Shown here piece after piece: positions 1-49,524 of a stretch of DNA of 49,524 nucleotides. The number at the start of each line of letters is the position of its first letter. The stretch's first letter is position 1. The notes under the pieces are model-generated. The model worked only from the letters and a program-made list of their open reading frames with translations, was not told the DNA's origin and did not search any database. This DNA is from Promethearchaeota archaeon. Lineage in GTDB: Archaea > Asgardarchaeota > Lokiarchaeia > Sigyniarchaeales > SOKP01. The stretch is from contig JAHPZI010000020.1 in NCBI GenBank assembly GCA_019058295.1, positions 42,632 to 92,155 on the forward strand, read 5' to 3'. Both the position numbers and the translations under genes were made by a program.

Positions 1-567
1 TGCGTTTCCAGCACCGCAAGCTGCGGCAGCACCCCCAGCACCCCCAGCACCACTCATAATATTAAATATATCATTCCACTCAGATGTAATATTCATAGAA
101 TTTTTGTAAAAGATACCTAAACTTAAGCCTCCCAAACCACCAACACTCCCATTACCACCAATACCACCCCAACCAGCTCCGCCAAATGCATCACCACCAA
201 TACCACCTGCACCCCCAGCACCCCCAGCACCACTCATAATATTATAAAAATCATTTCTCTTGTAAATGATATTTATAGAATTTTTGAAAAAGATACCTGA
301 ACTTAAGCCCCCATTACCACCAGTACCACCCCAACCACCATCACCACCAGCACCATTAGTACCTCCATTACCACCTGCGCCCCCATTACCACCAGCACCA
401 CCCGTTATATTCCATATACTATTCCAATCATTTGTAATATGTGTAGAATTTTCGTAATAAATACCCAAACTTAAGCCTCCCACCCCACCAACTTCACCAT
501 TACCACCAGCTCCCCCCATACCGCCAATTGAATTAGTACCTCCATTACCACCTGCGCCCCCATTACC
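1..567 (-). pseudogene. Out-of-frame continuation of the beta-helix/Gly-rich protein (189 open codons, runs off window)
   Basis: Translates as GNGGAGGNGGTNSIGG...GIYYENSTHITNDWNSIWNITGG...GIFFKNSINIIYKRNDFYNIMSG...GIFYKNSMNITSEWNDIFNIMSG with no stop. 561-580 (cattaccgcagcacccccca) lacks one C relative to the sister repeat near 908-928 (cattaccgccagcacccccca). Confidence 0.85.
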
Positions 568-1400
568 GCAGCACCCCCCATTATATTCCATATACTATTC
601 CAATCATTTGTAATATGTGTTGAGTTGTTGTAATAAATACCCCAACTTAAACCTCCCACACCACCAGCCTCACCATTACCGCCAGCACCAGCATAAAGAC
701 CATTACCGCCAACACCTCCTACACCTCCACTACCGCCAGCACTACTTGCTATATTCCATATACTATTCCATTCATTTATGATATGTGTAGAATTATCATA
801 ATAAATACCAAATCCTAAGCCCGATGAGCCACCAGCACCACCAACATTACCATCACCACCATCTTCCGACGATGAACCCCCATTACCGCCAGCACCCCCC
901 GTACCTCCATTACCGCCAGCACCCCCCATTATATTCCATATATTATTCCATTCATTTGTAATATATGTAGAGTTTTCGTAATAAATACCAGATCCTAAAC
1001 CCCCTGAGCCACCAGCACCCCCTATACCTCCATTCTTTCCAGGATCTCCGTTATCACCTTTCCCACCTTTTCCTCCAGCGCTACCTTTTCCTCCAATGAT
1101 ACTTGAAATATTGTTATAAGAATTATAGATCTCCTTCGAATTGTTAAAATATATGCCATAAGCGTTGTTTCCATTGCCTCCTTTCCCTCCTGGACCACCT
1201 GGATTTCCATCTGCCCCATTTCCTCCCAGACCACCATTTCCCCCAGAAATATTATTTATATTATTCAATGATATATTTGCATTGACACAATCGTATAATG
1301 CTATACCAATGGCGGCACTTCCAGCTCCTCCATCAGTTCCAAGTCCTCCATTAATCCCAACCGTACCATTAATATCATTAATATTGTTATTAATTATTGT
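1..1400 (-). repeat. At least 8 degenerate intragenic repeats (~160-180 bp), each one beta-helix coil plus a GGxGGx glycine-rich loop
   Basis: Recurrent tattccatatactattcc / ccattacc(a/g)ccagcacc DNA motifs; protein unit GIYYxNSxxIxNxWNxIxNI followed by ~25-40 aa Gly-rich segment. Confidence 0.9.
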
Positions 1401-2936
1401 CATATTTGATGACTCCATAATTTCAATTCCAACTTCAGCATTATAAATCATGCAATATTCGATAATAAAATAAGCGCTTGAATTTCCGATTAAGATGCCA
1501 ATTCCCGAACCGCTTCCATTAATCTCCAATCCAATAATAACGTACGGATCTGAATATGCTCCCGAACCAGAGCACCAATATTTTAATTTAGCTGTCATGC
1601 TCCAATTCAAAGCGCTCACACCAGAATCATCAATGTGAATTTTCTCACCTCCATAAAGGGGGCTTTCTACTAGTGGAAAATTATCTTCGCTGTTTGCACT
1701 ACCATCAATCCAAGTATAAGGAATATCAACAATTCCATCATTGTTAGAATCTGGAGTTGTGTGATTATCCCAATAATTGCCAACTTCTGAAATATTCCAT
1801 TGTGTATTCGTACCAGAGTCGCTCGCGTGATATATAAGATTTTCTTTTAAAGAATTAAAATATAATAAATTATTCTCACAGGCTCCACCTTCGATGGTTA
1901 TGCCATAATTTTGATTGTTTTTAAATAAATTGCCTATAATCGTATTATCATCGCAATCATCATATATACGTATCCCATCCGCACCATTATCATTTGCGGT
2001 GTTTCCCAAAATTTCATTGGAGCTACAATTAATCCATAAATATATCCCATTATCACCGCTCAAGTTTACGGTATTTCCCGAAATAGTATTGTTGTTACAC
2101 TCATCATATAATAATATCCCATAACGATCGTTATCGTTTGCGGTGTTTCCTTTAATTGTATTATTGAGACATTCATCGTTTAAATTTATTCCATCCCAAG
2201 TATTATCGTTTGCGGTGTTTTCCGAAAATGTATTGTTTTCGCAATACCATTTGCAACCTATACCCCAATCCTGTTTAGATGTTCCAACATTGCTCCCAGT
2301 GTTTCCCGAAATTGTATTATTATGGCACCAATACTCTAAACGTATACCCCAAATTTCGTTATTGTTTGCAGTGTTCCCTAATATTATATTGTTATCGCAA
2401 TATTGATATAGAAGGATCCCAAAATCTTGGGCTGACCCAGCAACATTAGTAGCGGTGTTTCCCGTAACTTTATTGTTGTCACAATCATCTGCCAGTAAGA
2501 TGCCTATTCTTCCATTATCATAACAATAGTTATTTATTAAAGTTCCGTTAGAAGTATTAATCATTTCGATGCCCGCGTCATATGCTCCTGTACCTGTATT
2601 AGTAACATTGCAATTTCTGATAATAAAAGTGACATTAGAATTTTCTATAAGAATTCCACTTCCCGAGCCAACTGCGGTGAGAGTTACATTTTCGATTATG
2701 TAATGGCCATTTTCATAATAGCACCAATCATTATTAGCTGCAGTATAACTCCAATTTAAATTATTATTTGTCTCGTCAACATGAATGAAAGTTTCAGTGT
2801 AAGTATCTGATTTTTTTGGACTTTTCAAATTTGTGTCTTCATGAATTACAACGTAATCGTCAATATGCTCTTGGTGATCGCTGAAATTATAATTTCTAAT
2901 TGTTGATACAGCAAAAATTATTGCTAATCCCAACAT
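471..2936 (-). CDS. Secreted right-handed parallel beta-helix (NosD/pectin-lyase-like) protein with glycine-rich repeat region; frameshifted near 569, true reading frame continues past position 1
   Basis: Hydrophobic N-terminus; many GIxL...CxNNxIxGNTAN PbH1-type repeats; GNYWD motif; two copies of an IHxD...NWS.TA...WC...PYxI module. The last ~30 aa of the called ORF are out of frame. Possible start at ACG 2966. Confidence 0.85.
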   Translation of the reverse strand: MLGLAIIFAVSTIRNYNFSDHQEHIDDYVVIHEDTNLKSPKKSDTYTETFIHVDETNNNLNWSYTAANNDWCYYENGHYIIENVTLTAVGSGSGILIENSNVTFIIRNCNVTNTGTGAYDAGIEMINTSNGTLINNYCYDNGRIGILLADDCDNNKVTGNTATNVAGSAQDFGILLYQYCDNNIILGNTANNNEIWGIRLEYWCHNNTISGNTGSNVGTSKQDWGIGCKWYCENNTFSENTANDNTWDGINLNDECLNNTIKGNTANDNDRYGILLYDECNNNTISGNTVNLSGDNGIYLWINCSSNEILGNTANDNGADGIRIYDDCDDNTIIGNLFKNNQNYGITIEGGACENNLLYFNSLKENLIYHASDSGTNTQWNISEVGNYWDNHTTPDSNNDGIVDIPYTWIDGSANSEDNFPLVESPLYGGEKIHIDDSGVSALNWSMTAKLKYWCSGSGAYSDPYVIIGLEINGSGSGIGILIGNSSAYFIIEYCMIYNAEVGIEIMESSNMTIINNNINDINGTVGINGGLGTDGGAGSAAIGIALYDCVNANISLNNINNISGGNGGLGGNGADGNPGGPGGKGGNGNNAYGIYFNNSKEIYNSYNNISSIIGGKGSAGGKGGKGDNGDPGKNGGIGGAGGSGGLGSGIYYENSTYITNEWNNIWNIMGGAGGNGGTGGAGGNGGSSSEDGGDGNVGGAGGSSGLGFGIYYDNSTHIINEWNSIWNIASSAGGSGGVGGVGGNGLYAGAGGNGEAGGVGGLSWGIYYNNSTHITNDWNSIWNIMGGAAVMGAQVVMEVLIQLAVWGELVVMVKLVGWEA

Positions 2937-3204
2937 AAATAATCTTAATTTTTGTTTAGATTTCGTTTTAATTCACCTTTTTTAAAAGGAATTTTACTTA
3001 ATGGTAAATTTAATTATTTTATATTTATGAAAATTACATTTATATATATTTCTGAAAAAATAGATATTTAGAAAACATTTAAACCAAGCTTATTATTTAA
3101 AACAGTAAAGACTGATTTTCCACAGAATTTGCTTTTCATAAATTTAATTAGTTCTTAATAATAATTTTTTACAAGTAAGGTTCTAAAAACAATTTATAAA
3201 TATT

Positions 3205-4107
3205 ATGCCGGTAAAATTTGCTATACCAGAACCAGAGACCGGATTGAACTTCATTGATGCTCACTGCCATATACCATTCCCGCGTCCTAAAAACGACATA
3301 CTTCCTTCTGATGAGCAACAGTACGAAAATTATTTCAAGATGGGAGGCGTATATCTGATTACATGTTCAATTGACCTTATAACGCTTGATTTGGTCTTAG
3401 AATTTATTAAAAATAAGAAAAGTATTGGCTTCACATGCGGATGGGCGCCTCAAACAGTTACTTACACTCAAAGAAGTAAGCACGATGAATATTATAACAA
3501 ATGGATTAAATTCATATTGAATAATTCTGAAAAATATTTAGCTATTGGTGAAATTGGATTAGATTTTCACCATGCAAAAACACTAGAACAAAGAAATAGG
3601 CAAGTTGAATTCTTGAAAAAAATTTTAGCAAGCACAGAAGAATTAGATAAACCTTATGTATTACATGTCAGAAATGCTGCTCCTCATGAATTTGATAGAA
3701 ATAATCCTAAGCATCGATTCAATAACAAAGATGGAGCAAATAAGGAAATTCTTCGAGTTCTTAAGGAGTTCAAAATCAATCCAAAAAAGGTTTTATGGCA
3801 CTGCTTTTCTGGACCTGAAGAATATGGGAGATTATTACCTAATCAAGGTTTCATGCTTTCTGTCCCTAGCTCATCCTATGGTTTTGAAAGATGGCGTAAT
3901 GTATCCAAAAACTCTCCAATAGAGAATTTAATTACTGAAACTGATTCTTACTATCAGCATCCTTTTAAAAGAGGTCCTGTAAATATACCTTCAAATGCTC
4001 GATATTCTATTTCGGCCATAGCCTATTCTCATAATTTATCTCAGAACGAGGTAAGCGAAAAAACTATTGAAAATGCGAAGAAATTTTTTAATTTAAGGAT
4101 AGAATAA
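3205..4107 (+). CDS. tatD: TatD-family metal-dependent hydrolase
   Basis: IDAHCH, AIGEIGLDF, LHVR, WHCFSG, ETDS motifs. Confidence 0.85.
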   Translation: MPVKFAIPEPETGLNFIDAHCHIPFPRPKNDILPSDEQQYENYFKMGGVYLITCSIDLITLDLVLEFIKNKKSIGFTCGWAPQTVTYTQRSKHDEYYNKWIKFILNNSEKYLAIGEIGLDFHHAKTLEQRNRQVEFLKKILASTEELDKPYVLHVRNAAPHEFDRNNPKHRFNNKDGANKEILRVLKEFKINPKKVLWHCFSGPEEYGRLLPNQGFMLSVPSSSYGFERWRNVSKNSPIENLITETDSYYQHPFKRGPVNIPSNARYSISAIAYSHNLSQNEVSEKTIENAKKFFNLRIE

Positions 4108-4202
4108 AATCTTTTATAATCGTAAATTACTCATTTTCCCAAATTTAAGATTTAATCTATCATTAAAATTATTAAGTTATAATTTTTTGGTTAATATTTT
4201 TA

Positions 4203-5693
4203 ATGATCAATAATAAATTAGTTAAATCTTTAGAACTTTTATTTAAACCTCGAAATGTAGTTATCTTCGAAGCAAAACAAAAAACTATTTATTTCGTTGA
4301 TGGATATAAATCGCAAGGATTCGATTTAAAAAATTTCTATTTAATTTCTCCCACGGAAAATGAATTTTCTGGTATAAGATGCTATAAATCTATTGAAGAA
4401 ATACCAATTGAGACGATCGATTATTTAATTTTATCTGTGGGAAGAGATAGACTTATTCAATCGTTAAAGACGATTTTAGAACATAAAAAAATAAAATTTA
4501 TTCACATATTTACAGCTGGAACAGGTGAATTTGACGATATAGGAAAAGAAATCGAACAACAAATAAAAGAAATTTTAAACAGTGACAATATCAATACTCG
4601 TACAATCGGACCCAACTGCTTTGGGATCTATAGTCCTAGTGGAAAAAGTGCATATTTACCGCTCTTTCCCACAGAGAGTGGAAATATTGGGATTATCTCT
4701 CACTCTGGTGATTTACTATCAAGAACAATACGTTTTGGGGATATTAAATTTAATCTTAAGTTTTCTAAGGCAGCAAGCATAGGCAATTGTATAAATATGC
4801 AATTTTCTGATTTTTTAGAATTTTTTAGCCAAGATGATGAGACTGAGATAATAGGAATATATTTTGAGGGTTTTTCACCTCATTCTATTAAAGAAGGGCG
4901 AAAATTGTATAATATCTTGAAAAATACACGGAAACCTGTTTTAATTCTAAGAGGTGGTAAAACTAAACGATCTCAGTCAGCTGCGTTAACCCATACTGGC
5001 TCATTAGGAACAGACAAAAAGATATGGGACGGATTATATAAACAAACACCACTTATCGAAGTTGGAAGTTCTTTAGATGAATTTCTGGATTCCTTATACA
5101 TGTTTTATGAATTTTATAAGAGAAATCGAAATTTAACATTGGAAGAAAAAATTAATCGTTTTCCTAAAACTACGAATGCTTTAGTTATTTTGTGGTCAGG
5201 AGGTCAAGGAATTATTGATACGGATGTATTAACAGAACTTGGAATCAATATGCCATTATTCGAGGGGAAAGTGAAAGAAAAATTATTGGAAGCATATCCT
5301 AATTTCAGAGTGGGCTCTCTTTCTAATCCCTTAGATTTACCTTGGGTTTCCTCTTCTCAAAAATTCGCTGATGTATGTAGAGCGGCGATTTCAGAAAATA
5401 TAGATCTTGTAATAATGTATAAGGATCAAGATCGTTCAAAAGACGAACGCTCAAAAAAGCGGTATCAAAATCTTTTAGAATTGAAAGATTATGTAGAATC
5501 TTTAAATAAGGTTTTTCTTATTATAATGCCAGAATATCCTGATAAAGGTCGAGTCAGTTATTATAAAAAACTGATAAAGGATGGTTTTATGGTATATCCA
5601 AATATGCGAAGAGCAGGAAAATCTTTTTTAGCATTTTATGAATATGGAAAAAAAATAAAAAGAATGATAAATAACCAAGAAAACAATGAATAA
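4203..5693 (+). CDS. Acyl-CoA synthetase (NDP-forming) alpha-subunit-like, CoA-binding protein
   Basis: LFKPRNV start, GPNCFG, SHSG, SIGN, phospho-His motif ALTHTGSL, NPLDL; no ATP-grasp domain. Confidence 0.8.
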   Translation: MINNKLVKSLELLFKPRNVVIFEAKQKTIYFVDGYKSQGFDLKNFYLISPTENEFSGIRCYKSIEEIPIETIDYLILSVGRDRLIQSLKTILEHKKIKFIHIFTAGTGEFDDIGKEIEQQIKEILNSDNINTRTIGPNCFGIYSPSGKSAYLPLFPTESGNIGIISHSGDLLSRTIRFGDIKFNLKFSKAASIGNCINMQFSDFLEFFSQDDETEIIGIYFEGFSPHSIKEGRKLYNILKNTRKPVLILRGGKTKRSQSAALTHTGSLGTDKKIWDGLYKQTPLIEVGSSLDEFLDSLYMFYEFYKRNRNLTLEEKINRFPKTTNALVILWSGGQGIIDTDVLTELGINMPLFEGKVKEKLLEAYPNFRVGSLSNPLDLPWVSSSQKFADVCRAAISENIDLVIMYKDQDRSKDERSKKRYQNLLELKDYVESLNKVFLIIMPEYPDKGRVSYYKKLIKDGFMVYPNMRRAGKSFLAFYEYGKKIKRMINNQENNE

Positions 5694-5717
5694 TAAGATT
5701 TTAACTTAATTTTTTAA

Positions 5718-6953
5718 CTAAAGGTCAACTTCTTTTTCAATTAAAATATCTTTACCCGTTAAATTTCTTCCGCAATATGGAGCTATTCTATTAAAAAACT
5801 CCATAGGATTATCTTTAAAGGCCTCTTCTGGGGTTAAAATTCCTTTTTTAGTGATTTTACCTTCAATGAGCATGATCGTTGCAATAGCTAAAGGTACACT
5901 TGTAACGCCAGCCATTTCCCCGTAAGGTTCGCGACCAAGCGCTACTCCCAACTTTTTTCTTTTTCCGTTCTTAATACCTGTAGCAATAACAGATAAAGTT
6001 GGTGGACCACCAACATATTCCTCTAATACCTCCTTCTCTCCACTATAAACTCTCTTTTCCATTTCAACATATTCTTTATTCAAAGCGATAGTCGCTTCTT
6101 CGATTGAAAGCTCTTTATCTTGTATCTTTTTGCTATATTCACGTACAACATTAGTAGCCATTTCTCCTATATACATTACATTTGAAATTGCATTTGCTTT
6201 AATAGTTCTGGAAAGCGTAACGGGTTCAGGGTGCCCGATGTAGCAAGTATACATATCCTTATATCCAGGAAAATCATATCTCTTCTCAGTTTCTATTAGA
6301 GGATCAATTTCAATCATCTTCCCATCTTTAAAAATTGGAATTTTTTCAACGGTTTCATAAAGTAAATGCTGTATAGCAGCATTGGGCTTATCTTGTTTTT
6401 TTCCTAATCTTTTCTCTAACTTATCCGGTTTAATAAAATATTTTGGCTTTCTTCCTGCTTTGATGTCGATATCCAAACCCCAAGCGGTAATTAATTCGTC
6501 CACTTCATCAAGCTTAGAGCAGGCATAAACAGCAAGGATATTCGTTATACCTGGACTCGCACCGATCCCTATAACTGCTGTAATCCCTGCACTCTTTGCT
6601 TTTTCATTCATTTCAAGCGCATCTAAAGTCGGTTTCCAATCATCGCAAATGTCAAGGAATGGTTTTTTAGCCTCAATTACTGCTTCCAAGATCGGCACTT
6701 CAAATTTAAAAAATGGACCGACAGTGTTTATTACAACATCATAGGACGACATTAAATTAATTAGTTTTTCCTTTTCAGTGATATCAATTTGTACAGCTGA
6801 TAATTTAGGAGAATTAACCATTTCAACAAAAGTAGAAGCAAGTTCATAATCTATATCAGCCACTGAAACTGCTGATACGCTGGGTGAATCCAGAAGAACT
6901 GCCACAGCCATCCTTCCCATATCGCCTGCCCCACCTAACGCTAAAATTTTCAT
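5718..6953 (-). CDS. Saccharopine dehydrogenase-like NAD(P)-dependent oxidoreductase
   Basis: GGAGDMG Rossmann motif, NTVGPF, DICDD, GIGASPGITN, GHPEP, GILTPE. Confidence 0.85.
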   Translation of the reverse strand: MKILALGGAGDMGRMAVAVLLDSPSVSAVSVADIDYELASTFVEMVNSPKLSAVQIDITEKEKLINLMSSYDVVINTVGPFFKFEVPILEAVIEAKKPFLDICDDWKPTLDALEMNEKAKSAGITAVIGIGASPGITNILAVYACSKLDEVDELITAWGLDIDIKAGRKPKYFIKPDKLEKRLGKKQDKPNAAIQHLLYETVEKIPIFKDGKMIEIDPLIETEKRYDFPGYKDMYTCYIGHPEPVTLSRTIKANAISNVMYIGEMATNVVREYSKKIQDKELSIEEATIALNKEYVEMEKRVYSGEKEVLEEYVGGPPTLSVIATGIKNGKRKKLGVALGREPYGEMAGVTSVPLAIATIMLIEGKITKKGILTPEEAFKDNPMEFFNRIAPYCGRNLTGKDILIEKEVDL

Positions 6954-7023
6954 ATATAAAAAAAAGTGTAATTCTTATTATAATTAATGTCTTAACTTGA
7001 TACGAATCAAAAATTCGAGATCC

Positions 7024-8703
7024 TCAAGATAAGACATTGTTTTTTATACATAGTTTTCTTAACACTTTTCCTGCTAGTGTTTTAGGATAATAAGTGCCTT
7101 TTTCTAAAACAATCTTTCCATTAATTATAACATACTCAATTCCTTCGGAAAACTGATGAGGATCTTTAAAAGTTGCAGGACTATTAACTGTTTTAGGATT
7201 GAATATAGTAATATCTGCAAAATTACCTTTTTTTAAAAATCCCCTATTTTCTAATTGCATCTGAGACGCTGGAAGGGAGGTCATTTTTCGAATCGCTTCT
7301 TCCATAGTGAAATATCCTTTATCACGAGCAAATTTTCCTAATACCTTAGTAAATGCACCATATTGAACTGGATGAGGTGTTTTATAATCTGCTCCAACAT
7401 GATCAGTAATTATTGAGCAATATGGATCACTAATCGCTTTAGCCATCACCATATCTCCAATTTTACCCCCAGCAATAACAGCTGAGAAAAAAATACCCTT
7501 ATGTTCTTCGATTATCAAGTCAAAAAATGTATTGAAGTAGTCTTTATTGAGTTTTTTAGCAATTTTTTTCAAGGGCATATTCTCGAATTTCTGATTTTTT
7601 TCTAATTTGAAGCCGTGCATTAGCAATTTTACTCTTAAAAGCTTGCTTAATAGAGTTTCCTTTAAAAAGACATCAGTCCAATAATCATTTTCCCAATTCG
7701 GCCATGTTATTTTAACATTTTTGATATCTTGAATAATTTTTTCGCGGATTTTTTGATCCTTCAACCTCTCTAAACATTTATCAATGCCACCATCCAAAAG
7801 TTTCGGTGGTAAACCGCAAAATGATGTTGAGCAAGCTGCAGCATATGGGATGTTATCATGTCCAACAATATGGGCACCTCGCTTTTTTGCTTGCATTATT
7901 ATTTTATCTGCTTTTTTAACCGTGCTTGGATTTACAGAGCTATGATGGGATAGATGAAGTTTAATTTCATTTTTCTCTGCGATATTGATTACTTCCTCAA
8001 CAGCCTTATGATATTGATTGCTTAAACCTCTCGTATGAGGTACGAGTGGACGATCATATTCCTTTAAAATCGATGATAGCTCTAAAATTTCATCTGTATG
8101 AGAATAAATACCTGGAACATAACCTAAACCAAGTGATAGGCCGAAAGCTCCCTCATCAAGTGCCTGTCGTATCTGATTTTTCATTTCAGAAATTTCAGTA
8201 TCATTTGCAAATCTAGCTTCAAAACCCATAATATTATTCCGTATAGTATTATGTCCAACTAAAATGGCGACATTAAAGTTTTGACCTATTCTTTCTAAAA
8301 AATCAAGATATTCTTTAAAATTTGTCCATTCATATTTTAAACCATCTTGAGGAAGAGCAAAATTCCAATATATACTTAGATCCTTCTCACGATCATGATT
8401 AATAGGTGCTGGACTAAAGCCACAATTCCCTGCGACTAATGTGGTGACTCCCATTCTTATCCAACTCTCCAATACCTCAGCATGACGTCGTGAAGGAAGG
8501 AAAAAATCTAAATGTGTATGCCCATCAATAAATCCGGGTGCAATTACCAATCCTTTTGCGTCAATTATTTTTGCAGCATCAACACCCTCGAATGATCCAA
8601 TATCTTCAATATATTCACCATTAATAAGCACCTCAGTCTTAAAGGGAGGGCTTCCCGTGCCATCCATAATGTTTCCATTTTTAATAAGAATTTTATCGCT
8701 CAT
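7024..8703 (-). CDS. N-acyl-D-amino-acid deacylase (D-aminoacylase) family amidohydrolase
   Basis: APGFIDGHTHLD, GNCGFS, GLGYVPG, PHTR, HLSH, EEAIRKMTSLPA, ADITIF. Confidence 0.85.
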   Translation of the reverse strand: MSDKILIKNGNIMDGTGSPPFKTEVLINGEYIEDIGSFEGVDAAKIIDAKGLVIAPGFIDGHTHLDFFLPSRRHAEVLESWIRMGVTTLVAGNCGFSPAPINHDREKDLSIYWNFALPQDGLKYEWTNFKEYLDFLERIGQNFNVAILVGHNTIRNNIMGFEARFANDTEISEMKNQIRQALDEGAFGLSLGLGYVPGIYSHTDEILELSSILKEYDRPLVPHTRGLSNQYHKAVEEVINIAEKNEIKLHLSHHSSVNPSTVKKADKIIMQAKKRGAHIVGHDNIPYAAACSTSFCGLPPKLLDGGIDKCLERLKDQKIREKIIQDIKNVKITWPNWENDYWTDVFLKETLLSKLLRVKLLMHGFKLEKNQKFENMPLKKIAKKLNKDYFNTFFDLIIEEHKGIFFSAVIAGGKIGDMVMAKAISDPYCSIITDHVGADYKTPHPVQYGAFTKVLGKFARDKGYFTMEEAIRKMTSLPASQMQLENRGFLKKGNFADITIFNPKTVNSPATFKDPHQFSEGIEYVIINGKIVLEKGTYYPKTLAGKVLRKLCIKNNVLS

Positions 8704-8770
8704 AATAGTAGCTCAGAAAATCATTACATTATGTTTGATTACAAAATTTTTTATATTTTAATTGTTAAAA

Positions 8771-10141
8771 TTAACGAGTTTTCATGATTGGCATTAAAAG
8801 TTGAAAGGTTTTTCTGTAGATTTTTCTTACTAATTCAAGATTAAATAAAATTCTTATCACTTTCAATAAAGAATGTCTCTTAGGCTTAAATGTAGATCGA
8901 TTTTTATCATATGTAATGTGAGAAATATAAAATCTTTTTTGAACCATTGAGAGTAATAATTGATAGCTTATAATTGCGATGATATCCCAAGCCCTCTTAA
9001 TATGATCTTCGGGATAGTTTAATTTTTCACCCATAGAAATTCTAATTATTTCAATAAGATGATATATGTCAATTTTACTTCCCATTAGTTCTCTTGCTGC
9101 CCATAATAAATAGATGCATCCTCCACAGTAGGAAATCAAAGCATCTGCCTTGGTTTGTTCTGCTTCCCTAAATTTTTTCGCTCCTTCTGAGATAATATCA
9201 AAAGGGATTGACATATTTTTAACCCAAGATGCCCCAGCTCCAAATCCGCAACATAATGAGTCCTTTTTAATATGCTTCATTTCAATAATTCTGCATCCAC
9301 ATTTTTCTAAAAGCTCTCTAGGAGCGTCCCAAAAAGCACCATCGAGAGACTTTGAAAAGCAGTTATCATGAACGGTAACCGTTATATTAAGTTTATTAGG
9401 AAGCTTAATTTCTCCAGAATTTATATTTTCTAAAAGCCATTCATTGAAATTAATAAAATTTCTATTATGATTTACGCCCATTTCTTTTGGATGTACCTCC
9501 GAAAAGATATATTGAACCGCATCTAAAGTATGAGCGATATTTTTCACATTCCATTCATCAAAATCTTTCTTACATCTTTCAGCAATTCTTTGAACCACAT
9601 CTAAATATCCCCCTTGATAAAGATATGCTCCCCCTTCCCATTGATCAATCCTATCCATAGGCTTAAAATAATCAAGTAATTTACTTCCTCCAATAATAAA
9701 TGGAAATAGGTGTGTGTAATTCCCAATTAGAAGGATCCTATCTTCTGGCTTAGGTACATAATTCATCCATTTATAAATCCATTTTGCTTCTTGCCTAGAT
9801 AAGAATAAATTTAATAATTGCCAAATATTAGGCTCCATTGTAGGAGTTACAAATCGATATAATGCAGGAGCGCCTCTTTTTTTATATAAATCATTCCACC
9901 TTTCTAAAATCAATTGGTAAGGATTGGCGTTTTTTGGACAATATAAATTACAAGAAAGGCAAGTATTACATTTATATAACACAGTTTCAGATTTATTTCC
10001 GTCAATTAATTTTTTTATCTCTTCCTTTGCTTGCTGTATTGGTAATTGCAATACAGGACATAAGTGTAAACACAATCCACATAGATCACATAAATCTTCC
10101 CTAAAAGCTTGACTTCTTTTTTTTGTTTTCATGATCACCAT
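8771..10141 (-). CDS. HdrD/GlpC-like Fe-S oxidoreductase with degenerate first CCG domain
   Basis: Two CxxCxxCxxxCP motifs; C-terminal HDNC / CCG / CGGC domain; first CCG position reads WEG. Confidence 0.8.
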   Translation of the reverse strand: MVIMKTKKRSQAFREDLCDLCGLCLHLCPVLQLPIQQAKEEIKKLIDGNKSETVLYKCNTCLSCNLYCPKNANPYQLILERWNDLYKKRGAPALYRFVTPTMEPNIWQLLNLFLSRQEAKWIYKWMNYVPKPEDRILLIGNYTHLFPFIIGGSKLLDYFKPMDRIDQWEGGAYLYQGGYLDVVQRIAERCKKDFDEWNVKNIAHTLDAVQYIFSEVHPKEMGVNHNRNFINFNEWLLENINSGEIKLPNKLNITVTVHDNCFSKSLDGAFWDAPRELLEKCGCRIIEMKHIKKDSLCCGFGAGASWVKNMSIPFDIISEGAKKFREAEQTKADALISYCGGCIYLLWAARELMGSKIDIYHLIEIIRISMGEKLNYPEDHIKRAWDIIAIISYQLLLSMVQKRFYISHITYDKNRSTFKPKRHSLLKVIRILFNLELVRKIYRKTFQLLMPIMKTR

Positions 10142-11406
10142 GCCTCAGTATATTTTGGGGGTTCTTCAGGAATTTCTGCTATTTTAAATGTTTTTTTTGA
10201 GAATATTTTTGGCACTTGTTTTAGTATCGTACCCCAGAAAAACTTTTTTGCTCTTTTTTTTTTCGCTTTTTGATTTAAACTAGGTTTTTCTTCAATTGCC
10301 ATTTGTAATAATTCAATTATATGATAAACTTTAAGTTTTTTAAAGTAAAGTTTTTTATTTGCTGTAAATGTCGCTAAACACCCCGCACAATAGACGCAAA
10401 CAGCATCTGCTTTTGTTTTTTTGAACTCTTTAAAATTTCGTAATGTAGAAGCTCTTATTTTAAAGGGCTGATAAGCAGAATCTACTGAAAATCCAGCTCC
10501 AATTCCGCAACATCTCATGTTCTCCCGGCATGCTTCAATCTCGATAACTTTAACTCCAATCTTCTCAAGAATTTTGCGAGGTAAATCCATATATTCTTCT
10601 CCAAACATTTTGGAATAACAAGAATCTTGAATAGTTACTGACATGTTTAATTTCGTCTTAATTTGGATTTCCCCGCTTTGTATTTTCTCCCATAAATATT
10701 GAATATAAGACTTCACCTCATCAAACTTATATGTTAACCCATAGTGAGGAAGCACATTCTTGAATATATTTGTACCTGCGGTGCATAAAATCAAGAGTTT
10801 TTTTGGTTTTAATATATTAAACCATTTATCTAGTCGTTTTGTTATTTGAAAGAGCTCATCTCTATACCCTGTACGAAAAAGAGTCTCACCACAACAATAT
10901 TCTAGACGCCCTCTAATCTCTAAATCTTTGAAGAAACTTGCTTGGGTGAGTTCAGCAAAAGTTATAACATTGCATCCTGGATATGTAAGTGTATCTCCTT
11001 TAAGGGGTTCTAATGTCGCCCATTTACTTACCAATTCTTTGGTCTCTTTTGGTAAATGTTCCATCACATAGGAACGAAAATTAGGATAATGAGGATACAA
11101 TGTCATATAAAATTCGCCCCTTTTTCTTAATCCTTCCTTTCCATATTGCTCATTCCATCGCTGTAATATTAAACTGGCTGGATGAGCATTTGTAGGACAA
11201 TAAAAATTACAAGAAAAACAACTTTGGCATTCTGTTAATATTTTCTTAGTTTTTTCACCAGAAATCAATTTTTTCATCTCCATAACTGCTTCCTCTTTAG
11301 ATAAATGTATAATTGGGCAATTTAAAAAGCATTCACCGCATAAAGTGCAAGCTTCTTTATTAAATGGTGAAAAAAAGGTAATATCTATAGGTTCAATCTT
11401 AGTCAT
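10135..11406 (-). CDS. HdrD/GlpC-like Fe-S oxidoreductase (2x[4Fe-4S] + two CCG domains)
   Basis: CTLCGECFLNCP, CQSCFSCNFYCP, YPGC, YCCG, QDSC, RCCG, CAGC; overlaps the downstream paralog by 7 nt. Confidence 0.85.
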   Translation of the reverse strand: MTKIEPIDITFFSPFNKEACTLCGECFLNCPIIHLSKEEAVMEMKKLISGEKTKKILTECQSCFSCNFYCPTNAHPASLILQRWNEQYGKEGLRKRGEFYMTLYPHYPNFRSYVMEHLPKETKELVSKWATLEPLKGDTLTYPGCNVITFAELTQASFFKDLEIRGRLEYCCGETLFRTGYRDELFQITKRLDKWFNILKPKKLLILCTAGTNIFKNVLPHYGLTYKFDEVKSYIQYLWEKIQSGEIQIKTKLNMSVTIQDSCYSKMFGEEYMDLPRKILEKIGVKVIEIEACRENMRCCGIGAGFSVDSAYQPFKIRASTLRNFKEFKKTKADAVCVYCAGCLATFTANKKLYFKKLKVYHIIELLQMAIEEKPSLNQKAKKKRAKKFFWGTILKQVPKIFSKKTFKIAEIPEEPPKYTEAW

Positions 11407-11641
11407 ATTATTAATATAGAGAAAAAAACAAATTAAGATTATTATTCATTTATAAAAGGATTTAAAGATTTTTACATCTTTACTAGAAGCAATTTTTCAT
11501 TCCATCTTTTAATTCTATATTTTTTTTATAAGGCTGTCTACCTTCTATAAAATCATCGGCAGATAAACTTAAAAGAAAATTTGAAAAAAAAATTAATCAG
11601 ATTAATGAATAATCAAAAAAAAAAAAGTTAATTTTTTGTAT

Positions 11642-14314
11642 TTATTTCTTTTCCTCTTCTAAAATTTGTGTTTTTTTTGCCATTTCTTTTTTTGGTTCTT
11701 CTACTGTTTTTTTTGTTGTAGCAGCTTTTTTTTCCTCAGGAGCTTTTATTGATTCTCCTTTTGTTTTTTCCACAGATATTTTTTTTGTAATAAGTTCTTT
11801 TCCTTCAGGAGTTTTTTTTGCTGTTACTTTTTTTTTTTCCACAGATTTTCCTATTTTAGCAAGTTTTTTTTTCTTAATAAGATATATTGAGATACCTATG
11901 GCACCAATACCAGAAGCAGCTCCAACTCCAATTGAGATTGGAATCCAAGGTTCAATTAATTTTTCCTCCACTCCTTTTTCGTCGTCATCATCCCCAGCAG
12001 GAATACCGCCATGAGTTACAACGCCTTTATCAATAACTTCAGGATCCACACCGATATAAAATACAAAATCTTTTTGTTCAAAACCACCAGTAGCGTCTAT
12101 ACTGCCGCTTAATTTTATTAAATTCTCAGTAGGATCTACAGTTATAGGTTCTAAAGATATGCTATAGTTTCCAGGTTCACCAATAACTTCAGAGCTATCA
12201 CCAGATACATCGGTGCCATTCCATAATAATGTACCAAAAGTTAAACCTGTAATCCCTTGATTATTGCTCGCATTAAAAACGAAAAAAGTGATATTAAACC
12301 AATCTTCTGAGTAAATTTGTTTTACAAGATCTATACCTAACTTTTTAAAACTTACTACTGGTACCGAACTTGGTTCCACAGCGATTGAAGTATTTAGGTT
12401 TCCATCAGCGTAACCAGTTTTGATCGCGGTTAAGTTAAACCATAATCCCGGCGCACCTGCAGTAACAAATTTCGCAGTTACATTTAAATTAAACGTTCCA
12501 TCGCCATTATCTGTAATATTCTCAGGCGCAGTGAGAGCAATACCATCCCATTTTCCTGAAAGCGACACACCTTTAATCAGATCTCCTGTACAATTTATAA
12601 TCTCCACTACAAATTCAAATGTTTCATTATTATATCTTTCTTTTATTATATTAACACTAAGCTTTGGTTTGGGCACGGCGATTTGAGTTTTTAAAGTTCC
12701 ATTAGCATATGGTCCAAGATGAGCGGTTAAGTTAAGCCATATTGCTGGATCTCCTTGATTAACATGTTTTGCTGGTAGTGCTAAACTATATTTTCCAGAA
12801 CCTCCACCAGTGGGAGTAATATCTCCTACTTGAATTTGATATGTTCCCCATTTTCCATTAATTTCACATCCATCCATTTGATTCCCCCATAAATCTAAAA
12901 CTCTTATAGTGAAATAAAACGTTGAATCCGTATATATTGATTTAATTAGTTCTATTAATAATCTATTAGGCATGATATATGTTGGAACTTGATAGAAGTA
13001 GAAAAGATCTGGTTTTGACAGCCTTGAATACTGAATCAAAACAGTATAATCAGAAAACTTGCCTGAGGATATTATAAACCAATAATCTATTTTAAAGCTC
13101 CAAGATAACCAATTAAATAATATTATCCAATGTAGATATGTGTCTTCGATTTGCCAAATTTCAATAGAAATCCATTCCCATTCAATTATAACTGAAGTTA
13201 TTAAGAATTTTACTTCTAATTCTAAAAGAGGCCAAGTAAAATGATATAAGACATCTACAATATCCCATAAAAAAACAGTAATAACTACATATGAATCTCC
13301 AGATCCACTAAACAACGTTAAATAATCAAGAAACCAATAGAAAGATAGATTAGCAACCCAAAGGGGGCCACCTGGCATTGGAACTTTTTTATGCAAACCC
13401 GTAAACATCAATGAGATTTCTTCAGTCTCTTTTTTTGTAAATAACAGTTCATATGTATTATTATAGTTAATTAAGATTGTATTATTCGCAGATGTAATAT
13501 TTATCAAATCTTTACCATAAAATGTTAAAGAAGGATTGTTCCATTCTAATACACGGCTATAATCAATCATATTATTACTTTCGTAAACACCAGATTCATT
13601 TACAATATAATGATTAAAATCAGTTTCTTGCCATTTGAACTGATTTAAAGTCTCGTTATAATCTAAATGAACCTTGAAATAATAGTCATCAGAGTATAAT
13701 TTTGTTAAATTATATTGTAAATCGTAGCCATCTGCTCTATTATGTTCATAATTAATCTTCTCTATTAAATCAATATCACCATCTGCCTCATAAGAACTGA
13801 TATTAAAGTTATCTAAATAATTCCCTACTGTATTTTTTTTAGCTTCCAAAGTAGCATTATAAAACCAAGCAGCGGGTGTATAATATACAAAAAATCTATT
13901 ATCACTATGGGTCACCTCAGTACTCAATTCTACTCCATCAAATATTATTGGTTCGAGATAAGTTACTGTTTTACCAATAACTCCCTCGGAAATAATATCA
14001 CGAGAACTATTTAAGCTAACACCTGCTAAATCACTTTGTTTTGATGAATCGACTTGAAATGGTATACCATCACTTTCAATTGTAGTCGTAGTCCAGTTAT
14101 TATCAGGATTGGCTTCAATCGTCATATTATTCGCATCATCCCAATCATAGAATTGTTGATAAGAAGCCTGCGATTTGGGTTTGGATAGGATATTTTCATT
14201 GGATATTTCATTGTCTTTTAGAACTATAGGCTTTGGAAAAGTAATTTGAAAGAAAGACGCCAAGATAACCGAGATAAAAACTAGGCTTAAAATCATCTTG
14301 TTTGCTTTTTTCAT
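11642..14314 (-). CDS. Large membrane-anchored cell-surface protein: signal peptide, Trp-rich segment, three Ig-like repeats, C-terminal TM helix and Lys-rich tail
   Basis: MKKANK + hydrophobic stretch; DNGDGTF (Big_1/invasin-like) motif in repeat 2; acidic GDDDDE linker; WIPISIGVGAASGIGAIGISIYLI followed by KKKK; many NxS/T sequons; AGGTGA 6 nt before ATG. Confidence 0.75.
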   Translation of the reverse strand: MKKANKMILSLVFISVILASFFQITFPKPIVLKDNEISNENILSKPKSQASYQQFYDWDDANNMTIEANPDNNWTTTTIESDGIPFQVDSSKQSDLAGVSLNSSRDIISEGVIGKTVTYLEPIIFDGVELSTEVTHSDNRFFVYYTPAAWFYNATLEAKKNTVGNYLDNFNISSYEADGDIDLIEKINYEHNRADGYDLQYNLTKLYSDDYYFKVHLDYNETLNQFKWQETDFNHYIVNESGVYESNNMIDYSRVLEWNNPSLTFYGKDLINITSANNTILINYNNTYELLFTKKETEEISLMFTGLHKKVPMPGGPLWVANLSFYWFLDYLTLFSGSGDSYVVITVFLWDIVDVLYHFTWPLLELEVKFLITSVIIEWEWISIEIWQIEDTYLHWIILFNWLSWSFKIDYWFIISSGKFSDYTVLIQYSRLSKPDLFYFYQVPTYIMPNRLLIELIKSIYTDSTFYFTIRVLDLWGNQMDGCEINGKWGTYQIQVGDITPTGGGSGKYSLALPAKHVNQGDPAIWLNLTAHLGPYANGTLKTQIAVPKPKLSVNIIKERYNNETFEFVVEIINCTGDLIKGVSLSGKWDGIALTAPENITDNGDGTFNLNVTAKFVTAGAPGLWFNLTAIKTGYADGNLNTSIAVEPSSVPVVSFKKLGIDLVKQIYSEDWFNITFFVFNASNNQGITGLTFGTLLWNGTDVSGDSSEVIGEPGNYSISLEPITVDPTENLIKLSGSIDATGGFEQKDFVFYIGVDPEVIDKGVVTHGGIPAGDDDDEKGVEEKLIEPWIPISIGVGAASGIGAIGISIYLIKKKKLAKIGKSVEKKKVTAKKTPEGKELITKKISVEKTKGESIKAPEEKKAATTKKTVEEPKKEMAKKTQILEEEKK

Positions 14315-14435
14315 TATATTTCACCTTTTTTGTTAAATAATTATATATAAAATAATTATATAATAAAACATATAATCTTAATTTCTATTAATTTCGAAAA
14401 TATATTCAATATATTATTTATATCATATTACATGT

Positions 14436-15929
14436 TTGGGAGAGAAAGAAAAGATGAATAGTAGCAAATTAGTTAGTGAATTAGAAAAAATAGTAGGAGA
14501 TAATTATGTTTCAGAAGAACCTGAAATAACATTTTTATATCACTATGATTTTATTACAGCTGAGCCAGAGGGCAAATGTGATATCGCAATTATGCCAGGG
14601 TCAGCTGAAGAAGTACAAGAAATCGTTAAAATTGCCAATAAAAATAAAATTCCACTAGTTCCGTGGGTTTCGGGGATTAATTTCGGTTCGATTGCCACCC
14701 CAAGAAGGGGAGGGATCGTAGTTGACATGAGGAGACTAAATAAAGTCTTGGAAGTAAATGAGGATGACATGTATGCAGTTATTGAAGGTGGGATTACTTG
14801 GGCGGACTTAAAGGGTTATCTGGACGCACATCACCCCGATCTTAAGGCAGGAGTCACATGGTCTCCCCCTGGAACTGGAGTCGTACCTTCATGTTTATGC
14901 TATGGAATGTTTGATCTGGGAATGATTGGAGGCACGGGTGCCGAATTTATAAATGGTTTAGAAGTAGTGCTCGGTTCTGGCGAGCTAGTGAAAGTAGGCT
15001 CTTGTGCTCTTTCTAACTTATGGTATGGTCGGCAGCCTTTACCTGATTTAGCAGGATTATTTATAGGATGGGAAGGTACCACGGGTATAGTCACTAAAAT
15101 GGCTATCAAATTATGGCCAAAATTGCCATTTCGAACGGATTATATTTCAATGGCTCAAACAATGGAGGAAGGTGTTCCCATGATGCTTAAGCTTTCTAAA
15201 GCAGGATTGGGTATTATTGATCTTTGTATAATTAATTTAGGGTGGGCTCAATCGCTCTTTTGTTTTGATTCAAAAAATTTAGCTATAGATCCTATAGAAT
15301 TAGGTCTTGCAGATTTTTTTGGAATAATAACCACTCAAGCTTATACAGAAGAACAGCATAATGCTCAATGCAAAGCCATTGAAGAAATATGTAGCGAATT
15401 TAACGTCACACCTCTTACAGCAGATATACAAGTAAAGAATTTTCCTGAAAACCTGCTAGGTATTATGCACCATATTTCACCCTCGACAGGTGGACAAACA
15501 CCAATTCATTTCTGGGGTTGCTGGAATTTTTCAAGAGGTGGCGGGGGAGAATGGATCGGTTCATATTGCTCTACAAGGAATATTCTTAAATATTATCAAT
15601 TGTCTCGAAAAGTATGTATAAAATACGATAACCCACCACAATTTTATAGCAGGTTAATGATGGGGGGTCATTATTGCGTAGCTCGGACAAACATTAACTT
15701 TAATAAAAATGATCCGGAAGAAATCCAAAAAGCAAGAGACTGTCTGAAAGAAATCCATGAAGCCGTTCAGAACATAGATGGCGTAGTCATGTATAAACCT
15801 CCTACATGGGCAGTAGAACATAATAAAAACAAAACTCTTCCCGCAACAAATACTCTTATTAAAAAAATCAAGAAATTACTTGATCCTAATGATATCATGA
15901 ATCCAGGACAAGGTATTGAAGGTGAATAA
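14436..15929 (+). CDS. FAD-binding oxidoreductase (VAO/PCMH fold, GlcD/LdhA-like), paralog 1; probable start ATG 14454
   Basis: PGSAEEVQEIVKIAN, VDMRRLN, GLEVVLGSG, GLFIGWEGTTGIVTK, LDPNDIMNPG. Confidence 0.9.
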   Translation: MGEKEKMNSSKLVSELEKIVGDNYVSEEPEITFLYHYDFITAEPEGKCDIAIMPGSAEEVQEIVKIANKNKIPLVPWVSGINFGSIATPRRGGIVVDMRRLNKVLEVNEDDMYAVIEGGITWADLKGYLDAHHPDLKAGVTWSPPGTGVVPSCLCYGMFDLGMIGGTGAEFINGLEVVLGSGELVKVGSCALSNLWYGRQPLPDLAGLFIGWEGTTGIVTKMAIKLWPKLPFRTDYISMAQTMEEGVPMMLKLSKAGLGIIDLCIINLGWAQSLFCFDSKNLAIDPIELGLADFFGIITTQAYTEEQHNAQCKAIEEICSEFNVTPLTADIQVKNFPENLLGIMHHISPSTGGQTPIHFWGCWNFSRGGGGEWIGSYCSTRNILKYYQLSRKVCIKYDNPPQFYSRLMMGGHYCVARTNINFNKNDPEEIQKARDCLKEIHEAVQNIDGVVMYKPPTWAVEHNKNKTLPATNTLIKKIKKLLDPNDIMNPGQGIEGE

Positions 15930-17175
15930 AATTACAGAGAAGAAAGAAAGCAATTTCTTACCTGGAAAAGGAATTACAAAAATTACAACTGTTCCGAATC
16001 AACAAGAACTTGAGAGAAATAAAGAGTTAGAATATTATAAGGACATATTCTACCAATGTGGGAAATGTGGAACTTGCAGAACAGCATATCATGAAAATGG
16101 GTGGCCTCGGATATGTCCTTCTGGAGAATTCGGAAAGTTTGAAGCTTATTATCTTGGTGGCAAAAATCTCCTAACCTGGGCAATATCAACAGATCAGCTC
16201 AAATGGACGGAGAATTTGGCTAAAATCTTTTATAAATGTTCTGTATGTCTTGCATGTACTCAGCAATGTCAGATTCCTGAAATCCATCATTATGCGGGTG
16301 AGTGGTTGATGGCCATGAGAGAGGAAGCTGTTAGACAAGGATATGGTCCCATGCCCGAACAAGTGAAATATACTGAACATGTTATGAAAGAAAACAATCC
16401 ATACATGGAAAAACACAAAGATCGAACTAATTGGCTACCATCCTATATCAAGTTATCACCAAATGCCAAACTAGCTTATTTTATTGGATGCACAACTAGT
16501 TATAGGGAGCAAGAAGTCGCAATTGCCACCTCTGAAATATTAAATTCACTCGATATCGAATTTAGAATTTTAGATGATGAGCGATGTTGTGGTTCTCCAG
16601 TATATATGACGGGTCAAACTGATAAGGCAAAAGCGATAGCTGAAGAGAATATCAAAATATTCAAGGAAGCGGGCATTGAGAAAATAATAACATCTTGTGC
16701 TGGGTGTTATCGAACATTAAAGGATACTTATCCAAACAAATATGGTTTAGATCACGGTATTGAAATATTTCATCTTCCAGAATTTCTATTAGATAAGATG
16801 AAAAATGGAGAATTGAAATTCAATAAAAGTCTCAATATGAAAATTACTTATCATGATCCTTGCCATATTGGTCGTCATATGGGGATATACGAACCACCGA
16901 GAGAAGTCTTAAAAGATATTCCCGGAATAGAATTAATCGAAATGAATCGTAATAGACAGAATGCTTGGTGTTGTGGTTCAGGTGGTGGCGTTCGATCAGC
17001 TTTTAAGAACCTATCTGCTTTTGCTGCGGATGAGCGAATATTGGAAGCAAAAGAAACTAAAGCAGAAGCAATTGTCTCATGTTGTCCCTTCTGTTTAAAT
17101 CAATTTAAGACAAATATTAAAAATAATGAAATTATGGCTTTTGACCTCTCTGAGTTGGTTAGAAAAGCATTATAA
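15916..17175 (+). CDS. HdrD/GlcF-like (Fe-S)-binding protein, partner of FAD oxidoreductase 1
   Basis: CGKCGTC...CP, CSVCLACTQQC, FIGC, CCGSP, SCAGC, HDPCH, CCGSGGG, CCPFC. Confidence 0.9.
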   Translation: MKVNKITEKKESNFLPGKGITKITTVPNQQELERNKELEYYKDIFYQCGKCGTCRTAYHENGWPRICPSGEFGKFEAYYLGGKNLLTWAISTDQLKWTENLAKIFYKCSVCLACTQQCQIPEIHHYAGEWLMAMREEAVRQGYGPMPEQVKYTEHVMKENNPYMEKHKDRTNWLPSYIKLSPNAKLAYFIGCTTSYREQEVAIATSEILNSLDIEFRILDDERCCGSPVYMTGQTDKAKAIAEENIKIFKEAGIEKIITSCAGCYRTLKDTYPNKYGLDHGIEIFHLPEFLLDKMKNGELKFNKSLNMKITYHDPCHIGRHMGIYEPPREVLKDIPGIELIEMNRNRQNAWCCGSGGGVRSAFKNLSAFAADERILEAKETKAEAIVSCCPFCLNQFKTNIKNNEIMAFDLSELVRKAL

Positions 17176-17187
17176 TAGATAAATTCT

Positions 17188-17210
17188 TTAATTTTTATTC
17201 TTTTTTTATT
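17188..17210 (+). terminator. Possible archaeal oligo(T) terminator/attenuator after HdrD-like gene 1
   Basis: atttttattctttttttt; a near-identical tract follows paralog 2 (~23985-24004) and a T-tract follows paralog 3 (~28017-28035). Confidence 0.35.
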
Positions 17211-17234
17211 AGTAAAAATAGGTAATAATTATTA

Positions 17235-18005
17235 GTGTCATATAAAAAGATTATAGAAAATATTAGGACTTTTGTTGATCAAGAAGTCCAAAAGGGAAAA
17301 AAATTAACAATTTTTAAAAGAAATTCAACTCCTTCTAATTATTTTAAAAAATTCAATATTAATGTTGGTCTAGATAAGTGTAAAGATATCATTCTTCAAG
17401 AGGAAACTAAAATTGAACTAGGTGGAGAAGGATATAAATCTTTTTCAATTGTTTATCCAATATCTGATTTAGAATATGTAATGGATGGTGATATTATTTT
17501 AATTGGAAAAGAAATTGAGGACATCTCTGACCGAAATTTGGATTTTGGAATGTTTATTTTAATTGGAGGCACAAGAATTTCAGAAAAAGATAGGGATGAT
17601 ATGAGGCGGTTCAATTTCCTTTCAAATGGGGTTGAAGGATTTATGATAAGAACAATCCCCCGAAGATTTTGGTGTAGAATTAGTGAGGATCTAATAAAAA
17701 AGGATTTTTCTTTTGAATTTTTTGGAAATGCTATAATGTATTTATATAAGCAAAAATTTAAGGATTTAATCGAATCTATTGAGATTTTATTTATTAATTC
17801 ATATCCAAATACCATAAACGAGTTTATTGAGACCACATCTGAGATTCGGGAACAAATTAGTGCAAAATGGAAAAAAAAGATTGAAGAATGGAAAAAAAGA
17901 ATAGATTGCGAGTACGATTGGGCATGTGAAATATGTCCCTATCAAGAAGATTGCTTTAAAATAAAGGAAACATTAGTAGAGAGAGATCTATTAGATGAAA
18001 GATAA
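17235..18005 (+). CDS. Truncated acetyl-CoA synthase beta (CdhC/AcsB)-like protein lacking the A-cluster domain, with C-terminal 4-Cys motif
   Basis: IELGG..KSF, DGDIILIG..I.DI, GVEGFM, WCRISE...K.FSF...G match my recollection of the CdhC N-terminal/AcsB middle domain; ends CEYDWACEICPYQEDC. Confidence 0.7.
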   Translation: MSYKKIIENIRTFVDQEVQKGKKLTIFKRNSTPSNYFKKFNINVGLDKCKDIILQEETKIELGGEGYKSFSIVYPISDLEYVMDGDIILIGKEIEDISDRNLDFGMFILIGGTRISEKDRDDMRRFNFLSNGVEGFMIRTIPRRFWCRISEDLIKKDFSFEFFGNAIMYLYKQKFKDLIESIEILFINSYPNTINEFIETTSEIREQISAKWKKKIEEWKKRIDCEYDWACEICPYQEDCFKIKETLVERDLLDER

Positions 18006-18777
18006 ATTAATTGAAAATACTCCACTAACAATAGCGGTTGTTGGAAAGGGAGGGGTTGGTAAAAGCGTTGTAACAACTCTTTTAGCTAAAGTAATCTCCC
18101 AATCCTATAACTACAAACTGCTCTTAATCGATGCCGACCCTACACACCCTCACCTTTCTCATATGGTGAAGCTAGTTCCAAAGCAAAGTCTTGAAGCAAT
18201 TAGAAATGATGTTATAGAAAGTACTTTAAAAAATGGAAAATCTCCAAAAAAAATAGCTCAAAATCTTGATTTTAAAGTATATAACTCTATGGCAGAAAGC
18301 AAAGATTATTGTTTATTTTCAATTGGTCAACCTGAAGGACCAGGCTGTTTTTGTCCATCAAATGCTCTCTTGAAAAGAGTAATTAAATCGATTTCTAAGG
18401 ATTTTGATGTCATTCTTATGGATTGTGAAGCTGGACTTGAGCAAATTAATAGGTTGGTTTTAGAGTCTGTAGATATTATTTTGATTGTAACAGATATTTC
18501 TCTTAGAAGTGTAGAAACGGCAAATTCTATTAGGAAAAGCGCTAAAAAATTTACAAACTATAAAAAACTAGGGATTCTCGTTAATAAAGTGAAAGGAAAC
18601 ATAGATCTTATAATAGAAAAGTTAAATCAATTGAATTTACCACTTTTAGGACAGATACCTGAAGATGATACTATTATAAAACAAGATCTAGAAGGTAAAC
18701 CTATTATCGATTTACCTGAAGATGCACCTAGTTTGAATGTCATTAAAAGTTTGGTAAAAGAAATACTTAGTATGTAG
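17995..18777 (+). CDS. cooC: CooC/AcsF-type nickel-insertion ATPase (MinD/SIMIBI class)
   Basis: GKGGVGKS deviant Walker A, DADP, GPGCFCP (CxC metal site), DCEAGLE, VNKV, IPED. Confidence 0.85.
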   Translation: MKDKLIENTPLTIAVVGKGGVGKSVVTTLLAKVISQSYNYKLLLIDADPTHPHLSHMVKLVPKQSLEAIRNDVIESTLKNGKSPKKIAQNLDFKVYNSMAESKDYCLFSIGQPEGPGCFCPSNALLKRVIKSISKDFDVILMDCEAGLEQINRLVLESVDIILIVTDISLRSVETANSIRKSAKKFTNYKKLGILVNKVKGNIDLIIEKLNQLNLPLLGQIPEDDTIIKQDLEGKPIIDLPEDAPSLNVIKSLVKEILSM

Positions 18778-18783
18778 AAAAAT

Positions 18784-19914
18784 TTACATGGTTATAAGGT
18801 CTCCTATAGAATATTGCCCCCCGAATTTAGTACCTTTTTCAGGAACGTTTTCCCGGACTTTCACCATTTTAATTGCGTCTTTAGGACAATTTGCTGCGCA
18901 CACTCCACATCCAATGCACAATTCTTCCCTTATAACCATTTTTTCATCAGATAAATCCGCTTCTATAGGAAATTTGTGGTATATTGCTTCACCTGGGCAT
19001 TTTCTCATGCAAGTTTCACATTTAATACATAGTTCCATATTAATTTTGGGTGAATAATTGGAAGCTATAGAACCTTTAACATGCATTAATCGTGCGGGAT
19101 ATAACGCACCACAATGACAACTGCAACAATTACATATAAACATACCTGGTTCTGTGGTTCCAAAACTTGCATTATGCACAAGTCCTGCCTTCTCGGTATC
19201 TTTAAGAAATTGAATTGCCTCTTCTTTAGTCAAAAGTCGACCATCATCACACATGGTAGGAATTGCTTGGGCAGCCAATCCAACTATAAAGCATCCCATC
19301 TCTGCTGGTGCTATTTTACATGGTTCACCTGTTAATTCACCGATTAGCCTACATTGGCAAGGGATTACAGCAAAATGCTCATTTTTATCAATCAAATCTT
19401 TTACTAACTCATAAGAAAGTGCTTGGGATTCATAATCTAAGGATTCATTAATTTCAATTAATTTCTCTTTAGCCTCGTAAGGAAGTAAAGGTCGAAATAT
19501 TTTGTGAACACCTTCATAAGCTGCTGCTGGCGAAAATTTCTTAAAAATCTCGCGATATAATTTAGCAGCTTCTTTCTGATTCTCTTCAGTATCTTTCCGT
19601 ACAATAAAATATTTCTCGAAAACACCAGGTACTAAGGGCAGTAGAGTATATCTGGCTCCTTTCTTAGCTATCGTCCCATTCCTTATAGATCTATTTAAAA
19701 TCTTTTTGATTTCACCTTTAGGGATACCAGTTTTTTCTTCAAGTGCTTTTAGGCTTATAAAATTTCCAACCTTTCCAAAATGAGAAAGTATTTTTATCTC
19801 TTCCTCATTCCAGAAAACTTTTAATAATTTTATTATTTTTTTATGTTTAGGGGCATTTAATGGACCTAATACTAAATTTTGTCTTACTTTTTCATAGTAA
19901 TCAATTTCAGTCAT
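18784..19914 (-). CDS. Cys-rich 4Fe-4S dicluster (polyferredoxin-like) protein with N-terminal helical/wHTH-like region
   Basis: PCQCR, GCF, AEKAGLVH-like segment, ICNCCSCHCG, CIKCETCMRKCP, CIGCGVCAANCP. Confidence 0.8.
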   Translation of the reverse strand: MTEIDYYEKVRQNLVLGPLNAPKHKKIIKLLKVFWNEEEIKILSHFGKVGNFISLKALEEKTGIPKGEIKKILNRSIRNGTIAKKGARYTLLPLVPGVFEKYFIVRKDTEENQKEAAKLYREIFKKFSPAAAYEGVHKIFRPLLPYEAKEKLIEINESLDYESQALSYELVKDLIDKNEHFAVIPCQCRLIGELTGEPCKIAPAEMGCFIVGLAAQAIPTMCDDGRLLTKEEAIQFLKDTEKAGLVHNASFGTTEPGMFICNCCSCHCGALYPARLMHVKGSIASNYSPKINMELCIKCETCMRKCPGEAIYHKFPIEADLSDEKMVIREELCIGCGVCAANCPKDAIKMVKVRENVPEKGTKFGGQYSIGDLITM

Positions 19915-20191
19915 ATATAGAAATATAAACTAAAATTATATAAAATCTTCCCAATTTTGAATCATTAGTATCTATTTTTCATACATTTTTGTAAATTTCA
20001 GCAGAATTGCTCGTTTTGTTTCAAATTTTATTGCCCTTCTTATTTATTTAGTTTCTGGACATTGTTTCAATATGATATCCAATTTTAGAATAAAAATATA
20101 ATAATTAAACTCTTTAAACATGTTTAATAGATGAACATAAAATTCCTATCTAAAAATTATCTATAAAATTAAAGAAATGTGATGTTAGGAA

Positions 20192-21223
20192 ATGTCAGAT
20201 GATGGGGAAAGAGCATCGGGTGTTATTAATACATGGCAAGAAAAAAAAGTCCCATTACATTTTGAACAAGAAAAACTCGTTAAATGGTTCACTGAAGAAA
20301 GAGGGGCTGTATTTTATCTTATGTTTGGAATTACATACAACTGCCAACTCAAATGTCCGCACTGTTGTGTTGGCAATTACGAGAATGAACCTCTTAGACA
20401 ACTTACAACGGAAGAGGTTAAGGATGTATTAGATCAAGCTAATAAAGCTTTTATAATCAACTTCTTTGGTGGTGAACCAACTATGAGACCAGATTTAATG
20501 GAATTAATAAAGTATGCTTCAGAGAGATCGATATATGTGTTATGTGATACAAATGGATTAAAAATCACTAAAGATTATGCAAGGCAATTGAAGGATAATG
20601 GCTTAGAGATTTTGTATGTTAGTATTGATAGTCCTCATCCCGAAGAACACGATAGATTACGCGGAATGAAGGGATTGTTTGAGAAAGCGACTCAAGGAAT
20701 AAAAAATGCACTTGAAGTAGGATTAAAATGTGAACTATCTACATATATAACGAAGGAAAATCTTGCAAACGGTGACTTTGAAAGAGTAATTCAGTTGGCA
20801 AGAGATCTGGGAGCAACCGGTGTTAGATATTTGTTACCCACACCAGCCGGTAGATGGTTATATCATCCTGAAGTAGTGTTAAGCAAAGAAGAAGAAAAGA
20901 AAGTTAGGAAAATCGCAAAATTCCCTTACGTTTGTAGAGATTTCTACTTTCAAAATCAGAGCTCAAGTCAATGCAGAGGGCTGTCAGATAATGTCTATTT
21001 TTATATTTCTCCTTATGGAGAAGTTCAGCCTTGCTGTTTTATACCACTTAAATTCGGAAATATCAGGGAAGAACCTCTGAACACGATTTTGGAAAGAATG
21101 TGGGGCCATTCAATGTTCAACGAATGTTGGGTGAAAGAAGAATGCCCGATGATAAGCAAGGAGTTCCGAGCGAAATACATAGATACGATTCCAAAAGGGT
21201 GTAAACTACCATTTAGAATGTAA
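20192..21223 (+). CDS. Radical SAM enzyme with SPASM/twitch domain
   Basis: CQLKCPHC, GGEP, DTNG, VSID, C-terminal CRG...YISPYGEVQPC...FGNI...C...CP. Confidence 0.88.
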   Translation: MSDDGERASGVINTWQEKKVPLHFEQEKLVKWFTEERGAVFYLMFGITYNCQLKCPHCCVGNYENEPLRQLTTEEVKDVLDQANKAFIINFFGGEPTMRPDLMELIKYASERSIYVLCDTNGLKITKDYARQLKDNGLEILYVSIDSPHPEEHDRLRGMKGLFEKATQGIKNALEVGLKCELSTYITKENLANGDFERVIQLARDLGATGVRYLLPTPAGRWLYHPEVVLSKEEEKKVRKIAKFPYVCRDFYFQNQSSSQCRGLSDNVYFYISPYGEVQPCCFIPLKFGNIREEPLNTILERMWGHSMFNECWVKEECPMISKEFRAKYIDTIPKGCKLPFRM

Positions 21224-21287
21224 TATTAACCTATTAAATAAAATAATTAAAAAAATAAATAAGTAAAAATATTAACCTATTAAGGTT
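21222..21287. repeat. 16-bp direct repeat AATATTAACCTATTAA (21222-21237, 21268-21283); second copy extends into inverted repeat AACCT-ATTA-AGGTT
   Basis: Read directly from the intergenic sequence. Confidence 0.7.
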
Positions 21288-21295
21288 GAAAATAA

Positions 21296-22723
21296 ATGAT
21301 TGATAGTAAAATAATTGTTGAATTAGAAAATGTGGTCGGAAAAAAGTATGTTTCTGATCAACCCGAAATTCAATTTTTATATCATTACGATTTTGTTACA
21401 GCAGAACCTGAAGGAATTTGCGACATTTCAATTATGCCAAATTCAGCAGAAGAAGTACAAGAAATTGTAAAGCTTGCTAACAAACATAAAATTCCAGTAG
21501 TCCCTTGGGTTTCGGGAATAAATTTCGGATCGATTGCAACTCCGCGAAAAGGTGGAATTGTAGTTGATTTAAGGCGATTAAATCGCGTGCTTGAAGTGAA
21601 CGAAGATGATATGTATGCCGTAATCGAGGGAGGTACAACTTGGGCAGATTTACAAGGTTATCTCGAAAAAAATCATCCTGGTTTGAGAGCGGGAATAACA
21701 TGGTCGCCTCCAGGGACAGGTATAGTTCCATCATGCTTATGCTACGGGATGTTTGATTTGGGGATGCTCGGAGGATCGGGTGCTGAATTTATAAACGGTT
21801 TAGAAGTGGTACTAGGATCTGGAGATTTAGTAAAGGTTGGTTCTTGCAGCCTCTCTAATTACTGGTATGGAAGGCAACCATTACCAGATTTAGCAGGATT
21901 GTTTATTGGTTGGGAAGGTTCTACCGGGATTGTAACTAAAGCCGCTATAAAATTATGGCCAAAAATGCCGTTCCGAGAAGATTTTGCCGCTCTCGGTCTT
22001 ACAATAGATAAAGGTGTTCCTGTAATGCTTAAACTCTCGAAGGCTGGCCTCGGAATATGTGATCTAGTCATCGTTAATTTCGGTTGGGGTTCGTCAGTTC
22101 AAGAATTAAATGAGAAGAATATAGCTAAAGATGCTAAAGAAGCTAATATGCCTGATTTTGTTGGTCTTATAACAACCCAAGCTTACACAGAAAAGCAGCA
22201 TGAGGCTCAATGCGAAGCGATTAAAGAGATTTGCAAAGAAGGTAATCTAAGAGTGCTTTCTGCTCAAGAAGGAGCAGAGGTAATAACACCACCTCCAATG
22301 CAACTTTGGGGTTGTTGGAATTTCTCTAGAGGAGGTGGTGGACAATGGGTTGGAACTTATTGTTCCACTCGAGATATAGTAAAATTTTATAATTTAGCGA
22401 GAGAAATATGTCTTAAACATGAAAAAATCCCACAGTTCTATAGCCGAATTTTATTTGGTGGTCATTATGTCGTTGCTCGTACGAATATTAACTTTAATAA
22501 AAATAATCCTGAGGAAATTAAAACTACTCGTGCACTTTTAAAAGAAATTCATGAAGAAGTTCAACAATTAGGCGGAGTAGTGATGTATAAACCTCCAAAA
22601 TGGGCAGTCCAGACTTATAAGAACAGAACTCTTCCTGCAACAACTGAACTTATCGAAAAAATCAAGAAACTTCTTGATCCTAACAATATAATGAATCCTG
22701 GGCAAGGTATTGGAGACGATTAA
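21296..22723 (+). CDS. FAD-binding oxidoreductase (VAO/PCMH fold), paralog 2
   Basis: Same motifs as 14436-15929; highly similar N-terminal FAD domain. Confidence 0.9.
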   Translation: MIDSKIIVELENVVGKKYVSDQPEIQFLYHYDFVTAEPEGICDISIMPNSAEEVQEIVKLANKHKIPVVPWVSGINFGSIATPRKGGIVVDLRRLNRVLEVNEDDMYAVIEGGTTWADLQGYLEKNHPGLRAGITWSPPGTGIVPSCLCYGMFDLGMLGGSGAEFINGLEVVLGSGDLVKVGSCSLSNYWYGRQPLPDLAGLFIGWEGSTGIVTKAAIKLWPKMPFREDFAALGLTIDKGVPVMLKLSKAGLGICDLVIVNFGWGSSVQELNEKNIAKDAKEANMPDFVGLITTQAYTEKQHEAQCEAIKEICKEGNLRVLSAQEGAEVITPPPMQLWGCWNFSRGGGGQWVGTYCSTRDIVKFYNLAREICLKHEKIPQFYSRILFGGHYVVARTNINFNKNNPEEIKTTRALLKEIHEEVQQLGGVVMYKPPKWAVQTYKNRTLPATTELIEKIKKLLDPNNIMNPGQGIGDD

Positions 22724-23969
22724 TATGGCAAAAAAGAAAAGAGTTAGTTATATCAGAGGAAAGGGAGTATCCAAATTAAGATTGGCATATGAAAATCATG
22801 AGGTTGAGAGGCACCAAAATATAGAACATTATAAGGATATTGTATACCAGTGTGGGAAATGTGGCACTTGTAGAACTGTTTATAAAGACGCTTATTGGTC
22901 GCGCATTTGTCCATCCGGAGAATTCGGACAGTTTGAAGCCTATTTTCTAGGGGGAAAAAATCTCCTCTCATGGGCAGTAACATCTGATAAACTTAAATGG
23001 TCAGAAGATTTGGCCAAGATTTTTTATCATTGTTCTGTTTGCTTGGCATGTACTCAACAATGTCAGATACCCGAAATACACCATTACGCCGGTGAATGGT
23101 TAATGGCAATGAGAGAAGAAGCTGTCAGATTAGGGTTTGGTCCTATGCCTGAACAAGCTCGATATACTGAACATATTAATAAAGAACACAATCCCTACAT
23201 GGAAAAACACGAAGATCGAACGAATTGGTTGCCATCCCATATTAAACAATCACCAGACGCAAAAATAGCATATTTTGTTGGGTGTACCACGAGTTATAGG
23301 GAACAAAATGTAGCGATCGCCACTGCGGAAATATTGAATTCCTTACAGATAGAATTTAAAATTCTTAAAGACGAACGCTGTTGTGGGTCTCCCGTATATA
23401 TGACTGGGCAAGCAGAAAAAGCAAAAAAAATAGCCGAAGAAAATGTAAAAATGTTTAAAGATGAAGGGATCGAGAAAATTATTACATCTTGCGCTGGGTG
23501 TTATAGGACATTAAAAGAAACTTACCCAAAAAAATTTGGCTTAGATCACGGAATTGAAGTAATTCATATGCCTAAGTTTTTATTAGATATGGTAAATAGT
23601 GGCGAATTGAAATTTAACAAGGAAATCAACATGAAAATAACATATCACGACCCGTGCCATATTGGAAGACATATGGGGATATATGAACCACCAAGGAAAG
23701 TTTTAAATAAAATACCCGGGATTGAACTAGTGGAAATGGATCGAAATAGACATAATGCATGGTGTTGTGGTTCAGGTGGTGGCGTTCGATCAGCTTTTAA
23801 GGACCTATCTACTTTTGCTGCGGATGAGCGAATCGAGGAAGCAAAGGGAACTTCAGCTGAGGCTATTGTATCGTGTTGTCCTTTCTGTTTAAACCAATTC
23901 AAAACACATATTAAAGATAACGAAATAAAAGCTTTTGATATTGCTGAACTTGCAAGAAAAGCGATTTAA
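22710..23969 (+). CDS. HdrD/GlcF-like (Fe-S)-binding protein, paralog 2; probable start ATG 22725
   Basis: Two ferredoxin-type motifs and two CCG domains. Confidence 0.9.
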   Translation: METINMAKKKRVSYIRGKGVSKLRLAYENHEVERHQNIEHYKDIVYQCGKCGTCRTVYKDAYWSRICPSGEFGQFEAYFLGGKNLLSWAVTSDKLKWSEDLAKIFYHCSVCLACTQQCQIPEIHHYAGEWLMAMREEAVRLGFGPMPEQARYTEHINKEHNPYMEKHEDRTNWLPSHIKQSPDAKIAYFVGCTTSYREQNVAIATAEILNSLQIEFKILKDERCCGSPVYMTGQAEKAKKIAEENVKMFKDEGIEKIITSCAGCYRTLKETYPKKFGLDHGIEVIHMPKFLLDMVNSGELKFNKEINMKITYHDPCHIGRHMGIYEPPRKVLNKIPGIELVEMDRNRHNAWCCGSGGGVRSAFKDLSTFAADERIEEAKGTSAEAIVSCCPFCLNQFKTHIKDNEIKAFDIAELARKAI

Positions 23970-24091
23970 CTATTGAATTCCGAATTTTTTATTCTTTTTT
24001 TTTCTTATTTTAAATGCTTTTTCGAATAATTAATAATAAATCCTTTTAAATATTATTGAGACTAAGCTCTTTACCGTCAAATACGTAAAAA

Positions 24092-25192
24092 ATGGAAAAA
24101 AATATAAAAGTTTTTGGAGCGGCATTAGACGCAACTGATTTTCCGCTTAGCATTCAGACCAAACATGCTTATTTAAGTCGCTTAGCTCAAAATCTAATTA
24201 CAGAACCAAATTTTTTGGATCCATACGATGGATTCCTCTTATATTCTTCTCTCTTATCAAAAGAAAAGTATCTTAAAATTGGTAAACTTCCAGTGGAATC
24301 GTGGGTAACTCCTAAACCAAACATTGAAGATTATCCATTTATGAATCAATTAGAGTTTCAGAAATTCACTAGTAATGGAAAAGTAAAGGAAAAATCAGAT
24401 TTGTTAGAGAAATTTATTAATCAAGAAGTATTTCCTGATATTCCTTTAATGATTGGTGTTGATCATTCTTTGACAGGAGGAGTATTAAGCGCATTATCAA
24501 ATAAATTTGGATCTGAGAACATCCTTGTTGTGGTTTTTGACGCACATTTCGACGGAATCCCGGCAAGTATATCTGCTAATCTCGCAAAATATACGATAGA
24601 ACATCCAGATCAGGTTAATCCACTAGTTCCTGAACTTGCATCATTAGCCAATGAAGACCTTAATAATATAAAGGATTCTTATACATGTGGCTCATTTTTA
24701 TATTATTTGATGGAGGAAAAGATCCTTTTACCTGAAAATCTGATAATTTTTGGCTGTCAAGATTATCCAGACGACGATTTTCGATCAAATAACGATCCAA
24801 GGATCTTGGAATACGTTGATTTCTATGATTCCATTGAAAAAAAGGGAGTTAAATTTATTTCCAAAAACGATGGGACTCATATGGTTGAAAATTTGAGTTC
24901 TGCTTTAGAAATAATTGATACACCTTATATCTATATTTCATTTGATGTAGATGTGGGTGGATTAAAAGAAATTATTGCCGCTCGATTTAAAAACGCAATT
25001 GGAATAGAGAAATCCGTAATTTTAAATGCAGGTAAAGAAATTAAAAAATTTATGGATTTAAAAAGATGTGAATTAATTGGTCTTGATGTAATGGAAATAG
25101 AGACGCATCTGCTTAGCAGAGTCTTTCCAAAGTCAGGAAGAGTAGATCAGACTGTCGAAGTTATTGATGAATTTTTAGAATTTTTCATTTAG
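24092..25192 (+). CDS. Arginase/agmatinase (ureohydrolase) family protein
   Basis: GVDHS, FDAHFD, YISFDVD, GLDVME metal-binding motifs. Confidence 0.8.
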   Translation: MEKNIKVFGAALDATDFPLSIQTKHAYLSRLAQNLITEPNFLDPYDGFLLYSSLLSKEKYLKIGKLPVESWVTPKPNIEDYPFMNQLEFQKFTSNGKVKEKSDLLEKFINQEVFPDIPLMIGVDHSLTGGVLSALSNKFGSENILVVVFDAHFDGIPASISANLAKYTIEHPDQVNPLVPELASLANEDLNNIKDSYTCGSFLYYLMEEKILLPENLIIFGCQDYPDDDFRSNNDPRILEYVDFYDSIEKKGVKFISKNDGTHMVENLSSALEIIDTPYIYISFDVDVGGLKEIIAARFKNAIGIEKSVILNAGKEIKKFMDLKRCELIGLDVMEIETHLLSRVFPKSGRVDQTVEVIDEFLEFFI

Positions 25193-25350
25193 ATTCTAAT
25201 TAAAAGTTAGACTTATTTTCCAAAAAAATACTTTCTCAATAACTTTAAAATTAATGGATAAAGTATTTAAATTGGTTTTATTAATTGTAAACTCATGAAT
25301 ATTTTTATATAGACTATTGACTTATACTTTTAATTAAGGGTGCTTTTAAA

Positions 25351-26766
25351 TTGAATAATAATGAAATTGTATCTGAATTGGAAAATATTGTTGGAGAACA
25401 GTTTGTATCGGACAAACCTGAAGAAACCTTTTTATACCATTATGATTTTATTACGGCAGAGCCCGAAGGCAAATGTGATATTGTAATAATGCCAAAAACA
25501 GCAGAAGAGGTACAAGAGATTGTTAAGATAGCTAATAAATTCAAAATTCCATTAGTCCCTTGGGTTTCTGGAATAAATTTCGGTTCTACAGCAACGCCCC
25601 TAAAAGGAGGAATTGTTGTGGATTTAAGGCGATTAAATCGCGTGCTTGAAGTAAATGAAGACGATATGTATGCATTAATAGAAGGAGGGACAACTTGGGC
25701 GGGCTTACAGGCATATCTCGGAAAGAACCATCCAAATCTCATGGCAGGTGTCACTTTTTCCCCTCCAGGAACTGGAGTTGTAGCGTCTTGTTTATGTTAT
25801 GGAATGTTCAACTTAGGGATGCTTGGTGGCACGGGGGCTGAATTCATTAATGGATTAGAAGTAGTATTAGGTTCGGGCGATTTAGTAAGGGTGGGGTCGT
25901 GTAGTTTATCTGATTATTGGTATGGTAGACAACCATTACCCGATTTAGCAGGATTATTTATTGGTTGGGAAGGTTCTACTGGAATCGTAACTAAAGCCGC
26001 CATAAAACTATGGCCGAAATTACCTTTCCGAAAAGATTTTGTACTAATGGGAAACACATTCGATATGGGCATTCCAGTATTATTAAAGCTCTCAAAAGCA
26101 GGATTAGGAATATGTGACATATTTGTTTTCAGTTATAATTGGATTCAAGCTGCTATTGGTGCTTACGAAAAAAAAGTTCCACTTAATCCATTAAAAGATA
26201 ATTTACCAGTTTTTATCTCAGGTGTCACCACGCAGGCTTATACCGAAAAACAACACGAAGCTCAATGTGAAGCTATTGAGACGATATCTAAAGAAGGAGG
26301 TCTTACGGAAGCACCACAGGGGATATCGCTTGACATACTGCCTTATCAGGCCTGGGGTGCTTGGAATTTCTCTAGAGGTGGAGGAGGTGAATGGATTGGG
26401 AGCTACTGTTCAACACGAGAGATTATAAAATATTACAAATTAGCCAGAGAAACTGCTCTCAAACATGGACACACTTCTCAGTTTTATAGCAGACTTTTAT
26501 TTGGAGGCCACTATTGCGTTTCCCGATTTAATATAAATTTTAACAAAAATGATCCTGAAGAAATAGAATCAGCTCGAATAATTCTAAAAGAAATTCATGA
26601 AGAAGTCTCTTCTTTAGATGGTGTTGTAATGTATAAGGCTCCAAAATGGGCTCATGAAGTATATGAAGAGAAGATTTATCCAGCTACTTATGAATTAATG
26701 AAAAAAATCAAGAACCTCTTAGATCCTAATAAAGTAATGAATCCAGGACATGGTTGGGGTGATTAA
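25351..26766 (+). CDS. FAD-binding oxidoreductase (VAO/PCMH fold), paralog 3
   Basis: Same motifs as paralogs 1 and 2; TTG start. Confidence 0.9.
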   Translation: MNNNEIVSELENIVGEQFVSDKPEETFLYHYDFITAEPEGKCDIVIMPKTAEEVQEIVKIANKFKIPLVPWVSGINFGSTATPLKGGIVVDLRRLNRVLEVNEDDMYALIEGGTTWAGLQAYLGKNHPNLMAGVTFSPPGTGVVASCLCYGMFNLGMLGGTGAEFINGLEVVLGSGDLVRVGSCSLSDYWYGRQPLPDLAGLFIGWEGSTGIVTKAAIKLWPKLPFRKDFVLMGNTFDMGIPVLLKLSKAGLGICDIFVFSYNWIQAAIGAYEKKVPLNPLKDNLPVFISGVTTQAYTEKQHEAQCEAIETISKEGGLTEAPQGISLDILPYQAWGAWNFSRGGGGEWIGSYCSTREIIKYYKLARETALKHGHTSQFYSRLLFGGHYCVSRFNINFNKNDPEEIESARIILKEIHEEVSSLDGVVMYKAPKWAHEVYEEKIYPATYELMKKIKNLLDPNKVMNPGHGWGD

Positions 26767-28006
26767 AATTTTTCAACGACTTAGATATATGAAACGAATG
26801 GGACTCACACATGTTGACACTAGACATGAGATTCATAAGATTGAGAGACATCAGGATTTAGAACATTATAAGGATATTATTTACCAATGTGGGAAATGTG
26901 GTACTTGTAGAACTGTGTATCAAGATGCTGACTGGGCAGCAGTTTGTCCTTCTGGAGAATTTAGAAAGTTTGAGTCATATTATCTTGGAGGCAAGAATTT
27001 ATTAACATGGGGACTTACATCAGGTAAGCTCAAGTGGACTGAACATTTAGCTAGTATATTTTATAGTTGTACTGTTTGTATGGCTTGTCTACAGCAATGC
27101 CAAATACCAGAAATTCATACTTACGCTGTAGAATGGTTAATGGCAATGAGAGAAGAAGCTGTTAAACAAGGTTATGGTCCAATGCCTGAACAAAAACTTT
27201 ATACCGAACATACAATGGTTGAAAACAATCCCTATATGGAAAAACATGGAGATCGATTGAACTGGTTGCCATCTCATATTAAACAAACACCCGATGCTAA
27301 AACTGCATATTATGTCGGGTGTACATCAAGTTATAGAGAACAAAATGTCGCTGTTGCCACTGCTGAAATACTCAATTCCTTACAAGTTGATTTCAGAATA
27401 CATCCCAATGAAAGCTGTTGTGGATCTCCCGTGTACATGACTGGGCAGACAGAAAAAGCAAAAAAAATAGCCGAAGAAAATGTAAAAATGTTTAAAGATG
27501 CAGGGATCGAGAAGATTATAACATCATGTGCAGGATGTTATAGAACCTGGAAAGACACTTATCCAAATAAATTTGGTCTTAATCACGGAATTGAAGTAAA
27601 ACACCTCCCCGAGTTTCTATTAGATAAATTAAAGAATGGAGAGTTAAATTTTTCCAAAGAATTTAACATGAAAATTACATATCATGATCCCTGCCATATC
27701 GGCCGCCATATGGGTATATATAAACCACCTAGACAAGTATTGGAAAAAATTCCCGGTCTTGAACTCTTAGAAATGAAACGAAATAGACATAATGCGTGGT
27801 GCTGTGGCTCTGGAGGTGGAGTAAGATCAGCATTTAAAGATTTATCCGCTTTTGCCGCAAATGAACGGATAGAAGAAGCAAAAGAAACTACAGCTGAAGC
27901 AATAGTTTCTTGCTGTCCTTTCTGCTTAAACCAATTTAAAGCCAATATCAAAAATAACGAGATTCAAGCTCTCGATCTTTCAGAGATAGTTAAGCAAATA
28001 ATCTAA
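26750..28006 (+). CDS. HdrD/GlcF-like (Fe-S)-binding protein, paralog 3
   Basis: Two ferredoxin-type motifs and two CCG domains. Confidence 0.9.
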   Translation: MVGVIKIFQRLRYMKRMGLTHVDTRHEIHKIERHQDLEHYKDIIYQCGKCGTCRTVYQDADWAAVCPSGEFRKFESYYLGGKNLLTWGLTSGKLKWTEHLASIFYSCTVCMACLQQCQIPEIHTYAVEWLMAMREEAVKQGYGPMPEQKLYTEHTMVENNPYMEKHGDRLNWLPSHIKQTPDAKTAYYVGCTSSYREQNVAVATAEILNSLQVDFRIHPNESCCGSPVYMTGQTEKAKKIAEENVKMFKDAGIEKIITSCAGCYRTWKDTYPNKFGLNHGIEVKHLPEFLLDKLKNGELNFSKEFNMKITYHDPCHIGRHMGIYKPPRQVLEKIPGLELLEMKRNRHNAWCCGSGGGVRSAFKDLSAFAANERIEEAKETTAEAIVSCCPFCLNQFKANIKNNEIQALDLSEIVKQII

Positions 28007-28064
28007 TATTCAAAACTTTTTTTTTCTTAATTTTTGAAAAGAATAATATAAAAAAATCAGATCT

Positions 28065-29390
28065 TTATAGCACAACTTGAGTTAGAAACTCCGAAATTTT
28101 CGCTTTTATTGTTTCCGATGTGACTTCTCTTGAATCATATGGATCAACACCAAAAATCAGAGTAGGAATTCCTAATTGCTCTCGAACTGCTTCAGCAGCA
28201 ATACGGGTAATGGCATAAGCATGTTTACAAGCAAATTGCATTGGTATTATCATAGCATCAATCTTATAATCCTTAACATAGTTTAAGCAGAAATCTATAT
28301 AGAATTCAGCGTTTCCCCGACAAGTCCCCACCATAGAAAAATCTAAAACTCCCTTGGCTACACTTTCATAGCATTTTTCAATTGTTGATACATCATGAGG
28401 TAAAACTGGATAATATCCTAATATGTCTAAAATAACAACTGCTTGAAAGGTCTCTTCTATCCATGGTAAGAGGTCTACGTCAAAAAAAATATGCGTATAT
28501 GGCCAAGCTATTCGGACTTTCTCATCAGGTACTCCTGCTATCCCACTTTTAATATTTTCTGCAGCTTCATCTCGAATATATTTAGTAGCTTTAACTGCTT
28601 CAATAGTTCCACTGTGAGTCGCCATAGCAGTAAAATTCATAAAACCAGCTAAACTTGGCATGGGGCAAGGCACATTTTTTAGAAGTTCATTAAATTCCAG
28701 AACATTTTGTCGTGCCTCATTTACCAATTTCATAGTCTGCTGGAATTTCTCCAAATCAAGCTTTTGATTTGTTTCTTTTTCTAACCAGAAAATTAGGTCT
28801 TTTGTTTGTTTAACCATATAATCTATTATTTTCTCGTCATAAAACTCATTTAATTGGTCATACGCCCAATATGGGACATCCATGGTAAAATATGGAACAT
28901 CTGTTAATTGCTGAAAAACTTGATAACTCATCGTTATAGCGTTGCAAGGTGTTGGAGTAAAAAACATAAGGTCTGGAATAGGTGCAACCCCCTGCTTATA
29001 AGCGCCAACTATAGGTCTTTGAGCATTACATAATGTTGGAGTGTCACCATAACCCATTTTATTTGTAATGTCGATATATGGTTCATTAAGCTTGAGAGGT
29101 GCCAATCCAACACTAAAAGTTTCTTGCATAAGGGGAGTTAAGTTCATAGCAATAAATAGCGCAGGTTCAAAGTTAAAAGGATACATAATAATGGGTTTTC
29201 CTTCTTTTCGAGCATTTACTACTCTCAGAAACATGTTAGCGAACATCTCTACAAATGGATTAAATTCTTCTTCTTTAGCTAGATTAATAAAACCAAGATA
29301 CATTGTTTTCCAAAGAGATAAATCTTTTCCCCAGCTTCCTCTTCCTAGTTTTTTATATTTCCTATAAGTCTCGTCGTCCAATCTTTTCAC
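28065..29390 (-). CDS. 2-hydroxyacyl-CoA dehydratase/benzoyl-CoA reductase family subunit, alpha-type (HgdA/FldB/BcrB-like); probable start TTG 29381
   Basis: LCN, TPCN, MDVP, LEKETNQK, EKVRIAW, YKIDA...ACK, GIPTL..GVD..DSR. Confidence 0.8.
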   Translation of the reverse strand: MKRLDDETYRKYKKLGRGSWGKDLSLWKTMYLGFINLAKEEEFNPFVEMFANMFLRVVNARKEGKPIIMYPFNFEPALFIAMNLTPLMQETFSVGLAPLKLNEPYIDITNKMGYGDTPTLCNAQRPIVGAYKQGVAPIPDLMFFTPTPCNAITMSYQVFQQLTDVPYFTMDVPYWAYDQLNEFYDEKIIDYMVKQTKDLIFWLEKETNQKLDLEKFQQTMKLVNEARQNVLEFNELLKNVPCPMPSLAGFMNFTAMATHSGTIEAVKATKYIRDEAAENIKSGIAGVPDEKVRIAWPYTHIFFDVDLLPWIEETFQAVVILDILGYYPVLPHDVSTIEKCYESVAKGVLDFSMVGTCRGNAEFYIDFCLNYVKDYKIDAMIIPMQFACKHAYAITRIAAEAVREQLGIPTLIFGVDPYDSREVTSETIKAKISEFLTQVVL

Positions 29391-29400
29391 CTCGCTTTAA

Positions 29401-30537
29401 TTATTTATTCGCTTCTAATATTTCCATAAAAGCTTCTACTCGAGTTTTCATGGCCCCAGCACCGCTCAATACATATTCTCTTTCTAATTCAAGAAATGGT
29501 ATACCTTCGTCCTTTAATTTATTACGGAGCATAAAAATTTCAGCCCACCAAAGAATACAGAATTTTATTCTTTGAAAAATTACTCCATCAACATTAAATT
29601 CTTTAATGAGTTTCATCATGAAATCTACTCTTTCCGGATATTTACCAGCCATGCGTGGACATGCGATTTTTGATAAATAACGCTCTCCAATTGCATCCAT
29701 AGGATTCTTATTCTCATCAATTAAATCCCAAAAATATCTTGTTCCAAGACATTGTGAGTCTACAACGACTAATCCTCCTAGATCTTCTATGACTTTTAAA
29801 TATTCAGGATCATCAAGCATGCTTCCGACTATCATTATCCTAGCTCTATAGTCAGAAATACCCTCTTTTTCCTTAAGTTCCTGAAGTTGTTGGCTTAATA
29901 GGTAATTAAATTGATCTCTAGGCATAGACATTCCTGCGGATATAATATTTAGCATCTCGGTTCCAGTAATAGGTGGATTATCGTGCTTTCTAAGATTATA
30001 TATTTCTTTAAGTAATTCTCGAGATTTGTTGTAAACTCGAATCGCTTTTTTGAGCTTTTCATCGGAAATACTAACCTTAAAATTTTTTTCTAAGCTTTCT
30101 TTAAATTTAGATATTTCGTGTTTGAACCATTCATGTGTAGTATCACTCACACAGCCAGGTACTCCGATTATATAATGATAAGGAAATGGTGCTTTGAATC
30201 TTATATTGTCATAAAGACGTCGAATTTGATCGCAGCTATTACATGATACTATACCATCAAGAAAATCATATTGGTTTTGATTTGCCAGCTCTAAACAACA
30301 TCTGGTAAAACTACACGCTGTTGGAGTCATATATGCATCTCCCATGGGTGTATCACCTGCAGAACAAGTTCTAGCTCTCACTCTAACAGGTAAAATATCC
30401 GCAGCATAGATAATTTCTTCAGGGATATATGTACAAAAATACCCCAAAACATTTTTTCCCTCATTTCTCCAGTTATTAATCCAAGGATTTGCAAGCGGAA
30501 TTGCTTGAGATAGTTTTTCCATAACAGTCATAAACAA
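29401..30537 (-). CDS. 2-hydroxyacyl-CoA dehydratase/benzoyl-CoA reductase family subunit, beta-type (HgdB/BcrC/BzdN-like)
   Basis: GYFCTYIPEEIIYAA, ACSF, SCDQ, CLGTR, CPRM, KFC, KTRVEAFME. Confidence 0.85.
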   Translation of the reverse strand: MFMTVMEKLSQAIPLANPWINNWRNEGKNVLGYFCTYIPEEIIYAADILPVRVRARTCSAGDTPMGDAYMTPTACSFTRCCLELANQNQYDFLDGIVSCNSCDQIRRLYDNIRFKAPFPYHYIIGVPGCVSDTTHEWFKHEISKFKESLEKNFKVSISDEKLKKAIRVYNKSRELLKEIYNLRKHDNPPITGTEMLNIISAGMSMPRDQFNYLLSQQLQELKEKEGISDYRARIMIVGSMLDDPEYLKVIEDLGGLVVVDSQCLGTRYFWDLIDENKNPMDAIGERYLSKIACPRMAGKYPERVDFMMKLIKEFNVDGVIFQRIKFCILWWAEIFMLRNKLKDEGIPFLELEREYVLSGAGAMKTRVEAFMEILEANK

Positions 30538-30774
30538 ATCTCTTATTTATTTCATAGGTGAATCCAAATAATTTTCATACTTTAGAAATCATCGGACTCT
30601 ATCATATTTGGAATTTTAATAAATAATTATGCTAATTCCCTTTAAAAATATATCTGTATTTTCTATATCTCCAAATATTTCCTAAAATGAAAAATTTTAA
30701 AAAAAAAGCATTTCGAGCAGTTCTTTCTAGTTTAGGTGTAGTTGGTACAATTCCATAAGATAAAATTGAACCCT

Positions 30775-32106
30775 TTATAGTACTACTTGTTCAATAAATT
30801 CTGAAATTTTCCCTCTGATTGCTTCTGAGGGCACCTCTCTTGAATCGTAAGGATCGCAACCAAAAATCAACGCAGGAATTCCTGTTTCTTCTCTCACTAT
30901 TTCTGAAGTAATTCGTGCCATTGCATAAGCGTGCTTACAAGCATATTGCATTGGAAATATAATACAATCAAGCTTATAATCCCTAACATAGTCTAAACAA
31001 TAATCTATATAATATTCAACGGGTCCACGACAACTTCCTATCATTGAATATTCTAAGGTACCCTTTGCTAAACTTTCATAACATTCTTCTAAATTTGTTA
31101 TATTTTGGGGTCTTACTTGGTAATATCCCAATATATCCATTATAGTAACTGCATTATAAGTCTCTTCTAACCAATTAAATAGGTTGGGTCCTTCAAAGAA
31201 CACGTGAGTGTAGGGCCACCCAATCCTAATTTTTTCGTCTTCCACAGCCCCTATCCCTTCTTTGACCATTTCTGCAGTCTTATCTCTGGTATATTTAGTA
31301 ACTTCGACAGCATCAGCTGTACCACCGATATTTGTCATAAAAAACCAATTCCAAAATCCTGTCATACTTGGGGCAGGGCAAGGTATTGTTTTAAGAAGTT
31401 CATTAAACTCCATTATATATCCTCGAGCCTCATTAAGTCGGAGCATCGTTTGTTGAAATTTTTCAATATTAAATTTTTGATTCGTTTCTTTTTCTAGCCA
31501 CTCAATAAATTCCTTTGATTGAGTTATAATGTAGTCCATAATTGTCTCATCATAAAATTCACTATCTTGTTCACATGCCCAGTAGGGGATGTCCATATTA
31601 TATGTTGGAACTCCAGTCAAACTTTCAAAAACCTGATAATTTATTGAAAGGGAATTACACGGAGTCGATAGAAAGAAGAGAAGATCTGGAACAGGTGCCG
31701 CCCCCTGCAGAAAAGCACCGATTAATGGTCTACTTGCGTTACAAAGAGTTGGATTATCCCCATACCCAACATTATTAGAGAAATCAAGGTATGGCTCGTT
31801 CATATGGAAAGGAGCTAAGCCCACGCTAAACAACTCTTGCATGAGAGGTTGTAAATTCATGGTATGGAATAGTTCAGGTCCATAATTGAATGGATGCATG
31901 ATAATGGATCTTCCTTCCTTTCGCGCCTTACCAATACTAAGAAATATTTTTAAAATTGTTTCCATGGGTTCTATAAATTGGTCTTGTGATTTCATTAGGT
32001 TAAGCATTCCATTGTACATACCTTTAATTAAGAGAAATTCCTTTCCCCAACTTCCTCTACCCAATTTTTTATATTTTTGATAAAATTCTTCTTCCAATTT
32101 TTTCAC
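30775..32106 (-). CDS. HGD-D family subunit, alpha-type paralog 2; probable start TTG 32097
   Basis: Collinear with 28065-29390; same Cys motifs. Confidence 0.8.
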   Translation of the reverse strand: MKKLEEEFYQKYKKLGRGSWGKEFLLIKGMYNGMLNLMKSQDQFIEPMETILKIFLSIGKARKEGRSIIMHPFNYGPELFHTMNLQPLMQELFSVGLAPFHMNEPYLDFSNNVGYGDNPTLCNASRPLIGAFLQGAAPVPDLLFFLSTPCNSLSINYQVFESLTGVPTYNMDIPYWACEQDSEFYDETIMDYIITQSKEFIEWLEKETNQKFNIEKFQQTMLRLNEARGYIMEFNELLKTIPCPAPSMTGFWNWFFMTNIGGTADAVEVTKYTRDKTAEMVKEGIGAVEDEKIRIGWPYTHVFFEGPNLFNWLEETYNAVTIMDILGYYQVRPQNITNLEECYESLAKGTLEYSMIGSCRGPVEYYIDYCLDYVRDYKLDCIIFPMQYACKHAYAMARITSEIVREETGIPALIFGCDPYDSREVPSEAIRGKISEFIEQVVL

Positions 32107-33224
32107 CTCGCCTCTAATACTTCCATAAATCCTTGAACTCGAGTTTTCATGGCTCCAACACCACTCATCACATATTCTCGTTCCAAATCAAGAAATGGAA
32201 TATTAAGTTCTTTCAATTTCTTACGAATAATGAAAATCTCTCCCCACCAGAGCGCGCAAAACTTCATTCTTTGAAGAATAACTCCATCAACATTGAATTC
32301 TTTAATTAAATCCACAATATGTTCAACCCTATTTGATTGCCTACCAGCCATACGTGGACATGAAACTCTTGACATGTAATAATTGGCAAGCGCATCCATT
32401 GGATTTTTCGTTTCATCAACATTATCCCAGAAATATCTTGGTCCAAGACAATAAGCGTCTGTAACCACCAACCCACCAAGTTCTTCAATTATTTTTACAT
32501 AATCAGGATCATCAAGCATGCTTCCAGCTAACATTATTCTAGCTTTATAATCAGAAATACCTTCTTTTCCATCAATTTCTTGGAGCTGTTGACTTAATAG
32601 TTCATTAAACTGCTCTTTTGGAATTGAAACATTAGTAAGCAGTATATTCATCATATCAGTTCCACTAATGGGAGGTGCTGTGTTTTTTCTAAGCATGTAT
32701 AATTCCTTTAGAAGTGTACGGGATTTATTATATATTTTAATTGCATCTCTGAGTTTATTATCAGAAATATCAACACTAAAATTCTCCTCTAAGGTTTCTT
32801 TAAACTTGGTCAATTCGTGTTTAAACCAATCGATGGTTGTTTCGTTAACATTTCCAGGAACGCTTAAAAAATGATGAAAGGGAGGCGGAGCTTTAAATCT
32901 TATGTTGTCGAAAAGTCTACGTATTTGATCGCACGAATTACAAGAAATCATACCATCAAGAAAGTTGTATTGCTTTCTATTTGCCATCTCAAGGCAGCAA
33001 CGCGTAAAACTACAAGCTGTTTGAGTTAAATATGCGTCTCCCATTGGAGTCTCTGCACAACCTTTTGCTCTGATTCTGATAGGCAGAATATCAGCAGCAT
33101 AAATAATCTCATCAGGAATATATGAACAAAATGTTCCTAAAACTTTTTTTCCTTCTTTTTTCCAACTCTCAATCCAAGGATTCTCAAGCGGGATTGATTG
33201 ATAAAATTTCTCCAATATAGTCAT
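32103..33224 (-). CDS. HGD-D family subunit, beta-type paralog 2
   Basis: GTFCSYIPDEIIYAA, ACSF, SCDQ, CLGPR, CPRM, KFC, KTRVQGFME. Confidence 0.85.
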   Translation of the reverse strand: MTILEKFYQSIPLENPWIESWKKEGKKVLGTFCSYIPDEIIYAADILPIRIRAKGCAETPMGDAYLTQTACSFTRCCLEMANRKQYNFLDGMISCNSCDQIRRLFDNIRFKAPPPFHHFLSVPGNVNETTIDWFKHELTKFKETLEENFSVDISDNKLRDAIKIYNKSRTLLKELYMLRKNTAPPISGTDMMNILLTNVSIPKEQFNELLSQQLQEIDGKEGISDYKARIMLAGSMLDDPDYVKIIEELGGLVVTDAYCLGPRYFWDNVDETKNPMDALANYYMSRVSCPRMAGRQSNRVEHIVDLIKEFNVDGVILQRMKFCALWWGEIFIIRKKLKELNIPFLDLEREYVMSGVGAMKTRVQGFMEVLEAR

Positions 33225-33337
33225 ATACCCATCTCAATCTATTTATTGACTTTATTCTATTAAGATAATTATTTATTTATAAAAGATATATCGATATCTC
33301 TTAAATATATTTACCTTATATCTACTAATTTGGACAT

Positions 33338-34786
33338 TTATAAAACTATATGTGTAAGAAAATCAGAAATCTTACTTTTTAATTCTTCAGAGGTGACTTC
33401 CCTTGAGTCATAGGAGTCAACACCAAAAATCAAGGTTGGTATTCCTGTTTCCTCACGTATAGCTTCTGATGCTATCCTAGCCATAGTGTAAACATGCTTA
33501 CATGCGAAATGCATTGGCATAATTACGCAGTCTATTTTATAATCTTTAACGTAGTCTATGAGATAATTTAAGTAATATTCTAATGGACCTCTACATTTCC
33601 CAACCATTGAAGCATCCAAAGTTCCTAAAGCCAAACTTTTAAAACAATTCTCGATTGTAGATGTATCTTGAGGTAGTACTTTGTAATGTCCTAATAGATC
33701 CATTACGACTACAGCATTAAAAGTTTGTTCTATCCAATTAAGTAGATTAATATCAAAAAAGACATGAGTATAAGGCCACGCAATTCTGATCTTTTCGTCA
33801 GGTACTGCACCTATTCCTTTCTTTACATTTTCTGCGGCTGTATCGCGAAACCATTTAGTAGCTTTAACTGCTTCAGGGCTTCCACCCCGAGCTACCATTG
33901 TTAAAAAAACACCAAAACCAGTTATACTTGGCATAGGACAAGGTACAGCTTTAAGAAGTTCATTAAATTCCAATGTATACTCACGTGCTTCATTAGTAAT
34001 CTCCATTGTTTGTTGAAATTTTTGTTCTTCAAACTTGTGTTTTGTATTATTTTCCAACCAAGTTATGAAATTTTTAGATTGATTGATCATATATTGCATT
34101 GTTTTTTCATCGTAGTACTCACTGGCTTCTTCATATGCCCAATATGGGACATCTATATTATATGATGGGATTCCTGTTAATCCTTGAAAGACTTGATATG
34201 AAGCTGCAAGGGAATTACATGGTGTTGAAAGATAGAAGAGAAGGTCGGGGATTGGTGCTGCTTTTTGCATAGCCATGCTAATAAGAGGTCTTTGAGCGTT
34301 ACATATAGTGGGATTATCTCCATATCCTATATTATTTATGTAATCAATATAAGGTTCATTCATATGAACAAAGGCCAATCCAACACTAAGTATTTCTTGC
34401 ATCAGTGGTGCTAAATTCATAGCAAAAAATAATTCAGGTTCATAATTAAAAGGATGCATAATTACAGGAATTCCTTCTTTTCGAGCTTTTGGTATCTCCA
34501 GAAAAGCATTGAGTAGCATTTCGATAAACGGATTTAATTCTTCGCTTTTACCTGGGTTAAGAAAACCTCTTTCGCTCTTCGCCATACCAAGAAAACCTTT
34601 ATACATAGTTTTCCATATAGCAAGATCTTTTCCCCAATTTCCTCTACCGAGTTTTGTATATTTGTCTAATAATTCTTTATCCATTATTTCACACGATTGT
34701 AATAATTTTAATAAACTTTGGACCAAAATACTTAAATTATTTTTTATAAATTTAAAATCCGCAGTTTGAATGAATTCATTAACCAA
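33338..34786 (-). CDS. HGD-D family subunit, alpha-type paralog 3; probable start ATG 34684
   Basis: MDKELLDKYTKLGRG aligns with the starts of the other two alpha paralogs; ICN, TPCN, ACKH. Confidence 0.8.
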   Translation of the reverse strand: MVNEFIQTADFKFIKNNLSILVQSLLKLLQSCEIMDKELLDKYTKLGRGNWGKDLAIWKTMYKGFLGMAKSERGFLNPGKSEELNPFIEMLLNAFLEIPKARKEGIPVIMHPFNYEPELFFAMNLAPLMQEILSVGLAFVHMNEPYIDYINNIGYGDNPTICNAQRPLISMAMQKAAPIPDLLFYLSTPCNSLAASYQVFQGLTGIPSYNIDVPYWAYEEASEYYDEKTMQYMINQSKNFITWLENNTKHKFEEQKFQQTMEITNEAREYTLEFNELLKAVPCPMPSITGFGVFLTMVARGGSPEAVKATKWFRDTAAENVKKGIGAVPDEKIRIAWPYTHVFFDINLLNWIEQTFNAVVVMDLLGHYKVLPQDTSTIENCFKSLALGTLDASMVGKCRGPLEYYLNYLIDYVKDYKIDCVIMPMHFACKHVYTMARIASEAIREETGIPTLIFGVDSYDSREVTSEELKSKISDFLTHIVL

Positions 34787-34908
34787 TTTTACTATTTATT
34801 ACAAAATATAATTATAATTAATTGATTAAGTTTTAATAGATTTCGATTGTAAATTAAAAGAAAAAATAAATTTGTAGCCGTAAAAGAATTTTTTATAACA
34901 ATATTTCT

Positions 34909-35691
34909 CTAACTCATAATAATGTTTTTATAACAATTACAGCAAAAAAACTGTAGATATGGGCTTTTCCATAACTCTAATAATCTTTCTTCACTTGTAT
35001 TTGTATTTGAGTCGCAAAATTCGTAAAAATATAAATTGTTGCCGCATTTCCAACATTTTCTAATTTTCTTTACGTCAGGTTCAATATTTGGTTCTTTTAT
35101 TCTTTTTTTTATATCTCCTTTAAACGTTTCAAAATGATCCTCACTTATTAAGCCTTTATTATACAAGGCTGTTCCAGTTGCAAATTCAAATAAAACTTCT
35201 AAGTTATGATTATTTCTCGCAGAGGTCTCAATAAATCCACAAAAACCATGATCTTCTACTACTGAGGATAAATATCCACGATTAATGGTATGCAAATAAA
35301 ATAGATCTGTTTTATTTCCTACTAAAATAATTTGTTCTGGTCCTACGTTAGCTTCCTTGGCTATATTCATAAAGTATTCAATTTTATCTAAAGTATTTAG
35401 TCGCGTGAGATCTATAACTAGTAGAATGCAATTTGCACCTTTATAGGCTGTTGGTCGCAGAAATTTAAATCGCTCCGCCCCGACTATGTCCCAAAATTGG
35501 GCTCTAACGTTTCGATCGAATAAATGATTATATTCTTTAGTAAAAAAATCAATTCCTATTGTAATTTTAGTTTTAGGGTCAAAGGTGCCATATTCAAACT
35601 TTTTAAGCATAGTAGTCTTTCCTACTGCTCCCATACCATCGACAACTATCTTAACAATAGAATCTTTGAGATAGCTATTTATTTTTTGCAC
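34909..35691 (-). CDS. Rab/Ras-like small GTPase with C-terminal Cys-rich (putative Zn-binding) domain
   Basis: G1 GMGAVGKT, G2 TIG, G3 WDIVG, G4 NKTD, G5 ETSAR; tail CWKC...FFCCNC. Confidence 0.88.
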   Translation of the reverse strand: MQKINSYLKDSIVKIVVDGMGAVGKTTMLKKFEYGTFDPKTKITIGIDFFTKEYNHLFDRNVRAQFWDIVGAERFKFLRPTAYKGANCILLVIDLTRLNTLDKIEYFMNIAKEANVGPEQIILVGNKTDLFYLHTINRGYLSSVVEDHGFCGFIETSARNNHNLEVLFEFATGTALYNKGLISEDHFETFKGDIKKRIKEPNIEPDVKKIRKCWKCGNNLYFYEFCDSNTNTSEERLLELWKSPYLQFFCCNCYKNIIMS

Positions 35692-35964
35692 CTCCTATGA
35701 TTTTTAAACCCCAATAATTTATTGTGATTTTTTTTGAAAAATATAATTTTTCAATCATACTAATAATAAAGTCTAAATTTTTAAATCTGTCTATATTTCT
35801 AAATAATACTCTCCTCTGAAATATAATTATTATTTTGATTATATTTGGGCGATTACCATCCCAACCATGATGAATTTCAATTTTATCGAAAAGAATAAGA
35901 AGCTCTTTAATGAACGTAAAGCTAAATTAAAAGCGATCCTAAATAAGTATTAGTTACTTTTTTC

Positions 35965-36813
35965 TTAAATTCCAAAAGCAGGAAAGTAATAATCTGAAAG
36001 CACAGAAAGATCAAATTCAAAATAATGCTTAATTATATCAAGTAAAAATTCGAGATATCCAAAATCAATTTTAATACCACGTATTTCTACTAATTTATCT
36101 ATTAATTTTTTTTTTCCTAGTTTTTCTTCTCCATCATAAGTCTTTATTATGTCCATTATTTGGTTAGAAAGGTCATAACTTTTTTGGATTTCATTCTTCA
36201 AAATGATTAAGCTTGATTTAGGATTATATTCTCCATAAAACTTCTGGATAATCTTTCTCTCGATCTTAATCTTTTTTGGTTCTAATATCTTATTTTTATC
36301 TTTAAGGATTTTATGTCCTTCAAGAACTAAGTGATTCTTATATTTTTTCTTGTTTTTCTTATATTCGAAAATATTTTCCGTAAGAATTTCGTAATCAAAT
36401 GAGTTTTGAAAGATAAAATTGAATAGATTCTTAATATGTTTATCTAAGTATTCTTCATTATGGAGTATTAAAACAGGTAATTTGAAAAAGCAACCTCTTA
36501 ATATTGATGATAGTTGGAGAGCATTTAGATTAATTTTAATAATATCAACATCTAAAACATCCTGGTCAGGAATCTCTTTTTCTTCAATTTGCTCTGTTGC
36601 CATGGTTGGAAGCTCAATTTGGAAATCAGTTATGAAACAATCTCTCACATCCATATTCTTGTCGATATAGGCAACGAAAGAATGAGAGCACATTTGATTA
36701 TTTGAGACATTTATGGCAGTGACTCCACGGCTACTTTGATTAATGATCTTATCCTCTAATTCTATAAATCCAACCTTAGTACAAGCAGGACATCGAATTT
36801 CTACTTTAACCAT
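35965..36813 (-). CDS. Lokiarchaeal-type hypothetical protein with N-terminal Zn ribbon
   Basis: CPAC...CSHSF.AY.DKN..VRD N-terminus of a type I recall from Lokiarchaeia; long clean ORF. Confidence 0.65.
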   Translation of the reverse strand: MVKVEIRCPACTKVGFIELEDKIINQSSRGVTAINVSNNQMCSHSFVAYIDKNMDVRDCFITDFQIELPTMATEQIEEKEIPDQDVLDVDIIKINLNALQLSSILRGCFFKLPVLILHNEEYLDKHIKNLFNFIFQNSFDYEILTENIFEYKKNKKKYKNHLVLEGHKILKDKNKILEPKKIKIERKIIQKFYGEYNPKSSLIILKNEIQKSYDLSNQIMDIIKTYDGEEKLGKKKLIDKLVEIRGIKIDFGYLEFLLDIIKHYFEFDLSVLSDYYFPAFGI

Positions 36814-37148
36814 ATTAACTATGAACTTAAATTTTTTGAATTTTGAAGTTTTAATGTTAATATAATATTAGTAGTTTAATGCTATATAAAACCTTATGAT
36901 AGATATTTAAATACACTTATATTAATCTATTGAAAAAATTTAGAGAAGTCCCTAATATGTGAATCCTCTTTTTCATTCTTCTTTTTTTTAAATTTATAAA
37001 TTATTAATTAAATTCACCAAAAAATTACTTATTTTAATAATCTTTATTAAGACATCTTAAATTTATAAAGAGCCTACTAATAAACATAAAATCATATTAT
37101 TACAAAGGAACTCCTAAAAAAATTTTTTAATTAAAGGAGGGATTTATA

Positions 37149-37799
37149 ATGCATCCATTATATGAGGAATTCTTAAAATTACTAGAAAATGAAGATAAAG
37201 AGAAATGCGTTGAGTTTATTATTTTAAAACTTGACAATAAAGAAATAAACGTTCCGACTCTCTATAGCGATATACTTGAGCCTTCACTTAATTTATTTTA
37301 CTGTGATGCTGAAGATGAGAAATTATGCATATGGAAAGAGCATATAAGAACTTCGATAATTGGAACTATAATTGAAATTTGTTATCCATATTTAATAAAA
37401 GAAAAAAAAGAAAGAGGAATTAAATCAAACCAAATAAAAGTTCTTGTTGGATGTCCTGCTGAGGAATTTCATGATGTCGGTGCGAAAATGATTGCTGATT
37501 TCTTCACTTTATATGGATTTGATGCAATTTATGTTGGAGCAAATACACCTCGAACAGAAATTAGAGACGCAATAAATACTTTAAAGCCAAAGATTATTGC
37601 TCTTTCTGTGACTAACTATTTCAATTTGATGGAAGCTGAAAAAGCTATTTCTTTAATTAAGGAACATACAGACTTTGATGGTAAAATTATTGTGGGTGGT
37701 TTGGCTTTTATGAGCAATCCTGAGATTTATAAGAAAATCGGAGCAGATATTTTTGTAGAAAATTATAAAGACATTCAAAAACTTACAGGGGAGGTATAA
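37149..37799 (+). CDS. Stand-alone cobalamin-binding protein (helical cap + B12 Rossmann domain), CarH-like motifs
   Basis: KEH in cap domain, EFHDVG (ExHxxG), VGANTP, ALSV, IIVGG, GAD; GGAGGGGA Shine-Dalgarno. Confidence 0.85.
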   Translation: MHPLYEEFLKLLENEDKEKCVEFIILKLDNKEINVPTLYSDILEPSLNLFYCDAEDEKLCIWKEHIRTSIIGTIIEICYPYLIKEKKERGIKSNQIKVLVGCPAEEFHDVGAKMIADFFTLYGFDAIYVGANTPRTEIRDAINTLKPKIIALSVTNYFNLMEAEKAISLIKEHTDFDGKIIVGGLAFMSNPEIYKKIGADIFVENYKDIQKLTGEV

Positions 37800-37802
37800 A
37801 AA

Positions 37803-38981
37803 TTGAACTTACCATTAAGTATAGCATTAAGATTTTTTAGACGGAGTAAATCACAAACAATATTGATTGTTATTGGAATTTCAATAGGTATTTCCGTTCA
37901 AATATTTGTAGGTTTATTACTTCAAAGTTTGCAAAGTAGTTTATTAAATAATTTTGTTGGAAATTCTTCGCAAATTACTATTGAATCTGATACAGAAAAT
38001 CCATATATAGAAGGCTATGAAGGCATCATAGAGGATCTTGAAGAATTCGATGAATTAACCGGGATTGCAGCAGCAGCGGATAGACCTGCAACCATTCAAG
38101 ATGGATTGAAAACCAGAAATGTTTTATTAAGAGGTTTTAATATAGATGATGCGGATCCTATTTATAATATAGCACCACGAATTTATGAAGGAGAGGAAGC
38201 AAGTGGCGATCTTGAAGCAATTATTGGAAAAGAATTGAATGATGAATTAGATTTGGATACTGATGATACACTTACTATTTTTGGAATAGTTAAAAAAGGA
38301 GAAGATAATATGGCAGTTAATCGCACATTCAAAATTGTTGGTTTTTTTGATTTTGAATCAGAAGGAATCAATAACCAATGGATAATTACTACGATAGAGT
38401 CAGTACAAGAGATGTTTAATATGAATAAGACTGTGACATCAATAGAAATGCAAGTTGAAGAAGATCTTTTGTATGAGGCGGATGAGATTGCTGATGATAT
38501 CGATAAAGAATTAGATTTAGAAGATGATGGCCTTAAAATTTCAAACTGGATTGATGAAAATCAACAGCTTTTAAATGGACTGCAATCCCAAGGGCTTTCA
38601 AGCTTATTCATTCAAGCCTTTGTGCTTATTTCTGTAGTTATCGGTATTTCAAGTGTTCTTGCTATTAGTGTTGTTCAAAAACAACAACAATTGGGAATTT
38701 TAAAAGCCATGGGAATAACTAATCGTTCTGCTAGTCTCATTTTTTTATTTCAAGGATTAATCCTTGGGATATTTGGAGCGATAGGAGGTATAGTTTTGGG
38801 GATCTTCTTTCTCTGGGGATTTACTCAAGCATCTGCAAGCGATTTTATCGTAATTCAATATAATCCAATATTTATATTAGCTTCTGCTGCAATTATTATT
38901 GGATCTTCCGTTTTAGCAGCTGTTAGTCCCGCTATTAAATCATCTAAATTAAATCCAATTGAGGTGATAAGAGGTGGTTGA
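37803..38981 (+). CDS. ABC transporter permease, LolC/E-MacB-FtsX family
   Basis: N-terminal TM, large acidic extracytoplasmic domain, LGILKAMG, three C-terminal TMs, LNPIEVIR. Confidence 0.9.
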   Translation: MNLPLSIALRFFRRSKSQTILIVIGISIGISVQIFVGLLLQSLQSSLLNNFVGNSSQITIESDTENPYIEGYEGIIEDLEEFDELTGIAAAADRPATIQDGLKTRNVLLRGFNIDDADPIYNIAPRIYEGEEASGDLEAIIGKELNDELDLDTDDTLTIFGIVKKGEDNMAVNRTFKIVGFFDFESEGINNQWIITTIESVQEMFNMNKTVTSIEMQVEEDLLYEADEIADDIDKELDLEDDGLKISNWIDENQQLLNGLQSQGLSSLFIQAFVLISVVIGISSVLAISVVQKQQQLGILKAMGITNRSASLIFLFQGLILGIFGAIGGIVLGIFFLWGFTQASASDFIVIQYNPIFILASAAIIIGSSVLAAVSPAIKSSKLNPIEVIRGG

Positions 38982-39720
38982 AAGCCAAATTAAGAAATTA
39001 GATACTCAAGAAGACTTTGTAAAAACTGAAAAAAAAGCATTTGTCATAGAGCTAAAAAATATTGATAAATTCTATTATACTGGTGTTGCAACTCAGGTTT
39101 TATTTGATATTAATCTACAATTTAGACAAGGATCATTTAATTCTATTGTAGGTCCCTCTGGAAGCGGAAAATCCACGTTGATGAATCTAATTGGTACGCT
39201 GGATAAACCTACTAAAGGTGAAATATACATTGATGGTAAAAGGACAGATAAAATGACGAAAAAAGAATTAGCAGAATTAAGAAACAAAGCAATTGGCTTT
39301 GTATTTCAATTCCATTATCTCCTACCAGAATATACAGCATTAGAAAATGTATTATTACCCCATAGAATAAGTAAAGAAAAAATAACAAAAGAAACTAAAA
39401 CGAGAGCATTAGATTTATTAACATTTATGGGTATAGAGGATGTGAAGAATAATTTAGCCAATAATATGTCTGGAGGGCAACAACAAAGAACGGCAATTGC
39501 ACGAGCTTTAATGAATAATCCTAAGATTCTTTTAGCTGATGAACCAACAGGTAATTTAGATACAGATTCAACCGACAGAGTATATGATTTATTAAGAGAT
39601 ATTAATGAAGACTTTAAAACTACAATTATCGTCATAACCCATGAAAGACGAATCGCTGAAAAAACAGATAGAATTATAGAAATCCGAGATGGAAGAATTC
39701 ACTTGGATCTTCTTAAATAA
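38974..39720 (+). CDS. ABC transporter ATP-binding protein, LolD/MacB family
   Basis: GPSGSGKS, GFVFQ, MSGGQQQR, LLADEPTGNLD, ITHE. Confidence 0.93.
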   Translation: MVESQIKKLDTQEDFVKTEKKAFVIELKNIDKFYYTGVATQVLFDINLQFRQGSFNSIVGPSGSGKSTLMNLIGTLDKPTKGEIYIDGKRTDKMTKKELAELRNKAIGFVFQFHYLLPEYTALENVLLPHRISKEKITKETKTRALDLLTFMGIEDVKNNLANNMSGGQQQRTAIARALMNNPKILLADEPTGNLDTDSTDRVYDLLRDINEDFKTTIIVITHERRIAEKTDRIIEIRDGRIHLDLLK

Positions 39721-39740
39721 AATTTATTTTTTTTATTATA

Positions 39741-41393
39741 TTAACTTAAAGGACTCAAAATATAAAGTGGCCATTTTTTGAGAATCCCTTTTGGAATTTG
39801 GCCATTTCTCACCTTGGCTAGCATTTCTGACCTTATTTTTAAAAAATCAACTGGTGGTTCATCTATTAATTCAAGTTGAAGATATTTTTCCTTTATTGCA
39901 TCATATATTCCCTGTAATTTTGGCATCTTTGAAATTTTTTCCAAAAAATCATTTAGAGTTACACAATTGGAATTTTCATTTACTTGTAAAAATAATTTCC
40001 ATGGCTTAATTTCATTGATTTTATCAGCTGATTCTATAAGTAACATTGAATCCATATTAATTTGACATTTTGTATTCAAATAATTTAATAGAGTTCGAGG
40101 TTCTATTATCTCAAATTTTTCAAAAGAAAAATAATCTCCTGCGTATATATTATAATTTGAAGGTCTTTTAACTTTTTTAGAAATATTTATTGGATACTTA
40201 AGGCTGAATCCAGCTCTTAATATTTTTCCATCAATTATAGGAAGTGCATCTTGATTTTTAATATATATAACATCTCCAATATCAATATTGATAAGAGAAT
40301 GTCCATTGTTAAAACGCGACACATATAATTTTCCTATTTTATGAGAAGATCTTGAAATTAAGCTTTTTTCTCCTTTTGTTTCAATGACAGGTAAAGTTAA
40401 AGGAAAAACAAACATCTGGTTTGAACGAGAAAGTTCATAATCTTCTTTTTTAATACTTGCAGCAAATGGTCCCATTTCAGATGCTACATATAGATTAGTG
40501 AATTTTTCTTTACCCTTTTCCCATTTCATGAATTTTCTTATGAGATCCCAATCAGTTTGGCTTAAAGAGCTAATGCTAAATATTATTGTTGCGTTAGATA
40601 ATTTATCCGATAATAAGCTATATATCTTGTTTGAAGCAGAATTAATACCTTCTCTTTTAATTAAATCTATTAAGTTATGAGATTCCAATGAATTTCGCGT
40701 ATTTGTATTTCTTAGGAATTTCTTGATCTCTTCAGATAGCCTTTTCTTATTTGCCCATTTTAAGATTGTAATAGCCGGTGCTGATATGACTGCGATATCA
40801 TTCAAATTTAAAATTTTTGAAATTATTTCTAAATCAGTTGCTTTTTTATATTCATAAAATAAGTAAATTTTAGGTTTTAAAACTGATAGCATAACTCTTT
40901 GTGAGAGTTCCGAAGAGTATAAAGAGATATATTCTTCTCCATTCATCTGATTGATTCCATCAAAATTCATACGCGACGGAACGAAAATTATTGCTGCTGA
41001 TTTAGAATCTAAACCACTCGATTCGAAAATTGCTTGCATTCCAGGAGCCCATAATCTTTCAATGAGTTTTTTCGTCATATGAAACCATTTTAATTGTGAA
41101 ATATCGCTATTTGTCGTTCCTGAAGTATGACATAAAATTAGAGGCTTTTTGAAGTTATATGAATTCAAAAATGATAAGAGATCTATTGAAAAGCTTCTCG
41201 AATTTATTTTTTCTTTTTTGATTCTCTCATAAATATTATCTATTGAATCCAATCCTGTTAACTTTAATGTAAGTTCTTCGTAATTCTCACGTGAAGGTAA
41301 CTTAAGCCAATTTTGCCAATCAACCATCTTATAATTTGAAATAAAATTATTAAAAATTTTCTGAGTTTTTTCATCAAAATCGAAAAATTTCAT
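39741..41393 (-). CDS. Adenylate-forming (ANL-superfamily; LuxE/GH3/PaaK-like) enzyme
   Basis: HTSGTT (P-loop-like A3), YVASEMG (A5), IDIGD (A7). Confidence 0.6.
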   Translation of the reverse strand: MKFFDFDEKTQKIFNNFISNYKMVDWQNWLKLPSRENYEELTLKLTGLDSIDNIYERIKKEKINSRSFSIDLLSFLNSYNFKKPLILCHTSGTTNSDISQLKWFHMTKKLIERLWAPGMQAIFESSGLDSKSAAIIFVPSRMNFDGINQMNGEEYISLYSSELSQRVMLSVLKPKIYLFYEYKKATDLEIISKILNLNDIAVISAPAITILKWANKKRLSEEIKKFLRNTNTRNSLESHNLIDLIKREGINSASNKIYSLLSDKLSNATIIFSISSLSQTDWDLIRKFMKWEKGKEKFTNLYVASEMGPFAASIKKEDYELSRSNQMFVFPLTLPVIETKGEKSLISRSSHKIGKLYVSRFNNGHSLINIDIGDVIYIKNQDALPIIDGKILRAGFSLKYPINISKKVKRPSNYNIYAGDYFSFEKFEIIEPRTLLNYLNTKCQINMDSMLLIESADKINEIKPWKLFLQVNENSNCVTLNDFLEKISKMPKLQGIYDAIKEKYLQLELIDEPPVDFLKIRSEMLAKVRNGQIPKGILKKWPLYILSPLS

Positions 41394-41494
41394 TTTATTT
41401 CTAAAAAATCTTTTAAAAACAATATTTATTATAAAAGAAAATAATAATAAGATCTTTTTAAGAATTGATAAAATTATTTAAAGAGAGAAATAAA

Positions 41495-42391
41495 TTAATC
41501 AGAATTAAATCTTGGGTCATTTTTAATTAATTTCATAGCTTTTAAAACACTTTTTTCCTTATCTTTAATTTCTAACATTAAATCAAAATTAAAATCTAAA
41601 GTGTTTTTAATAAATTGCTCAAAATGGTTAAGATCAATTTCATTTGCATGATTTCCTTTTTTTCCACCTACTTTTTGACTACTGTAGTGCACAATTGGGA
41701 TGCCATCTTCATCATACCAAGTTTTAAAAAATAATTTAAATGCTTCTGAGAGGGATTCACCAGAGTTGAAACACTCATGGTGATAAACATCTAGAACAAT
41801 TGGAATTTCTGTTTTTTTATGAATTTGAAGGCAGTCATTTAAATTATAGCTTTTTTCATCATTTTCTATAATTAATCTACGTTTGATATTATCGTCTAAA
41901 GAGTTATATCTCTTAATAAATCGGTTAATACTTTCTTGTTTATTTTGATAAACACCACCCACATGAATTTGAATTTTTGCTTTTGAATCTAATTCCATTA
42001 AATCTAATACTTCTACATGATAAGCAAGGTCGAGAAGACTATTTTTATATACCTTCTGATTAATTGAATTTAGAACCGTATATTGCCCTGGATGCATGGT
42101 TATTCTCATTTTATTTTTTTTAATAAATTGGCCAATTTGCCAAAAATCTGACTTGAAATACTTCTGCCAATAAAAGTTCATTATCGAATGGGACGCAAAA
42201 GGAATAAGATCTGAGGTAATTCTAAAAAAATGGATTCGATTCTCTTTATTATACTTTAAAATATTTAATAGGCAATCCAGATTGGATTTTATTATTTCTT
42301 TAAGTCTTTTTTCTGAATAATTTTTTAATCTGAATGTTCTGCTACTTCTACAATCCAATGATAAATTAATACATGGATAACCAATCTTCAT
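41495..42391 (-). CDS. uvsE: UV DNA damage endonuclease
   Basis: MKIGYPCIN, FFRITSDLIPFASH, MHPGQYTVLNS, HVGG, ENDE, DVYHH, HYSS, MLEIKDKE. Confidence 0.93.
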   Translation of the reverse strand: MKIGYPCINLSLDCRSSRTFRLKNYSEKRLKEIIKSNLDCLLNILKYNKENRIHFFRITSDLIPFASHSIMNFYWQKYFKSDFWQIGQFIKKNKMRITMHPGQYTVLNSINQKVYKNSLLDLAYHVEVLDLMELDSKAKIQIHVGGVYQNKQESINRFIKRYNSLDDNIKRRLIIENDEKSYNLNDCLQIHKKTEIPIVLDVYHHECFNSGESLSEAFKLFFKTWYDEDGIPIVHYSSQKVGGKKGNHANEIDLNHFEQFIKNTLDFNFDLMLEIKDKEKSVLKAMKLIKNDPRFNSD

Positions 42392-42404
42392 TTTTAGATA
42401 TTTT

Positions 42405-42911
42405 TTATAATTGGTAATAATATGTTATTCCATATTGTCCAGTTAAAGAATCTTGGAATATTGGCAGCCTGGGCGGAAGATACGTGAATAAAATAAATAA
42501 AAAGGCTAGAAAAATGATTAATATAAGGGAGATATTTGATATTATATTTGGTTGTTCATTAGAAATCATTATCTTATAACTTAAGATATGTCCAATTACG
42601 ATTGCTAAAATAAAAATCAATATATCCATAATTAATAAATGAGTCCCTAAAATCGCAGTATATGAATAAAAAAGGATAATAATAGACGCAGAAAAAGTAT
42701 AGGCTGCGATCATTTTAGCAAATATAAAATTATTAATACTTTCTTTTATAAATTTGTATTCAATCGGAGAAAAGAATAAAATTGGCCAGAAACCCAATTT
42801 TAAATGCTCCCATACACTTTCATTTACTCCGGCTATGGCTCCAACAGGATAGAAATATCCTGATAATTCAAATAAAAAATGTAGAAAAGATCCTACAATT
42901 AAGACAAACAA
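42405..42911 (-). CDS. Small multi-TM membrane protein (DUF6512-like); probably starts upstream at ATA 42950
   Basis: GSFLHF..E, VNESVWEHLKL, FTYLPPRLPIFQD...GQYGI. Confidence 0.7.
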   Translation of the reverse strand: MFVLIVGSFLHFLFELSGYFYPVGAIAGVNESVWEHLKLGFWPILFFSPIEYKFIKESINNFIFAKMIAAYTFSASIIILFYSYTAILGTHLLIMDILIFILAIVIGHILSYKIMISNEQPNIISNISLILIIFLAFLFILFTYLPPRLPIFQDSLTGQYGITYYYQL

Positions 42912-42994
42912 AACACTAAATAATTCCCATTTTAGTATATCATTTTCTATTATTTTTCACCTTTTTGAAATAAAATTAAAAGAAAAAAGACTTA

Positions 42995-43816
42995 TTATTT
43001 TTTCTTCTTCGGGAACCAAGGGATAAATGCACTAGTTCTACGTTTATAATCAGCATATTCATCATCACCTTCAAATCTCTTGTTTAGTAATTTAACTCCC
43101 GAAACCTTGATAATCTGAATAGTGATATAAATTGGGGCAAAAATTGTTATAAATCCCCAAGGAACAGCTAAGGCAATAATGAATAAACCCCACCACATCG
43201 TTACTTCACCAAAATAATTAGGATGTTGAGTATATTTCCATAAACCCTGATCCAAGACCTTTTTTGTTCTATTAGGTGTGTGTAAGAATTTATAAAGCTG
43301 ATAATCTCCAACTGTTTCAAAATAAAATCCAAGTATCCATATTAATATTCCTAATACTAGAGTTATGAATGCTAAATCAAAAAAAGATATAGTTAGAGGA
43401 GGGATTTCACTTGCATTTATCCATAAAACTGGAAAGACCACAATAAAGATTACTAATCCTTGAAATAGATAGATCTTAGTAAAACTCTTAATAAATACAC
43501 TTTTTCCAGCTTCTTTCCATCTCTTTCTCATTGCAGCATACCGATAATCTTCTGGTTTTCCATGGTTCCTTATGTATACATATGTAGATAATCTTATGGA
43601 CCATAATAGTACTAAAATCGTTACAATTAGTTTCCGCAATGATAAAGTTCCATTCCAGAGAAAATCTAATATAAAACTAGTAAAAGCCACTACAAAGTAC
43701 CCTGGACCATAAAAAATGTCCATAATTGCATTATTTTTTTTAATAGTTCCTACTATACATGCTATTAAAATATATAGAAACAATGCGGCTGCTGAAAATA
43801 AAATATTCCATAACAT
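42995..43816 (-). CDS. DUF1295 / steroid 5-alpha-reductase-like membrane protein
   Basis: WSIRL, EDYRY, FETVGDYQL, GLWKYTQHPNYFGE..WWG, SGV, RTSAFIPWFP. Confidence 0.88.
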   Translation of the reverse strand: MLWNILFSAAALFLYILIACIVGTIKKNNAIMDIFYGPGYFVVAFTSFILDFLWNGTLSLRKLIVTILVLLWSIRLSTYVYIRNHGKPEDYRYAAMRKRWKEAGKSVFIKSFTKIYLFQGLVIFIVVFPVLWINASEIPPLTISFFDLAFITLVLGILIWILGFYFETVGDYQLYKFLHTPNRTKKVLDQGLWKYTQHPNYFGEVTMWWGLFIIALAVPWGFITIFAPIYITIQIIKVSGVKLLNKRFEGDDEYADYKRRTSAFIPWFPKKKK

Positions 43817-43934
43817 AAGAATCCCTATGAATAATTATTATGATTTATTATTTATTCTAACTCATAATAAACTATAAATGATAATAAGAGGAATTGAATA
43901 ATACCTAAGTTAAAATATAAAAATTATTATAATT

Positions 43935-44795
43935 TTATACTAAATCCTTTTTATCTTCATCAATAATAACTTCTGTTTTGGCTTCGAATTTTTTTTCTTG
44001 ATCAACATCTCTTTTAAATATCAATCCTCTGCGTAATTCTGCATATTTATTTTGCTTTAATTTTATACCTGGGATTCCAAAATAAATCCATCCTGGTTCC
44101 AAAATTTGATTAAGGTTAGTACTTGAAAGAGCTCCAATAATCGTATCTTTTCCGATTATTGTACCGGGGGATATACTAGAGACGCCTCCTATCACGCTAT
44201 AATCATCGAAAAATACTCTCCTAATTATTAAATATTTCCCTACAACCATTGAGCTCATAACAACCGCACCTTGTCCAACAGTCACTTTCCGTCCAAAACT
44301 AACAAAATCAAAATCAACCCACGCATCATATAAATGACTAGTAAAGTCAATTTTCGTACCAAACCATCTAAATGCTAAAGTATCTATCCAAGGGAGAGGA
44401 CAATTGTTCATTAACCAAGCATTCAGTTTTTTTAATTCTGTTCTGAGGCACCAAAACTCAAAATCCTTATTTCCTTTCTCTGCTAAGAAGACGCCCTCTT
44501 TTGGCTTATGAATCAAATTAAGTAAAATTAAAAACAATTTACTTAATATTGCACTGGTAAATATGAAGATAAAATAGGAACAAAAGATCATTATTGGCAA
44601 CATTAGCATTACGATGATCCAATTATTAATATGAAAGGCAAAACCATACCAGCACATCCCTAAAAACAATCCACTGAGCCAAAAAATGGGGAGATAAATA
44701 ATTAGAATTTTAATACTAACTCGCGAAATTGCGCTTGAAGTAGTAAAATCAATTAAAAAATCATTATGATCCACAATTTCTGTTTTTTCTGTCAT
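43935..44795 (-). CDS. Membrane-bound left-handed beta-helix acyltransferase-like protein
   Basis: Two TM helices then hexapeptide repeats (FGRKVTVGQGAVV, IGGVSSISPGTIIGKDTIIGA), YFGIP. Confidence 0.72.
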   Translation of the reverse strand: MTEKTEIVDHNDFLIDFTTSSAISRVSIKILIIYLPIFWLSGLFLGMCWYGFAFHINNWIIVMLMLPIMIFCSYFIFIFTSAILSKLFLILLNLIHKPKEGVFLAEKGNKDFEFWCLRTELKKLNAWLMNNCPLPWIDTLAFRWFGTKIDFTSHLYDAWVDFDFVSFGRKVTVGQGAVVMSSMVVGKYLIIRRVFFDDYSVIGGVSSISPGTIIGKDTIIGALSSTNLNQILEPGWIYFGIPGIKLKQNKYAELRRGLIFKRDVDQEKKFEAKTEVIIDEDKKDLV

Positions 44796-44809
44796 CTTTT
44801 CTTAATTTT

Positions 44810-45715
44810 TTAAATTTTGTTTAATTCTTCCTTTATTTTATTATATTTTTCTCTTAGATTTTTATCTTTTTCCATATTTTCTTCATCAATTTTCAAATAT
44901 TCCATAATTCTTTTCTTAAAAATTCTTCTTAAAGGGACACCAAAATAATAATTATTTCCTTTTAGAATACTATGTTTTGTTGCTCCAGCTAAGGGGAATA
45001 AATATGAATTATCTCCTATAGAGACGCCAGGAGCAACGCAATTGAGTCCCGCAGTAGTGACATTGTCTCCTAATTTAATTTTAAAATAAGATATATTACC
45101 AAAAATTCCTTCAACTGAATGAGAACTAAAACCGCAATTCACACCAATATAAGAATTATCCCCAACTTCAATAAATCTATCCGCACCAAATTGTTCTTCT
45201 ATTGTTGTTCCTTTACCAATCTTATTAGTGCCTACGAAATTATAGAGCCAGTTTATTAACCATGGAAATGGCCCTTTTATAATAGCACTCTTGGGATATT
45301 TAATCATAAATGAACGAATATTATAGTAATTTAATGTTTTACTATTTATATTTCTAGGTAAGATTCCTTCTTTACTAGGGGATATCTTTTCTGTAATTCT
45401 CCAAAACCATCGAGTAATTAAACCCATAATGAAGAGATGAATTAAATAACAAAATATAATTAATAAAGGCGTTAAAATCAACGCTAATAACGAATTTATA
45501 TCTATAAATAAAGTGTAAAAACTTTTTGTGTCTAAAAAATAAGGTACAAAAAAATATCTTAAATAAAGTATTAATATAATGCTTGGTATGGAAAAAGAAG
45601 CTAAAAAAATTATGAAAAAAGCAAACAAATACCAATGAAATTGAAGATTGACCTCTTGTCTTTTTAAATCTTCATTGAGTTCCTTTTCAACTATTCTTTT
45701 TTCATCAATTCCCAT
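44810..45715 (-). CDS. Membrane-bound left-handed beta-helix acyltransferase-like protein (paralog)
   Basis: Two TM helices, KIGKGTTI, VGDNSYIG, SSH, LGDNVT...PGVSIGDNS, YFGVP. Confidence 0.72.
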   Translation of the reverse strand: MGIDEKRIVEKELNEDLKRQEVNLQFHWYLFAFFIIFLASFSIPSIILILYLRYFFVPYFLDTKSFYTLFIDINSLLALILTPLLIIFCYLIHLFIMGLITRWFWRITEKISPSKEGILPRNINSKTLNYYNIRSFMIKYPKSAIIKGPFPWLINWLYNFVGTNKIGKGTTIEEQFGADRFIEVGDNSYIGVNCGFSSHSVEGIFGNISYFKIKLGDNVTTAGLNCVAPGVSIGDNSYLFPLAGATKHSILKGNNYYFGVPLRRIFKKRIMEYLKIDEENMEKDKNLREKYNKIKEELNKI

Positions 45716-46161
45716 TTTTATTTAACAATAAAATTAAACTGATTTTAATCTTTATAAATGATTTATATTAAAAAATTTGCTTTGATTACAGAAAAAAATT
45801 TTAGCCTTAATGTTAAGTTCTTTTAAATTTTCCAAATTAAAAAATATGCCGAATTTTCAACTAAAAATTATTAATTCAGTTAACTTTTTTTGTTTAAATA
45901 TAGTTGTTATTATTATTTTAATTAAAATAGACGACAAAAAACAAGATTAAATTTTATTATCAATAAAAATTAATACTTAAAAATTTTTCAATTTATTGGA
46001 CCTATAAATTAGGTAAAAACCAAAAATAGAGCCATTATTAAACCAAAAACATCAATTTTTAAAAAACATAAAATAATTATTACATTTATTATAAATATAA
46101 GGCGTAAAATGAATATTTTTCTTCAAAATATGCCGACAAAATCTAAAATAAAAATTACATT

Positions 46162-48417
46162 GTGAATATTGGAGATATCATGACAAATAACTCATTCTCA
46201 TTGATAGATTTATATCCAAAATACGTGATTAACTCTAAAGGTGAGAAGAAACCATTTGATGAAAATAACATCGCTAAAATCCTCAATAAAGAAACTGGTT
46301 TAGATATGAGTATCGCTGAGAAGGTTGCTGAGGATGTTATCCGTAAAATTATTGGCCTTGGAATGGATGAAATTACAACCAATTATATCCGAGAGCTTGT
46401 ATGTGTCGAATTGACGCAGCGTGGTATGAATAAATACAGAAATCTATTCGCAAGAGCAATAAATCTCGAAAATATCAATTTTAAGCTTTCTGAAGAATTT
46501 ATTGATGATTATAAAACTAAAACGCCAAATTGGGGCCCTATTGGATATTTTACTTATAAAAGAACCTATGCTCGAATAATTGAAGCTAAAAATCGTAAAG
46601 AAGAATTTTGGGAAACCGTTAGAAGAGTAGTAGAAGGATGCTATTCTGTCCAAAAAGAGCATTGTATTAAGCTTTCTTTGCCCTGGAGTGATAAAAAAGC
46701 TCAAAAATCTGCGCAAAAGATGTATGATAAGATTTGGAACTTTAAAATGTTGCCTCCAGGAAGAGGGTTGTGGATGATGGGTACTGAATTTATAGCTCGA
46801 CATGGTTCAATGGCTCTTAATAATTGTGGCTTTGCTTCAACAGAAGATATCGATCTTAAATATACTAAAGCATTTGAGTTTGTCATGGACGCATTAATGC
46901 TTGGTGTAGGGGTAGGTTTTGATACAAAAGGAGCTGGAAAAATTAAGATTAAGAAACCTCAAGAGGGTCATTTTGATTTTCAGCTTCCCGATAGCCGGGA
47001 AGGTTGGGTTGAAGCGCTCAAATTAACATTGGAAGCTTATTTCTTAGGCAAACAACTTCCGAAACATGATTTTTCGAAGATTCGCCCTGCAGGTGAACCA
47101 ATAAGAGGTTTTGGTGGGATTGCGTCAGGGCCAGAACCGTTAAAATCAATGTTGGAAAATGTTTCGAAAATTTTGGAAGCCCGAATAGGTCAGACTATCA
47201 CATCAATAGATATTTTAGATATAATGAATCTTATTGGAAAATGCGTTGTAGCTGGAAATGTGAGAAGGAGCGCTGAGATTGCTTTAGGAAATCCGACAGA
47301 TTTAGATTTTATTACATGCAAACAAGACAAAGAAAAACTTTATTCTCATAGATGGGCAAGCAATAATAGTGTATTTGCCGTAAAAGGTCTTGATTATTCA
47401 TTTATAGCAGACCAGCTTGCTGTAAATGGTGAGCCTGGTGTTTTTTGGTTGGAGAATGCAAAGGCATATTCACGAATGGGAGATCCACCTGATAATAAGG
47501 ATAAAAAAGCAGCAGGTGTTAATCCTTGTGGAGAACAGACATTAGAATCATTTGAATTGTGCTGTTTAGTGGAAACATTTCCTTCAAGACATGATTCCTA
47601 CCAGGAATTTCAAGAAACATTGAAGTATGCATATCTATATGCCAAATCGGTTACTTTAGTGAATACACATTGGAAAGAGACTAATGCTGTTATGTTAAAA
47701 AATCGACGAATGGGCATTTCTCAAACTGGTATCATTGAAGCCTTTGTGAAACATGGACGCAGAAAAATGCTTGAGTGGTGTGATAAAGGTTACGATTACC
47801 TGAGACGATTAGACGAAACATATTCTGGTTGGCTCTGTATTCCTAAGTCCATTAAGTTAACAACTGTAAAACCAAGTGGAACTGTAAGCTTACTCCCTGG
47901 TGTTCCGCCTGGTATCCATTATCCTCATTCTGAATATTACATTCGGAGAGTAAGAATCTCAAAGAACTCAGATTTGGTTGAACCAATAAAAACCGCAGGA
48001 TATTACATTGAAGATGATTTATATTCAGATAATTCTTATGTGATTGAATTTCCTATACATGAAGAATATTTTGATCGCTCTAAGAATGATGTTTCCATCT
48101 GGGAACAAGCAGAAAACGCTGCTGCTTATCAAAAGTATTGGTCTGATAATCAAGTCTCGATTACGATTACTTTCAACCCTGAATTGGAGGCTAGCCAGAT
48201 TAAACACGTACTTGAATGTTATGAAGATAAACTAAAAAGCGTAAGTTTCTTACCTATAAAAGAACATGGTTATAAACAAGCCCCATACGAGGAAATTTCA
48301 AAAGAAAAATATGAAGAACTGATTTCTAAACTTAAACCTTTCACGCTGGATGAGACAACGGATAGGGTTATAGGAGAGAAGTTTTGCGATTCAGATAGAT
48401 GTGAAATTCGATTCTAA
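46162..48417 (+). CDS. nrdJ: Class II (AdoCbl-dependent) ribonucleoside-triphosphate reductase with N-terminal ATP-cone; probable start ATG 46180
   Basis: ATP-cone (VINSKGEKKPFD...IRELVCVEL), YKRTYAR, PPGRGLW, LNNC, GNVRRSAE, NPCGEQ, LCCLVE, VKPSGT, C-terminal CDSDRC; no intein. Confidence 0.93.
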   Translation: MNIGDIMTNNSFSLIDLYPKYVINSKGEKKPFDENNIAKILNKETGLDMSIAEKVAEDVIRKIIGLGMDEITTNYIRELVCVELTQRGMNKYRNLFARAINLENINFKLSEEFIDDYKTKTPNWGPIGYFTYKRTYARIIEAKNRKEEFWETVRRVVEGCYSVQKEHCIKLSLPWSDKKAQKSAQKMYDKIWNFKMLPPGRGLWMMGTEFIARHGSMALNNCGFASTEDIDLKYTKAFEFVMDALMLGVGVGFDTKGAGKIKIKKPQEGHFDFQLPDSREGWVEALKLTLEAYFLGKQLPKHDFSKIRPAGEPIRGFGGIASGPEPLKSMLENVSKILEARIGQTITSIDILDIMNLIGKCVVAGNVRRSAEIALGNPTDLDFITCKQDKEKLYSHRWASNNSVFAVKGLDYSFIADQLAVNGEPGVFWLENAKAYSRMGDPPDNKDKKAAGVNPCGEQTLESFELCCLVETFPSRHDSYQEFQETLKYAYLYAKSVTLVNTHWKETNAVMLKNRRMGISQTGIIEAFVKHGRRKMLEWCDKGYDYLRRLDETYSGWLCIPKSIKLTTVKPSGTVSLLPGVPPGIHYPHSEYYIRRVRISKNSDLVEPIKTAGYYIEDDLYSDNSYVIEFPIHEEYFDRSKNDVSIWEQAENAAAYQKYWSDNQVSITITFNPELEASQIKHVLECYEDKLKSVSFLPIKEHGYKQAPYEEISKEKYEELISKLKPFTLDETTDRVIGEKFCDSDRCEIRF

Positions 48418-48572
48418 TTTCCAAAGATATATCATTTTTTCCATTTTTCAATTTTGAGTAATATTTAACAATTCTTTCTCTTCTTTTTAAGAAAAATTTT
48501 ATATGATAAACAATAGAATTTCCTTGTAAGAGGATATCTAAATAAAATATTGTATTTATTACGTTTTGGATT

Positions 48573-49424
48573 ATGAATATCTGGATTCTAGACAGTGAAT
48601 CGGGCATTAAATTGCTGTATAAGTCATTCCTAAGAACAAATATTGATGAATATCTAGTATCTGGTTTATTATCGGCTTTTAATCAATTTACTATGACTGA
48701 ATTTCACCAACCCATCGAATCACTCGAAATGGGCGGATTTAGATGGATCTACTTATTAGAGCCCGACTGTAATTTGTTATTTGTTGTAGCTGATGCGAAA
48801 AATGTAAGTACTGAAAAAATCAAAAGTAAATTAAATGTTATTAAAAATTCTTTTATCAATGATTATAAACATGTTTGGTTAAAAAGAGGAAAGACTTGGA
48901 CCGGTGATATCAATGTTTTTTTACCATTTATGGAGGTAATTGAAAATTATTATTATGAATGGGAAGATGCTGAAATCGTATTACAACTAGCGGATTTCTT
49001 TGAGCTTTTAGGAATTTTTCAACAATTATTTAATTTAATAAATACAACCATAAAAATTAAGATACAGGAGGAAAAAAGAGAAAATTTATATAACCGCATT
49101 GAAGCTCTTTTTGAAAATTTTAAAAATCGTGAAGATATAAAAGATGATATTGAGTTAATGAAATTTTCATTTTCAAGAGAATCAGGTTTTGCTATTATGG
49201 ATATCGATCATACTGCCTGCGATCCGATAATGGTTAGAGATACATTAATTAAATTTGTTGTGGATGTTACAGATATCATTAAACAAGAAGTGGGAGAAGA
49301 TTTAAGTTTAAAATATTACCGCGAAGGTAATATATATCATTATATTTTTAGTAACTTGAAAAAATTAAAAAGCCTTAATTTAGATATGCTTTTTATAAAG
49401 CTCTTTTTATTAATAGAGTTCTGA
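48573..49424 (+). CDS. Longin-like domain protein (Asgard eukaryotic-signature type) with helical C-terminal domain
   Basis: IWILD..SGI.L...IDEYLVSGLLSAFNQF...IES.EMGG...LLFVV...I...L..I...F pattern typical of longin/roadblock-like domains. Confidence 0.6.
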   Translation: MNIWILDSESGIKLLYKSFLRTNIDEYLVSGLLSAFNQFTMTEFHQPIESLEMGGFRWIYLLEPDCNLLFVVADAKNVSTEKIKSKLNVIKNSFINDYKHVWLKRGKTWTGDINVFLPFMEVIENYYYEWEDAEIVLQLADFFELLGIFQQLFNLINTTIKIKIQEEKRENLYNRIEALFENFKNREDIKDDIELMKFSFSRESGFAIMDIDHTACDPIMVRDTLIKFVVDVTDIIKQEVGEDLSLKYYREGNIYHYIFSNLKKLKSLNLDMLFIKLFLLIEF

Positions 49425-49473
49425 AAAGAAGCTATTGAAATGGATAAATATATAGAAAAAAAATTTTTTAAAT

Positions 49474-49524
49474 TTAAAATTCATTTGGCATTTTCTTAAG
49501 CTCTGCGAGAGAGAACACAGGTCC
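49474..49524 (-). CDS. 3' end of a partial CDS, probably FAD/NAD-binding [2Fe-2S] electron-transfer subunit (AsrB/sulfhydrogenase gamma/PyrK-like)
   Basis: Minus strand reads GPVFSLAELKKMPNEF*; (D)GPVF near the C-terminus is characteristic of that family. Only 16 codons visible. Confidence 0.5.
   Translation of the reverse strand, partial: GPVFSLAELKKMPNEF

Follow-up and report, generated by a model that had tools for sequence, protein, structure and literature searches.

What role remains for a fragment of acetyl-CoA synthase (ACS) that is encoded next to a CooC-type ATPase but outside any CODH/ACS operon? ACS is usually viewed as a single-purpose, ancient Ni-Fe-S enzyme, with the CooC and AcsF ATPases, which deliver Ni to CODH/ACS, as its dedicated nickel chaperones. 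In the window, the whole 49,524-nucleotide stretch of archaeal DNA analysed here, a gene for a 256-aa protein (mini-ACS, ORF A) overlaps a gene for a CooC-type ATPase (ORF B). A reading made from the sequence only had taken the two as an uncharacterised metalloprotein/maturase module, possibly handling CoA or acyl groups or activating neighbouring Fe-S enzymes. We find that an ACS fragment and a CooC paralogue have been given a second life in several bacterial phyla and in Asgard archaea, where they are tied to ATP-driven radical Fe-S enzymes acting on CoA thioesters. Full-text literature searches found no published description of the mini-ACS protein or of the cassette. The explanation we favour, with a probability of roughly one half, is that mini-ACS is a CoA-binding Fe-S accessory of HGD-D radical-enzyme systems, served by its own dedicated CooC paralogue.

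Results

ORF A is an ACS A2 domain

ORF A (17235-18005, forward strand, GTG start) encodes an ACS A2 domain with an N-terminal helix/strand extension and a tail carrying a Cys motif. Pfam matches residues 51-187 to PF03598 (CdhC) with 60 bits (cut-off 24) and an E-value of 3.2e-16. NCBIfam places residues 38-234 on positions 3-194 of its archaeal CdhC model (464 positions) and residues 53-218 on positions 315-480 of its bacterial alpha/beta model (710 positions), and ORF A therefore corresponds to the N-terminal domain of CdhC, the equivalent of the middle domain of AcsB. The curated equivalog models score it far below their cut-offs (TIGR00316, 58 bits against 356; NF003379, 64 against 372). 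The AF2 model has a pLDDT of 91 and a pTM of 0.84. At E <= 1e-3 its Foldseek matches are exclusively ACS chains, and VIA aligns it to ACS with a Z of 19.6 and an rmsd of 2.2 Å over 170 residues, the best non-ACS chain reaching a Z of 2.6. A profile of the mini-ACS family searched against the PDB finds residues 318-510 of C. hydrogenoformans ACS (E 3e-27). The earlier likening of the protein to the CdhC N-terminal domain alone, and with it the expected structural similarity to AcsB/CdhC, is borne out by these searches. Pairwise BLASTP between ORF A and the genome's own CdhC gives only a weak match (109 residues, 27% identity), which is why profile methods were needed.

Judged from sequence comparison, a chance open reading frame is excluded by 354 homologues of like length and by the retention of the complete four-Cys motif in 120 of 120 close homologues. 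The family comprises 307 clusters at 50% identity, and in the tree its members group together in a clade of their own, which a long branch separates from ACS.

The CoA-site motif and the Cys tail

The motif W146-x-R148 (17670-17678, forward strand) is common to all ACS examined (NWLRVS, VWMRIS). Both residues are at least 90% conserved in an alignment of 40 diverse mini-ACS members, and W-x-R is found in 99 of 115 diverse family representatives. W146 aligns with Trp405 of C. autoethanogenum ACS, give or take one residue in the numbering, the VIA ranges giving an offset of 258-259 between ORF A and 6ytt_A. In the solved complex of that enzyme Trp405 stacks on the adenine of acetyl-CoA, whose contacts are made mainly by A2 (bioRxiv 10.1101/2024.08.05.606187). 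The conserved Trp-x-Arg of the ACS CoA site is thus consistent with the CoA-handling role that had been suggested for the protein.

The predicted C-x5-C-x2-C-x5-C ending is present as C225-x5-C231-x2-C234-x5-C240 (17907-17954, forward strand; C-EYDWA-C-EI-C-PYQED-C). In the 40-member alignment C231, C234 and C240 are invariant, and C-x2-C-x5-C is kept in 113 of the 115 representatives; conservation of the tail Cys therefore holds family-wide for these three but not for the fourth, C225, which is not universal. In alignments the tail falls on the CxxC that holds the cubane in ACS and in the genome's own CdhC (Cys195/198), and it is on this basis a positional homologue of the first A-cluster cubane ligands. 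The claim that a new four-Cys tail replaces the A-cluster domain consequently stands in part: A3 is indeed missing, but the tail coincides in the alignment with the beginning of that very domain and is not wholly new. Only 16 residues follow the motif, and the Cys-Gly-Cys (C284-G-C286 in the genome's own CdhC) and the rest of A3 are absent. The spacing differs from the C-x2-C-x8-C-x9-C of that CdhC, and the later cubane ligands of ACS are without counterpart.

The classical 2x[4Fe-4S] ferredoxin motif CxxCxxCxxxCP is absent from the tail, and Pfam finds no Fer4 match in ORF A. In one natural variant (P0207) a classical 2x[4Fe-4S] ferredoxin domain is appended behind the motif. The tail region of the AF2 model is of moderate confidence (pLDDT ~70). 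Its three invariant Cys could equally well hold Zn, Ni or a cluster shared with another protein, and from its sequence the tail may also be considered a Zn-ribbon.

ORF B is a dedicated CooC paralogue

ORF B (17995-18777, forward strand, ATG start, 260 aa) overlaps ORF A by 11 nt in a different frame. It carries a deviant Walker A, GKGGVGKS (residues 17-24; 18043-18066, forward strand), together with the SIMIBI switch motifs DADP and DCEAGLEQ, all of them conserved in 36 partner sequences, with G17, K18, G19, G20, G22 and K23 conserved in at least 90%. Of the structures in the PDB, C. hydrogenoformans CooC1 (3kje, E 3.1e-17) comes closest to it. The CxC motif C118-F-C120 (18346-18354, forward strand) is invariant in the same 36 sequences, and GPGCFC of ORF B aligns to GSQCYC of CooC1, in agreement with the earlier view of an overlapping CooC-type ATPase with an intact CxC. 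Pfam matches ORF B to CbiA, AAA_31 and Fer4_NifH. A second, solitary CooC-type gene, 32% identical to ORF B, lies elsewhere in the genome. ORF B thus resembles CooC1 and other SIMIBI metal or cluster ATPases (NifH, CfbC, Mrp/NBP35) in its deviant Walker A, its switch motifs and its CxC, but it is a separate, dedicated paralogue.

In the window's lineage a CooC-type gene adjoins the mini-ACS gene in 26 of 26 testable loci, which makes the pair a real and conserved two-gene module. The expected co-occurrence with cooC extends to other genomes: among 34 testable GTDB loci, retrieved with patterns from one bacterial subfamily (a four-sequence alignment) and so not an unbiased sample, the gene is adjacent in 21, present anywhere in the locus in 25 and missing from nine. 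Mini-ACS therefore does not need CooC in cis, and all five genomes checked among those whose mini locus lacks the gene hold high-scoring copies elsewhere.

The co-fold with CooC that had been proposed was run with two CooC copies and one mini-ACS, and its ipSAE of 0.68 (best control 0.00) supports a predicted contact between the two proteins. Of 80 solved complexes 58 attain this ipSAE mark, as do two of 110 mismatched pairs, counts that apply only approximately here since the alignments were our own and the job had three chains. The runs have at least 74% of contacts in common, with partner pLDDT of at least 80. In the modelled interface, mini-ACS residues 240-250 lie against CooC residues 121-128, immediately after the CxC. 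No ACS-CooC or ACS-AcsF complex is known to have been solved, which makes it unlikely that the co-fold owes its pass to a memorised structure. The model suggests that the predicted client of ORF B is mini-ACS rather than CODH or ACS, a further difference from CooC1.

Gene neighbourhood in the window and its clade

As the sequence-only reading had stated, the pair directly follows a flavoprotein/HdrD-like cassette (cassette 1; 14436-17175, forward strand). Pfam assigns its genes to an FAD_binding_4 flavoprotein (14436-15929, 497 aa) and an HdrD-like CCG-domain protein (15916-17175, 419 aa), and the gap between the latter and ORF A is 59 nt. Throughout the window's Asgard clade cassette 1 accompanies the pair, lying either upstream of it or divergent from it: 20-kb contexts show it beside the pair in 11 further genomes from the window's own family and in one of the neighbouring family f2 (L107), and a flavoprotein/CCG cassette also stands beside the pair in L004, L006 and L054. 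The order hgd-hgd-flavoprotein-CCG-mini-CooC is seen in six loci of the clade (L004, L006, L099, L101, L102 and L105).

In the window itself the mini-ACS gene is not part of an HGD-D/BcrAD operon; the nearest HGD-D gene is 9.3 kb off and on the other strand. It belongs to a group of five HGD-D family genes (28065-34786, reverse strand), BzdN/HadC-like and HadB/BzdO-like by Pfam and PDB matches (closest solved relatives BzdN, 8s02_B, E 1.7e-50, and HadB, 3o3m_A, E 6e-14). The idea that these five are the partners of the module is not supported, as their identity to the HGD-D pairs linked to the cluster in relatives is only 25-41%, which makes them paralogues of those pairs. The orthologue (57-66% identical) is found at C20:32363-34810, beyond the window and 22 kb upstream of cassette 1. 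No BcrAD gene was found in the window or in the 20-kb contexts of own-family clusters. A genome without any BcrAD activase is ruled out, as four BcrAD genes lie elsewhere in it.

Pfam scans of open reading frames of at least 100 aa find no CODH, corrinoid Fe-S protein or methyltransferase in the window, as had been noted before; the sole corrinoid-related match is a 216-aa B12-binding-domain protein (37149-37799).

The pair travels with HGD-D enzymes and not with CODH/ACS

The placement of the module outside any CODH/ACS operon is general, with no CODH/ACS genes linked to the pair in about 90 loci examined. In three of five bacterial genomes checked only mini forms were present and no full-length ACS was found. 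The window's genome has a true CdhC with an adjacent CdhB-like gene on another contig.

The neighbourhood analysis of homologues shows HGD-D enzymes and BcrAD activases as constant neighbours instead. Among 33 testable bacterial and Jordarchaeial loci from the same one-subfamily GTDB retrieval, drawn from Dehalococcoidia, Thermodesulfobacteriota, Bacteroidota, Spirochaetota, Bacillota and Jordarchaeia, HGD-D genes stand upstream on the same strand in 31, and BcrAD genes are likewise present in 31. The idea that the module serves neighbouring Fe-S enzymes is thereby strongly backed by comparative genomics. BcrAD and the mini-ACS/CooC pair occur together in bacterial, Jordarchaeial and Sigynarchaeotal loci, and the narrower idea of an ATP-dependent activator is weakened, as the bacterial operons hold a classical BcrAD activase in addition to the pair.

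Discussion

Compared with ACS (AcsB, A1-A3; CdhC, A2-A3), mini-ACS has the same A2 fold, the same W-x-R and Cys at the position of the first cubane ligands, and like ACS with AcsF or CooC it is paired with a CxC-bearing CooC-family ATPase. It differs in its lack of A3 and of the Cys-Gly-Cys Ni site, in its Cys spacing, in its lack of linkage to CODH, CFeSP or methyltransferase genes, in its occurrence where no ACS was found and in its separate clade. We propose that mini-ACS is a stand-alone descendant of ACS. It keeps a short Cys motif and A2, the domain through which ACS mostly contacts CoA, but has lost the Ni-Ni site with the rest of A3, and acetyl-CoA synthesis is therefore beyond it. CoA or an acyl-CoA would be held on the A2 face, and a small Fe-S centre, most likely a [4Fe-4S] cluster with three invariant Cys and a variable fourth ligand, would sit on the tail. 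A CooC dimer is predicted to dock onto mini-ACS with its CxC metal site beside the tail, and ORF B may spend ATP to load or remodel the tail centre, much as AcsF and CooC do for ACS and CODH.

The pair would then act as an accessory of HGD-D radical enzymes of the benzoyl-CoA-reductase/2-hydroxyacyl-CoA-dehydratase type, and mini-ACS would probably be a subunit that binds a CoA thioester and transfers or gates electrons on their way from the electron-input module to the catalytic subunits. The input module would be the BcrAD activase in bacteria and the flavoprotein/HdrD-like cassette in the window's clade, where that cassette occupies the place of BcrAD in the gene order (hgd-hgd-[flavoprotein-CCG]-mini-CooC against hgd-hgd-[BcrAD]-mini-CooC). 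In bacteria, Jordarchaeia and Sigynarchaeota the mini-ACS gene lies in or beside operons of the class I BCR, 2-hydroxyacyl-CoA dehydratase and DCCP kind (BzdNOPQ, HadBC-HadI). It takes the slot behind the ATPase genes, which in the Thauera bcr operon belongs to a ferredoxin gene. Characterised HGD-D/BcrAD systems, however, have no ACS-derived or CooC-type component, and BzdNO produced in E. coli is active with its clusters without such partners (PMC11971306); the pair is therefore dispensable for characterised enzymes of this family.

Another explanation makes the two proteins a maturation pair that builds or repairs unusual HGD-D clusters, for instance the double-cubane [8Fe-9S] or the aqua-[4Fe-4S], with mini-ACS as scaffold or adaptor and the ATPase as the agent of cluster transfer or fusion. 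In its favour, CooC and AcsF offer a precedent as maturases, HGD-D/BcrAD operons have the pair at their 3' end, and in the modelled co-fold the mini tail comes to lie at the CooC metal site. The window's 378-aa HGD-D subunit, moreover, most closely resembles BzdN, a protein with a bound [8Fe-9S] cluster (PMC11971306). Yet E. coli, which supplied BzdNO with its clusters, lacks the pair (PMC11971306), strongly conserved CoA-site residues have no obvious use in a cluster scaffold, and the ferredoxin-fused variant suits electron transfer better than assembly, and we regard a maturation pair as rather unlikely. A nickel enzyme, in which CooC would insert Ni beside the tail cubane to give a "half A-cluster" ([4Fe-4S]-Ni) for CoA thioester chemistry (acyl transfer, thioester formation or cleavage) in the pathway of the neighbouring enzymes, appears distinctly unlikely. 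To our knowledge Ni sites are the sole clients of CooC-type ATPases, the tail aligns with the ACS Cys that bridges the cubane and the proximal Ni, the CoA-site motif is kept, and in one bacterial locus HypA and a CobW-family GTPase lie just downstream. Against this, the distal-Ni Cys-Gly-Cys and all of A3 are gone, only three Cys are universal, nine of the 34 testable loci have no CooC-type gene, and linkage to a Ni transporter or another Ni marker is not seen.

Two related ideas concern electron input in the window's clade. On one of them, the flavoprotein/HdrD-like cassette together with mini-ACS/CooC would replace the ASKHA-type activase in the window's clade and inject low-potential electrons into the HGD-D enzyme in a different way, driven by the NifH-like CooC ATPase or by flavin/HdrD-type redox coupling, with the ACS-derived domain gating the transfer on CoA-thioester binding; we offer this as a speculation with little probability. 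On the other, which we think still more doubtful, the CooC-type dimer, a NifH-like SIMIBI protein, and mini-ACS would form an ATP-driven electron injector for HGD-D enzymes, replacing BcrAD in the window's clade. The Fer4_NifH match of ORF B and the missing BcrAD genes in the window and in the own-family contexts favour it, and the CxC pair at the dimer interface could bridge a cluster, but BcrAD and the pair co-occur in bacterial, Jordarchaeial and Sigynarchaeotal loci and the window's genome has four BcrAD genes elsewhere. That mini-ACS is a spare part of the Wood-Ljungdahl pathway, a paralogue aiding maturation or regulation of the true CODH/ACS, seems hardly credible: the domain is ACS-derived and the genome does have a true CdhC and a CdhB-like gene, but the linkage data, the presence of the pair in genomes where no full ACS was found and the long branch of the mini clade all speak against it, and the solitary second CooC-type gene is available to the true enzyme.

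If mini-ACS is indeed a CoA-binding Fe-S or Ni-Fe-S subunit, a hitherto unknown component would be added to the benzoyl-CoA-reductase/dehydratase class, and CooC-type ATPases would have a wider clientele than was thought. It would also be a defined target for enzymology, namely which substrate it binds, which metal it holds and why an ATPase is required. The Asgard version with its flavoprotein/HdrD-like cassette is relevant to proposals of a fermentative, amino-acid and hydroxy-acid metabolism in the archaea most closely related to eukaryotes.

Two smaller observations concern the immediate surroundings of the pair. Convergent with the CooC gene is a gene for a 376-aa protein (18784-19914, reverse strand) with a C-terminal 2x[4Fe-4S] ferredoxin domain (Pfam Fer4 families, residues 290-350). 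In 12 of the 48 loci analysed, L037, L053 and L086 among them, a homologue of this protein is encoded no more than 9 kb from the mini gene, and one also occurs near the pair in a locus of the same genus (L010/L108). Within ORF A, an antisense open reading frame of 127 aa (17453-17836) was taken as a by-product of the AT-rich coding strand.

Results

ORF A (17235-18005, +; 256 aa) and ORF B (17995-18777, +; 260 aa) overlap by 11 nt in different frames, and the four tail cysteines of ORF A (225, 231, 234 and 240) are spaced C-x5-C-x2-C-x5-C, exactly as a sequence-only reading of this stretch had them. The GTG start of ORF A is supported by homologues that align from residue 1. As that reading also held, the pair lies directly 3' of cassette 1, in which a FAD_binding_4 flavoprotein gene is joined by one for a CCG-domain (HdrD-like) protein (14436-17175, +; Pfam), at a distance of 59 nt, and a Pfam scan of all ORFs of at least 100 aa turned up neither CODH nor corrinoid Fe-S protein nor methyltransferase in the window. 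The window is Asgard and encodes a Ras-family GTPase (Pfam), and the nearest homologues of ORF A are labelled Promethearchaeota, Lokiarchaeota, Hodarchaeota or Thorarchaeota.

ORF A is an A2 domain derived from acetyl-CoA synthase (ACS), hereafter mini-ACS. It matches Pfam CdhC (PF03598) at E 3.2e-16, over the curated cut-off. Of the NCBIfam models, archaeal CdhC is matched over its initial 194 positions by residues 38-234 and the bacterial alpha/beta protein over positions 315-480 by residues 53-218, in both cases far under the equivalog cut-off. The AlphaFold2 model, built on an alignment of 40 diverse homologues, has a pLDDT of 91 (about 70 in the tail) and a pTM of 0.84. The likeness to the CdhC N-terminal domain, proposed from sequence, held up in structure searches: all 23 PDB chains found by Foldseek at E <= 1e-3 are ACS (next match, E 0.7), and VIA-align superposed the model on M. 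thermophila CdhC residues 5-178 with Z 19.6 and 2.2 A rmsd over 170 residues, compared to Z 2.6 for the best non-ACS chain. The match to M. thermoacetica ACS 315-495, the A2 middle domain, was comparable (VIA-align).

A total of 354 homologues have a similar length, the best 120 of them spanning 247-278 aa, and the family forms 307 clusters at 50% identity, 142 of these under E 1e-10; true proteins of CdhC size appear among the matches only from about E 1e-12 onward. Public annotations call the homologues 'hypothetical protein' or give generic ACS-family names, and a full-text literature search found no published description of a mini-ACS/CooC protein or cassette. Across 40 diverse members G63, G91, C231, C234 and C240 are invariant, while conservation reaches at least 90% at L62, S69, G135, W146 and R148. 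W-x-R-[IV] occurs in 99 of 115 representatives, and W-x-R is common to mini-ACS and every ACS aligned (NWLRVS and VWMRIS; the CdhC of this genome reads NWMRLS). Going by structural alignment ranges, W146 equals C. autoethanogenum ACS Trp405 to within one residue; this Trp stacks on adenine in the ACS acetyl-CoA complex, in which the interactions of acetyl-CoA are chiefly with A2 residues (bioRxiv 10.1101/2024.08.05.606187). The minis are monophyletic with respect to three ACS outgroup sequences (SH-aLRT 100), and the window sequence falls inside a 31-row Asgard clade (support 99), distinct from a bacterial clade within which the Jordarchaeial sequences branch.

The Cys tail had been taken as new, which was borne out only in part. 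A family profile searched against the PDB (E 3e-27) extends to C. hydrogenoformans ACS residue 510 and sets the first two tail cysteines against the ACS CxxC, with three residues left as a gap; hhalign pairs C225 with Cys195 of the genome's own CdhC, the first of its ligands C195, C198, C207 and C217. Because both profile comparisons align tail cysteines to ACS/CdhC cubane ligands, the tail is a shortened, re-spaced start of the A-cluster site and not an unrelated addition. The CdhC Ni ligands C284-G-C286 have no equivalent in ORF A (hhalign), and the Ni-Ni site is gone. The former cubane position in ORF A is taken by a conserved site of three or four cysteines. Conservation of the tail stands for C-x2-C-x5-C, present in 113 of 115 full-length representatives, and only in part for the fourth Cys 3-5 residues upstream (87 of 115); the four-Cys form is retained in all 120 close homologues. 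One natural fusion (P0207, ENA metagenome, 308 aa) joins a mini-ACS including C-x2-C-x5-C to a classical 2x[4Fe-4S] ferredoxin domain.

ORF B proved to be the CooC-type ATPase with intact CxC that had been proposed. CooC1 (3kje) is its best solved relative (E 3.1e-17, CxC aligned), followed by MinD and NifH-type proteins at E 5e-11 and weaker, and in 36 partner sequences the CxC, deviant Walker A and switch motifs vary little or not at all. Since the genome has a second, solitary CooC-type gene 32% identical to it, ORF B is a dedicated paralogue. Co-occurrence with cooC extends to other genomes: the gene is directly 3' of the mini-ACS gene in 26/26 testable loci of the window's own lineage and also in L003, L004, L006 and L107, and among testable GTDB species-representative loci it is adjacent in 21/34 and somewhere in the locus in 25/34. 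All five genomes checked whose mini-ACS locus is without one have high-scoring copies elsewhere. The suggested co-fold (two CooC, one mini-ACS) gave ipSAE 0.68 compared to 0.00 for the best control; this mark is attained by 58/80 solved complexes and 2/110 mismatched pairs, counts that are only rough here because the job took three chains and alignments made for this analysis. Runs had at least 74% of contacts in common, with partner pLDDT of at least 80. Both CooC copies are touched, and mini-ACS residues 240-250 contact CooC 121-128, just past C118/C120. The predicted interface between ORF A and its dedicated CooC paralogue lies at the two metal motifs.

The mini-ACS family is tied to benzoyl-CoA-reductase/2-hydroxyacyl-CoA-dehydratase-type enzymes (HGD-D). 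Same-strand HGD-D genes lie upstream in 31/33 testable loci, BcrAD (activase) genes are present in 31/33, and in about 90 loci no CODH/ACS genes were found nearby, which upholds the placement of the module outside CODH/ACS operons. The bacterial order, hgd-hgd(-hgd)-BcrAD(-BcrAD)-mini-CooC, is seen in Thermodesulfobacteriota, Dehalococcoidia, Bacteroidota, Spirochaetota and Bacillota. Of five bacterial genomes checked, three encode mini forms only, full ACS not being found in those three. The Jordarchaeial mini-ACS genes (L083, L084, L106) are of bacterial type, and their operon begins with the CooC-type gene (CooC-hgd x3-BcrAD x2-mini). It has the look of a transfer between Jordarchaeia and bacteria, unconnected with the window's clade. 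In a Thermodesulfobacteriota operon (L037:9007-10026) the pair is succeeded, on its own strand, by genes for a 375-aa Fer4 protein, for HypA and for a GTPase of the CobW family, the latter two being nickel or zinc chaperone types, and in a Dehalococcoidia operon (L053) DUF6125 lies two genes past the CooC gene.

The window adds an Asgard flavoprotein/HdrD-linked form and a split arrangement in this genome. The flavoprotein/CCG cassette adjoins the pair in every locus of the window's clade, co-directional in some (hgd-hgd-flavoprotein-CCG-mini-CooC in L004, L006, L099, L101, L102 and L105) and divergent in L096, L097, L100, L103 and L104. No BcrAD gene was found within the own-family 20-kb contexts of the pair; one Sigynarchaeotal locus has BcrAD/HGD-D and the flavoprotein/CCG-mini-CooC unit together. 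In this genome the HGD-D pair orthologous to the syntenic one of relatives (57-66% identity) is at C20:32363-34810, 22 kb upstream of cassette 1, in a region upstream of the window (L110:7885-11344, equal to G000:C20:31884-35343). A 156-aa protein without Pfam match comes before this pair, with a DUF6125 protein on the other side; unknown proteins of like size (161, 162 and 153 aa) precede the HGD-D pair in L004, L006 and L054. The five HGD-D genes in the window (28065-34786, -) are more distant paralogues (25-41% identity) with no BcrAD activase beside them in the window, and the four BcrAD genes of the genome are all off its contig (C1, C16, C21).

Discussion

We favor a reading in which the tail of mini-ACS holds an Fe-S centre, as suggested by the cubane-ligand homology, the pattern of three cysteines and the fusion to a ferredoxin. 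CoA thioesters would still be bound by the A2 face, and mini-ACS may be an accessory subunit for electron transfer or gating whose metal site would be loaded by the CooC-type ATPase.

The two proteins might instead be a maturation pair that builds unusual HGD-D clusters, which we regard as doubtful. A Ni-bearing 'half A-cluster' enzyme, set beside the retained cubane-type cysteines and the missing C-G-C ligands, is improbable, and the pair as an alternative activator, set beside BcrAD genes in most testable loci and their absence from the own-family 20-kb contexts, is slightly more so. Maturation of true CODH/ACS is unlikely given that none of its genes was found near the pair in about 90 loci.

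Several neighbors of the pair deserve mention. A 376-aa protein (18784-19914, -) has a C-terminal 2x[4Fe-4S] domain and 290 N-terminal residues without assignment; homologues lie no more than a few kb from the mini-ACS/CooC pair in 12 of 48 loci analysed, bacterial and archaeal, and it may be a third component of the system. Three paralogous FAD_binding_4 + CCG cassettes lie within 14 kb (cassette 1, 21296-23969 and 25351-28006), only the first being followed by the pair; the intervals between them hold a gene for a radical SAM/SPASM protein (20192-21223) and one of the arginase family (24092-25192). Two more tandem HdrD-like CCG proteins (456 and 423 aa; 8771-11406, -; 7-nt overlap) are encoded upstream of a gene for an 890-aa protein without Pfam match (11642-14314). 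The 378-aa HGD-D subunits of the window array are closest to BzdN (E 1.7e-50), a double-cubane cluster binder, and the array is adjoined by the Ras/Rab-family small GTPase gene (34909-35691, -; Pfam Ras E 1.3e-30), which is Asgard-typical.
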